Of a stretch of 64,000 nt of DNA, positions 1 through 64,000 are shown piece after piece. The position numbers were made by a program, and so were the translations under genes. Position 1 is the stretch's first letter. Each line of letters begins with the position of its first letter. The DNA is from an uncultured Candidatus Peribacteria bacterium (GTDB lineage: Bacteria > Patescibacteriota > Gracilibacteria > Absconditabacterales > Absconditicoccaceae): the NCBI GenBank assembly GCA_964458335.1, contig CAYWIJ010000002.1:26379-90378 (forward strand). The letters are read 5' to 3'. The notes beneath the pieces are model-generated. The model ran no database searches. It worked only from the letters and a program-made list of their open reading frames with translations, and was not told the DNA's origin.

Positions 1-103
1 ATATTACTTAGATGGATTAAATACCTAAAAAACTCTGTAAAAACTTGCAAAAAATACTTTTCTGACTATACTTTGAGAGATTATTTTAGATTGTTTGTGT
101 ACA

Positions 104-3100
104 ATGGCAAAAAAATCTACGAGCAATACTCCAGAAAAAGAAAATCTACATCAACAGACAAAAAAGCATGGAGATAATGTATATACTCATGAGATTGCTG
201 ATGCTTTTTCCAAAAAAATGGAAACAAATGATAAGAAATATTTTTCTTGATCTAAAGAACAGATTGTGCAAGATTTCGAAAAATTTGTAGAACAAGAATA
301 CGGTAATCATATCTTACAAGCACTCAAAGATGGTAAAATTACAGGAGAACCTCTCGACATAGAGATGAATGCTATAGTAGATAAATGATTTACCTTATCT
401 GATTTTTTTGATACAAAGAAGTGAGAAGTGATACAGAATAATTTTTCTCGTACGGTTAAAGAACAAGATGCTATGGAGCAGTGACTTTTAGAATTATATC
501 GTGAATGGGATAATCTACCAAACACTACTAAGAATAAACTGAAGTTCGATGATTTTATCCATGTACAAGGATATAGAAAAATAACAGATCCTTCTGGTAA
601 GGTAAGATCCATTACTCCATGACATAATCCTATTTCTCATAATGTACAAACCTTACAAACAGCTTGGAAAGAATATGTTCGTGGTGTTACTAATGATACA
701 GATGAACGTAATGATTATAGTGCATTGCTTGATTTCAAACATTTCGATCCAACGGAGAAAATTGTAGCAGTGAGTGCTGTCCGTGAGTTGTATGAAAACA
801 TCACAAGGAAGACAAAATGACAACAGCGTCAAGATCTTCTTGCTTTGGCTGATAGTATTTTTGATCAGAAAAATCCTATTCCGTCAGATACGACATGGAC
901 GACAATGATAGGTTTGTCTGTGGCCATGAAAGATTTTTTCCAACAAGCAGGATCATTAGCTGATGCAGATCAGTTAAAATCGTTACAAAATATGAGATTG
1001 ACACTCAAAGACTGTGTGAAAAATGCTGAAGACAACAAACTTCTTGCAGAATGAACGCTCGATAAACAACTTTTAAATAGAAAATATTCTGATCTCAATC
1101 GTCAGTTCCAGAATATGGCAAATAGTTTTGTACAAGCTGATTTGATCAACAATATCGATGAAATTGTGGATGAGGTAGATGAAGAAATTGATGAATATGC
1201 GAAAATTTTCGATGTACCAGGTAATATGGCAAAGTTTTTTGAACAATTTTGAACTCCTTCACAACTGACAAATACTTATACTGACCAAAACTATATAAAA
1301 CTCAAGAGAAAAGAACATGAGCTCAGAGAATTGCTAGCAAAATCAGGATTATCGCAATCTGATAAAGAAACCTATAAGGCAGAACTCGTCCAAGTACAAG
1401 GTCAGATCAATAAGCACAAATCTACTCAACAAGTTTTTACGTGGGATGATTATTTTGATCATATTGCCAATCAAATCGATACAGCGAATATTCAGACAGG
1501 AGTATCGATTTTATGAACTGATGTGAAATCTATACTGCAGACATTGAGAGATAATAATTGGGATATCGCTACATTATGATCTGCACAGAATACACTTATG
1601 AAAGCATCTATTGCTCTCCAACTCCTAAAAGTTAAAGATAAACATTCTTTTCAAACTCTCTGATATAGTTTCCAGTCGTATGCACAATTTGTATCATCAT
1701 TGTATGATTTAGAGTCAAAACAAACTATGATTCTGACACAAGATCACGTTCCGATCACTTTGAATTTCACGAGTAAGAAATTTGTAGGTAAACCCTTAGA
1801 ATTTCATAATATTGATGTAAGTGATATTTCATCATTGTCCAATATTCGTGTAGAGTTTGAATTAGACTTGACTGACAATCAGAATGCAGAAAATTTTATT
1901 CGTACGATGACAGGTGGTCCGAATAGTCAACTTGTTCAAGACTTCTTCCCAGAAAAATCAGGATTTCCAGATACGATGACTGATAGTTCATTTGTAGAGA
2001 TGGTGGACAAAGATGGCGTCCGTTATGAATGATACCTGTCTCCTACAGATTTTGTGATGACTGATCAGACTGATGGTATCTATGGAAATGATCCTCAGAC
2101 AGCAGCTAAAACATTTATTCTCTATAGTAAACCAGCCGATCAGCTTCATGTGAATAGAGATTTTGTGACACAAGAAGATGATTCTAATCAGAAAATTTTG
2201 ACTGAATCTGGTAAAGAAAAACCAGTGTATATCAATATTAGTAATCTTCAAGATTGGAAATCGATAGAGATTAAAGATAAAAAAGTTACCTTATCTGACT
2301 GGCAGTTGAAAGCTCTGACACTAGGTCATATGGTGGCTCAGTCACTCAATGCAGATCAGTTGTTAGATCACACTAACCAATCAGTACAACAAATTATTGC
2401 ACAACAAGATGATACTGTAGCTAAAGAATTACAGGAGAATACTCGTGACCTCTGATCTGAATCTCCAGAACAAGCAGAGGCTTTACATGAGTGACTTTCT
2501 ACTGATCAGGAGTTTAATCAGTCTTGGAAATCTCTTTTGTGATGAGATCATCCTTGTGAAGTAGGAAGCCGTATAGCAGTTAAATTCCCTAAATCCATCG
2601 ATGGTAAAAAAACTATAAGGACTTTCCCTGATAGTGAACAACTCTTAAGTATGATGGTAAAGGATCTAAAAAAAGATGAACATGGTAAGGTGATAGGGGC
2701 TACTTTCTGATTTGATACTCTTTCTCGTGTGGGAACATGTACCCTCAAAGATATTACTTTAACAGGGAAACAATTGGATAAAATAAATGATGTATTTTGA
2801 TGATGAGCTACTTATATTGATAATATCAAAAAAGATCCTCAAGATTATAAAACAGTACTATGAAGATTGGAAAATGCTTTTTCAGATTGAGTAAGAAAAA
2901 AATCTTATGCTTGGGATGTTTTGAAACCATTAGACTTTAATGGAAAAGAATTTTTGAAAGATGATAAGAAAGTAACAACATTTGTCTCAACACAAAAAAC
3001 TGCAAATGCTGATGATAAGACTAATAAAGCAGTGTTTGATGTAGAATATCAGATTGAAAGCGTATGATCCAATAAATATCGTATTACATCGACTCCTTAT

Positions 3101-5695
3101 CAGTCAGAAATGGCAGATAAAGATGGTAAATCAAAAACAGCGAATATTGCATTTGATACAACGACAGATCTTGCTGGTATGTTATTGATTTTATCTACTA
3201 AAAAACTTGTACCTTTTAATGAACAAGAATATGTTGATTATAAAAAGAAAGATGGACTATCTTCAGATACTGTTCCACAGGTGAAAAGAAAATGGCATTC
3301 TCTCTCTACATGGCGATCTGTATTATCAGGAAAAGGGAAGGATATTATTGATGGAATTAAAAAGAAATTTAAAGAAAATGAAGAAGAATCGTTGAAATAT
3401 GCCCTATTTACAGAGTGAAGACTCATGCGTAGAGTTGCGAATGGTTGGTTGTGAAAAGTTCTCGATGGATTTGATCTGAATGTGTTGAATGAGATGGCGT
3501 GAGAGATTGAGATTGAATGACAAAATTTTTGATGGAAGAAGATAGAAGGAGTATTTAAATTTTTGGATAGCTTCCATGCTGCAAATAATGCATATGGGCC
3601 ACCTGGTATGTGAATGGTAGAAGGTATAGTGACATGAGCAGTACAAAAGTATAATAGTTGATCTCTGGGGATGAAAGATAGACGAAAAGTAGCTGGAGCA
3701 TTACTATATAGTATTGATAAAATGAAATCATGATATGCAAAAAATTTATCTAAGTATCCAGCTGGTACTTATGTAAAAATATTGTTTGGAGAACAGTATT
3801 ATCATCATTATATGCGTCACTATAAAAATTTAGAATTAGAAGCAAAAGAAAACAGTGATGCAGGAAGAGCTGCACAAGAGCGTCTCAATATGTTGGAATA
3901 TAATTTTATTGTAGCTAATGTAAGAGGAGGTGATGTATTAGAAAAAAACGAACCTTATGTTGTTCAAGATAGTACTAATCCTATTTTCTATTTTCAAAAT
4001 TTATATTCAAGAAAGTTTGGTAATGAATTATGAAATCGTCTTTGAGAATTAAAATCTTTTGAAGTAAACTCAAAAAGCAAAGATGTTAAAGATCTGATAG
4101 ATACGAATAATTTTGATCATGTCTATAATGAATGTAGAGATCATATGTTTGATGTAAGGGTGAAAGATTGTCTCAATGAATTGATTGCACTCCAATATAT
4201 GGCAAAAGATGCAGAGCAAGCAGATAAAGTATCACAACTTTTTATGTCAGGTATTTTAAGTGGAGTATTTGTTAATAATCTTTCAAAATCTAATAAAACT
4301 GATCTCAAAAAATTGATGTTCCAAGCAGGTATTCCTTATGCAGGTTTGATAGAAAAGTATGATGGTCCAGCTAAAATTCAAAAATTGCTCATCTTAGCAA
4401 CAGGTACTACGTCAGGAGATTTTTCACACTTTACCTATGGAAATAATAAAAATTCATACAATCCAAATGATTTCAAATCTTCTGTAGGAAATCAAGATAA
4501 AAAGTGATTAATATTATCATTTGAACAATGGTTTAAAGATCATAGAGATCAAATTATTCCTTTCCTTCATATGGATCCTGATAACATGAAAACCAAGGAT
4601 AACATGATACGTATTTGGAAATCCAAAGAGTCAGATATTGAAGTTTTTGGGAAAAAAGTAGATCCTGACACAAAAAAATTGGTTGATGATGTTATGAAGG
4701 ACTTTTATTATAATACAGGATGAAGACAAATTACTCTTGATGATCTTAATTATGGTAGTGATCTTGTCCATACAGCGAGTATGATAGAACAGACATTCCC
4801 TGTGATCAATCAATATGAAGAAGGAAAACGAAAAAATGACAATAAAGATCATGCTGAGCTTCTTTGGTCAAATATTACTAAAAATGTACCAAGTGGGAAA
4901 GAGACTTTTGATAATAGATATCTCCTTGCTCATAATATTAATAACTTTTTTAGATATTTTGATGGAATTGGTGATATTCATTATAGTAGATGAGCTATAG
5001 AACTTTTTTATAGAAATATGCGTCTGGCACAAGAACAAACGAACCCAAAGGATAGAACACGCTTGATATGGTTCTATCTGACAGATTTGCTCTATGGGAA
5101 AGGACGTGTTCCAAAAGAAGTTGATGAATGAGCATTTAAAAAATATATGGAGTATTTTGAAACTAATCTTGATAATTTTGACGCTAAACTCTGAAAGGAG
5201 CATACTATTCCATCAGGAGAAGGAGATTTTGAAGATGTCTTTACGGATTCTGGCGCTGGAATTACCTATATTCCAGAAAAAAAATGGAGAGAAATTACTA
5301 TTCAGTGACAGCAAAATCAATATTCAAAATGGGCGAGAGCAAATGATACAACCTTACTCAATCTCAAGATGACGAAAGATAATGAGACAAAAAGAATATG
5401 AGGAGGTAATCTCTATGGAAATAATTTTAGTAGATCAATTGGAAAATCTGTTGATGATAAGATAGAGGAGTTGAGAACATGAAAAATCTCTACTATTAGT
5501 AGTGAGAAAGAGCTGATAAGAACTAACCCTATCGATACTAATAATAGAAATAATATAGATTTAGATTCTATTGTTACACCACAAAAATCACCTACTCCAA
5601 TCTTTCTCAATAAGAAAAAATGATGAAAAGATAATGCTTCTTCATATGATGATGTTTTGGAAAATCTGAGAGATGATTTATGAATTGCTGCCTAA
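104..5695 (+). CDS. giant hypothetical protein (1863 aa under code 25)
   Basis: One reading frame from ATG 104 to TAA 5693-5695. Hand scan shows only TGA interrupts it. It joins track ORFs 845-, 1331-, 1700-, 2054-, 3110-, 3782-, 4145- and 4781-. No signal peptide, TM segment or domain recognised. Confidence 0.75.
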
Positions 5696-7164
5696 GTATT
5701 CATCTGATATGCGAAATATTCTTCTTTGGTCATAAAAGAAATTTCAAGAGAAGCTATAGTCTGACCGCTTTTAGCAGTAAGAGCTGAACAGATACTATCC
5801 TTGATCTCTTTTTTATTGAAAGTCATCTTTGCAAGAGGATTCGTGATAATGAGTTTTGCGACTCAATCCTCGATACTGACTAATTCTGACTGTCAGGAAA
5901 GAAGTTTTTGTAATGATGGAGAGAGGAAGGAAATGGCGTCGATGAGGATGGTTACTAGTTCCTGGTTCTTAGTTTGTCATTCCAAGGAACGAGGAATCTC
6001 TGATTTATCTTTGGCTATACTATTGAGAGATTCTTCACTTCACTGTGTTGCATTCAGAATGACAGTTCATTGATTGTGGATTGCTTCATTTTCCCCCCCA
6101 AGAGGTCCTCAAATGACTGGTGACTTATTAGATTCTTCACTTTTCATTCTTCATTTTTCATTATACAGAAGTGTTTTGTAAAGTAGTAATGGATGTGGAT
6201 ACCATTTTGCTTGACTGAGGAGTTGTGAAGAGAGTTCGCTGATCTGACTATAGAGTGTTCTATTTTCATTAAAATGGCGATCAGCATAACTCATGAGTTG
6301 CTTAGGTAAGAGAGTCAGATCTACTCCTTGTGTTCCTAATTCTTCTATTGATGATATAAGTGTATCAAAATCAGTAGAGTGTTGGCTTTGAAGATATATT
6401 TCATAATGCTTGATAATATTGACAATACTCGCATCTGATACGACACCGAGAAACTGTGCGACATTACTTTCGTTTACTTCTCCCATGACAGAAATCTGAT
6501 CAAGATATTTCACTGCATCTCTCATACATCCATCAGAAAGATCAGCAATCATAGATAAACCCTGATCATCTTTGGTGATATTTTCCGTATTAGCAATATA
6601 ATCGAGACGACCTATGATGAGTGGTGATGGAATTTTCTTAAAATTGAATATCTGACAACGAGACACGATTGTATCAGGAACTTTGGTCAATTCTGTCGTT
6701 GCGAGGATAAAGACCATCCATTCTGTTGGCTCTTCCATAGTTTTAAGAAGTGCATTGAACGCACCTCTACTGAGCATATGGACTTCATCAATAATAGTAA
6801 TTCTCTTCTTGAGCATACTCGGACGATACATGAGTTTGTCGATAATCTCTTCTCTGATATTATCTACTCAGGTATGAGAAGCCGCATCGATTTCCATGAT
6901 ATCCATGGTTGTACCTTTACTGATTGCGACACAATTTTCACATTCATTACAAGGATTTCCGTCCGTCGCGGTCAGACAGTTTATTGCTTTTGCAAAAAGT
7001 CTTGCTGTAGAAGTTTTCCCTGTTCCTCTGGGTCAGAAAAAAAGGTAATTTGCCTGACGAGTATGATGTGCAACCTGATATTTGAGGATATGAGAGATAT
7101 GATCTTGACCTACGAGATCATCAAATGTTTTGGAACGGTATTTATTAGCAAGTGATTGGGTCAT
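5692..7164 (-). CDS. dnaX: DNA polymerase III subunit gamma/tau
   Basis: N-terminus [30 protein letters not shown], where the first Walker-A Gly is TGA at 7033-7035. Also DEVHMLS and VSRCQ motifs. Extends track ORF 6151..6831 in both directions through TGA codons. True stop is TAG 5692-5694, overlapping the convergent giant-ORF stop. Confidence 0.9.
5976..6063. repeat. palindromic REP/RPE-like element inside dnaX, read in frame
   Basis: gtcattccaaggaacgaggaatctc...gagattcttcacttcactgtgttgcattcagaatgac. Terminal inverted arms are gtcattc/gaatgac and gaggaatctc/gagattc. Translated in frame as ..[30 protein letters not shown].. in the DnaX C-terminal region. Confidence 0.7.
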
Positions 7165-7311
7165 TAGTAAGTTGGGGAGTTAGTAAATTGGTAAATGAGC
7201 GAGCGACATGGTCATGATGCGTCCATTAGGCTAAGGTGATATAGACAGAGATACTTCCTTCGTCAGGATAACGAGTCAATGAATAACTTTTAATTTTCAA
7301 TTTTTTATCTT

Positions 7312-8037
7312 TTATTCTTGATAGTTTGTGAGAGATCCACAAAGCTCTACATTCCCATTTCAAGCTCCTTGTCCTTGATATTCTACTCTTGTACAGAAGA
7401 GAAATTCTTTAGGACTATCATCTCAACAATTACCTCCATCATCGTCTCCATCATGACAGAGAATACTGTCTCCTCATTCAGTATTGGTATTTTTTTGATA
7501 AAGACCTTGAGGAATAATAGCTCTAAAATAGTATCATCCTGTAGGTCTTACTCCTATAAAATTATCATCTCCTATGAGATACGTTTCATCTAGGATATGG
7601 ACAGCATTAGCATTAAGAGATTCTGTTTGACCTATTTCTATTCAATGTCCTGGCAGTTGAATAGGTCATTCAGTATGACGAGGTAGTGAAAAAGATACTT
7701 CACCATCAGGATCATGTTGTAATATATAATACATTCCATTGGTATCAGTTGTAAACCAGCCGTCTCAACAGTCTGAGTTTGTACATAGCCAGTGTTTATC
7801 TTTTTCAGAAGACCATTTGAGCCAGTTGGTGTTTCTACGAGTATACATAGATTCCATACCTTCTCTTGAAAGATTGATCGCAATAGTTTCTTGTCTAATT
7901 TTGTTGACATGTCAGTTTGAGGCGCTGATCATCCCTACAACAGAAGCTATTACAAGAGAAATGATAAAAATCGCGATGAGGAGTTCTATGATGGTGAATC
8001 ATTGTTTTCATCAAGCAGTGGAATGAGGTAGTAGCAT
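7312..8037 (-). CDS. type IV pilin-like protein (prepilin N-terminal methylation domain)
   Basis: MLLPHSTAGGKQG|FTIIELLIAIFIISLVIASVV: short leader ending in Gly, then the F-T-x-x-E-L hydrophobic helix. 241 aa with many in-frame TGA. The frame was hand-scanned with no TAA/TAG. Stop is TAA 7312-7314. Confidence 0.8.
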
Positions 8038-8150
8038 AGATAAAGGTAGAATTTGATAAAAATTCTCTTGTAAAGATATGATAATCAATTATAGTATAGT
8101 AAATCAATCTATGATATCAAACAAATATTTATCTAATTTGATGACAAAAA

Positions 8151-8741
8151 ATGGATACCGTTGCACTAGAGTATGGATTTCTAGGAATTATCATTTTGAT
8201 GATATTTTTTGCATTTCTGATTGGAATTCATAAGATGCTACAAGTGATTGTAGCTACAACCTGTACTACTCTGATTACCTTATGATGGTCAGGATCTCTA
8301 TCGTTTCTTTCTTATAGTATTGCTCAGCAAGGAACATTAGCAATATTTGGATTCTGACCCAGTGATATTATTGCATTTATTAGTAGCGCTGAAACTACGA
8401 CGAGTATAGTTATATTTGTGTGATTACTGGTCTATGCCATACAGTATGCGACTTCTTCTGTAACGATGACTTCTCGAATTTTACAATCTAAACTTATCCA
8501 GTTTCTTCTTTCACCACTTGCTATTTTTAGTATGATTATCGCTTTAACGGTTGCAGTATTGGGTATTAATATTTTTTCTCTTTCTTTCTTGAGTTCTGTA
8601 TTAACTAATTTTGGAGAACAGAGTATTATTTACAAATATATTCAATATCTCCCTTTAGGTATTCTTTTACAATGATTGATTACCTTATTCCTTGTCTTCC
8701 AGAAAGAGAAAAAAGTAGAAGTGTCGTATGATGATTTATAG
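8151..8741 (+). CDS. multi-pass membrane protein, unknown family
   Basis: ATG 8151 to TAG 8739-8741 with 4 in-frame TGA. Has several hydrophobic segments (FLGIIILMIFFAFLIGI, LAIFSMIIALTVAVLGINIF). Extends track ORF 8466..8675. Confidence 0.6.
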
Positions 8742-8817
8742 AGTTGAGAGTGTACAGTTTAAAGTGGAAAGTTGTTAGATATTGATTGGTTGTTGGGTAA
8801 AAAAAATTATTAATTTT

Positions 8818-8904
8818 AAAAAAAAACTATCACGGTGTACATTCTGCATTTGACGATGGATTGCGTCCTCCATTCTATGACTGATGTATGTGATAGTTTT
8901 TTTT
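8818..8904. terminator. long A-tract/stem/T-tract hairpin between convergent genes (bidirectional terminator or small RNA)
   Basis: aaaaaaaactatcac (8818-8833) is the exact reverse complement of gtgatagtttttttt (8890-8904). The inner pairs tacat/atgta and atgga/tccat extend the fold. Confidence 0.5.
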
Positions 8905-9020
8905 GGATATTTTGAGAATATAGCTACTACGACAAGGTTCCTCCTCTCGTATCTGGAGTTAGAGGTCACTTCGTTATACTGTGGCCGAAATGATATGCAC
9001 CACTGTAATTTTTCACTCCT

Positions 9021-9617
9021 CTATACTCCTGATTTAATAATCGCTTCTAGCGCCGCATAACTTCCTTTTCATTCTTTGTTTATGGTGATGTAGACTTCAT
9101 CGCCTGGTAATCCTTTGAAGAATGAAACAGCTGCTGTATTGAGATTGTATGTTTGTTTGTCACTTGAGATTGCTAGGAATTTGCTAGGATCTTTTTCATC
9201 TTTTGTTAAAACAGCTCTTACATGTTTTCTCTCTGCTGGTATGATAAGTTTGTAAATAAGTTCACCGTTTTCTTTAATAGTAACCTTCAATCTATCTCCT
9301 GGAATAAGTTTTGATTTTGATGAATAATTTACAGGTACTGGATATTTTTTCAAATCATCTCCCACCATAAAATAACCATCAAATTCACCTTCAATCATAT
9401 TACCTTCTGGATCTTGTATTTTTGATTGATTTTCTTTATTAGCTTGAACAATAGCATCAAATGAATCAATATTGTCTTTTAGGGTAGCAAGAGTATTGAG
9501 TGTATTTTTTACTTTTTTGAGATCATTTTCAATATTCTCTATACTAAGAGCCAGTGCTTTGATAGTAATGGAAAGTTCTTCAACGTAATGGAGAGTTTCG
9601 GGATTAAGTTGTGTCAT
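9021..9617 (-). CDS. hypothetical protein (coiled-coil N-terminus)
   Basis: Track ORF 9069..9617 ends at TGA. Code 25 adds 16 codons (GKGSYAALEAIIKSGV) up to TAG 9021-9023. No family recognised. Confidence 0.65.
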
Positions 9618-9696
9618 TTAAGAATTTTGTTTAAGAAATAAATTACAATTTCATTGTACTTGTTTTTTTGAAAATTGCAAATTTTTTTGAAGATAA

Positions 9697-10497
9697 TTAA
9701 AGAGGATAGATAGTTTTTTGAGCGACAAAACAGATGTTTCTGGCACGGAAGATGTTGTGATGAAAGTCACCGTTTTGGCTACTATACGACCGTTGAACAA
9801 GTTGTAAGTTATGTTTTGTCAGGATTTTTTTTATTTCGTAATAGGTATGGATATGATATAGTCTTTTATGTGTTTTTCCTTGATCAGTAAATGGTATCAT
9901 CAGATTATTCCATTTTCGGTATCAGAAAGTAGTGATTGATTTTTTGAGAGATTGCAAGAGAGGTTTATAATGCTTATTTATCATCCACCATGACCATGAC
10001 CAATCAACAGAAATCCATTGTCCTTTATATCATAAGGTACGATATACTTGTTGGAGATACTGATTTCTTGTTTCTTGATCAGGAAGATGTTGATAAGAGG
10101 CCATTGTAATGATAATATCAATAGATTCTGATGGTTGTGTATCTAAATAATGAATCATATCATCTTCTCTTCGATGGTGATCTTTATTGGTAGGAGATTG
10201 CTGTTCTGCTATTGTTAATAATCAGGAGGAAATATCTACTCAAGTATACGAAGCAATGCAATCAGGATATTGAGACACAAGAGTACGATAGAGACGTCCA
10301 TCACCACATCCTAATTCTACAATATGAAGAGGTTTATTAAGGTTTTGAGATAATAGAGTAATATATTGTATAACATATTCTAATTCTGGTCGTTTTTTTT
10401 TACGTGTTGAGGAAAATTTATGAGAATGATTATTATAGCATTCGCGAAGATCTGATAGAGTTTTGAGTGATAAAGCTGTTGAATTCATAAGTATCAT
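9697..10497 (-). CDS. class I SAM-dependent methyltransferase
   Basis: VELGCGDGR motif I. Joins track ORFs 10240..10548 and 9697..9900 through TGA codons, and the frame was hand-scanned. The start could be ATG 10497 or 10488. Stop is TAA 9697-9699. Confidence 0.8.
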
Positions 10498-10585
10498 TAT
10501 AGTAATTTTTGTTGGTAATACAATATTTTTATAAAAAAACTCTTCCAAAGAATATGAAAGAGTTATGTGTTATAATATATTATTT

Positions 10586-11554
10586 CTATTGCTTTACAGT
10601 CGCTACTATAGGTTCTTTTTTTGATGATATTACCTCTGTTTTCTCTTTTGATTTTTCATTTTTTTTCTTTTCTTTTTCAATTTTTTTAGCTTGTTTTTTA
10701 GCTACCTTTTTAGCTTGTTTTCTTTCAATTTTTAATCTATATCTTTCTCTTTCTTCTTCACTTGTTCTTTGGGCAAGATCAGCTTTTGCTTTGAGATAGG
10801 CAGTTTCTTGGTCGGGAGAGAGTTGCGGCCATTTGAGATCCATATCTTCGAATACTTTGAGAAGTACTTTAGAGACTTGATAGAGTTTATACCAGTTCTG
10901 ATCGGATGGTATGATATGCCATTCTGGTCTATCACATTTCTCAAAAATACTTTCATATACTTTCATATATTCATCAAATTCATTACGAGTATCCCAATCT
11001 CAAATATTATGTTTCCAATATTTTGTTGGGTCTGTTAATCTTTCATTGAGTTTTTCTTTTTGTTTATCCTTTGAGATATGGAGATAGAATTTTACAATAA
11101 CAGTACCGCTTTCTTGTAAAAGTTCTTCAAATTCATTGATTTGATTATATCTTTGATGAACAATTTTTTTGTCAAATGTTTTTTGAACTGTAGGGACAAG
11201 AATATCTTCATAGTAAGAACGATTAAATATCCTCACTTCTCCAACTGCTGGTGTTTGTTTATGGATTCTCCAAAGAAAATCATGAGATGCTTCTTCTTTT
11301 GTGGGTACTCTAAAAGAAGTTGCTCTTGTTCCTAGTGGATTCATACCAGAGAAAATATGTTTTACAACACCATCTTTACCAGCAGCATCAAGTCCTTGTA
11401 ATACAATAAGTAATGATTTCTCACCTTCAGCGTACATCTTATATTGATAAGCTTGAATTTTTTGTATCATTTCTTGAGTTCTTTTAATGATTTTAGCTTT
11501 ATTGGAATTGTGAGGAGCAATTGTAGAAATGGTATGAAGTTGAATTTTTGACAT
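10586..11554 (-). CDS. ppk2: polyphosphate kinase 2 family (polyP:NMP/NDP phosphotransferase)
   Basis: LLIVLQGLDAAGKDG, FRVPTKEE, IFNRSYYEDIL and HNIGDWD (G = TGA) join track ORFs 11000..11602 and 10586..10966. Lys/Glu-rich tail. Stop is TAG 10586-10588. The start was taken at MSKIQL. Confidence 0.85.
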
Positions 11555-11604
11555 GTGTGTGTGTGGGTTAATAAGAATAAATGAGATATGTGAGAGTATC
11601 ACTA

Positions 11605-12552
11605 TTATGCAGGAGTAACTTCTTGCTTTTGTATGACTTTTTGTGTTACAGAAGTCTGAGAAGGAGTTTTTCTGATTATTTTTGGTTGTTTGATATCTGA
11701 AATAATGTTTTCTTTAATACTTCCAAGTTTAGTAGCAGTTTTAGTATGGACTTTATGTAAAGGTTTATTTGCTTTATCAATAAATCTCATAGTAGATTGA
11801 AATCTTTTTGTATCAGAAATATTACCTGTATAAAGCATACCGAGACAATATTTACTACATCACTTTGCTTCTTTGTATCCTAATTTTTCAATCATCTCAT
11901 GGCTTTTTGATTTTTTATGACTTGATTTTGTTTCAATAATAGCTACTGGACCAAACTTGAAATATTCAGCATTGTGTTTTGTAATATCTTGTGCTTGTAC
12001 ATCAAAATCAATAGTAATTCTTTCATCATTCTTTTTACTACAAAGTGTCACTCTTTTGTAGAGTGTACGAAGAGTAGGTTGAAGTTGTTCATGAGCATAA
12101 TCTAGATTTAAACTAGTGCAAATATTTTCATAAAATGCTGCACTTTGGTTAGTAAGAACTTTAGACTCAGTAACAGGAAGACCATATCTTGATTTACGAA
12201 TTACATCTCCCTCTCTTTGTTTACATTCAAAGAATGCAATATTACTATCTACATATTCTCTCGATCTTACTTTCATTCTATTTTTTTCTCCTCTTTCGTG
12301 TTGATGGAAGAAAAGAAAATCTTTGGTATCCATATAGATATTATCATAGGTAAACAGTGAATTTCCTTTAATAGCAAGAACATAATAATCTTTATGAAGT
12401 TGATGCATAACTTTACCAAGATCTTCAAGAGAGATGATATATTTTTTTTCGATTCTTTCCATGAGAGACATGGTTGCATTGAGTTCTTCAAGAGAAATAG
12501 TATCGAAATCTTTTAAAGCATCAAAAAGTTTTGTATTTGTTTGGAGAGTCAT
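11605..12552 (-). CDS. VTC-domain (polyphosphate polymerase-like) protein
   Basis: Track ORFs 11860..12621 and 11605..11838 are in the same frame, separated only by TGA (..GYKEAKGCSKYCLGMLYTG..). VTC-like features are KKYIISL.., FFECKQREGD and ETKSS. The start was taken at MTLQTN (12552). Confidence 0.8.
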
Positions 12553-12769
12553 TGTGTAATATAAAATGAATAATATAAAACGAGTAACACAATAATAGTA
12601 TATGATATAGGAAAAAAACAAAAAAAATCTATCATATTAATAGATAATAAGAGATGATATTTGTAAAATATAATAAAATATTATTGACAAAATATATTTT
12701 ATATTCACAATAGACTTATTGAGTAGTAAGAAATATCAAAAATACTATTTTTGAATATATATGCATATA

Positions 12770-13144
12770 TTACTCAAACATTCTTCTGAGGTCTTGATCT
12801 TTGACCATATCGAGTGACCATTGAGGATCGAAAGTAATATCAATTTGTATGTTATAAGATGGAAGTTTTTCATTGATAGCATTGATAATCATTTGTTGGA
12901 TGAGTTCTCCTTCTGGACATGATGGTGTCGTGTAGGTCATAATTATTTCAATTTTCTCTTCATCGCTATCTATAATAATACTATAAATAAGACCTAATGT
13001 AAAAATATCAACAATAGGAAATTCTGGATCATAGACAGTTTCTATCTGTTCACATACAATTTTTGAGATAAGGTCATTACTATTTTCATAATTATTCATG
13101 ATATAGTCGATATCAGGACGAAGAAAGTGATCAGCATCATTCAT
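12770..13144 (-). CDS. DUF59/MIP18-family Fe-S assembly protein (SufT/PaaD-like)
   Basis: VYDPEFPIVDIFTLGLIY and TPSCPEGE motifs. 124 aa with a TAA stop. Confidence 0.75.
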   Translation of the reverse strand: MNDADHFLRPDIDYIMNNYENSNDLISKIVCEQIETVYDPEFPIVDIFTLGLIYSIIIDSDEEKIEIIMTYTTPSCPEGELIQQMIINAINEKLPSYNIQIDITFDPQWSLDMVKDQDLRRMFE

Positions 13145-13177
13145 GAGATAAAAAATACGAAAAATAAAGTCAGATAT

Positions 13178-13552
13178 TTATTTCTTTTGTAAAGACGGTA
13201 GTATAAGAGATTGTATGATGAGGAAAGAGATGAATAACACTATACCGCCTACAAAAGTTCGAGAATGTTTCAGGAGAAAAATAATATTGAAAAGAATATA
13301 AATTCAGAAAAGAAGTGAGAGTTTGTAACTATGAGTAATGAGAGCTAAATTCATAATATGATGACGGATATATTGTGCTCGTCCTATAAATATAAAAAAC
13401 GATCCTCACCAAGCTAAAAGAAATATTCCTACCATAATACCAGATAGCGCAATGAGTGGATCAGTAAAGGGATCGATTAATATATAGAGTGATCAAAGAA
13501 TAATGAACCCTATAATAATTTTAATAAGAGAGAAAGTATGATACAGAGACAT
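13178..13552 (-). CDS. small membrane protein, unknown
   Basis: ATG 13552 to TAA 13178-13180, 124 aa, 4 in-frame TGA. Three or four hydrophobic segments. Not in the track because of the TGA codons. Confidence 0.5.
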
Positions 13553-13644
13553 GAATATCAGTTAAGAGTGTAAAGTTAAGAGTTGGTTCCCAGATATAGT
13601 TATGAGTTTCTAGATATTTTAATTTGGAACTTAGCTAATTTACT

Positions 13645-13992
13645 AAATTGCATCTGTTGGATAAGCCTGGTTCTGTCGAGATATGATATGTATCTAATCC
13701 GACGTATAGTCGAAATCTTGCACTTCTCCCGATTTGTCGGGATGAGCTTGCACGATGGACGGTTTACCACTCGACTAGCTTCTGCTAGACTGAGTACTAT
13801 GTAGCTATATTTAGTATAACACCATAGACTTTTCACCTTTCACCCCGATAGTTGGGGTTAGTATTGTCGCTGTGGCACTTTCGTTTGACCTATGATAGGT
13901 ATCCAACTGCTGTGAGCAGTTCCATGAGAGTATCGTGCCAGGACTTTCCTACCTTACAGATGTAAGATCATCATATTACAACAGATGCAATC
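13645..13992 (-). ncRNA. rnpB: RNase P RNA (bacterial)
   Basis: The minus strand carries ggtaggaaagtcctgg (GGAAAGUCC), gtgccacagcgacaa, ggggtgaaaggtgaaaag and cgacagaaccaggcttatcc (ACAGAACC-GGCUUA). A 12-bp P1 helix pairs ttgcatctgttg (5', plus coordinates 13979-13990) with caacagatgcaa (3', 13648-13659). The ends are approximate. Confidence 0.9.
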
Positions 13993-14119
13993 TCATCATA
14001 AATATATAGGTAACAAGTATCAAGTAAAAAAGTAAAAGAAGTAAAAATATAGTGAAATGAAAAAATCTCTCCTGTATGAGCAAGAGAGATGCTGTATATG
14101 ATATAAATGTTAAATAATA

Positions 14120-14755
14120 TTATGCATAAGCTTCATCAATTTTTGATCACATATCTGCTACTTCTTTATCTCTTTCTATATTGTTGGCAATTTTTTTATT
14201 ATTTTGTTGTTGTTTATTATCAATTTCTTTTTTGATGTTGAAAGCTTTTTCAAACTGTGTAAGTGCTTCTTGTATAGTATTAAGTCCTACTTCTGGTGTA
14301 GATGTATCTCTTTGTGTATTATCGAGTGTTGAACCTGAAATAGTTTTATTTGGGAAAGCACCATCATTTAAGAATGTATAAATTTTCATATTATAATAGT
14401 CTTTTCAATTTGAGTCTTTATATTTGGAAATATCACGGTCTGTTCTTGTTCCATTTTTGTCTTTGATAGAAAGATAAATAGATGGTCATTTCTCAGTTGT
14501 TGTGACTTGATAAGTATATTCATTCCCTCCATCTTTCCAAGTAATTTGACCATTTTCATTTTTCCCATTATCAGAATTAAATTTATTTTGAAAATCAGAT
14601 ATCTTTTCATTGATCTGGAATTTCATTGCATTTTTTTCTTCTGGCTTCATAGATTTTTCTTTGTTAAGATTATCTTTATTATTTTCTTCTCGAGTCATAG
14701 TTTTTTTAACTCCAGGATCTGAAGTTTCATAAGCTACTTTATTTTCTAGTGCCAT
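14120..14755 (-). CDS. hypothetical protein (Lys/Asn/Glu-rich)
   Basis: Track ORFs 14486..14755 and 14147..14389 are joined in frame through TGA codons and extended to TAA 14120-14122. 211 aa. Confidence 0.6.
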
Positions 14756-14912
14756 GATAGTCGTGGTTTACAGAATAAAATTATATTTTATTATATGTTT
14801 TTATTTTATTTTGTCAAATTTTTGAGGACTTTTTTTGTATGAGGTCTTGATATACAAGATGGTATTTTTATAGTTCTGTCAGAAACAGTATTTTATCTGG
14901 ATATCTAGGTAC

Positions 14913-16226
14913 ATGAAAAAAATATGATCAGTAGTGATCTATGGAAAAGGGAAAGCAATGGAATCAGTATGTAAATTATTAAATCATCTAGGCGTATCTT
15001 ATATCCAAATGGATGATGCAGATGCCAATGAAGAGCTCATCAAAAAATCAAAAATTATCATCGCCACTCCAGGTATCAAACCAAGTCATCGACTCTATAC
15101 GACTTACAAAACTAAGATTATGTCAGAACTCTCTTTTGTTGGTAAGCTCATCAATGATGGGTATTTCTCACGATGGCATAACATACAGATTATATGAATT
15201 ACAGGAACAAATGGTAAAAGTACTACAACTTGGGTACTCTATCAAGCTTGTCTCTTATTACAAAAAGAATATAATCCTGACCAGAATCATAGTATCTATA
15301 TTGGTGGGAATTGGGATATACCCTTGAGTGGAATCTTATATACTATTATTTCAGAAGGAAAAACAGAGGAGAAGAGTACTATTATTTTAGAATGCTCTTC
15401 ATTTATGTTATGGAATTTACAAAATTTCAAATTTTCCTTAGGAATTTTACTGAATATTGCACCAGATCATATTGATCGACATGGATCGATGAAGGACTAT
15501 CTACAATCTAAACTCAATATATTGGCATACTCTGAGACTGCTATTACAACTCCTGAAATAAAGAATGATGTTTTAAAAGATCAGATGCGATGAATTAGTC
15601 TGCTTCATAGATTGCGACCATTTCGACGACAGACGAATAGACCCAAAAATTGGTTGAGTTATGATGCATTATGAGATTTTTATCATCCCTTATTCTTAGG
15701 ACAACATAATGCATATAATTTTGGTGCAGTAGATAGGGTATTACAACAACTTTATCCTGGATATGATCTAAAAGTTTTACAACAAATAGAGCCCGTAGCA
15801 CATCGCTTACAGATTATACCTTTAGCGAATGGAATGAATATGATAGACGATAGTGTCTCAAGTAGTGCACATGCTTTAGCAGCTGCGATTGATGCTATGG
15901 ATCCTCCTATTACATTGATTGCTGGTGGCTACGATAATGGAGAAAATTATGATGCACTTCTTCAAAAATTATCTGATAAAGTAAGAGTGGGGATTTTCTA
16001 TGGTCAAACTCGTGTACATCTCTATCCATTGTGAAAACAAGTAATTACTGATGTGTATATGGTAGAAACTCTCGAAGAAGCGATGAATCTTGCTCTCGAA
16101 GAATCAAAAAAACATACTATTCAGACTATATTATATAGCCCAGGAGCAAAAAGTTTTGATCAGTTTACGAATGTGTATGATAGGATAGCGACATTTGAGA
16201 AGCTGGTTAGTGGATTGGTTGCTTAG
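14913..16226 (+). CDS. murD: UDP-N-acetylmuramoylalanine--D-glutamate ligase
   Basis: MKKIGSVVIYGKGKA.., ITGTNGKSTT (first G = TGA 15195-15197), LNIAPDHIDRHGS and LGQHNAYN. Four track fragments are joined in one hand-scanned frame. Stop is TAG 16224-16226. Confidence 0.9.
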
Positions 16227-16299
16227 CTCTTAGGTATTGATTTTTTTCTTCTGTGCTTCGAAAGTAAAGATGTAATAAAAGGTAACTGATATAACAATG

Positions 16300-16337
16300 A
16301 AAAATCTCGCAATGACAATCATTGTGGCAGATTTTTT
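16300..16337 (+). terminator. rho-independent terminator after murD
   Basis: aaaaatctcgcaatgacaatcattgtggcagatttttt: an imperfect stem followed by a T6 run. Shares a 19-mer with the hairpin after the HIT gene. Confidence 0.6.
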
Positions 16338-16422
16338 CTATATGCATTTTTATAAGTCATGATCTAGTATATTCAAACAATAAATGCTTGTCAACTAGTC
16401 TAGAGCCATTACATATCTCCCA

Positions 16423-17679
16423 TTAGGCACAAATATTGATACCATTTACCCAAATATTTATTCCATATCATTTCGCTGCTATGATGGAACAATTACTTTG
16501 AGATAAACTCATAATAGGATTATTATAAGCCTGAAGTGTATTGATATAAAAATAATTTGAAAGATCTGGAAGAGTACTAATGCTGTTGTTGTTGAGATAT
16601 ATAAGTTGTAATGCAGGTACTTGTGATAGTGAAGGGAAAGTTGAGATATTATTGTATTGTAAGAGGAGTTGTGTAAGAGCGGGGAGATTATATAATGTCA
16701 CTGAAGGAATGGCATTATGTTCTAGTAATACATATTCTAAACTTGGTAAGTTCGAGAGATTGATAGGAGTTGCAAGATTGATATTATTTCTTACTTGTAA
16801 TTGTTTCAATCTTCTTAAATTAGAAAGAGGAGGGAGATTTGATATGGAAGTCCCATCAATTACAATTCCTTCTAATGCGACAAGTTTGTTGATGGCACTT
16901 GGAATAAGGATAACATCAGATTTATTGGTAATATTAAATCGTGACATATTTTGACATAGATTTTGCTTACTAATAGAGGATTGGTTAATAAGAGCTCATA
17001 ATACAGGTACTTCTTCGTCAGTAAGATGAGCGATACATCGAGCTACAGGATCATCAGTACCGTTGTAGATGTCAATCGGTGCAGTAGGCTCTTCGATTTT
17101 ATAAGTAAGTCCTCTTCATATGACATAAAAATCTCCTTGTTCAGAATCTATTGCTCATTTGCAGTTTGTTGTATTTCCTCTTTTGGATTCTCTCATGGAC
17201 GTCATTGCATATACTTTACCTTTTTGATCTGTATAGTAAGCAAAAAAATTCCCTTCTGATTTACATTCTCCTGATGAGTTAGTGGTGAGTCCATATCAGG
17301 TATCTTTTGGAATATCACTCATATAAGGAAGTATAAAAGAGGAAATTTTGGCAATATTATTGAGAGATGGTATTCCTGGTATAGATTCTGTTGTACTAGC
17401 AAGAAAAGTATCACGATATGACCAAAAAGGAGCTACAGGATATACTCCACTATGTTCTATGGAATAAATTTCAAGAGCAGTAGATATCTGATTCATATTG
17501 CTGATACGTACACTATCACGAGCACGAGCTTGCATTCCTTGAATCTGAGGTACAAGAGAAATGATAAGAAGACCGATAATGATGATAACAATGATCAATT
17601 CTACTAGTGTAAATGCCTTGTTGTGAGAGCGAGAAAAGAATTGTTTTGATCTCGGTGTTATATGATAATAAGAAAACAT
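16423..17679 (-). CDS. type IV pilin-like protein fused to C-terminal leucine-rich repeats
   Basis: Track ORFs 17296..17679 (..SHNKA|FTLVELIIVIIIIGLLIISLV prepilin signature) and 16468..16947 (LRR units such as LSNLPSLEYVLLEHNAI, LYNLPALTQLLLQYNNI, LSQVPALQLIYLNNNSI) are one frame interrupted only by TGA. 418 aa. Stop is TAA 16423-16425. Confidence 0.8.
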
Positions 17680-17828
17680 GAGAAAATCACAACAAAATAG
17701 AATATATAGAATGTATGTATATATTTGAATGAATAATTCAAGAAGAAATGGATTTCTTTATAATTCAATTGATTCAAGTGAGCGATTCAGTACTTTTAGT
17801 ATCTAATGATTTATTCTTTGTTGCTAAA

Positions 17829-18536
17829 ATGTCACGTACCAAATTGATCAGATATACAACAGCTCAAGATGAGCCCATGATGATTCAGTCAGGAAAACTA
17901 TTTTTTGAAAAATGTAAGGGAAAACGAAGATCTGACTATTTTGGAAATAATAATCCGATTGTTTTAGAATTGGCTTGTGGTCGTGGTGAATATACGGTGG
18001 GTCTTTCTCAAATATATCCGAACAAGAATTTTATCTGAGTAGATATTAAAGGAGAGAGAATGATGATGGGAATTAGAAATTATAAATTATGAATTGAAAA
18101 TTTTAGATGAGAGTATAATTGAGGATTTAAAATTCAAAATTTAGAATCTCCTAACATTGCTTTTCTTCGCACGATTATTCATCATATTGATAGATTTTTT
18201 GATGAGGGAGAAATAGATGAAATATGGATCGTTCATCCTGATCCAAGATCAAAGTGACATGATGAGAGAAGGAGAATTACTTCTCCACGTTTTTTGGCTA
18301 TGTATGCAAAGATTTTGAAATCTGATGGAATACTAAGACTCAAGACTGATGATGATGGAATGTTCGAATATTCTAGCGAACAGTTTAATCAGTTTGGATT
18401 CCATTATATTGATAGTACACGAGATTTAGATCAGTCTCCGTTAGCAGCTCATCACCATGATATAGAAACTCATTATGGAAAATTATTCAAAGAAGAGTGA
18501 AGAACAATCAAATATGGAATTTGGAGAAATAATTAA
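17829..18536 (+). CDS. trmB: tRNA (guanine-N7)-methyltransferase
   Basis: [19 protein letters not shown] (G = TGA), [11 protein letters not shown] and ILRLKTDD. The start was chosen at MSRTKLIRY. Stop is TAA 18534-18536. Contains an in-frame low-complexity insert. Confidence 0.85.
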
Positions 18537-18683
18537 CTTTACAATAAATATTAAATAATTAAAATAATAAATGTCATTATATAGTGAAGTCACAATGATA
18601 TAATTTTTGGTCTTGTATGAAAAAGAATATATAATTCGTTATGAACTCAGAATATTGAATATACTTTGATTGATAATTATATA

Positions 18684-20015
18684 ATGACTCCCCAGGTAGA
18701 ACAATTTAAAGAACAACTTAATAACTCCATTATCAACGCTGATGTTGTGAAGATTTTTGATAATCTTTTAACAATTGCTGTGGAAATAGGAGCTTCTGAT
18801 GTGCATATTGAAGCATTTGAAGATTATTGTAGGATGAGATTAAGGATAGATGGAGAATTAGAAGAACTTGTTCAATACCCTAAATCAATTCATGAAAGTA
18901 TTATCTCAAAATTCAAAATTGAATCTGGACAAATGAGACCTGACGAAAGAAGATTACCTCAAGATGCTAGAGTATCTACTATTACTTTGACCAATAAAGA
19001 AATTGATCTGCGTGCCTCTACACTTCCTACGGTTTGGTGAGAGAAGTTAGTAATGCGTATTGTAGATAAATCAAAGAAAACACCAAAACTTGATGATCTT
19101 GGTATTGAATGATCAAATCGTGATATTATTCTTCGTCAGTTGGAGAGTCCAAATGGTATTATTTTGACTACATGACCTACGGGATCAGGAAAAACATCCA
19201 CACTGTATGCTGCTTTGAATTATGTAAATAGTATTGATGTAAATATTACTACTTTTGAAGATCCAGTAGAAAATAAAATGCACTGATTGAATCAGTCACA
19301 AGTAAGGTCTGATATTGGATTTACGTTTGGATCAGGTTTGAGAGCGGCACTGAGACAAGATCCTGATATTATCATGGTGTGAGAAATCCGTGATGGAGAA
19401 ACATTAGAAATGTCGATGGAAGCTGCCATGACAGGACACTTAGTATTTTCTACTATCCATACGAATTCATCAGCTGAAACTATTACGAGAGTATTCAATC
19501 TCTGAGCTTTACCTTATATGGTAGCTGGTACATTTAATGTAGTCATGGCACAGAGATTGGTCAGAAGAGTGTGTTCTACGTGTAAAAAAGAAACTACTAT
19601 TACAAATTCAAAACATTGGAAAGAATCTATAGATGCTTTTCGTGGTTTAGATACCAATGTCCTCAAAGCAGAGATACTTTCGAGAGGTATTGATCCGCTA
19701 CAATGGAAAAATTATGTTACAGAATGAAAAGTAATACAAGGAAGCTGATTAGCAGAAGATGGAGTTAATAAATGTCCTACCTGTAATGGATCTGGTTATA
19801 AATGAAGAGTCTGAGTGTATGAAATGATGGAATATACGGATGAAATTAGAAATTTTCTTATTGGAGGTAAAACTGCTTATGAAATAGAAAACTATGCATT
19901 GAGTAGGGGGATGATCAATCTTGAAAGAGATGGTATTCTCAAAATTATCAAATGATATACAAGTTTAGATGAAATTTATAAGGTTGTAAAACATAAATCC
20001 TCTAGTTCTTCATAG
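18684..20015 (+). CDS. pilB: type IV pilus/T2SS assembly ATPase (PilB/GspE family, short form)
   Basis: [17 protein letters not shown], Walker A TGPTGSGKT (G = TGA 19173-19175), [19 protein letters not shown], and tetracysteine [16 protein letters not shown]. 443 aa. The frame was hand-scanned. Stop is TAG 20013-20015. Confidence 0.9.
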
Positions 20016-20050
20016 TTTCTTCTTGCTTTAATTATTTATATAGTATTATA

Positions 20051-21160
20051 ATGGCATCTTCAAATCAACTCAATAAAAATAATATGCTACAATGGTGGGA
20101 TAAGTTTTTCGCATCATTTAATAAACCACCGATGCCAGTAAAGACAAATTTTTTCCGTCTCTTGGCAGTAGGGCAAAAAGTGGGACTCTGATTGAGAGAA
20201 AGTTTGATCAGTATTGAAAGTTCTGAACACAATAAGGTGATGAAGGCTATTATTTTGGATATGATTGAACATGTAAGTCAGGGAGATCCACTTTCAAAAG
20301 CTATGGAACAACATTCCTATTTCTTTAGTTCAACAGAAATTGAATTGATCAAAGCAGCTCAAGGAATGGGTAATCTTCCAGATACTTTAGAAGGTATTGC
20401 ATTAGAATTGGAAAATTTTGCTACTATTGTTAAAAAAATTAAAGGGGCTCTGACCTATCCTATTACTCTTCTTACGTTTACAGTGTTGGCTGTTGTGATA
20501 TTGATGATTAAGGTAATCCCAACGATTGTAAGTCTCTTTCCTTCTAAAGAAGCATTGCCACAGATTACGAGAATTGTACTAGATATATCTGATTTTATGA
20601 TAGCACGATGGTGGGTATTGTTGATATCTATTGTTTCTATCATATCTGGATATAGATTGTTATATAAATATTTCCTTCCTTTCAAAATTTTGATTGATGG
20701 TATTATATTGAAGATACCTGTTGTAGGAAGTGCATTTAAGACTTTTTATATGTATAGGTTTGCTAAATTGCTTTGAGATTTTATGTTTGCAGGAGTAGAT
20801 CAAATTAGTGCCATGACTCAAATTGCAAGAATATTTGATAATTTCTTCTATAAAAAGAAAGCAGAGGATATTAAAGCTGATTTGAATGCATGATTTACGT
20901 TTTCAGATACTATTGAGGGATCTGGATTATTTGATCCTATTCTGATCCAAATTATCGTCGTAGGAGAAAAAACGGGTAATCTCTGAGAAATCCTTCAAAC
21001 GATGTCTTGATTCTATAAAGAACAATTGATGACAAAAATTGGAAATGTAATGGCATTTATTGAACCGATCTTACTTGGATTTATGGCAACAATTATCTGA
21101 TCTATCGTAGCATCGATTTTCCTTCCGATGACGGATATGGTGAACCAAATTTCATGATAA
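20051..21160 (+). CDS. pilC: type IV pilus platform protein (PilC/GspF family)
   Basis: Two GspF-type repeats (FFRLLAVGQKVGLGLRESL.., FAGVDQISAMTQIAR..GEKTGNLGEIL) and three TM regions. Stop is TAA 21158-21160. Confidence 0.9.
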
Positions 21161-21175
21161 GATACAAAAAATATG

Positions 21176-21207
21176 ATTCTGACACAGATAGCGGTCAGGA
21201 TTTTTTT
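21176..21207 (+). terminator. rho-independent terminator after pilC
   Basis: ttctgac-N10-gtcagga followed by a T7 run. Confidence 0.6.
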
Positions 21208-21284
21208 GTTTTTGATTTTGCTTGAAATAGTAAGTTCAATTCCCTATAGTGAAGTATTGTTTTTTATTTTTTTGAAGAGAATAT

Positions 21285-22211
21285 ATGATTACTGTACTCG
21301 GACATAAAGTTCCAGATACTGATGCTATTACATCAGCTATAGTGTATGCTCATTTTTTATCACATACAGGAAACCAAGCACAAGCTGTAGCGTTGGGACA
21401 TCCTAATAAAGAGACAGAATTTGTCTTACAACAAGCACATCTTCCTATGATCGATATTATTTCAGAACTTCCAGAAGGATCAGTGATTGCTCTTGTCGAT
21501 CATAATGAAGAAGGTCAAAGTATTGCTCATAGAGGAGAATATACTATTCATAGTGTAGTAGATCATCATAAAGTCGCAAACTTTGAAACAGGATATCCAC
21601 TTTTCATGAGATTAGAACCTCTTGCATCGACAAACTCAATCTTGTATAAGATGTATCAAGAAGCACATCTTCAAATTACTACTGATATAGCTATTCTTAT
21701 GCTTGGAGGTATTTTGTCAGATACATTGCACTTCCGTTCTCCAACAACGACTGAATTTGATAAAACAATTGTTACTGAACTTGCTAAACTTGCTCAAATT
21801 GATGATATAGAGGAGTTTGCTATGAAAATGTTTACTGAAAAGTCAGATCTTGGAGATATTTCAATCTACGATTTGATTAAAGCAGTAGATGCAAAAGATT
21901 TTACTTTTGGTAATCAGAAATCTCTCATTGCGTGCATTGAGACAACAAATCCTGATTATTGCTTAAATCGTAAAGATGATATCATCGAAACTATTCGTAC
22001 TATAAAATTGTCAGAAGGATATGATTTTATTCTTTTCTGTATTGTAGATATTCTGAATGAAAAAAACACTACAATAGTTGCTGATGCTGTTGAATCGTAT
22101 ATAGTGAAGAAGGTTTTTGGTGCTGACACGGTCGATGGATTAGCTGATCTTGGTGATCGTATCTCTCGTAAAAAAACAATTGTGCCTCCGATGGAAGAAG
22201 TTCTCGCTTAA
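21285..22211 (+). CDS. ppaC: manganese-dependent inorganic pyrophosphatase (family II, DHH/DHHA2)
   Basis: MITVLGHKVPDTDAITSAIVYA, VDHNE and VDHHK motifs. 308 aa, intact in the standard-code track with no in-frame TGA. Confidence 0.9.
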   Translation: MITVLGHKVPDTDAITSAIVYAHFLSHTGNQAQAVALGHPNKETEFVLQQAHLPMIDIISELPEGSVIALVDHNEEGQSIAHRGEYTIHSVVDHHKVANFETGYPLFMRLEPLASTNSILYKMYQEAHLQITTDIAILMLGGILSDTLHFRSPTTTEFDKTIVTELAKLAQIDDIEEFAMKMFTEKSDLGDISIYDLIKAVDAKDFTFGNQKSLIACIETTNPDYCLNRKDDIIETIRTIKLSEGYDFILFCIVDILNEKNTTIVADAVESYIVKKVFGADTVDGLADLGDRISRKKTIVPPMEEVLA

Positions 22212-22230
22212 TTTTTATTATTTCTATCAT

Positions 22231-22686
22231 ATGAAAAATTATATAGACCACGTTAATAAAATGAAAGAGAATAATATTTGTCCATTTTGTGAAGAAAAAG
22301 ATGTGTATGCTATAGATGAAAATGAATATGCAGTTGTTTTGCCTGCTCGTGCTCCGTATAGGGAGGATCATATACTCATCTGTCCGAAAAGACATGGAGA
22401 TTTTTTACAAGAATATTCTCAGAGAGAATTAGAAGATTTATACTCACTACTAACCAAATGGGAAGTATTACTTCAGAAGAAGCATGGAGAAGTGGTTACT
22501 TTTTTAAGACAAGGAAAAAACTTTGGTACAACGGGGAAGTCTCTATCACATCTTCATCGGCATATTATTCCTCAATTTAAAATATTATTTGGATGAACAC
22601 AAGAGGAAAGTAATAATCGTCAAGTTTATACTGACGCAGAATTACAACACATCATGGAACAGTTAAAAGATAATTTTCTTCTATAA
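22231..22686 (+). CDS. HIT-family hydrolase
   Basis: Histidine triad HLHRHIIP and CPFC near the N-terminus. One TGA readthrough extends the track ORF to TAA 22684-22686. Confidence 0.85.
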
Positions 22687-22909
22687 ATCTGTCTTTGTGG
22701 CAGATTTTTTCTAACATAAAAAATCCTCGCAATGGAGAATTTTTAGGTAGAGGTATCATTCTGTTTTAACTCGAGGGTTTAAACCGAGAGGACGAAGAAA
22801 GAATCCAGGGTATTGATATTACTTTGCTAGGATCTCTTCGCATTAGGAGGAGATTCTTCGTTATCACTCCACCTCTTCGGGTGTTAATGTAGAATGACGG
22901 TCATTGAGA

Positions 22910-25444
22910 TTACTCTTCAGAGAAAAGTCATTCATTATTCTCTTCATCAGTAGGAGATTGTTCTTTTTGAGTTCACTCTTCAGCAAGTTTCTTAGCTTTT
23001 TCTTCAGCTTTGCGTTGTTCTTTATACGCCATATTTTCAGCTTTCTCTTCCCAAGGACGGAACATACCAAGAATAGGTTTACTGGTGATCTTTTCAGGTC
23101 AAGATCATGGAATATCGAGATAACAATCATTGGAATGAACAGTCTGTATAGATGTATCATTTAATCTCAATCTAATCGCTCCTTCATAGATACTAATACC
23201 TCATATAATATTGTCTCCCTTATCAAGATCCACTACTTGATCTCATTTTTTTGCTCTTTTTCGGAGACGGAGATCATCGATTGCAAGCATAAGAGCTTTC
23301 GTAGTAGTATGGAGTAATACAAATGGCTCATCTTGGTGTAAGAACATCGTACTGACTTGATCTTTTTCTTGAAGTTCAATAGCTTTTACTCATCACGCTG
23401 TTTTACCCATTGGTCTCAGTTCTTTCGATGGGAACATCAAGAACCAACCATCTCTTGTCGTAACTGCTACATGATCATCATCTGATACTGGTAAGACACT
23501 AAGAATTTTCTCATTTTTTCATGGTAGATTGATGATACTTGTAGGGAATTTCTTGAAAGAGAGGACGAGATTTTTATCTACTTTCTTGATATTATTATCA
23601 CTAGTAAGAAGTAATAAGTGATCAAAATCAGCATGGAGCGTCTTTGCGAAAATAACCTTTCCTTTGAGATTGAAATGTTTGTGAAAATTGAGTGGAGTAG
23701 AGTTGTATTGGAATGATCAGAGATCTTTTAATCTTTGGACAACCAGTTCTCCCTGATCCGTGATGACAATTATCTGATCTTGATTATGAGTATAGATAAG
23801 GTCAATAGTATCTTCTGGGATAACACTTACTCTTGTCTGATATAAGACTCTAAGATCAAAGCTATCACTGAGCCAGACGATCACATCTTCTTTTACCTTA
23901 TCAGCAGCATCTTCAAATGCTTTCAATGTTTTCTTAATATCTCCAGATTCTTCGACGAGGATAGTTCTACGTTCATCTCCATATGTTTTCTTTACATACT
24001 CCATTTCTTCTTTAACGACACCATCGAGAGCTACAGGATTATTGATGATATTTTCAAGATAGGTAATGAGTGCTTGTTTTTCAGCAATTTCATCGAGAAT
24101 TCTATTCAATTCAAGACCTACAAGACTTTGTAATCTCATCTGGAGGATATACTCAGCTTGTGGGTCAGAAAACTCAAATTTTTCCATCAATGCTTCTTTT
24201 GCTTCTTGCTTACTATCAGATGCTCTAATGGTAGCAATTACTTCATCAATGATATCGATCGCTCTACGAAGTCCTTCAAGAAGATGTAATCTATCTTTTG
24301 CTTTTCCAAGTTGGAATACTGATCTACGATAGACAACTTCTCTACGATAGATGACAAACTCTGAAATAAGATCAAAAATATTCAGTAGTCTTGGTTGTTT
24401 TCCTTTCTCTACGAGAGATACATTGTTAACAGGGAACGTACTTTGCAGTTCAGTCATCTTGAAGAGCTGTGCAAGTACTTTCTGAGCATTTACACCCCTA
24501 CGAAGACTAAGAGCTACTCTAATAATATTTTTTGCTGATTCATCTCTAATATCAGTAATACCATCGATTTTTTTATCAACAACTAATTCTCCGATCTTTT
24601 CTACAAGATTAGACTTGTTGACTTGATAAGGAATTTCATCAATCACAATAATATCACCATGCTTGCTTTGTTCAATATGAGTTTTACCTCTTACGACAAC
24701 AGATCCTTTTCCTCTACGATAGATTTCAAGAATACTTGCAGGATCAAAAATGAATCATCATGTAGGGAAATCTGGACCTTTTATGATTGTCATGATATCA
24801 TCTACAGTAGTTTCTTCATGATCCATATAATACAGACAAGCGTCGATCACTTCTCTGAGATTGTGAGGTGCCATATTTGTCGCCATACCTACAGCGATAC
24901 CCATCGTACCATTACAGAGATGATTTGGGAATTTCGTTGGTAAGGTGATAGGCTCATTCAGCATATTGTCAAAGTTTGGTCTTCGATCAATCGTATCTAA
25001 GTCAATATCATTCAGCATTTCGCTTGCAAGTTTCGTCAATCTTGCTTCTGTATATCTCATCGCAGCAGCACCATCTCCATCGATAGATCAGAAATTACCT
25101 TGTCCATCAACAAGTGGATATCTCATCGACCAAGGTTGTGCAAGTTTTACCATAGCATCATAGACAGAACTATCTCCATGTGGATGATACTTACCGATCA
25201 CTTCTCCGACTACTGTTGCAGATTTTCTATGTTTGCTTGTATGATTAAATCCAAGTTGATTCAGAGCGTAGAGTATCCTTCTATGTACAGGTTTCATACC
25301 ATCTCTTGTATCTGGAAGTGCACGTGATACGATTACTGACATCGCATACGTAATATATGATTCAGAAATTTCATCAGTAATATTGAGTTGTTTGATATTA
25401 CCACCTGTTTGATTGTTATCTTCAAGAAGTTGAGAATCGGACAT
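22910..25444 (-). CDS. gyrA: DNA gyrase subunit A
   Basis: [24 protein letters not shown] and GPDFPTGG (both Gly = TGA, 24755-24760). The C-terminal beta-pinwheel region was translated codon by codon down to TAA 22910-22912. 844 aa. Joins 3 track ORFs plus an unlisted 800-nt tail. Confidence 0.95.
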
Positions 25445-25660
25445 GAATAAGTTTGTAAGGTTTATAAAGTTATTGGGTTTGTAAGGTTACTAGATACTAA
25501 TTGTTAGGTATTAGGAATGAATTATCTGCTACTTTTGTTGCTTGCTACTTTTTTTACTTCTGTTGCTTTTTATTTCTAACTTCAAAATAAAAATCCTGAC
25601 GGACTATCGAGATTAGTATAGTGATGTTATGTGGATAATCAAGGTTTTTGTATCACTATT

Positions 25661-28246
25661 TTAGCTAAGATAAACCTCAGTATGAGTAGGATCTCCAAGT
25701 TGAGCAAGTTGTTCATCTACCTGTGTATCAGCTGAAGGTCCATATTCTTTTCCTATGGTTTCTATAAGAGGATTGTCTGGACGTATAAGAGTGTCTCGTG
25801 TAATATCACTGAAATTTGTCTGTTGTTCAAATGCATTGATCAGTGATTCAAATTTATTAACATCAATGGTGTTATTTTCTTCTTTACCTGGTTGTGTACC
25901 AAAACATTGTAAAAAGAGTAATAAGGATTGAGATGAAAGTCTATTATGAGATTGGAGAATAGTGAGGAGAGCATTTTTGTTTGTGATACTAGTATCTGTT
26001 TGTGATTTGAGATAAGCAGTAATACGATCATTGAAATTTTTGTCATTGAGTAATGTTTGTAGAGTAGTGAAACTCTTCGTTAGTCTTTCGTTTTCTTCCG
26101 CTGAATGAGACCCACTATTACGAATCATCTGCAATATTTTAAATGTATCGGGATGAGTTGCACGATCAATAGTTTTTTCATCACTATTCGTCTCATGTTC
26201 GTAAGCATAAAGAGTTTTATAAAATGGATTAGTTGTCTTAATATCTGTCTGTTGATAGGCACCATCACTATCCCAAACTTTCATCAGGTCAAATATAGTA
26301 TTTTGTACTTTATTTTTACTTAAACCATGTGCAATACTTGCTCTTACATCGATAAGTTTATATGCAGATTGTTGGGTTTTTTCATGAATTGTGTCTGTGA
26401 TAGTATCTAAATAAGCTTGTTGGGGATTGTCGTTGCTGGCATTGTTTTGGATAATATTACCAGAGATTGATGTGATGATATCATCGGTATAGGATTGAAA
26501 ATTATCGATGGTTCCTATTTTAATTTTTCATGGAATGATTTTGTTAGGATCAGAAGATCTGTTTTCTAGTGGACTCGTCATAAAAATCGTATTTCCTTCT
26601 ATAGTAAGTTGAATACCTTGATAAGATTTACCATGCAAATAGAGTGGAATAGTATCTTGGTCGTCACTGAGAGTAATCTCAGATGGTTTGAAACTAAAAT
26701 CTTCTAGTCCAGGTGTGTTTTGCATTAAGGAACTGATATAAGAGAGCTTCCCCTTTTTGATTTGAGTTCATAATGTAGATTCTACTTGTGGACTAGTAAA
26801 ATTATTTTTCATGAGTGGTATGATAAGGCGTTGTTCTGTGAATCTCATACATCTTTCTCTAGACATTTTTTTCATATTTACTGCTCGTGGATTTTCTTTT
26901 TTATCTGCTTTGGGAGGATACAGTGTTTGTAATACTTTATCAGGAATAGGACGATGTGGGTTGGCTTTTAGAAAATATCGTAGTATTGCATTTTTTAGTG
27001 CAACTTGTTTTCTCGATGTATCAGTAGTAGATTGTTCGATAAGAGGAAATGATATACGTCACTCGACGATATGGATCATCTTATGTAATATCTCTTCACT
27101 CTTACTTTCTTCTCGTCTAAAATCATTGAGCATAGTATCTTTTGGAAGTGGAAAAGAATTGATGAGAGAATTATCGTCAAATCCTGGTTTAGGTTTACCT
27201 TCACTGTTAGTAAAGAGAGGAGGAATTGACATTCCCTTACTATTGGTTTGATCAAAATAATTACCAAGATCAGTATCTAGACTTGCTGATTCCGATGAGG
27301 AGCTATTCTTTTCTGCTATATCAAGAGTAGGTTGCTCCATCGTCTTCATGCCTCTGTTTTTGTTTTTCCAGCTATATGGGTTATCTATCCCTAAACCATG
27401 ATAGAACGCATTTTCATCGATCTGTGATTCTTCTAAGAATGAGGCAAACGATTCTGCCTGACTTCTCTCTGTATCGGTGATGATAATCTTTGGGTTTGTT
27501 TTGGACTGTTGGAGTTTTGCGTTGAGAGCGAGATGGTAGTTGAAGAAAATAAGAGCCTTCTTTTGAGCTTGAGCTGGAGTATCTCCATTGTTTTGGAAGA
27601 TGTCTTCTAATTTGGAAACAAGACTTTCTCATTTTTGGTTTTTTATTGCATAGAGTTGTTCTCTTGTATATTTGATGGTTACTGCCTCTGGATTCTTAAT
27701 TTCCTTATAGAGGTTTGTGATTTGAATACTTCATAATTTTTTCTCTTCATTAGTAATATTCTTCACGTCATTAGTAATATTCTTCACGTCATTAGTAATA
27801 TCCTCTTTATTCTTTAATGTGCTTTTCTCTTCATTAGTAGTAACTTCTTTATCTTTTAAATCTTGCTGATTTATATCATAATATTCTGTTTTGATTATCC
27901 CAATGAGATTATTTGTATATGATGATATATTTTCATCATCGAAACCATCTCTTGCTTTTTTAATAATGTGTTTGATGTACTCTGCTAAAAGAGAAATATC
28001 TAAAGAAGGGAAGTTAATTGTTTGTTTGATTACTTCTTCTACTTGTTGTTTAGTCTGATTATCTTTATCTTCTATAGTTTTAAGAAATTTTTGTATTTTC
28101 TCTTGTTGTTCAATTTCAAGATCAGGAAATTTTTGTATGATAGTTTTTATTTGTTTATCAGAAAAACTTTCTGAAGAAGATAAAACTTTATCAGGAGTTT
28201 CTATATTTATGGGTGTTTGGATATCATTGTTTCCCATGAGTGACAC
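25661..28246 (-). CDS. large hypothetical protein (861 aa)
   Basis: Track ORFs 27731..28246, 27059..27349, 26528..26725 and 25661..26284 share one frame. I walked every codion-level gap between them and found only TGA. TAA stop 25661-25663. No domain recognised. Confidence 0.7.
27748..27805. repeat. 21-nt tandem repeat (about 2.7 copies), coding DVKNITN repeats
   Basis: cattagtaatattcttcacgt occurs twice and is followed by a partial copy. It lies in frame within the 861-aa ORF. Confidence 0.8.
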
Positions 28247-28355
28247 TAGAAGTAGAAATATTTATAAAAGTATAATTATTTTAAGAATTTATGCGAAAAA
28301 TGGAATTACAAAAAAACATCAAGCAATTGACTTGATCTATTATTATGTTTTTATA

Positions 28356-28958
28356 TTATTCTCACTTTGCTATTTTGATGATATCATTAATATTAGCAAT
28401 ATCTTCTTTATTCTTAGCAATATCTTCTTTATTCTTAGCAATATCTTTTTCATTTTGAGTAATATTATTTTTACTTTTAGCAATATCTTTTTCATTTTGA
28501 GTAATATTATTTCGGGTTGTTACTAATGTATTATAGTCATTTTGGAATCTGTTATAAATGTCTTTTTGTCATCAGAATACTTTAAATGCTTCTTTTATTT
28601 CTTTGAGTACTTGTTGGACATATTGATCCTGGTAGAGTATTGATGTCTCTTGTTTATTAAGAAATACAACGAAACTAGTTCGGAAATCTACTAATTCTTG
28701 TCATGATAATCGCATAATATCATCAGTAGATTTTGCTCCATATTTATGAAGTAGATCATCTACTTGAATTTTTACCTTTGGATCACCTAAAGAGATAGGT
28801 GTTTCGATATTTTGAGTTTGGTCTTTATTCTGAGCTATAACAGTCGGTCATCATACACTGAGCGCAAGAACTGTAAGCAGAGCTTTGATCTTGAGTCAGA
28901 AATCTTTTTTGTTTTTAGATTCTGATGAAATATTAGCTGTATTGAGAGATGATTCCAT
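28356..28958 (-). CDS. secreted/membrane-anchored repeat protein, unknown
   Basis: ATG 28958 to TAA 28356-28358, 200 aa. N-terminal hydrophobic segment LKIKALLTVLALSVGG. C-terminal repeats NNITQNEKDIAKSK x2 and NKEDIAK x2. The frame was hand-scanned. Missing from the track. Confidence 0.65.
28391..28520. repeat. nested 21-nt and 42-nt tandem repeats (coding)
   Basis: ttagcaatatcttctttattc x2, then ttagcaatatctttttcattttgagtaatattattttt x2. No spacers, and in frame with the CDS. Confidence 0.8.
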
Positions 28959-29034
28959 ATCTAACGATATAAGAAATAAAACTCACGATTCATATAGATA
29001 TATTATAACTATTTTTTTGAATTTTGCAAGAGAA

Positions 29035-29343
29035 TTATATGACACTATCCATGATCCAGTTTCCATAACCGTGGCTGGATGTACCATTTAGTCTAATAAT
29101 ACAGGGAGTATCGTCAGGGTGAACAGATTTTACGGCTTCTTTTACTAATGCCCAATTTTGTGGTTTGGTATGATAGATTGTTACAACTTCACTTCCTTTC
29201 TGAATTTTTCCATTCCATATATAGGTATTTTGGATAGGGAATAAGTGTACTCCTGATATGAGCTTTTGACGGAAAAGGTGGTCACTGACCTTATCGGCGT
29301 TGTGCTGATCGTTGTGGGTGACATAGATGAGGATGACGTCCAT
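29035..29343 (-). CDS. cutA: divalent-cation tolerance protein CutA
   Basis: 102 aa with a CutA-like pattern: VILIYVT..A..V...L...KL.., YIWNGKI.., E..V..K. Confidence 0.75.
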   Translation of the reverse strand: MDVILIYVTHNDQHNADKVSDHLFRQKLISGVHLFPIQNTYIWNGKIQKGSEVVTIYHTKPQNWALVKEAVKSVHPDDTPCIIRLNGTSSHGYGNWIMDSVI

Positions 29344-29626
29344 TATAGAAGTAGCAGGAGTAAAAGAGGTAACAAAGTAGAAGAAACAATAGGGGAGGAT
29401 AGAAGAGGTATTAGAATTTTATATTTTTTCAGAGATTGTATAATCAAGCAGAAATCCCAGAATAGATATTATAATACTCATCATACTGACTTTGAGATAT
29501 ATAATCAAGTTGTAATGCTATTATGAAGCATTGATCTGACTTCTCCACAAGATCATTTTGCTATTTTTACTATTATGATTTACAGAATTATGATTCATTG
29601 AGATACTTTTTTATTTGTTAGCTCTT

Positions 29627-30091
29627 TTATCTGTTCATCACTTTCAACTGTTCTAATACTTCTTGTGGATGAAGAGCTGGTTTTACATCTTCTCGTTTAT
29701 ACACAATATTTGCATCCTTATCAAGGAGAAATGTAGTCCTTACTACTCCCATATATTTGCGTCCATACATAGATTTTTCCTTTCGTACATCAAAACGTGG
29801 ATTACTGACCAAGACAAGATCCGTATCGGATATGAGCGGTATGGTCAGACCGTATTTTGTTTGAAATTTACAGTGACTTTCGTGGCTATCTTTACTTACG
29901 CCGATGATTTGGGTATTGAGTTTCTCAAATTCGGGTAGAAGATTGGTAAATCCTTGTGCTTCTAAGCTACATCCAGAAGTATCGTCTTTGGGATAAAAAT
30001 ACAAAACAGTAAAAGATTTCTGACTACAGAGGTCTTCCAGCGTGGTCTGGATTTGGATCTGATTGGGTTGGGTGAGGAGGAAAGGAGTCAT
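29627..30091 (-). CDS. bcp: thiol peroxidase / peroxiredoxin Bcp
   Basis: VLYFYPKDDTSGCSLEA peroxidatic Cys motif, plus IIGVSKDS. 154 aa. Confidence 0.85.
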   Translation of the reverse strand: MTPFLLTQPNQIQIQTTLEDLCSQKSFTVLYFYPKDDTSGCSLEAQGFTNLLPEFEKLNTQIIGVSKDSHESHCKFQTKYGLTIPLISDTDLVLVSNPRFDVRKEKSMYGRKYMGVVRTTFLLDKDANIVYKREDVKPALHPQEVLEQLKVMNR

Positions 30092-30187
30092 GTGAGAAAT
30101 TATAAGTTATAAATTTTGAGTTATACATTGATAATCTTAAAAATATAACTCTATAGTACAGAGTTTGGAGAAGTATTCAAGGAAAAA

Positions 30188-31228
30188 TTATTGACAAGCA
30201 GATTCGGTGATGGTGATTGTATTGTTATTATGATCAATCCTTGCTGTGACTCATAGTGGTAGTACCATCATAGGATCAGTATGACCGAAGTCCATATTAG
30301 TGATGATAGAGAGATGGGTTAGTCATAGTTCTTCATTAATAATTTTAAGTAATGTATCATCATAATTAATTTGTGATTGAGTAGTATAATTATATTGAGA
30401 TCTTCAAAGTAATATACCTTGTATTTTTTGGAGAATACCTTGAGATCATAGATTTCTAATTATTCTTTCAAATTGATTGATACTCATTTGCTCTTCTGAT
30501 GTTTCAATGAAGAGAATTTTATCGTTCCATTCATCAAGAGTAGGTCGAATACTTGTTCCTATCATAAAAGGGAAAACATCAAGACATCATCAGAGCAGTT
30601 TACCTTGTACGATACCTTCTCCTTGTAGTCGTCTTCGTGGAGTGTTTGGCATGAGATTTCTTTTGATATTTTGATTATCAGGATTTCACCAATCATAAAG
30701 TTCGTTTGTCCATCAGGATGTGTTTGGAGTAAGGAATCCAATGGGATCAGGACTAAAAAGAGATTTTTGTACATACTCAGCCATATACGGAAATATTCCT
30801 GTATTTTCACCAAATCAAGCCATGATACTTGGTCCATAAAATGATACGAGACCGGCTTTTTGACAGATAAAATGAGTGATAGTACTATCAGAATATCAGA
30901 GGAAAATTTTAGGATTATTGCGAATAATATCAAAATCGATATAGGGGAGTATTCTAATAGATTCTTCTCATCAGATGGTTGAGATGATAGCTTTGATATC
31001 TGGATTAGCAAAAGCATCCATCAAATCTTGAGCTCTTAGCTCTGGATGTTCATATACTCGTTGAGCAGATTGTAGAGTATGATTCATCTCTATCACGGTG
31101 ACTCAAAATTCTTGTTCGAGTTGTTGTTTACCGATAGCATATCTTTCTGGGCATGCTCAAGGTCATCACCATGAGAGAGATACGGTAGCTATGGTATCTC
31201 AGGGTTTGAGATGGAGAGGGTAGAGCAT
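30188..31228 (-). CDS. S66-family serine peptidase (LD-carboxypeptidase / MccF-like), copy 1
   Basis: LKPGDTIATVSLSWGG.., GYSDSTITH (nucleophile Ser), IETSEE and NMDFGHTDP (His). 346 aa. The frame was fully hand-scanned with no TAA/TAG. Composition is similar to the flanking genome. Confidence 0.85.
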
Positions 31229-31440
31229 GATAAAGCTCTTGAAAACTATAAAATATAATATAATATATATAATATATGGGAAACATTATTGTTTTTCAAT
31301 GAATAAATGCTTAGTCTAATTATAATTTAAATAAAACTATCAAATAAGTAAAGTAAGATGTTTTATATGTTTTCTTACTTGAAAAATGTTCTTTAAAACT
31401 TATACTATTCAATATATTTATTTATGATGATTTGATTGTA

Positions 31441-32433
31441 ATGATTATACCTAATAAATTAAAGAAAGGAGATGAGATAAGAATTATTGCTCCCTCTCGT
31501 AGTTGAAGTATATTTCAGGATGAATTTTTAAATTTAGCAAAAGATAAGTTAGAATTATTATGATATAAAGTTACTTTTTCAAAAAACATTTTTAATAAAG
31601 ATATTTTATGATCTTCATCAATAGAAGATAGAGTATCAGATTTGCATGATGCATTTTGAGATTCTTGTGTTAAAGCAATTATTACTATTATTGGTTGATT
31701 TAATATAAATACTATTTTGAATCATTTAGATTATAATCTTATAAAAAATAATCCCAAGATACTTTGTGGATATTCAGATATTACAGCATTACAAAATGCA
31801 CTATGGAAGAAGATATGATTAGTGACTTATTCTTGACCACATTTTTCAACATGGGCCATGAAAAAATGATTTGACTATATACAGGAATACTTTTTAAATA
31901 TTGTAACACAAGATTATCCTGTATCAATTTATCCCTCTCATGAATACAGTGAAGATAAATGGCATAAAGATCAAGATAGTAGAATATTTCTAGCGAATTG
32001 ATGATATAAAATATTAAAATATTGAATATCTACATGAAAAATTATTTGAGGTAATTTATGTACATTGAATCTATTACAATGAACAGAATATATGCCAGAT
32101 CTAAAGAATTGTATAGTATTTATTGAAGATGATAATATTGCGTGATCAGCAGGAGTGTTTGAATTTGAAAGAAATTTTCAGTCGCTTATGCAACAAAAAG
32201 ATGCTAAATATATTAAGTGATTGTTAATAGGAAGATTTCAAAAGGATGTGGATATGACAGAAGAGAAACTAAAGTATATTGTTTTATCAAAGACAGATTG
32301 ATTAGATATTCCTATTATATCAAATCTTGATTTTTGACATACATATCCTATGATTACATTTCCTATATGAGGTGTTATTTCTATAGAGGCTATTAATGAA
32401 AATGATATATCTTTAACTATAGAAACTCATTAA
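31441..32433 (+). CDS. S66-family serine peptidase (LD-carboxypeptidase / MccF-like), copy 2
   Basis: LKKGDEIRIIAPS, GYSDITAL, FIEDD and LDFGHTYP. 330 aa with about 20 in-frame TGA. Every codon was checked to TAA 32431-32433. Confidence 0.85.
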
Positions 32434-32459
32434 TAATTTAAGATTACTATACTATAATT

Positions 32460-32822
32460 ATGCAGGGCTTGTTAATAATAAAACCAGATGCTTTTAGAGA
32501 AAAAATTGATAAAGAAATACTAGATATATTATCTAATAGATGAATTGTTATAGTAAATGCTTTATATAAAGAAATATTATATGAAGATTTAAGACAATTA
32601 TATTTAATTGATATCTATCCTATGAGTATATCAGCTCATGATATTTTATTAGAAATATATTCATGATGTTCTACAATTTTAATTGTTGAATGAAATGATA
32701 TATTTAATAAATTGATGAAGGTTAAAAAAGAAATTAGGGAAAAATATAAAAAACAGTATTGATATATACATACCAGTGATAATAAACTTGAATTTGAAAG
32801 AGAAGTGAAAATTTTTATATAA
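32460..32822 (+). CDS. nucleoside-diphosphate-kinase-like small protein
   Basis: LLIIKPDAF at the N-terminus and YGYIHTSDN, which resembles the NDK NxxHGSDS catalytic-His motif. 120 aa. TAA 32820-32822 overlaps the convergent gene end. Confidence 0.6.
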
Positions 32823-34455
32823 ATAAATCTTTTATAGTAGTAATATTATCTAATAAAAGACTTTTAATGGAGTCTCTCTCATAGATTGTTCATATAAGGC
32901 TATTATCTATAGAATTATATTCTATGATTAAATGTTTTTTGTATCATTTTTTTATCATATATTTTAATATTTTTCATTTTTTATATATATTGTATGGATA
33001 TTCTTCTATGATAATATTCTCTTTAAATCTTATATAGTCTATGTATTCTCTTACTTGTTGATATTTGACATCAATAGGAATATTAATGGATATTCCAACT
33101 TTAGGTGATAATTCTAATATGTTATTTCATGTTTTTGTTTCTATAAGTTGTATGAGTCTTTCAAGACTGAATCCAATTCATGTTCATTGTATTAGAGGTC
33201 ATCATAAATTTTTTGTCATAAAATCATAAGAACCACCATCAGCTGTTTTCTTAGAAGACCCTGCAAAAATTTGATAACACAAACCATTATAAAATCAATT
33301 TCAATCTAATTTTCATAAACAAAATCTTATGTTTTTTATTCAATTATATTGCATTTTTTGAATAAAACTATTGATTTCATTTACTCTTTTTAAAAGAAAA
33401 GAGAATTTTTTGCTTAACTCTGATAACAGTTGAATACTTTGATTGTGATTGTTTCAACAAGATAGTAATCATAAAATTATCATGACCTGTTTCTCATTTA
33501 TTCAATAATTTTGAAGAAGTGTTTTTATATTATTGTGTGTTTTTTCTCTAATAATTTGATATACAATATTATCAATATCTATTTGCGATGGTTTATTGTT
33601 AAGAAAATAATAAAGTAAGTCTTTAATTATATCTAAATGGCTAATTTCTATATAGTAATCTTTTAATCAATAAATACTTAGAAACTTTAGAAAAATTGTT
33701 ATAATTTCTGTCGCTGCAAAGTCGTTATCTAATCAATATGTTTCTATTGCCAGCATCTCAAATTCTCTTTTTCTATTTTTCCCTGAACGGTAGCGATATA
33801 CGTTTCCAGAGAAGAATAGTTTAATCGGTAAATTGTCTCTAAAATTTGGATTATTGAGAATTGCGCGACTAATAGGTCAATTAATATCTGGTCTTAATAT
33901 AAGTTCACGATTAGACTTATCAAAAAATGTATATGACTTATCTCAGGGATAATAAGGTGCAGTTAATTTAAAAATATCAGAATATTCAAATATAGGAGTT
34001 TCTATTTTTTGAAATCAATGAGATCTCAGAAGCTTAAAGAAAGAATGTTTTAAATGTTCTGCTTTTTGTAAATATTCATCATTTAGATCACTTGTTCCAC
34101 GAGGAGTTTGTATTTTATTTTTATCTCTTATAACTTTAAATGATTGATAAAATTTATTTTTTTCATCCCAAATATATTGATTGATTTCTTGTATGATCTT
34201 ATTATCTGATAATTCAATACTATTAATAATATTAGATTTATAAGTATTTATAATATTAGTAATTTGTACACAAAATAAATTTCTATCACTTCAATTTACA
34301 TCTAATGTGTCTATTAGTTTATAAATATTTATACAAGCTTCATCTAATATAGATTGTATATTTTTTTTATGTTCTTGTAAAATAAGGAATTGTTTTGAAA
34401 AATTTATGAAAGATTCATTAATAAATAATTTTAAATGATCTTTATTATTTATCAT
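32815..34455 (-). CDS. divergent HisRS-like class II aaRS paralogue with N-terminal extension
   Basis: 546 aa, all codons hand-scanned. PRGTSDL, IETPIFE, LILRPDINGPISR, KREFEMLAIETYG and GIGFSLERL match the HisRS/HisZ fold. Catalytic signatures are altered: GNGFYNGL replaces RGLDYYTG, and GGSYDF replaces GGRYD. The N-terminal extension is about 115 aa. Confidence 0.75.
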
Positions 34456-35764
34456 TATGACTTAATGTATTAAATAAATTTTCCATAGTAACTTGTATTT
34501 GATCTCAATTTTTAAGATCTTTTAGGTACATATCAGTTCCATTATTTAATATAAGAAAATTATTTATACCTCTTTTTTCTGAAAATTTAAATTGATTTCA
34601 TATTTTCTTATTAAAATTAGGTATTATTTCACACGATATAAAATTATTTCTTAAGATATTTGCAATATTATTTGCTGTATTTCTTTGACTTTCACTATAT
34701 CATCAAATCATTAATTGTGTATTGAATAAGTTTTCTGTATTAATTTGTTGTAAATGATTTAATAATCAAAATAATCTTGTAAGTCATAAAGAGAATCAAA
34801 CACCTGGTAGTCTTTTTCAACTTATCATATTTGTTAAATTATCATATCTACCTCATCAACATATACTTATATTTCATAGTGTTTTTAATTTTCATTCAAA
34901 TATAGTTCCTGTATAATATCATAATCAACGCACCATATTAATTTTAAATTTGATGCAATGTGAGATATCGTTACTAACATTAGACATAATTTCTTGAATT
35001 TCGTTTATTGCATTATTAATTGTGATGTCGCCTTGATATATCTCAAATATTTTAGATAAAGATTGAGAATCGAAATCTATATCTCAATTATTAATAAATA
35101 AGTCAATTACTGAAGTTGGTATGTTAATTCTTTCTAATTCTTGTCTACATTGTTCACTTCATATTTTATCTAGTTTGTCTACTATATTAAGAAATAATTG
35201 CTTACTAGAACCATCTATATGATAAAAATTACATATTCAATCTATTAATTTGCGATTATTTATATATATATAAAATTGATCTGGGATTATTGTGTTTAGC
35301 GCTTTAACTCACATTTCTAATACTTCAGCATCATAATGTAATGGTAATGTTTCAATACCTATTACGTCAATATCGGTTTGTAAAAATTCTCTATATCTTC
35401 ACATTTGAGGTCTTTCTCATCTTCGACATTTTTGTATTTGATAGCGTTTAAATGGAAATGTTAAATTATGAAAATTATCAACTGTATATCTTGCAAATGG
35501 TACAGTTAAATCAAAATGTAAACCTAATTTAGGTTTTTTATGTTCATTTTCTTCAGAAGAAATATCATTGTACCTTCCAACACCATAAATTTCTTTATCG
35601 TCAGATCATTTAGTTAATAGAGTATCTAATGATTCTACTGAAGCTGTTTCAATAGGTATATATCAATAGAGCTTATATATGTTTTTTACTTTATCTATCC
35701 AAGATTCCATCAATAATTGTTCTTTAGGTAGTAACTCGGGAAATCAATTAATTGGAGAATTCAT
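34445..35764 (-). CDS. hisS: histidine--tRNA ligase (complete)
   Basis: [44 protein letters not shown] (motif 2), [20 protein letters not shown] and GVGFSLGLTRL, plus an anticodon-binding-like C-terminal domain. 439 aa with about 25 in-frame TGA. The frame was hand-scanned. Confidence 0.85.
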
Positions 35765-35834
35765 GATGTGAATAAAATGATATAAATTAACTATATTAAT
35801 AATTATATTATATATATATGTCAATAGAATTTAT

Positions 35835-36653
35835 CTATCAAATAATCTGTGTGTCTATATTATTCTGATAAAAAGGAATATATTCTTTAAAGAATTCTAT
35901 TAAAAATTTATTAATTTTTTTCTTATTATTAATAGGGTCATATTCCCAATCTAATACTTGTCTCATTTGTACTTTGAATTGAGGATATAGAGAAATAAAT
36001 TCTTTGTAACATATTTTAACGTCTGGTGTATAAATAGTTTTATGAAGCATAACTATTCATAAAGCAGATCTTAATATAGTTCTCATAATCCATCTACATA
36101 AAAATTCATTCTTTTTTCTTTCTCATAGGTAGTAAAATACTTTATTATCATTATATAAATAGGATCTTAATTCTTGTAGATAAGCTGGTAAATTTTGATA
36201 TAAATATAAAAATAGTTCTTTTCATACTTTATAATTTTGCAGACCGCAACATATATCCTGTCAATATAATAGTGCAGATTGAGCTAATAAATTTATTCTT
36301 AAAAGATTATATTGAATTGAATATAATACTTCATCTAATGATACTATTCATAAGTCATAAAAAGATATGTTGGGATCTATTAATGATAATTCTCTAGTTG
36401 TTTTTTTTATCCAACATACATCTTCATAAGAAACACTATTATTTATGATACATACAAAATCAATGTCTGAAAATCAATATTTTGCTGTTCATACGCTTAC
36501 ACTACCTCTGAGATATATTGAAATTATTCTATTTTTAAAATATTTTTTCATCTGAATTATTGTAAAATCAATAATCTGATGATATTCTTTTGCTATTTTA
36601 TTGATATTTCAAGTGTTTTGAATATATCAATGATAGTCAATTTGTATACTCAT
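35835..36653 (-). CDS. AadA/ANT-like nucleotidyltransferase (Pol-beta superfamily)
   Basis: IYLRGSVSVGTAKYGFSDIDFVCI matches the GS-x(9-10)-SD[IL]D motif of adenylyltransferases. The helical C-terminal domain resembles the AadA C-terminal region. 272 aa. Extends track ORF 35838..36050 upstream through TGAs. Confidence 0.8.
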
Positions 36654-36672
36654 GATAATTATATGATGAAAA

Positions 36673-37932
36673 TTAAATATTTTCTTTATCAAGATTAATG
36701 TGATTATATGGTCATTCTAGTTCTTGTGGTATATGATGATCAGCAATTAGTATAGTACAATGAGATTTATTATGATATTGATTGATGATATTAATAATAT
36801 TGTGTTTTGATACATCATCTAATCATGTAAATGGTTCATCTATTATCAAGAGTTCAGGCTCTTTATTTATGACTGATAGTGTTACTAATAGCTGCTTTTG
36901 TCCTCTACTTAAGAAAAAAGGATGCAAGTCTTTATATTTTAGTAATCAAATAAGCTCTAATTGCTTAATAATATCATCTGTTACTCATATAGTATCTTTT
37001 CAAAATTGAATTTCTCTCAGTACACTTCTTTCAAAAAGTTGTTTTTCAGGTTCTTGTAATATAAATCAATAGCTTTTAAATTTTTTTTTTATATGTCCTG
37101 ATATTGGTTTATGTTTTCATCTTATTAACTGAAGTATTGTAGATTTTCATATTCAATTACCTCCTGTGATTATATTGATTGATCATTTTTTTATATTAAA
37201 GTTGATATTTTGAAGTATTGGTATTTTATTAGAATAATGAAAATTTATATTAGATATTTCAATAATATTACCTCATTTTAGATCACTTTTGTCACTTGAT
37301 TGTAAGACAGATCTTTCTATTATTTTTAAAGATTTATTTGTTTTTAGATTAATATATTGATTAAATATTTCTAATAATTCTTTTTCATGAGTAGCAATAA
37401 ATACTATTTTATTATGTAATGATGTGGTTATATAATTCTTAAGAATATTGATATTATAAAAATCTAAGTTTGCAGTAGGTTCATCTAATAAAAGGATAGG
37501 ATTATCAGAAGATAATATAGAAATTAGGCTAATGATTTTTCTTTCACCAGAAGACAAATCTTTGATTAAAGAATTTTTTTTATTTTTTATTTTAAATAAT
37601 TTAAGGAGGTAATTAGCTGTTTCTTTTTCTTTATTATTAAGATAAAAAAATATTTCATGATAAACTGTATTAAAAAGAAACTGATTTTCAGGATCTTGAA
37701 AACTCATTTTAATGATATTATCTTCTGTAGTATTATGAGATATAATATAATCTCATTGAAAAATATTATCTATTTTTAATCAAGAAATTAGTCTAAGGAA
37801 TGTTGATTTCCCAGATCAAGTATCTCATAATATCCCAATGATATCTCATTTTTGAAATTCTTGAATAATGTCTTGGAAGAGAATTTCTCAAGTGTCTTTA
37901 TTGAATAAACTCTTTATATTAATAGTAAACAT
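36673..37932 (-). CDS. fused tandem ABC ATPase (ECF EcfA-EcfA' type)
   Basis: Two nucleotide-binding domains. The first has GDTGSGKST / LSSGERK / LLLDEPT. The second has GGNGIGKST / LSRGQKQ / LIIDEPF. 419 aa. Extends track ORF 37273..37707. Confidence 0.85.
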
Positions 37933-38595
37933 TTATTTTTTAATATTTAGATGAAAACTATCATTTAATGTTTGTATCCTTTTAATATGAGAAAGAAAAA
38001 TATTTCCTCAAATATAGTAAATTTTTTTTATTTTCTTTCATATAGAGTTGCTTTTATATTGACGTGATTCCAAAGCAGTAAGAGTAGTATCAACATCTCT
38101 CATAATATAGTTAAATGTATTTAGTGCTATAGTAATAGTAAGAATAATATTTTTTGGTAATTTTATATATATAAGAAAATTCATTAATTCATCTTCAGAT
38201 ATTATAGATATATATAATATTCATGAGAATAATATACTTAATGTTTTTAATATTACTATTATTACTTTATGAATTGTATTAGAAGAAATAAAGCTTCATC
38301 GAGGTCGTTCTAATAAAATTCTTCCTTCTACTTGACTAAATAATATTCGAAATAAGGAACATGTAATAATGAAAATTCATATTCGTCTAAAATATTGTCC
38401 ATATATTCTAAAAAATCAAATGAAGTATAATATAATAAATGCTAATAAGAGTGTGACAAGATAAAAATATATATTATTATAAAATATTAATAATAATCAA
38501 ACAAAATGAAAGAAGAATACTTTAATAATAAATGGTATTGTAAATCGTATAGAGTTATCCTTTAAAGATACAGTGAAAGTACTTTTATAAGCCAT
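37933..38595 (-). CDS. ECF transporter transmembrane (T, CbiQ/EcfT-like) component
   Basis: 220 aa with 5-6 hydrophobic segments and a C-terminal coupling-helix-like TALESRQY motif. Its stop abuts the ATPase start (TAAATG, same frame). Confidence 0.7.
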
Positions 38596-39186
38596 TTATT
38601 TATTATGTATAAATGGTAATTTATTTACAACAGGAGATAGAAATTTCAATAAAGGTATGCCAATGATTATTCATACAATTAATCATCATCAAATCCATCA
38701 ATAAATTGCAGGTTTTATAGCTTCTGATGGTATTAGTCCAGCTTTATTTAGAATAATTATAGTTCGAATTGAAGAAATAATATTAGCCATTATAACTAAT
38801 GTGATATATCCAATATAATATTTTATCTTACTAAATGATGAATTTAAATTCATGTATTTAAATCATAGAAGAATTATAACTCCTCAGAAAGTATTTCATA
38901 AAGCTCCTAGTGGAACGAAAGCATGAAATCAAGTAAATAGCGCCGCTATAATTAATCCTAAATATATTGCAAGAATTCATTTCCATTTAAACCATATTGC
39001 GAATGCATAGAAAAATGCAGATCATATATATAGAATTGAAATATTGAATATACCAAGTGGGAATCCAATTACTCAAATAATATCCAATGCAGCGACTATT
39101 CAAGATAATATTCCGATAATAATAAAGTTGTATATATAGAGATTGTTCTTTTCTGTAGATGATGCAATGATTTTATTCATGATCAT
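38596..39186 (-). CDS. ECF substrate-capture (S)-like membrane protein
   Basis: About 195 aa with about six hydrophobic segments. Sits first in the operon, and its stop abuts the T-component start (TAAATG). The start is ATG 39186 or 39180. Substrate unknown. Confidence 0.6.
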
Positions 39187-39213
39187 GATATAATAAAATA
39201 TATAAAATAGTGT

Positions 39214-39242
39214 ATTATATAAAATGTATATAAAGATGTCAA
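39214..39242 (-). promoter_or_regulatory. consensus sigma70-type promoter of the ECF/aaRS operon
   Basis: The minus strand reads TTGACA (plus 39237-39242), 17 nt, then TATAAT (plus 39214-39219). This lies about 25 nt upstream of the first ATG and immediately downstream of the leuS stop. Confidence 0.6.
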
Positions 39243-39245
39243 TAC

Positions 39246-41711
39246 TTAATTATTAATTATATTCATAATCTTATCGGCTACAAAAATCACTTTCTTCGTC
39301 GTACCAGTAAGATATTTTGAGATAGTTTCATCAGCATGGACGAGAGCGAGAAGTTCTTGTTCTGAGATACCAGCTGGGACGGCAAGAGTTCCTCTCATTT
39401 TACCGTTGATTTGAATAGGGAAATTGATGGCTTTCAGTGTAATTTTACTTTCATCTGCTACAGGCCAGGATGAGAAGGCGATATCATCCGTGTGTCCTGT
39501 TTTCTCCCATAAGAATTGTGCAGTAGCAGGAGCGAAAGGTGCGAGAAGTTGTGCAATATATCACAGAGATTCTGCATCAACTGCTTGGTTGTCATAGATG
39601 GTATTGATCGCGATCATAATCTTACTGATAGCAGTATTGAATTTATATTGTTCTACATCTTCAGAGACTTTCTGGATCGTCTCATGAATAGTAGCGATGA
39701 CGTCTTCGTTGACTGACCCGAATCGTGTCTGATCCGTGATTTTGTACACTCTATCTAAAAATTTCTTTGTACCATTGAGAGCTCCGTCATTTCGGATTTT
39801 GTCCAATTCAATCGGTCCCATAAACATGAGATAGGTTCTCACGGCATCAGTTCCATAGGTATCAATAATCTCGAGAGGATCAACCCCGTTATTATATCTC
39901 TTTCCCATTTTACGACCATCAGCTCCGAAGACCATCCCTTGATGAATAAGTTTCGGAAATGGCTCTGGAGTATCTACATATCACTGATCATAGAGAAATT
40001 TGTGGATGAAACGAGAGTAGAGGAGATGGCCAACCGTATGTTCTTTCCCTCCAGTATACAAATCTACGGGAAGTACTTTTTTAGCAAGTTCTTTGCGAAT
40101 GAGTTCTTTGTCATTGTGGGCATCAGGAAATCTGAGAAAGTAGAACGAACTATCCATAAAAGTATCGAGTGTGTCACATTCTCTGAGGTATGGACCTCCC
40201 CCCTGTCCCCCCTCCTGTCAGAGAGGGGTATAATATTTGAATGTAGGATGATCTTCGAGTGGAGATTTTCCCTTAGGTTTGAAGTCAGTCACATCGAGAG
40301 GTAAAATAACAGGAAGTTCTGACTCTGGTATGAGTTGTGGATTGTTGGCTTCATCATAATATACTGGAATTGGGCTTCCTCGATATCTTTGGCGAGAGAC
40401 CGACCAATCGCGGAGACGATAAGTAATCTTTTTGCGACCTACTCAGAGTTCTTCAAGATAAGTAGTAATACTTTTTTGTCCATCTTGGATAGATAATCCA
40501 TCAAATTTATCCGAATTTACTAGAGTATGTAATTCATTCATTGCAGGATTTCATTTTGATGTTAATACTGTTGGTAATGAATCTCGTTTGTATATATTTA
40601 TATCAAAATCATCAGTCAACCATCATATTTTTTCTCAATCTGGTATAATATGAACTCAAATATTAATAACTCTTTTAGGAACTATTATACCTTCTTTATT
40701 TTGATTTGATTTCCAAAATAAGAAATCTCTCTCGTCGTGAGCTGGTACCATCATCACTGCTCCTGAGCCATAATCCATCAGTACATAGTCTGCAAACCAT
40801 ACGGGTATTGAATCTCCTGTGAGAGGATGGATGGCATACAATCCAGAAAATACTCCCGTCTTGTCAGCTACGTCTTGTTGTCTCTGGACTGCCGTCTTTG
40901 CTAAGGCTGTATTTCTATATGATTGTACTTGTGCTTTTTTATCTTCCGTAAGGAGATCGTCAATCAATGTATTTTCTGGAGCGAGAACAACAGCTGTGAC
41001 TCCATACAAAGTATCTGGACGAGTTGTGAATACGGTCAGAAGAATATCACTATTGGTAATGTTGAAATCTATTTCAGCTCATTCCGATCTTCCAATCCAA
41101 TTTTTTTGCATAATTTTGGTCTCTTCTGGTCGATCTAGAGCATCCAAATCTTCAATAAGTCTATCAGCATAATCTGTGATTTTTATAAACCATTGCATAT
41201 GTTTTTTTTGTACGATTTCGGCTTTGCATCTCTCACATTTCCCATCGACAACCTGATCATTAGCAAGAACCGTCTGATCGACAGGACATCGATTTACAAA
41301 TTTCTCATCACGATAGACGAGTCCTGCTTCCATGAGTTTGCTGAAAATCCATTGCGTCCACTTATAATAATCTGGCATACTGGTATCGATAATTCTATCA
41401 TAATCGAAAGAAATATCGAGTGCTTTCACCTGATCCAGAAACATCGTTTTGTTGATATCCGTGACTTCACGAGCTCCTTTGTGTTGTTGGAGAGCATAGT
41501 TTTCGGTTGGTAATCCAAAAGCATCAAATCCAAAGGGATTGAATACCGTATATCCTTGCATTCTCTTCACTCTTGCTACGACATCATTGATCGTGAAGAC
41601 GGAAGCGTGGCCAGCATGCAGACCTACACCTGAAGGATAGGGGAACATGGTCAAGGCATAGAAAATCTTGTCAGCTGGAGCATCGATTAAATTCGGAGAA
41701 AAGTTAGTCAT
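39246..41711 (-). CDS. leuS: leucine--tRNA ligase
   Basis: [14 protein letters not shown] (HIGH region), [27 protein letters not shown] and [13 protein letters not shown] (KMSKS-like). 821 aa. Three track ORFs and the gaps between them were hand-scanned. Stop is TAA 39246-39248. Confidence 0.95.
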
Positions 41712-41794
41712 AGTTAAGAAGTTTACAGTTATCAGTTAAAAGTTGATTGTTACTCTATGAGGATAAAGGTCCAGTTAATAATTATATCATTGAT

Positions 41795-41826
41795 TACTGG
41801 ATTCTTCACTTCGTTCAGAATGACAG
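41795..41826. repeat. 32-nt half-element of the gaatgac palindrome family (upstream of leuS)
   Basis: ttactggattcttcacttcgttcagaatgaca is 31/32 identical to 61430-61461. Confidence 0.6.
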
Positions 41827-42049
41827 GAGTAAAATATGAGAATCCATAGAGTAATGAAGAGCTAATTATTTTTACTGATATTGTAATAAACTTCAAGATG
41901 AAGAAAGAAAAAGGATCAATTTATATCTATAATATCACAATTTTTGTTAAAGATAAGAGAATAAACTCTTCAAAAGATACAAAAAACTTCATAAATTGAT
42001 GAAAATAGCTATACTAAGATAGTAATATTTTTATTTATAGTACAATAGT

Positions 42050-44665
<2,616 letters not shown>

Positions 44666-44693
44666 TAGCTTATTATTCTCTTTTTCTATCTAA

Positions 44694-45074
44694 TTATACG
44701 ATCTTACACGGGATGACAGCATCTTCATCATAGCTATAGACAGCACAGAGTCTATGATAGCCATCAGCAATAATAAGAGCTTGATAATCTATACTCCTTA
44801 CTAACAGAAGTGGTGATAACGATTTTCCTGATTCAATTTTATGTAGATCTTTTTTGACATGAAAATTGCTTGTTCCTAAGAGAGAAAGTCTCGATGCTCT
44901 AAAAATATCTTTTGCTTTAAAATAAGTGAGTGTTGTTGATTGTAATGTCTGTATAAATGATTGAGATTGCTCTGGTGTGAAATGGAGTTGAAGATATTCA
45001 TATGCTGCAGGATAATTATGATCTTCTGGTTCGTCTAGCCATTGAATAATAGTTTTGGTTTGTGTCATAATCAT
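44694..45074 (-). CDS. ParB/sulfiredoxin-like domain protein (putative)
   Basis: LIIADGYHRLCAV resembles the DGxHR motif of ParB-like nuclease domains. 126 aa with no TGA. Confidence 0.5.
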   Translation of the reverse strand: MIMTQTKTIIQWLDEPEDHNYPAAYEYLQLHFTPEQSQSFIQTLQSTTLTYFKAKDIFRASRLSLLGTSNFHVKKDLHKIESGKSLSPLLLVRSIDYQALIIADGYHRLCAVYSYDEDAVIPCKIV

Positions 45075-45166
45075 AATAGAAGAGAGATAAAATGATAGAA
45101 TATCTTATAAAAATGGATAATATTGTTTGAGAAATGGATTTGAAAGTATAAGGGAAGTGAGAATTA

Positions 45167-45496
45167 TTATCTATACTCTTTCCCTATGTTTTCTATCTGT
45201 ATTTGTACTTGTTTATCAGTTCCTTGTTCAACGATAATAAAAAGTTCCTGAGCAGTCGATCATTTACAGATTTTATACTTCAGTCCTGTAGAAGTAGGAT
45301 ATGAGAAATTGATCCTCAACTCAGATCTTCCACTCTGTTCACGCACAATGCGTCAGGGTATGATTCTTTGTATTTGAGAAATTTTTTCAATCTCAGTTAA
45401 GAATTTATGAAATTCTTTGAGAATGTGGTGTTCTGTTTTAGTTTTTTTGAACAAGATTCGGGAGTAAAAGAGGTATAAAAAGGTAAAAAGTAACAT
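45167..45496 (-). CDS. small hypothetical protein
   Basis: 109 aa with 2 in-frame TGA. The N-terminal MLLFTFLYLFYS is encoded by an intergenic-repeat-family sequence, so the start is doubtful. Confidence 0.45.
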
Positions 45497-45526
45497 GAGT
45501 AAAAGGCGTAAAATATTTGCTACTTT

Positions 45527-46894
45527 TTATACTTCTGCTACTTGTTTCTTTTCTTCTAGCATATCTTCCAGCGCTTTATAATTTATTTTACCGATACTGA
45601 TCATTGGAATATTATTGATAGTAATAACTTTAGAAATATTATGAAGTTGTGATAAACCATTATTAAAAATATAAGTATTGACGGCTATTGTATCCAAATT
45701 TTGAGTGGTAAAAAAATAAATATGTTCATCTTTTCCTATACACACTCCTTCAAATTCTTGATTGAGTTGAAGTTGCATATATTCAAGATTTATCATCTCC
45801 GATCATTTTTTGATAATTCTTTTCATTCTTCAGAGAATAGTAATATGTCCATCAGTATTAGCATAGACATAATCTTGAGTATTGAAATACACTTTCCCAT
45901 TTATTTCTACTGTTTCTAATGGTTCGTCATAATAAGAACCTACTGTAGATTCAATATTTATAAGCAGAATTCCTTTCCCATATTCGCTTATTTGACCTTC
46001 TTGATCCATGATTCTATAATGAATATGAGACAGTATTTTCCCATCGCTTTGGGTATTGTGGTTATTGTCATTGGTGGGTAAGAGTGAAACGATCGGAAAA
46101 CATTCAGTCAAACCATATCATTTTTGATATTTGGTATAAGGAAGTATTTTATAAAATTTTTTGATAAGAGCATCACTTGAAAAATCTCCTCAGACGACAA
46201 CAGATTCTAAAGTTTGTAAGTGTTCAGGATGAGCATTATCTAACAGTAAATTAAGAAAATAAGGCGTGATAGTGATATGTTGGATTCCATACTCTCGAAT
46301 AGTAGAACTAAGTGTTATGGGATCTTGTATCCTATAGTCAAAATAAAATTCTATATTCGTAGAAGTATATCCGAGACGTTGAAGAAGTGGGAAGATAAGA
46401 CCAGTATTAAGACCATAACTATGAAAATAAGGAAGGCTACAAAGCATTCTATGATATGGTTGTGGTTCAGCATATTCTATCCATCATTCAATATTTTTTT
46501 TCAAGGCAGAAAGTTTCATCTCTATAAGTTTAGGATATCCTGTAGATCATGAAGTAAACAGATAGACTGATTTATTCAGAAAATTATTTTTGTATTTTTT
46601 TATACTCAGGAATAGATATCATAAAAAACTATACCAAAGATAGTAGAATTTACCATATATACTATCTAATCTGAGAATATGATATTTCTTTTTTTCAAAA
46701 CGTATTCATAATTGTTTCTCAAGTTGATGACTGGAAAAAATAACATGCGTATCAAATGATTTGAGTTGTTCATCAATATATTTTTGTCCTAAAGAATAAT
46801 TAATAAAACAAATATCATTATTTTGGGTAAAATAATAGAAAAAGTATTGAGTATAGTTGTTATGAGGAAAGAGTATGGCGATATTCGCGTGCAT
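45527..46894 (-). CDS. adenylate-forming enzyme (ANL superfamily, AMP-dependent ligase, short form)
   Basis: LFTSGSTGYPK (G = TGA), GYGLTE and TQDYVYANTDGHITILGRMKRIIK. Four track ORFs in one frame are joined by TGA. 455 aa. Confidence 0.8.
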
Positions 46895-47008
46895 TATTTA
46901 GGAAGTGAGAAATTTTAAATGATAGATTTTAGATGAGTTATTGGTTGCTAGCTGTTAGGGAATTGCGGATTACGAATAATTTTTTCATTTTAAATTCTTC
47001 ATTCTCAA

Positions 47009-47542
47009 TTATTTTAAAAGTGGTTGAATCTCTTCCAATGAGATGGCTGAGATAGCATTTTTTGGTGAACCATCAATGAGCTTGTCAGAGTACACCATAT
47101 AGATAAGGCTATTGGTCGCTGTATCATAAAATCTCACAATCCTAATCTTCTTGAATAGAAGACTGGTATTTTCATTTCGTATCTCTTCAGAAGATTTGAT
47201 GGCTTGTTTAAAGACTATAGGTCAAGTCTGGCGACAAGCTACTGATGCATCAGAAGTATCTTCAGCTATCCCTAATCATCCTTTTACTCCACCAGTTTTA
47301 GCACGAGAATAGAAACAGGTAATCCCATCAATCTTTGGATCAGGAACTCCACCTACTTCTATCTTATGATCTGGTCAAATTCGCTGAAAAGCAGTATCTA
47401 CTGACCCAATCACATATGGCTTATTTGGTGGATTGAGTGGAGAGTAATGGCTCGTACGATGTCCAATACCTTTCGTAATAGCATAGACCACTATAATTAT
47501 GAAAAGAAGAGTCATCATACTTCGTCCTATTTTTTTTAACAT
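47009..47542 (-). CDS. creA: CreA-family protein
   Basis: N-terminal TM/signal segment, then VPDPKIDGITCFYSRAKTGG, ASVACRQTGPI and LIYMVYSDKLIDGSPKNAIS, which is typical of CreA. 177 aa. The frame was hand-scanned. Confidence 0.75.
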
Positions 47543-47614
47543 AGTCGTGAGATAGAAACTAAAAAACCTATCCTAATGATAGGTATAGAAGTTTGGTTTT
47601 CAAGATGAAAATGA

Positions 47615-47824
47615 TTATGATGACTTTTGATCCAACGTGTCGATAAGAGACTGTATATGTTCATAGAGTTCTGGTTTGTCTTTCTGGCTATATGCTCTTT
47701 TGAATGCATCAGCTAATGCTCATCCAGTACATGAAGAGATACGAATTTCATCATTATCAGTTATGTTTTTCTTTTTGTTCATAATACGAACTTTTTCTAT
47801 ATAAGTAATAAGATCAGATGACAT
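47615..47824 (-). CDS. small hypothetical protein
   Basis: Part of track ORF 47720..47929, extended through TGA to TAA 47615-47617. The start is uncertain (47824 or 47782). Confidence 0.35.
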
Positions 47825-48042
47825 GAAGAGAGTGTATTGTGTTATGATAAATAAAAGGATATTTCTTATAGTGATATGTACATAAAAGTCAATAACAATA
47901 TACTTTACAATGTATACTTCAATATCCATAAAAAGTAAAAAATACCATTAGAATGAGGTAAAGTTTAAAAAAATGGCTTGAAATCAAAAAAAAAAAAAGT
48001 TATTATTCTCATAAGCTTTATATTGATAATAAATACAAAAAA

Positions 48043-50409
48043 ATGAAAAAATTATTTTTTTGACTGATGATGAGTGTAGCGATTAGTATGATGTACGTAT
48101 CAGCTGATATGATACCATGAGCATTTGTGACGACATGGAAGACAGACAATCCATGATGAGTTGCTAATCAGATTATCATACCCATCCAATGAGCGTGATA
48201 TAATTATAATATCTATTGGTCAGGAGTAGATAATAGCTATACGGGAGAACTGTTGTGACGTACAGCAGCGACAACGATTACATTTCCAAGTACGGGAACA
48301 TATCAAGTCCAGATCACAGGAGCATTTCCACAGATATATATCAATAGTAATGCGAACACTCGTCAAAAATTACTCAGTGTAGATCAGTGGTGAACAGGAG
48401 TATGGAGAAGTATGCAAAATGCATTCTATGGAGCGAATAATATGGTGATCAATGCGACAGATACTCCAAACTTGAGTACTGTGACGAATATGAGTCAAAT
48501 GTTTAGAGCTGCAACGACATTAGTAGACAATGGATGAGCGATGAATACTTGGGACGTTAGTAAAGTAACTACTATGCAAAGTATGTTTAGTAGTGCAAGA
48601 AATTTTAATCAACCAATTTGAGATTGGGATGTGAGTAATGTAACTACTATGCAAAATATGTTTTATCAAGCAAGTGCATTTAATCAAGATATATGAGATT
48701 GGGACGTGAGTAAAGTAACTACTATGAGACATATGTTTGCTGCTTATGATCCATGAACTGACACTACTTTTAATCAAGATATATGAGATTGGGACGTGAG
48801 TAGTGTGACAGATATGTTGAGTATGTTTCAACATAATATTGCTTTCAACCAACCGTTAAATAATTGGAATGTGAGTAATGTAACTACTATGAATTGTATG
48901 TTTTGCTATAATATTGCTTTCAACCAACCGTTAAATAATTGGGATGTGAGTAAAGTAACTGATATGCAATGAATGTTTTATGGTATGATAAACTTCAACC
49001 AACCGTTAAATAATTGGAATGTGAGTAATGTAATTGATATGTCAATGATGTTTGGAGGTGATGATAGTGAAAGTAGTACTAAAAACTTCAACCAACCGTT
49101 AAATAATTGGGATGTGAGTAATGTAACCACCATGGAAGAAATGTTTTCTGCCGCAAAATCATTCAATCAAAATCTTTGATGATGGAATGTAGAAAAAGTA
49201 AGTAATATGTCTAATATGTTTTCTTGAGCAAAACTTTCCGTAGTAAATTATGATGCCTTATTGAGTGGATGGAATAGCCAGAGCTTAAAAACAGGCGTAA
49301 ATTTCCATGGAGGAGATAGTCAGTATTGTGTATCAGATTTAGAACATACTGATCTCTTTAGTGGATCTCATGGATGGATATTACAATGAGATGGTGGAAT
49401 GAATTGTATACGTGATATACTACTTTCAAAGATAACTATTAATGAAAATCAGACATTGGTAGGGGCGTTATCATTGGATAGATTTAATAATATTCTTTGA
49501 TTATGAACACATATGTATACTCTGATATCTGGAACAGGAGATGAGGACAATAGTCTATTTGTAATTAGTGGAAATCAACTTTCTTTCATTTCAGCACCAG
49601 ATTACGAGAATCCACAAGATCAGTGAGATGGCGTAGGAAATAATACTTATCGTATTAGAATACAAGGAGAAGATGGTAATGATGGATCGATCTTAGAAAA
49701 GATATTTATCATCACTGTTTTGAATATTAGTGAAAGTACAGGATGAGGAGGTGGAGGATATGTGATACCAGATAAAGTAAAAGAGGTAGAAGAAGTAACA
49801 AGAGTAGATCCAACTATCTTCAATCCTAGTATATCATCATCTACCTGTTTTAGTCCACTTAACCAAACAACTATCGACCAGTGAGTGAAGGTAAGTGAAG
49901 CATTCAAAACTGCCCATCAGATGTTATATAGTTATGGATTGACTAAACGAGAAAGGACTGCAGATTATAGACCATATGACTATCTCACGAGAGAAGAAGC
50001 AGCAAGATTTATGGTAGAGTTTGCAGAGAATGTTTTATGTAGAAAGAAAACGAGAACCTACAATAATAATTTTTCAGATCTCGATACTGCTAATCCTACG
50101 TTGATGAAATTTATTAGAGAATCATATAACTATGGAATCTTTAATGGACATACTGATGGTACATTTAAACCTACAGAACGTATTACTAATAATGAATTAG
50201 CTACCACTATGGTAAGACTGATTACGAACTCTTTCTTAGAAGAACCACAAGAAGATCGAGCATTGAATTATAGAAATACTTTATCTTATTATGCAAAAAG
50301 ATCATTATTGAATGATCAAGGTAGAGGAAATATCGCAGAAGCGATCTATGATCTGTATAGAAATAATGAGTATGTTCTGAAAGATATGGGATATGTTATT
50401 AAGAGTTAA
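48043..50409 (+). CDS. surface protein: signal peptide + BspA/DUF285 repeats + cadherin-like domain + SLH domain
   Basis: MKKLFFGLMMSVAISMMYVSA signal. About 9 repeats of FNQP[LI]xxW[DN]VSxVTxMxxMF. Cadherin-like ITINENQ..DEDNSLFVISGNQLSF..PDYENP..TYRIRIQ. C-terminal FSDL..GIFNGHTDGTFKPTERITNNE (SLH-like). 788 aa. The frame was hand-scanned. Confidence 0.85.
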
Positions 50410-50415
50410 GAGTGA

Positions 50416-51030
50416 TTAGTTAAGAGTGAAAAGTCATTTGAGCTCTTCTATAAGTGCTTCATTTCCATCAAATCCTTCAAAAAGATTGTTTAGATAACCG
50501 TCCAAGATAAGTGACTGAGATTCAGACTGGGTCAGACCTCTACTTTGCATATAAAATAACCTCTTTGGATCAAGTCTTTCGATTTTACATCAGTGAGAAG
50601 CACTGACATCACTACTTCTGACATCGAGAATAGGTGCAGTTCTGATTTTTATTTTATTACCGAGGATAAGATTTTCTTCCGAGAGATGTCCAGATACTTT
50701 ACTCACGTTTGGTGCAAGAGTAATATTTCCATGTACATTGATATCAGATTTGTTGTTCAGTAGTGAAAGAATGTAGACATCAGCTTGTGCATGATTTCCA
50801 ATTAAAGAAGTAACGATATTGCTATGGATATGATGTCCTGATTGTCCTAAACACAATACTTTGATTGTAGATTGAGAATGTTCTTCTCCATGGATAGTGA
50901 TATTGACATGAGCATCATCGCGTAAAATTACTAAGTAGTTGAACTCAACATCTACTCAGATCGTTATGTTTTTATCTTCTTCTTTCGTATTGATAATTTC
51001 TATAAGTGTTTGAGATTGAGTGATATTCAT
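50416..51030 (-). CDS. short SufB/SufD-family protein (C-terminal beta-helix only)
   Basis: PILDVRSSDVSASHGCKIERLDPKRLFYMQSRGLTQSESQSLI matches the SufBD core (DDVKCSHGATxG..FYLxSRG). Only 204 aa. Stop is TAA 50416-50418, after one TGA readthrough. Confidence 0.75.
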
Positions 51031-51112
51031 AAGACTGTCTATGACTGAAAACAAAATAGTAGTGCTAGTATAACAAATCTTTTAATAAGTACAAGATATA
51101 ATTTCTTCTTAT

Positions 51113-52264
51113 TTATTCTTGTATGAGATTGGTGAATCTTGCTTCACTATCGTAAGCTCTCGTTTGGATACCAGTGAGTCTTGGAATGACTGCATTGAGG
51201 AAGAGGTACCCTATGATGTTTTTCCTTAAAAGAGGATGTCACTTTGTTCGATAGTTTTGAACCATATTATTGTCACTAAATTCATCTCAAGGAATATCTG
51301 GATTAGTTATGTTTTTATAGTAGAATGATCTTGCAAGACTGAGTGTTTCTGGTATATCAAATAACCCTTTTGGAGGGATTCTCAATATTTTGAATATTCC
51401 AAGTACAAGTTCTGTCGGATCTCGCTGTCCGTATCATCATTGTATTGTGTTGATCATATCATATCCAGCTATAAAGTTCAATGGTAAATTATTGATTTCA
51501 TTTTTTAATATAGTATATTCAGATACGAACGCATTATGAAGTGCTTCTCTAGCAGGAAAATACTGTTCTCCTTGTAGCATAGTGATCAGAAATTGATACT
51601 GCTCTGGACCAGAATTGATAAGATATTCTATATGATTGATGACAATACCTTCTTCGACAATACCGATCAAAAGACTCACGAGTGTTCAACTCTTCTTCAT
51701 CTGTTGAGAAAACCTGAAGAGCGTACGGAAATTATGAGTACACTGTTCTTGTTGTCATTGATGACAGAGTAAAGAAGAATAGAGGCTTCCTACTCTGAAA
51801 ATACTTTGATGTCCATTAAATGATGGTATTGCAGTAGCAAAATCCATTCTTGGAGGATAGAGTTCATATCAGCTGATATAAGAAGCAAGATTATTGAGAT
51901 GATATTCGATAATATCTCTATTATCTCCACTATGAAATAATTCACTATTCTGATCTCGGTAAATTTTTATAATTTTTCATCAGCTTGTCATGCTATAGTT
52001 ATGTAATGATTCTCATTTTATATTATAATTTTGTAAGGTTTTATCGATTACTCAGAGTTTTTCTATTTCAACAGTGGTTGGATTCTGGATTCCATAACTT
52101 TTATTAATGAGATTCCGACTGGAAGGCAAAGTTCTTTCAGGGAGTGTAAAATATTCTTCTCATGGATCGGTGAGTCAATTGAGATTCAGAGGACGATTGT
52201 AGTAGAAAAATCAAATTATAAATGGGATAATCAGTGAAATATAGAAATAATATTCTTTTCTCAT
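51113..52264 (-). CDS. hypothetical membrane-anchored protein
   Basis: 383 aa. N-terminal TM segment YFYISLIIPFIIGFFYY. Includes track ORF 51437..51679. The frame was hand-scanned with no TAA/TAG. Confidence 0.6.
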
Positions 52265-52410
52265 CGTGTGTGGTAGGGTATAAAGTTGTCCTAATGATAG
52301 TGATATTTTTTCTTTTGTCAAAAAAAAGGAAAGTAAAAGAGATAGAAAAGTAACAGGAGTAACAGAGGTAAATACTTGCTGCTTCTACTACTATTTTTAC
52401 TTGCTACTGC

Positions 52411-52665
52411 TTAATTAAACCCATCACTATTTCCATCAGATTTTCTAATTTTTTTATGTCTAATATCTTTTATAATTACTTTGGGATTGTAGTTGTGGAC
52501 GATAGTATTGATATGAATAAGTCGCTCAGACTTTTTAGCAAAAAGAGTAATAATATCTGACTGCTGTGGAAGTTCGACATAGAGGATGTTGTATCTCAGA
52601 TAACCTTCAAGTTGTGGATAGTTGAGCAAAATCGCAAGTTCATTCAAAGCTAGTCTAGCAACCAT
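52411..52665 (-). CDS. small hypothetical protein
   Basis: Track ORF of 84 aa with a TAA stop. No family recognised. Confidence 0.5.
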   Translation of the reverse strand: MVARLALNELAILLNYPQLEGYLRYNILYVELPQQSDIITLFAKKSERLIHINTIVHNYNPKVIIKDIRHKKIRKSDGNSDGFN

Positions 52666-52777
52666 ATGAGGTGTATACTGTTTGCGAGCAAGAGTTGATT
52701 TGATAGAGGAGAAGATGTGATCCAGTCTAGAGTTATCAGTTAAGAGTTAAAAATAATAACATACGTCTTAATGTTTT

Positions 52778-53599
52778 CTATTTATAAATATCAATAATTG
52801 TTTCTACATCTTTTTCAAACTGCTGTGCACCACCTTTATAGGATATATGATGATCTAATATCAGTGTTTTGTAGGTAATTCACAATTGTTCAGCAATATA
52901 CGATCTGAGCTTTCATTTGCTAAGAAATAATTTTACTTCTCGTCCATTGTTTGATTTGATATGAGATCTTATATCTTCCATTATCTTATAAATTTCTTTT
53001 TGTTCTTCAAGAGAAGGAAATACAAATGAGACTTGCTTGTCTTCTATGACAAAGCGTTTTACAAAAATATTATATACTTTTCATTCAAGAAATTTCTCGT
53101 CAAATTTGATAGTGTTTGGTGGTGCGATGATAGTATTAATAACATCTTTCCATTCTGTCTCAAGATAAGATGGTGTTGTTGTTAGTATCTCAGCAGGAAG
53201 AGTTACTTTATCTGTAATATTTGATATCTTGTTATCCTCTTGTGTATCTTGGTGATTATTGGTAAGAGAAGATACAGTATCTCTTTGATTCTTTCCTTCT
53301 GATATTGCAGAATCTCAGTGTGGTAATATAAGAGTTGTACTTATATGGTTATTTATACTATCTTTGATCTGTATGATGTTATGAGAAGAAATTGTGGGTA
53401 CAACTTGTGGTTTCTCCAAAACATTACCTATCTTTTTGTGTGATTGTTGTTGAGCTTGTGCGAGGAGTAGAACATCATTATGGTTATGTATACTATCTAA
53501 TCTATCATAATCTTGTGCAGTGAGAGGATGATCTGTCTGCTTACATCATAATGTACTTCCTACGATCGCAGCTGTTGTGACGATATGTTGTAATTTCAT
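52778..53599 (-). CDS. predicted lipoprotein
   Basis: MKLQHIVTTAAIVGSTLG|C lipobox, with the -1 Gly encoded by TGA. 273 aa. The frame was hand-scanned to TAG 52778-52780. Confidence 0.65.
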
Positions 53600-53726
53600 G
53601 ATTCTCTACTAAATAAATTATTAATGATATGTAAATATAAGGAATTTCTTGATTATTTGCAAGGAGAAGAGAAATAAAAAACACCTACAACGATTATGGT
53701 AAGTGTTTTAATGTAATGATATTTTT

Positions 53727-54281
53727 TTACATAATCTTAAGCTGCTGCTTGAATGCTGTGTAAAACCCTTTATCACTATTTACTAGATATCGCCATGTAT
53801 CAGATAACCAAGAAATATATCTTTCATTAAAGTTCTGTATCTCCGTAATGTGCTCTATTGAGAGCACTGATTTTTTACAGATAAAAATTAACAAGATATA
53901 GTAGGATTTGATCGGATTAAATATCTTGGATCCTGTTTCTTCTGTTTCTTTTATGAGATGATAAATTTTTAATCCTAATTCTTTCCCTGTCCTTAGATTA
54001 TAAGGAAATGGAGGGTAAAATCTTATTCCATATTTCCACAATTGATGAAAAGACCAACACCGAAATCCATAATTAAGAAATCCATATTCATTTGCTTTTT
54101 CCAATAATGAATCTGTGAAATATTCATTTTTGTATTTCCTATCAGAGAATACTCTATAAAATTTTTCTATTTCATAGTTCCTGATGGAATCTACAGATAA
54201 TGGAAGAGTACTTTCTGTTTTTAATATGGTAAATGATACTACCTGATCATTCATCATATCTAATAATTTTTGTTTTTTCAT
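53727..54281 (-). CDS. hypothetical protein
   Basis: Intact 184-aa track ORF with a TAA stop, no TGA, and rich in Trp/Tyr/Phe. No family recognised. Confidence 0.55.
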   Translation of the reverse strand: MKKQKLLDMMNDQVVSFTILKTESTLPLSVDSIRNYEIEKFYRVFSDRKYKNEYFTDSLLEKANEYGFLNYGFRCWSFHQLWKYGIRFYPPFPYNLRTGKELGLKIYHLIKETEETGSKIFNPIKSYYILLIFICKKSVLSIEHITEIQNFNERYISWLSDTWRYLVNSDKGFYTAFKQQLKIM

Positions 54282-54420
54282 TTGATTTAATTATTTAATT
54301 ATTTTATTTGAATATACTATAGATATTTAATAAGATAAAGTCAAGCTTTAATCATTCCATTGTGTTTTTATTAGGTTTTCCTTATAATAATTATATATTT
54401 TTCATTTTTCATTTTTCATT

Positions 54421-55542
54421 ATGCTCATAATCTCCTGTCCTCCGTGACTTGCCCAAATAACCAAAAAAGAACTTACTTATCTGTGATACAAAAGTCAGGT
54501 CAATGGACCAGCAACACTCTTTGTCGAAGACACGACGGAATCTGATATTGCTAAACTTAATATCTGGCTCAGAACTGCCAATAAAATCTCGCTTGTCGTA
54601 GATAGCGGTCAGATAACAACCTTTGATGAATTGTTTGATCTGGTATATGAACAACCTTGGGATAAAATTATTGGTGATAAACAAGTCGTACTCGTCGAAG
54701 CTTCCAGCTATCTTTCTCAGCTTGCGAGTGTCCCAGCGATCCAAAAAATTGTGAAGAAAGCGATCACAAAAAAACTGATGAACGGAACCAATGATATGCG
54801 AGAAGAAGATAAAGAAAAAGGGATCATCTATATCAATGCCATGCTCCATCACAATAAGGTAATACTTTCGCTCAATAGTAGCGGAGATTCACTTCATCGT
54901 CGTGGATATCGTATGAGTACGGGTGATGCTCCGATCAAAGAGACGATTGCTGCAGGATTAGTGATCTCTTCAGGTTGGAAATTTCATGAACAATTCCTTG
55001 ATCCGTGTTGTGGAAGTGGGACAATAGCTATCGAAGCAGCTATGATTGCCAAAAATATTGCACCCTGACTCCAGAGAAGGTTTGCGTTTGAGGATTGGTT
55101 TTGGTATCCTGATAAGTATCTGGTCGACGAAAAAGCAACAGCAAAAGGTCGTCAAGTTCATAAACCTCATGCTATCTTTGGATCAGATATTGACCCAGAG
55201 ATGATCGAAAAAGCGAAAAAAAATGCCAAAAAACTTTGATTAGAAGAAGATGCTATCCAATGGAGTGTACAACCGTGTCAGGATTATCTTTCGTCAGAAG
55301 ATCCTTTAGAAGGAGTAATGGTGACGAACCCTCCTTACGGTATCAGAATGTTGCCAGATGATATTGCTGATATTCACACAAGTTTGTTTGCTCTTGCTGA
55401 ACAATATGACTTGAGTGGTGGTATCATCACCGCTTACGAGCATGCTGATCATTATTGTAAAAATCCTCATCGCCGAAATACCATGATCATCAAGAATGGA
55501 GCTGAAGATACAACATTCTGGAAGAAGAAAGAGGAGAAATAA
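54421..55542 (+). CDS. THUMP-domain class I SAM-dependent RNA methyltransferase (COG0116/RlmL-like)
   Basis: N-terminal MLIISCPPGLAQITKKELTYLGY, LDPCCGSGTIAIEAA and VTNPPYG. 373 aa. ATG 54421 follows an in-frame TAA. Confidence 0.85.
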
Positions 55543-55576
55543 TTGAGAGTTCAGATATTATCTACTAGTTATATCC

Positions 55577-56266
55577 ATGATTATTCGTAATCCACGAGAG
55601 CAAGAATTTCCCTGATTACAATCGTATGTAACGAGTGATTTTGTAGAACCTGCACAACCCAAGATGACACAGACGCACAGTAATAGAGTAGTTGTTGTCA
55701 TGGAGAGAACTCAAGATATTGGGGAAGCTGATGGTATGGTAACGAGTTTGAAAAACCTTGAACTTCATGTTCGTGTGGCTGATTGTGGAAATATCTATGT
55801 CTACGATCCTGTAGCTGCAGTGATTGGGCTCTGTCATAGTGGTTGGAAAGGAGCGCAAGGCAATATCCTGACTCATATGATCACTGCCATGACTTCATTA
55901 TGATCACAACCAGAGCATATCCGTATCCGAACGGGCCCTTGTATTAGTGCTCAAAACTATGAATTCTGACCAGAAGTGAGAGACTTGTTTTCAGAAGAGT
56001 ATTATACTACAGATAGGTCATTGCGAGGAATGAAGCAATCCACTAATAGATTGCCACGCTCCGTTGCACTTCGCTCGCAATGACAAAAGAAGTATTATCT
56101 CAATCTTCCCAAACTTCATCGTGATCAACTTCTCGCAACGTGAGTAGTATCAGAACATATTATTCAGTCAGCTATTTGTACTTTTGATACTCTTGAACTC
56201 CATTCCTATAGAAGAAATGGTCCCAATGCTGGTAGAATAACAGGAAGTATCTGCCAAACTCTATAA
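55577..56266 (+). CDS. pgeF: laccase-domain / YfiH (PgeF) family protein
   Basis: QTHSNRVVVV, ADGMVT, RVADCGNIYVYDP, GLCHSGWKG and HSYRRNG. 229 aa. Contains an in-frame palindromic insert. Confidence 0.8.
56017..56084. repeat. palindromic REP/RPE-like element inside pgeF, read in frame
   Basis: gtcattgcgaggaatgaagcaatccactaatagattgccacgctccgttgcacttcgctcgcaatgac. The 11-bp terminal arms gtcattgcgag/ctcgcaatgac are exact complements. Encodes ..RSLRGMKQSTNRLPRSVALRSQGQ.. Confidence 0.75.
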
Positions 56267-56294
56267 TTTTAATTACTTATGATAATATCAACTG

Positions 56295-56558
56295 ATGGAT
56301 ATATCGCCTTTGATAAAAAACTATATCAATACTACTGGACAGATTACTCAACGACCAAGTAAGCGTTCTCGTCAAGAAGCGATTGTAGCATATCTTGCTG
56401 AACAAATCCCATCAGATTTTACTGGTACGGAAAGTGATATTAATAGGTTCTTAGATCAACGACATACCTTCGGTGATAGAGCTTTGTTGCGTAGAGAGTT
56501 ATATGTTGCTTGATATCTTGGGCGTGCAGCAGATGGAAGCAAGTATTGGAAGATATAA
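56295..56558 (+). CDS. DUF2087-like small protein
   Basis: RPSKRSRQEAIVAYLAEQIP..TESDINRFL...DRALLRRELYVAGYLGRAADGSKYW resembles DUF2087. 87 aa after one TGA readthrough. Confidence 0.6.
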
Positions 56559-56682
56559 AGTGTGCTGTTGAAATATGTGCTAGAAAGGTCTGGAAATAAG
56601 ATAATAGAGCAGAATATTTTCTATTGCACCTATGATTGACATTTCGTATAATTCACTATTTATTTATTGTGATGCTTCTACG

Positions 56683-57912
56683 ATGGGGACAAATATCTTT
56701 CATGAATCCTACACACCACCAGAAAATATTTTATCAAAATATGCTGATATATTAGTTAATTTTTCTCTTCATGGATGAAAATGACTTCAATCATGAGAGA
56801 CGGTAGGATTGAGAATTATGCAACCAGCATTACCCTTATTACCTCATCTTCAACAAGCAATTTTACAAGCATGAGGGAATATATACATCAATTTTGTTCC
56901 TCAATATGGGTTTGATAAAAATCTTTATACCTATGCAAATGATAGACAATTAACTCATCACTTCCCTGATATTGCACATGCTATATTAGAGGCTATTGAT
57001 CATGAAATGGTGATTTATTCTCCTAGCGATCTGAAAGAATTACAACACATTGATATGCAAAAAATAAATCTCCGCTCCTGAACAAATCCTTATTTTAATC
57101 AAAGAGCCAAACTCTTTGATTCATGAAAACTATGATATAATCTTGCATATTATCCCACTGATTCTATGGCAAAAGAGGCAGGAATGACGTTAAAAGAATA
57201 TTGGGATCTGGTAATCCACGCATGCTATCTTGATGAGACTGATCCAGTTGCTTCATGGAAAAATACATTTAAAATGATTCATGAAACAAGAGATAAACTT
57301 ACAGAACTTAAAATTCAATCGCTTCATATTAAAGGAGTTGATGTAGATTTAAAAGTAGAAATCTGATCTGATAGAAAATGGTTGTGAGGTACAGGACGTA
57401 ATATACCTTCTTATGAGACATTTGTATCTCCAGATTGGAGATGAACACAATGACGAGCGCTATTTTCTGAACCACTATATACAAAAGGAACACTGATTTC
57501 AGGAATTAAGTTAGAGTTTCAAAATTGAATTGTAATAAATGCTACAGCAGAACAAGGACAAGAGGTGTTATTACAACTCTTACAAGAAGAAAATTTTAAC
57601 AAGATAGGAGAGTTTAGTTTAACAGACAAAAGACTTTCTCGTATTGATCGTTTCATGGCTGAAACATTGTTTGATGAAAATAGATGATGAGAATTTGGTA
57701 ATTTTCATATTGCTTTAGGAAACTCTTATAAAGACAGTCTCAATCGAGAGAAAGAACAAGAACCTACATCTCAAGATTTTCAGAGCAGATGATTTAATAC
57801 TTCTTGATTGCATAATGATATTGTCTCTACGACTGATAGAAGAGTAACAGCAATATTAGAAAATTGAGAACAAAAAATTATTTATGAAAATGGACAGTTT
57901 ACTTTAGATTAA
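56683..57912 (+). CDS. M29-family aminopeptidase (AmpS/PepS-like)
   Basis: KYADILVNFSLHGGKGLQSGE.., ETFVSPDW, GEFSLTDKRLSRI and FDENRGGEFGNFHIALGNSY. 409 aa. The frame was hand-scanned. An alternative start is at 56632. Confidence 0.85.
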
Positions 57913-57924
57913 TTGAATTCTCTT

Positions 57925-58329
57925 ATGTCAGAAGAAACATCACTTCTTATCAAAGAATATTACAAATCTAATCAGTTTCATAGAGAAATGGAGAATTTTA
58001 CCGTGATGAAAAAAATCGGGAACAACGTATGTGGAGATAGTATCGAAGTGTTTTTGAAGATAGAAGATGCTATTATTACTGATTATTCTTATGCTGGAGA
58101 ATCGTCTCAGATCACGAAAGCAGCAGCAGAATTTTTCTGAGAATACGTCATAGGGATGAAAATCTGAGAGATCCTGACACTTGATGCGGATTGGGTCAGA
58201 GGTGAAGGTTTTGAAGTCTCTCATCGTCGTATCAGATCCAGTGTCTCTGCTATTCTAGCGACCAGAAATGCCATTCATGCATATCTGGATGATGGAATAA
58301 TTGATGAGTATGAGGATTTGATAAATTAA
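57925..58329 (+). CDS. NifU/IscU/SufU-like Fe-S scaffold-domain protein
   Basis: GNNVCGDSIEVFLKI and the ..SSQITKAAAEFF.. pattern. 134 aa. Only one of the usual Cys ligands is evident. Confidence 0.65.
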
Positions 58330-58422
58330 GAATTGGGAATTAAAAATTAGAAATGAGATGTATAATTGCGATGTAGGGACCTAATATGTTACATCTTTTT
58401 TTACCTGATTTTTTATAACTAT

Positions 58423-58456
58423 AAAAAAAGAGACAATCGTATAACGATCATCTCTC
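58423..58456 (-). terminator. rho-independent terminator after the amidase lipoprotein gene
   Basis: The minus strand reads gagagatgatcg-ttata-cgattgtctc followed by a T7 run. Confidence 0.6.
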
Positions 58457-58488
58457 ATGTGTGTCATTTTTCTCTTTTAATTTTTAGG

Positions 58489-59709
58489 TTATGCTAGTGA
58501 TCAATAACTATTAGCAATCTTATATTTTATCATACTTGATTCAGATAATCCTGTTATTTCTATATCTTTTTCAGGACTATACCCACTAGCATTTCTGTAT
58601 GTAACAAAAGTTCTAGATGAACTACCACTACCTATTTTTTTAGTGACTAACATAGTATGATAAGCACTTCCTCCAGATATTAGATGAACGACATCACCAA
58701 TTTCCATAGAAGATAGAGGATAGGAAGCAAGTACTATGCTTCCAGAATTGGCTATATAAGTCTTCAAATAATCGGCTGCTGTCCAACTTGGACTTCTATG
58801 GATCCCAGATGGTGGAGGAGATGTATATCCAGGAAGATGAAACCATTTATAACTTCCAGATGATACCTGATTCCAGCCACCTGCTTGTAAACATTGTGAT
58901 ACAAAATTAGTACAGTCTCCTCCATAACTACTATAATCTGGATAATTAGAACTAGGTGAAAAGACATGAGCATGAGCATAATTTTTGGCTGCAGTCCTAT
59001 TATAGGTTATAAGAATTTTGTTACTTATACTACTGTCAATATTTATAATGGGTTCTGTTTGCTCAGAAGGTTGTTCTCTATACCAACGAGGATATAATCC
59101 AAAAGGACCCTTTTCTTTCCATGATTCAATCATCCACTTCCCATTTGTGAATGTCAATACAACTTCATCATAAGGTACACCAATTCCACTCTCAAAATTT
59201 TCAGTTATGTTATTTTCTACATAACTATAAGTAAGAGCTGCATCTTCTACTATATTATAGATAGTAAGTTTATCTCCAGATTGTTGAAAAGAACCGATTC
59301 TTCCAGGAATAATTTCTCCTGAGTGCCACTTTATTTTGCTTCTATAGAAAACAATAGTAGTACCTTGTTGGGTGAGTGATTTATAGTTATCAATTTCTTG
59401 TTGTAATATATCACTTCCACTTATTACATTCCATTGTGGTTTTTGTTCTTTCTTCATCAAGTATTCATATTGGGAGTTCAAAAAACTTTGAATAATAGGA
59501 ATGATTTGTTGTTGTATTTCACTTTCTGTTAAAATTTTAGCAGAAGTTTGATTAGTTTGGGCTATCTCAGGTTTCATAAGATCATCATCCTGCTGACAAC
59601 CAGTCAGAAAGAGACCGAATAATGCGATCACGAAGAACGTGAACAATGTTGTTTGTTTCATAATTTTTGTTTTTGAATTGTTAATAATTTTTTGAATTGT
59701 TGTTTTCAT
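58489..59709 (-). CDS. lipoprotein with C-terminal putative amidase domain (cell-wall hydrolase-like)
   Basis: LFGLFLTG|C lipobox. YNRTAAKNYAHAH..YGGDCTNFVSQCLQAGGW..W matches the putative-amidase-domain (Amidase_6-like) signature. About 400 aa with no internal TGA. The standard-code TGA stop at 58501 is read through for 4 codons to TAA 58489-58491. The start is 59709 or 59661. Confidence 0.8.
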
Positions 59710-59929
59710 AAGAATGAAATGTTTAAATGTTGTTAATAAATACTAAGGATTTTGGTTAAAAAATAAAAGAGAAAAATTGACACAAGGAGTACTATACGAA
59801 AACTGCCAAAAAAAAAGCAAGTCAATTTTTATAGTACAACTTATTTTCTCCAAAAAAGACTTTGAAATTTATATGATGATCAGTATAGATAGAGTATTCT
59901 GATTTATTTTGTGAAATAAGGAAAAAGAG

Positions 59930-61375
59930 ATGCTTCAGCGTAATTCCAAATATACTCGTAAACCACTCCACCCAGCGAAGATCACCAAGCCAAAGACTTC
60001 GAAAACTGAAAAAATCGTACGATGGAGTCTGTTTGGAATTTTTTTGATAATATCATATTTTGCAGGATGGATGCAGACATGGGCGAAACAAGTCACCAAT
60101 GGAATTGCTTATATTGCTTGATCAACTATTGGTAGCTCTGTACAGAAAGATGAATCCAAAAATATCAATATTCTTTTGGCAGGATATGGATGAGGGACGC
60201 ATGAAGGCGCACAACTTGCTGATACGATTATGGTAGCTTCTTATAATACCAAACAACATTCTGTATCTATGATATCTATACCCAGAGATTTATTAGTACT
60301 GAATAAATCTGGAGATGTGGTGAAAGTAAATTCCATTCTTTCTCGTGCATATAATAGTAATGGATGAGATATCAGAGCAGCAGCACAGGTACTTATCAGT
60401 AGTGTACAAAAAATAACAGGTCTGACTATACCGTATTACGCTATGATAGATTTTGATGGATTTGTAGAGGTCGTCGATTCGGTAGGAGGTATTGATATTA
60501 ATGTGCCACAACACTTTTTAGATACACAATATCCTGTAGATTGGAACGGTACGTATGAGATCTTTGAACTTTTTGAATGATGGAATCATCTCTCAGGACC
60601 TAATACTCTAAAATATGCCAGATCAAGACATAGTACATCAGACTTTTCACGTTCGAAGAGACAACAACAGATTATTGAGGCAATAGCGAAGAAAATTATC
60701 AATTCTGATAACCTTTCACTAAGTAAAATCAAAGAACTTTATAGTTATTATACGACTATAGTAAAAACAAATTTGGGTATAGATGATATGATTGGGCTTG
60801 CTAAAAATGGAACAAATTTCCCTACAATGTTTGCTTTTGGATATACGACACAATGTTCTAATACTATACGAAGGACTATGGTAGCATGATGCGTATTAAG
60901 AGATGCAACATGATGATTATTACCAGCACAAAGTACAGGATGAAATATAGAAGCATATACTGATACCCAGTTTTTTGCACAGATTGTTTCTTCAAATCCA
61001 ACATTCTTATCAGAAGATGCTCAAATAATTGTCTATAATGCTAGTGATAAAGAATTAGCAAAAACACTTCCATTTGGAGATGGTATAGCGTCAAAAATAG
61101 CATCAAAACTCAGAAGATATGCACTTGATGTACAAGAAGTGACCAACGCAGACTCAGTCAGTACAGGTACTTTTGTAGAAATCTATGGTACAGGAACATA
61201 TGACCACACGATAGAACTCATGAAAAAATTTGTTCCTATTCAACAAGTTATTACCTATCCTGATAGAATCAATACTCAAGGAGTGATGAAAACATGAGAT
61301 GTATATTTGTATCTGGGAGATGATTATTTGAACATGGTAGGAAACAGTGAGTTTGATTTTTATAGTACTTTATAA
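59930..61375 (+). CDS. LytR-CpsA-Psr (LCP) family phosphotransferase
   Basis: N-terminal TM segment, then NILLAGYGGGTHEGAQLADTIMVAS, SIPRDL, INSILS, YYAMIDFDGF and KYARSRHSTSDFSRSKRQQ. 481 aa. The frame was hand-scanned. Confidence 0.85.
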
Positions 61376-61429
61376 GAGCGTCACCCTGAGTTTGTTGAAG
61401 GGTCTATTTATTATTATTTTAGATATTTT

Positions 61430-61461
61430 TTACTGGATTCTTCACTTTGTTCAGAATGACA
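61430..61461. repeat. 32-nt half-element overlapping the start of the glycosylase gene
   Basis: ttactggattcttcactttgttcagaatgaca. The ATG inside gaATGaca (61456) is the predicted start codon. Confidence 0.6.
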
Positions 61462-62400
61462 ATACCTCCACAACAAATCGAACAATTTCAATCAGATATT
61501 CGAAAACGACGAGCAATGAATCGTAGAGATTTGCCATGGAGAAAAACAACAGATCCCTATAAAATTTGGATATCTGAAACGATGCTTTGTCAGACACAGG
61601 TTAATAGAGTCATTACGTATTATAATGACTGGCTCAGAACATTTCCAACAGTAGAATCATTAGCACAAGCAAGTACAACTGATGTCTTATCTGCTTGGTC
61701 AGGTCTGGGTTATAATAGTAGAGGATTGAGAGTATTACAAGCAGCGAAAGAAATTCTAAATTCTAGATTTTGAATTTTGAATGAAGGGGTCATTGCAACG
61801 CAGGACGCAATCCATGACAAATGAAAATCACAATATCTGGATTGCCACGCTCCATTACATTTCGCTCGCAATGACGAATCATTTCCAAATACTTACTCTG
61901 ATCTTATTACTCTTCCCTGAGTAGGAGATTATGTAGCCAATGCAATCTTAGCATTTGCTTATGGACAAGATGTGGCGGTGATAGATACGAATATCAGAAG
62001 AATTTTCATTCATCACTTTTCGTTAGATGAAAAAATCTCACTCAAGGAATTGAAAGAAGTTGCTCTCCAAGTTTTGCCTCACTGATATGCGACTGATCGA
62101 TATAATGCATTGATGGATTATGGAGCTTTAGAATTAACAGCCAAAAAGAGTGGTATCAGACCACTGACCCGTCAGAGTACATTCGAAGGCTCAAGGAGAC
62201 AGGTGAGAGCTTGGATAGTAAAGGAAATTGTAAATTCTAAGTTATGAATTCTAAATTATATTGATATACAAAAAAGATTTCCTGATCGTAATGATATCAA
62301 GAGTATTATTGATGATTTGGTGAAAGAAAACGTGATAGAAATTGACTTAATTCGAACGAAGGGAGAGAAAAATTGAAGATTAAAAATTAAAGACTTATAA
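61456..62400 (+). CDS. HhH-GPD DNA glycosylase (MutY/Nth-like, apparently without Fe-S cluster loop)
   Basis: LPWRKTTDPYKIWISETMLCQTQV, LGYNSRG, LPGVGDYVANAIL and VIDTNIRR. No Cys-x6-Cys-x2-Cys-x5-Cys segment after ALMDYGA. 314 aa. Contains in-frame repeat inserts. Confidence 0.8.
61789..61875. repeat. palindromic REP/RPE-like element inside the glycosylase gene, read in frame (87 nt = 29 codons)
   Basis: gtcattgcaacgcaggacgcaatcc...ggattgccacgctccattacatttcgctcgcaatgac. Same family as 56017-56084 and shares attgccacgctcc..t.c.tt.cgctcgcaatgac. Encodes VIATQDAIHDKGKSQYLDCHAPLHFARND. Confidence 0.75.
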
Positions 62401-62439
62401 AACATATTGACATAGACATATATATTATGTATAAATATA

Positions 62440-62459
62440 TTGTCCTGTTCGTTTGTTCT
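62440..62459. repeat. left inverted repeat flanking the T9SS-CTD gene
   Basis: ttgtcctgttcgtttgttct. Its reverse complement recurs at 63879-63901 with a 3-nt insertion. Confidence 0.7.
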
Positions 62460-62513
62460 TTAAAAAATCAATAACTAATCGCTCTTTTATAGAGCATAAA
62501 AACTTAAAACAAA

Positions 62514-63875
62514 ATGAAAAAAATCTTACTAATCGCTTTTGTTATAGTAACTACTGTAGCGAAAGCACAAATAAATTTTGATCCTTATGTGACGTATCCT
62601 ACTGGTTCTGCATTTCATTTTGTAGAATCGGGAGATATCGATGGGGATGGCGATCTTGATCTTGTGGGTGCTACAACCTTTGGAAATGATCCAGTAAATG
62701 ACTATATGCTAGTTATTTGGATCAATAATAATGGAACATTAGCTTCACCAATTAAAATTCCGTACGGCGGAGTAACAGGTTCAGCTACTGGTATTACACT
62801 AGAAGATCTTGATGGTGATGGTAAGAAGGAAATAATATTTGTAGTAGAACAAGAACTACAGGTATGGAAATATTATAATAATAACAATATTGTAAATCAA
62901 TTTTTTACTGTCACTGGCAATACAATAGATGGTGTTTCTGTGGGAGATCTTGATGGTGATGGTCGTAAAGATATTGCTGTCAGTCATTGGAATTCTCCAT
63001 GGATCTCTGTTTTGTATAATGAAAATAATAATTTCTCATTTACTAAGATAGATTATCCTATGGTACAAGGAGGTTATGATCAGATTCTCATCGGTCGTCT
63101 CGATAATGATAACTACAATAGTTTGATTTATATGAGAGGACAAGGATTGGAAAATGATATAGAGATTTTGAGGATAGGCTCGAATAGAGCTATCCAAGAA
63201 ACCAAACATCTCAATCTCTTAGACCCTACTGCTCAACCTCATGGTATTGCACTTGGAAATCCTGATGGTAGTACCAATAGAAAGTTAGCAATAACTTCAG
63301 GCGGTAATATGCCCAATGCGTGGTATTCCTTATCGAATGGAAATATGCTTCAAAATACAATGCAAACATTCCATAATCCGCAAACCGTAAGGTTTGGGAA
63401 TTTGATAGGTGATAATCGTGATGAATTAGTAATTTTGCATGGAGGGTATCAAACCCTGAGTGTACACAATATGCTTACTTATCAAGTAACATATTTTGAT
63501 GTACCATATGCTAGTCATTACCAACCAACGGAAATGACTATTGGTGATTTCAATAACGATGGCAAGCCAGATATAGCTCTTGCAAATTATCTCCACGGAC
63601 TGATTATACTGTATAATACGAGTATACTCGCTGTAGATGATGTTTCACGAGATATCGCTATTTCTATCTATCCGAATCCCGCTACTGATTATATCAGCGT
63701 GAAGACCAAAGAAAAAATTAAAAAACTTGAGCTGTATGATCTTAGTGGTCGTAAAGTAAAAGAAAAATTTAGTACTTCACAAATGAATATCTCAGAAAAA
63801 ACTCCAGGTACCTATGTGCTTCGAGTTGAGTTAACAAATGGAGAGAATTTCTCCACAAAAATAATCAAACAATAA
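62514..63875 (+). CDS. FG-GAP/VCBS-repeat protein with T9SS type-A C-terminal sorting domain
   Basis: Signal peptide MKKILLIAFVIVTTVAKAQ. Repeated D.DGDG..D motifs. The C-terminal IYPNPATDYISV...LELYDLSGRKV......GTYVLRVE...G....KIIKQ is typical of Por/T9SS CTDs. 453 aa with about 40 Gly and no TGA. Confidence 0.85.
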   Translation: MKKILLIAFVIVTTVAKAQINFDPYVTYPTGSAFHFVESGDIDGDGDLDLVGATTFGNDPVNDYMLVIWINNNGTLASPIKIPYGGVTGSATGITLEDLDGDGKKEIIFVVEQELQVWKYYNNNNIVNQFFTVTGNTIDGVSVGDLDGDGRKDIAVSHWNSPWISVLYNENNNFSFTKIDYPMVQGGYDQILIGRLDNDNYNSLIYMRGQGLENDIEILRIGSNRAIQETKHLNLLDPTAQPHGIALGNPDGSTNRKLAITSGGNMPNAWYSLSNGNMLQNTMQTFHNPQTVRFGNLIGDNRDELVILHGGYQTLSVHNMLTYQVTYFDVPYASHYQPTEMTIGDFNNDGKPDIALANYLHGLIILYNTSILAVDDVSRDIAISIYPNPATDYISVKTKEKIKKLELYDLSGRKVKEKFSTSQMNISEKTPGTYVLRVELTNGENFSTKIIKQ

Positions 63876-63878
63876 ATT

Positions 63879-63901
63879 AGAACAAACAACGAACAGGACA
63901 A
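63879..63901. repeat. right inverted repeat flanking the T9SS-CTD gene
   Basis: agaacaaacAACgaacaggacaa is the reverse complement of 62440-62459 plus a 3-nt indel. It starts 4 nt after the stop codon. Confidence 0.7.
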
Positions 63902-63908
63902 ACAGATT

Positions 63909-63940
63909 TAGCCTTAGAGATTTCTCCGAGGCTATTTTTT
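63909..63940 (+). terminator. rho-independent terminator
   Basis: tagcct/aggcta outer stem, gaga/tctc inner stem, then a T6 run. Confidence 0.65.
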
Positions 63941-64000
63941 ATTGCTTACTTTTTCTTTTGCTTTCCTTCTATCAATAATTATAAGTTGTTAGGTACTAGG

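What the first reader, a model, noticed from the sequence alone, without database searches (positions are those of the whole stretch)
62440..63901. TGA-free gene for a T9SS-sorted FG-GAP protein, flanked by ~20-bp inverted repeats, embedded in a TGA-recoded genome
The 453-aa ORF 62514..63875 has about 40 glycines and not one TGA. Native genes here use TGA for roughly a third or more of Gly codons.

Its C-terminus (IYPNPATDYISV..LELYDLSGRKV..GTYVLRVE..KIIKQ) is a type-A sorting domain of the type IX secretion system. That machinery is known only in Bacteroidota/FCB bacteria and is not expected in a CPR cell.

The gene is bracketed by ttgtcctgttcgtttgttct (62440-62459) and its reverse complement with a 3-nt indel (63879-63901). 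Native repeat families resume on both sides: the glycosylase tail up to 62400, and the gtaaaag-type and gttaggtactagg-type repeats at 63941-64000. That argues against a chimeric assembly.

This looks like a recently acquired cassette from a standard-code (Bacteroidota-like) donor, possibly a host or neighbour. The inverted repeats hint at a mobilisation mechanism.
Basis: partly seen in the sequence, partly recalled or inferred. Interest (0 to 1): 0.75.

Follow-up and report, generated by a model that had tools for sequence, protein, structure and literature searches.

The report
Stop-codon-free surface gene with clamped mRNA
A bacterium that reads TGA as glycine carries an old, inherited Bacteroidota-style surface-protein gene that has been kept free of TGA over long evolutionary time and whose predicted mRNA ends pair with each other; a second gene family nearby has the same design, and the reason is unknown.

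Summary
ORF 62514-63875 has 40 GGN glycine codons and no TGA, in a genome where TGA is 29-33% of glycine codons. It encodes an FG-GAP beta-propeller with a type-A T9SS C-terminal domain, and it is bracketed by a roughly 20-nt inverted repeat.

The gene looks Bacteroidota-derived, but it is not a recent arrival. Orthologues at 48-88% identity sit at the same position in four other TGA-recoded lineages. All lack TGA, their other codon usage matches the host, and GC is unremarkable. Native neighbours exchange TGA and GGN freely over the same divergence, so TGA is actively excluded.

The inverted repeat is not a transposon end. One arm starts at the predicted transcription start. The other lies between the stop codon and the terminator. 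The pairing survives compensatory changes, and both arms are missing together in one lineage. This points to a 5'/3' clamp on the mRNA.

A second TGA-free cassette at 58.4-59.8 kb (lipoprotein amidase, or M57 peptidase in a relative) has the same architecture with unrelated arms. That family also has members in standard-code bacteria, including Chryseobacterium at 64% identity. Why TGA is excluded remains unexplained.

The parts
62407..62435 (+). sigma-70-like promoter: -35 TTGACA (62407-62412), 17-nt spacer, -10 TATAAA (62430-62435)
   Evidence: Read from the sequence. TTGAC[AT], a 16-17 nt spacer and TATAAT are conserved at the same place in L120, L001, L002 and L008. The generic promoter scan is not enriched in this AT-rich DNA, so the support comes from conservation, not from the scan.
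62440..62459 (+). 5' arm of the inverted repeat; predicted first ~20 nt of the transcript
   Evidence: Begins 5 nt after the -10 box. Pairs with 63879-63901 at -28.7 kcal/mol, z = -5.7 against shuffles. This helix closes the MFE and centroid folds of the 1499-nt predicted transcript.
62480..62496 (+). small conserved hairpin in the 5' UTR (CGCTCT-TTTAT-AGAGCA)
   Evidence: Present in all five orthologous leaders, including L008. One compensatory U-A to A-U change. Function unknown.
62514..63875 (+). CDS, 453 aa: signal peptide, 7-bladed FG-GAP beta-propeller, type-A T9SS C-terminal domain; 0 TGA / 40 GGN
   Evidence: AlphaFold2 model has mean pLDDT 86.5, is all-beta, and matches integrin-alpha and BBS propellers by Foldseek.
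62514..62570 (+). Sec signal peptide MKKILLIAFVIVTTVAKA followed by Gln (Bacteroidota 'Q-rule' position)
   Evidence: By inspection; residues 1-16 have low pLDDT. Q19 is invariant in the 4 orthologues and at least 90% conserved in the 42-sequence alignment. Q-rule: PMC5837995.
63666..63872 (+). type-A T9SS C-terminal sorting domain (aa 385-453)
   Evidence: PF18962 and TIGR04183 above their cut-offs. Invariant Y386 P387 N388 P389, G432 x Y434, K449 I450 x K452. Weak sequence matches to solved T9SS CTDs 8glj_D, 8qb1_A and 5hfs_A. Model strands 383-452 have pLDDT above 90.
63879..63901 (+). 3' arm of the inverted repeat, between the stop codon and the terminator
63910..63940 (+). intrinsic-terminator-like hairpin AGCCTTAGAG..CTCCGAGGCT followed by ATTTTTT
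   Evidence: Hairpin at the 3' end of the MFE fold. An equivalent hairpin plus T-run occurs in L120, L001, L002 and L008. The simple terminator scan missed it because the stem is imperfect.
59756..59826 (-). second cassette: promoter region (ATTGACTTGC ... TATAGT) and 5' arm CTTGTGTCAATTTTTCTCTTTTATTTTTTAA (59756-59786)
   Evidence: The same shell is found in L117, L118, L001 and L002.
58489..59709 (-). second cassette CDS: Amidase_6 lipoprotein (lipobox LTGC-QQDD); 0 TGA / 28 GGN in the body; one TGA at the 4th-last codon (58501-58503), then SLA-TAA
58423..58487 (-). second cassette: 3' arm (58458-58487) and intrinsic terminator (58423-58456)
   Evidence: Arm duplex -29.4 kcal/mol, z = -4.5. 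Terminator called by the scan.

Best explanation
What it is. A vertically inherited gene of an Absconditabacterales/Gracilibacteria-type bacterium that uses genetic code 25. It encodes a secreted 7-bladed FG-GAP beta-propeller with a Bacteroidota-type type-A T9SS C-terminal domain. It was most likely acquired from a Bacteroidota donor before the sampled lineages split.

How it is built. It forms a self-contained transcription unit. A sigma-70-like promoter starts the transcript at about 62440. The first ~20 nt of that transcript are complementary to ~23 nt between the stop codon and an intrinsic terminator.

How it most likely works (inferred). The two ends of the mRNA pair into a 14-20 bp clamp. 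The clamp shields the 5' end and the 3' UTR from ribonucleases, or otherwise sets mRNA lifetime or translation.

The TGA pattern (shown). In-frame TGA is removed by purifying selection, not merely absent for lack of time. The gene is therefore readable under both code 25 and the standard code.

A recurring design (shown). A second, unrelated cassette family has the same layout with different arm sequences. It is a lipoprotein shell carrying amidase, M57 peptidase or other cargo.

Why TGA is excluded (not shown). I rank two options highest. One is independence of these transcripts from UGA decoding by tRNA-Gly(UCA), a codon-level expression class. The other is membership of a gene pool shared with standard-code Bacteroidota.
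For: Organism and code. TGA is a sense codon for Gly. The best named LeuRS hits are Candidatus Absconditabacterales.

Protein. Pfam and NCBIfam domains. AlphaFold2 propeller plus beta-sandwich. CTD motifs conserved.

Old and vertical.
- Syntenic orthologues occur in independent assemblies.
- Identities are 88, 69, 54 and 49%.
- The best standard-code relatives are only 30-34% identical.
- Codon usage is ameliorated and GC is unremarkable.

TGA is excluded by selection.
- All five orthologues have 0 TGA among 38-44 GGN codons.
- Native window-L001 orthologues show 17 TGA/GGN columns among 38 Gly columns whose codon differs.
- FG-GAP window-L001 shows 0 of 19 (Fisher p = 4e-4).
- The absence is frame-specific.

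Clamp.
- Arms lie at the predicted transcription start and just before the terminator in window, L120, L001 and L002.
- Duplex energies are -20.7 to -28.7 kcal/mol, z = -4 to -6.5.
- 93% of helix cells are paired. Three pairs changed on both sides; 0 did in the slid controls.
- One of these is U-A to C-G between the window and its relative L120, which is 95% identical in the propeller.
- Both arms are absent together in L008.
- The helix closes the global MFE and centroid folds.

Specific association. Across about 110 genes in 6 loci, the eight best upstream/downstream complementarities are all members of the two TGA-free cassette families.

Second family..
Against: - There are no transcript data. 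The transcription start, the 3' end and the pairing in vivo are all inferred.
- Promoter-like hexamers are not statistically enriched in this AT-rich DNA.
- Covariation rests on only four distinct sequences.
- A strain variant (L004) has lost most of the 3' arm, and L008 has no arms, so the clamp is dispensable.
- A DNA-level role for the repeat cannot be excluded from sequence alone.
- There is no general codon optimisation, which weakens a simple 'highly expressed gene' reason for avoiding TGA.
- The donor lineage of the FG-GAP gene is inferred only from domain type and distant homologues.
- The function of a T9SS sorting domain in a cell not expected to have a T9SS is unexplained.
Confidence: 0.6

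Rival explanations
1. The gene is a recently acquired cassette from a standard-code donor, and the inverted repeats are the termini of a mobile element that brought it in.
For: 0 TGA of 40 Gly codons. Bacteroidota-type CTD. Flanking inverted repeat. The related amidase cassette does occupy different slots in different genomes.
Against: - Syntenic TGA-free orthologues occur in four other recoded lineages down to 49% identity.
- Codon usage is ameliorated and GC is normal.
- No standard-code homologue exceeds 34% identity among 5.8 billion proteins.
- The arm motif is single-copy in the window and in 127 loci.
- Conservation extends outside the arms to the promoter and terminator.
- There is no transposase and no target-site duplication.
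Confidence: 0.04
2. DNA inversion switch (gene inverton). A recombinase flips the segment between the arms. This uncouples the gene from its promoter and gives phase variation of a surface protein.
For: The layout promoter - IR - surface-protein gene - IR - terminator is compatible with such a switch. A second surface-protein cassette has the same layout. Both arm families share outer TTGT...ACAA ends.
Against: - About 12 FG-GAP and 6 amidase/M57 contigs from different samples all show the ON orientation.
- The arms are imperfect, with bulges, and differ between the two families, which argues against one recombinase site.
- No recombinase gene is nearby.
- A G.U pair in L001 suggests pairing at the RNA level, though the overall tally of non-Watson-Crick pairs is not decisive.
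Confidence: 0.1
3. Cross-code shuttle pool. The cassettes stay TGA-free because their coding parts are repeatedly replaced by copies circulating among standard-code Bacteroidota. The vehicle could be the code-11-compatible phages described for Gracilibacteria. In-situ selection would then not be needed.
For: - The amidase family has standard-code members: Chryseobacterium at 64% identity, next to a transposase, and L123.
- These nest among recoded members in an NJ tree.
- Cargo is swapped within a conserved shell: amidase, M57 peptidase or P0154.
- The CTD module has been swapped between close relatives, with the propeller 95% and the CTD 51% identical.
- TGA followed by TAA as tandem stops matches the design reported for such phages (PMC10746230).
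Against: - For the FG-GAP gene no standard-code homologue exceeds 34% identity.
- Its five recoded orthologues share non-coding leaders and synteny.
- No close relatives exist in IMG/VR or INPHARED phages.
Confidence: 0.12
4. Ordinary highly expressed gene. TGA is a poorly decoded codon, avoided in abundant surface proteins, and the clamp simply stabilises an abundant mRNA.
For: Near-consensus promoter, own terminator and end pairing. Surface proteins are often abundant.
Against: - TGA is one of the commonest Gly codons here, 29-33%. It even encodes invariant Gly in LeuRS.
- The cassettes show no enrichment of C-ending or other preferred codons.
- Other secreted or pilin-like proteins use TGA normally: 23/62, 5/11 and 11/30.
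Confidence: 0.12

Closest known systems
Type-A CTD cargo proteins of the Bacteroidota type IX secretion system (TIGR04183 / PF18962), e.g. FG-GAP/VCBS adhesin-like proteins of Flavobacteriia and Chitinophagia
   Same: Signal peptide followed by Gln, FG-GAP propeller, and a C-terminal ~70-aa beta-sandwich with YPNP, GxY and KIxK motifs.
   Different: It is encoded in a code-25 Patescibacteria-type genome, which is not expected to have an outer membrane or a T9SS. Only 30-34% identical to the nearest Bacteroidota proteins.
'Code-11-compatible' phages predicted to infect Gracilibacteria/Absconditabacteria (Liu et al. 2023, mBio, PMC10746230)
   Same: Genes lack in-frame TGA and so can be read in both codes. 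In the amidase cassette, different stop codons sit close together at the gene end (TGA..TAA). There are links to Bacteroidetes.
   Different: These are chromosomal, syntenic single genes among housekeeping genes, not phage genomes. No phage relatives were found. The flanking mRNA-end complementarity is not described there.
Bacterial mRNAs with 5'UTR/3'UTR base pairing, e.g. Bacillus subtilis hbs and Staphylococcus aureus icaR (recalled from my own knowledge; my literature search for these papers found nothing)
   Same: Complementary segments in the leader and the 3' UTR of one mRNA, thought to control ribonuclease access or translation.
   Different: Here the 5' arm is the very start of the transcript. 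The duplex is long (14-20 bp). It is conserved with covariation across genomes and recurs with different sequences in two gene families. No experimental support exists.
Codon-dependent regulons such as TTA/bldA in Streptomyces (own knowledge)
   Same: A class of genes is defined by presence or absence of one codon, read by one dedicated tRNA.
   Different: No evidence here that tRNA-Gly(UCA) is regulated. This is an analogy only.
Phage 'morons' (own knowledge)
   Same: A single gene with its own promoter and terminator, inserted between unrelated genes.
   Different: There is no prophage context. The unit is conserved across lineages.

Membership tests
T9SS type-A CTD cargo (TIGR04183 / PF18962) | C-terminal domain matching the family model above the curated cut-off | tested here: met
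   PF18962 43.9 bits (cut-off 27). TIGR04183 41.5 bits (cut-off 23)..
T9SS type-A CTD cargo (TIGR04183 / PF18962) | Conserved CTD motifs and Ig-like beta-sandwich fold | tested here: met
   YPNP, GxY and KIxK are invariant in 4 orthologues. Model strands 383-452 have pLDDT above 90. Weak hits to solved CTDs.
T9SS type-A CTD cargo (TIGR04183 / PF18962) | N-terminal Sec signal peptide | tested here: inconclusive
   MKKILLIAFVIVTTVAKA|Q by inspection, with a low-confidence N-terminal helix. No signal-peptide predictor was available.
T9SS type-A CTD cargo (TIGR04183 / PF18962) | T9SS machinery (SprA/Sov, PorV, PorU, GldKLMN) in the same genome, and CTD cleavage on secretion | not testable with these tools
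   Only 64 kb is available. No other CTD protein was found in the window or in L001, L002 or L008. The ten ORFs scanned (nine of unclear function plus the DHH/DHHA2 gene) gave no T9SS family. No paper links T9SS to Gracilibacteria or Patescibacteria.
FG-GAP / VCBS beta-propeller | Repeated FG-GAP units with DxDxDG loops folding into a 7-bladed propeller | tested here: met
   PF13517 1.3e-23 in 4 stretches and PF01839 1e-12. AlphaFold2 all-beta model, residues 26-366. Foldseek matches to integrin alpha and BBS propellers, E = 1e-8 to 1e-11.
Transposable element / MITE with terminal inverted repeats | Repeats mark the element boundary; target-site duplication; several copies; transposase or empty sites | tested here: not met
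   Conservation continues outside the arms. No direct repeat abuts the arms. The motif is single-copy. No transposase is adjacent. The gene is present in all five lineages.
Inverton (invertible DNA switch) | Both orientations present in a population; recombinase | tested here: inconclusive
   All assembled contigs show one orientation and no recombinase is nearby. Reads could not be examined.
mRNA with 5'UTR/3'UTR pairing | Complementary segments both lying inside one transcript, kept by compensatory change | tested here: met
   Duplex z = -4 to -6.5. Three pairs changed on both sides; none in the slid controls. The helix closes the MFE and centroid folds. Transcript ends are predicted, not measured.
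mRNA with 5'UTR/3'UTR pairing | Measured effect on mRNA stability or translation | not testable with these tools
   Needs RNA-level experiments.
Dual-code ('code-11-compatible') genes, as in Liu et al. 2023 | No in-frame TGA in a lineage that uses TGA as sense | tested here: met
   0 TGA in five orthologues. Selection inferred from codon turnover.
Dual-code ('code-11-compatible') genes, as in Liu et al. 2023 | Phage-borne | tested here: not met
   No close relative in IMG/VR or INPHARED. The chromosomal context is housekeeping genes.

The most novel reading that the evidence does not exclude
The cassettes are built to be decoded and sorted by a standard-code Bacteroidota cell rather than, or as well as, by the bacterium that carries them. 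On this reading the epibiotic or predatory code-25 bacterium passes end-clamped mRNA, or DNA, of these genes into its host.

The supporting logic is as follows:
- Absence of TGA allows correct translation in the host.
- The Bacteroidota-specific signals would route the products to the host surface. These signals are the Q-rule signal-peptide site, the type-A T9SS CTD, and the C-Q-Q-D-D lipoprotein export signal.
- Occasional integration into host genomes would explain the Chryseobacterium and L123 copies.

The analogy is Agrobacterium T-DNA, which carries host-type expression signals.
Probability: 0.05. Interest if true: 0.97.

Novelty: new variant of a known kind. Interest (0 to 1): 0.66.

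Why it matters
Stop-codon reassignment is usually seen as a barrier that isolates a lineage genetically. Here chromosomal genes of a code-25 bacterium have been held free of the reassigned codon for a long time. They keep sorting signals that only make sense in Bacteroidota. One of the two families has relatives in standard-code bacteria.

If the pattern holds genome-wide, it defines a class of code-neutral genes. Such genes could mark the real hosts or partners of uncultured Absconditabacteria and Gracilibacteria. They could reveal codon-level control of expression in recoded bacteria. They also show which genes can cross a genetic-code boundary.

The conserved pairing of mRNA ends, with different sequences in two families, would be one of the clearest comparative cases of 5'/3' UTR clamping in bacteria. 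It is directly testable by RNA-end mapping.

Tried and rejected
- Assembly chimera: rejected. The same junctions recur in independent assemblies.
- 'Secreted proteins in general avoid TGA': rejected. 48043-50409 has 23/62, lipoprotein 52778-53599 has 5/11, L002 Fib_succ_major has 14/36, and L002 6549-9755 has 58/128.
- Lack of a Shine-Dalgarno sequence as a foreign mark: rejected. None of the 56 ORFs has one.
- General codon optimisation: not seen.
- Known RNA family in the UTRs: none. The only sub-threshold hit, fstAT at E = 0.036, lies inside the CDS on the opposite strand.
- Dispersed repeat family: the arm motif occurs only at this gene.
- Phage reservoir: no close relatives found.
- Genome and metagenome collection scans gave no further orthologues. 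The first pattern found nothing and the second found only relatives at 24-33% identity.
- RNAduplex over 100-nt flanks was too noisy to single out the FG-GAP gene (z = -1.9). It did reveal the amidase cassette. A local-alignment scan was specific.
- The third protein search, on LeuRS, gave only a coarse taxonomic placement.
- Counting G.U against A.C mismatches in the arms was not decisive. I did this by eye.
Full report

The window has 32% GC. It is open for translation only if TGA is a sense codon: stop-free stretches of at least 150 codons cover 28% of it under the standard code and 89% with TGA as sense. TGA stands for glycine. In native orthologue pairs TGA columns align with GGN columns. 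In LeuRS, three TGA codons align with invariant Gly of Bacillus enzymes and none with Trp. The best named LeuRS relatives are Candidatus Absconditabacterales at 52% identity; unnamed hits reach 70-78%.

ORF 62514-63875 encodes 453 aa with 40 GGN codons and no in-frame TGA. The other two frames hold 11 and 23 TGA triplets. Pooled TGA use is 33% of Gly codons, or 29% outside a low-GC island. The probability of 0/40 is about 1e-6 by binomial and 8e-4 by a beta-binomial that allows for scatter between genes.

The protein has FG-GAP repeats and a type-A T9SS sorting domain, both above curated cut-offs. An AlphaFold2 model (mean pLDDT 86.5) shows an all-beta propeller at residues 26-366, a short linker and a beta-sandwich at 383-452. 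Foldseek finds integrin-alpha and BBSome propellers. The CTD alone weakly matches solved T9SS CTDs.

The inverted repeat 62440-62459 / 63879-63901 is real and is not expected by chance.

2. THE GENE IS NOT A RECENT ARRIVAL

Among 5.8 billion proteins, the only close relatives are P0121 (88%), P0002 (69%), P0003 (54%) and P0004 (49%). All are encoded on contigs that read properly only with TGA as sense. In L001, L002 and L120/L121 the gene sits in the same place: after LytR and the HhH-GPD glycosylase and before a PDDEXK_1 gene. The contig carrying P0004 (L008) is too short to show its context. All five genes have 0 TGA among 38-44 GGN codons.

The next relatives are 30-34% identical. They lie on standard-code contigs or carry Bacteroidota names. 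GC, GC3 and synonymous codon choice of the gene cannot be told apart from native genes.

An ultimate Bacteroidota origin remains likely, for three reasons:
- the CTD itself;
- the Gln directly after the signal peptide, which is invariant here (the Bacteroidetes 'Q-rule', PMC5837995);
- the taxonomic spread of the wider family.

3. TGA IS ACTIVELY KEPT OUT

Native neighbours of the window and L001 are 80-95% identical. Even so, among their Gly/Gly columns whose codon differs, 17 of 38 are TGA/GGN exchanges. The FG-GAP pair is only 69% identical and has 19 Gly/Gly columns with different codons, and none involves TGA (Fisher p = 4e-4). The same holds for every pair among the orthologues compared.

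Lack of time therefore cannot explain the pattern. Nor can a general property of secreted proteins, since several secreted or lipoprotein genes use TGA normally. Codon optimisation does not explain it either.

4. THE INVERTED REPEAT BELONGS TO THE TRANSCRIPT

In the window, L120, L001 and L002 the layout is the same. A conserved TTGAC[AT] / 16-17 nt / TATAAT promoter is followed within 4-7 nt by the 5' arm. The 3' arm lies between the stop codon and a hairpin plus T-run.

The evidence for pairing is:
- Cognate arms pair at -20.7 to -28.7 kcal/mol, z = -4 to -6.5 against shuffles.
- On a 14-bp core helix, 93% of cells pair.
- Three pairs show changes on both sides. These include U-A to C-G between the window and L120, whose propeller is 95% identical, and C-G to G-C in L001.
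- Slid controls fall to 33-57% pairing with no compensatory change.
- L008 lacks both arms together.
- A strain variant, L004, has an 18-nt deletion in the 3' arm.
- The 5'-3' helix closes both the MFE and the centroid folds of the 1499-nt predicted mRNA.
- A small hairpin in the leader is conserved in all five orthologues.
- No Rfam family matches.

The arm motif occurs nowhere else in the window or in the 127 loci fetched, and conservation continues outside the arms. It is therefore not a transposon terminus.

I infer an mRNA end clamp. This is not shown, because no RNA data were available. A DNA inversion switch is the main rival for the repeat. All roughly 18 assembled copies of the two families show one orientation, but the reads could not be inspected.

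5. THE DESIGN RECURS

The only other long TGA-free gene with such flanks is the Amidase_6 lipoprotein at 58489-59709 (-). It has 0 TGA among 28 GGN codons in its body. It has the same architecture with unrelated arms of about 30 nt (-29.4 kcal/mol) and a clear terminator.

Its 'shell' has these parts:
- promoter and 5' arm;
- leader;
- signal peptide ending FGLFLTGC-QQDD;
- gene end TAT-TGA-TCn-yTA-GCn-TAA;
- 3' arm and terminator.

The shell recurs in L117, L118/L119, L002 and L001. In L001 the cargo is an M57 peptidase, and a third cargo exists (P0154). The cassette occupies different intergenic slots in different genomes. In L002 the arms differ on both sides in step: T5/A5 has become A7/T6.

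A local-alignment scan of about 110 genes in six loci puts members of these two families in the top eight places, with nothing else above background. End complementarity and TGA exclusion therefore go together.

6. THE AMIDASE FAMILY CROSSES THE CODE BOUNDARY

The amidase is 64% identical over 96% of its length to a protein of unclassified Chryseobacterium. That locus (L115) uses the standard code, and the gene lies beside a DDE_3 transposase and a Tae4/DUF6705 pair. It has no shell.

Another member lies on a standard-code contig, L123, where TGA occurs only at gene ends. It ends ...NSY-TGA-TTA-GCA-TAA, like the recoded copies.

In an NJ tree both standard-code members nest among recoded ones. 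This implies at least two transfers across the code boundary; the direction is unresolved. The lipobox context C-Q-Q-D-D fits the Bacteroidota lipoprotein export signal, Q-x-(D/E)2 (PMC5080379).

This resembles the 'code-11-compatible' phages reported for Gracilibacteria. Those lack in-frame TGA and stack different stop codons at gene ends, and several match Bacteroidetes spacers (PMC10746230). However, I found no phage relatives of either cassette. Moderate co-abundance of Absconditabacteria with Bacteroidetes has also been reported (PMC8406219).

7. WHAT REMAINS OPEN

The reason for TGA exclusion is unknown. The candidates are:
- A simple high-expression argument. It is weak: TGA is a common codon here, it encodes invariant Gly in LeuRS, and no other codon bias is seen.
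- Repeated import from standard-code donors. This fits the amidase family but not the FG-GAP gene, which has no near standard-code relative.
- Independence from UGA decoding, as a codon-defined expression class.
- Expression in a Bacteroidota host. This is the boldest reading. It would also explain why Bacteroidota-only sorting signals stay conserved.

The sequence data exclude neither of the last two.

The CTD is a mobile module. Between the window protein and P0121 the propeller is 95% identical and the CTD only 51%, yet the motif residues persist.

Whether this genome has any T9SS component cannot be judged from 64 kb. None appears among the ten ORFs scanned, and no second CTD protein is present. 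I found no paper linking T9SS with Gracilibacteria or Patescibacteria.

8. VERDICT

The finding is more interesting than a simple horizontal transfer, because it exposes a recurring, conserved and unexplained gene design in a recoded bacterium.

Noticed in passing
window 58423-59826 (-): Second TGA-free cassette: an Amidase_6 lipoprotein with its own promoter, ~30-nt 5'/3' complementary arms and a terminator. Its only TGA is the 4th-last codon, followed by SLA-TAA. A homologous shell carries an M57 peptidase in L001. A 64%-identical homologue exists in Chryseobacterium.
   Followed up: yes
window 30188-39186: Low-GC island (GC 20-26%) where TGA makes up 57-83% of Gly codons, against about 29% elsewhere. 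By eye it holds two LD-carboxypeptidase-like genes, two HisRS-like genes and ECF-transporter-like genes. It may be DNA from another code-25 source.
   Followed up: no
window 21285-22211 (+): A DHH/DHHA2 gene (family II pyrophosphatase-like) with 0 TGA among 15 Gly codons and no flanking complementarity. It may be a third TGA-free gene of a different kind.
   Followed up: partly
window 13646-13988 (-): RNase P RNA, class A (109 bits). This explains the 13-nt inverted repeat at 13647/13979.
   Followed up: yes
window, all 56 ORFs: No Shine-Dalgarno-like motif lies upstream of any ORF. The genome appears to initiate translation without SD pairing, as Bacteroidota do.
   Followed up: partly
window 104-5695 (+) and 25661-28237 (-): Very large ORFs of 1863 and 858 aa with no Pfam match. 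The window also holds a DUF285 + SLH surface protein (48043-50409) and a pilin-LRR fusion (16423-17679).
   Followed up: partly
L004 3086-3110 versus L002 11309-11355: A strain variant encoding the identical protein has an 18-nt deletion that removes most of the 3' arm. The duplex weakens from -24.2 to -12.8 kcal/mol.
   Followed up: partly
P0121 (L120/L121 10001-11365) versus window 62514-63875: The propeller is 95% identical but the CTD only 51%. This indicates a recombination or module swap at the propeller/CTD junction between close relatives.
   Followed up: partly
L122 (GCA_031257845.1, labelled Candidatus Peribacteria): The contig reads better with TGA as sense (ORF coverage 0.45 versus 0.75) although the label names a standard-code lineage. 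Its amidase ends Y-TGA-KLT-TAA.
   Followed up: partly
L115 6001-9886 (Chryseobacterium, GCA_003094695.1): The amidase homologue lies next to a DDE_3 transposase and a Tae4 (type VI amidase effector) / DUF6705 pair. This suggests an acquired antibacterial island.
   Followed up: no
   Followed up: yes
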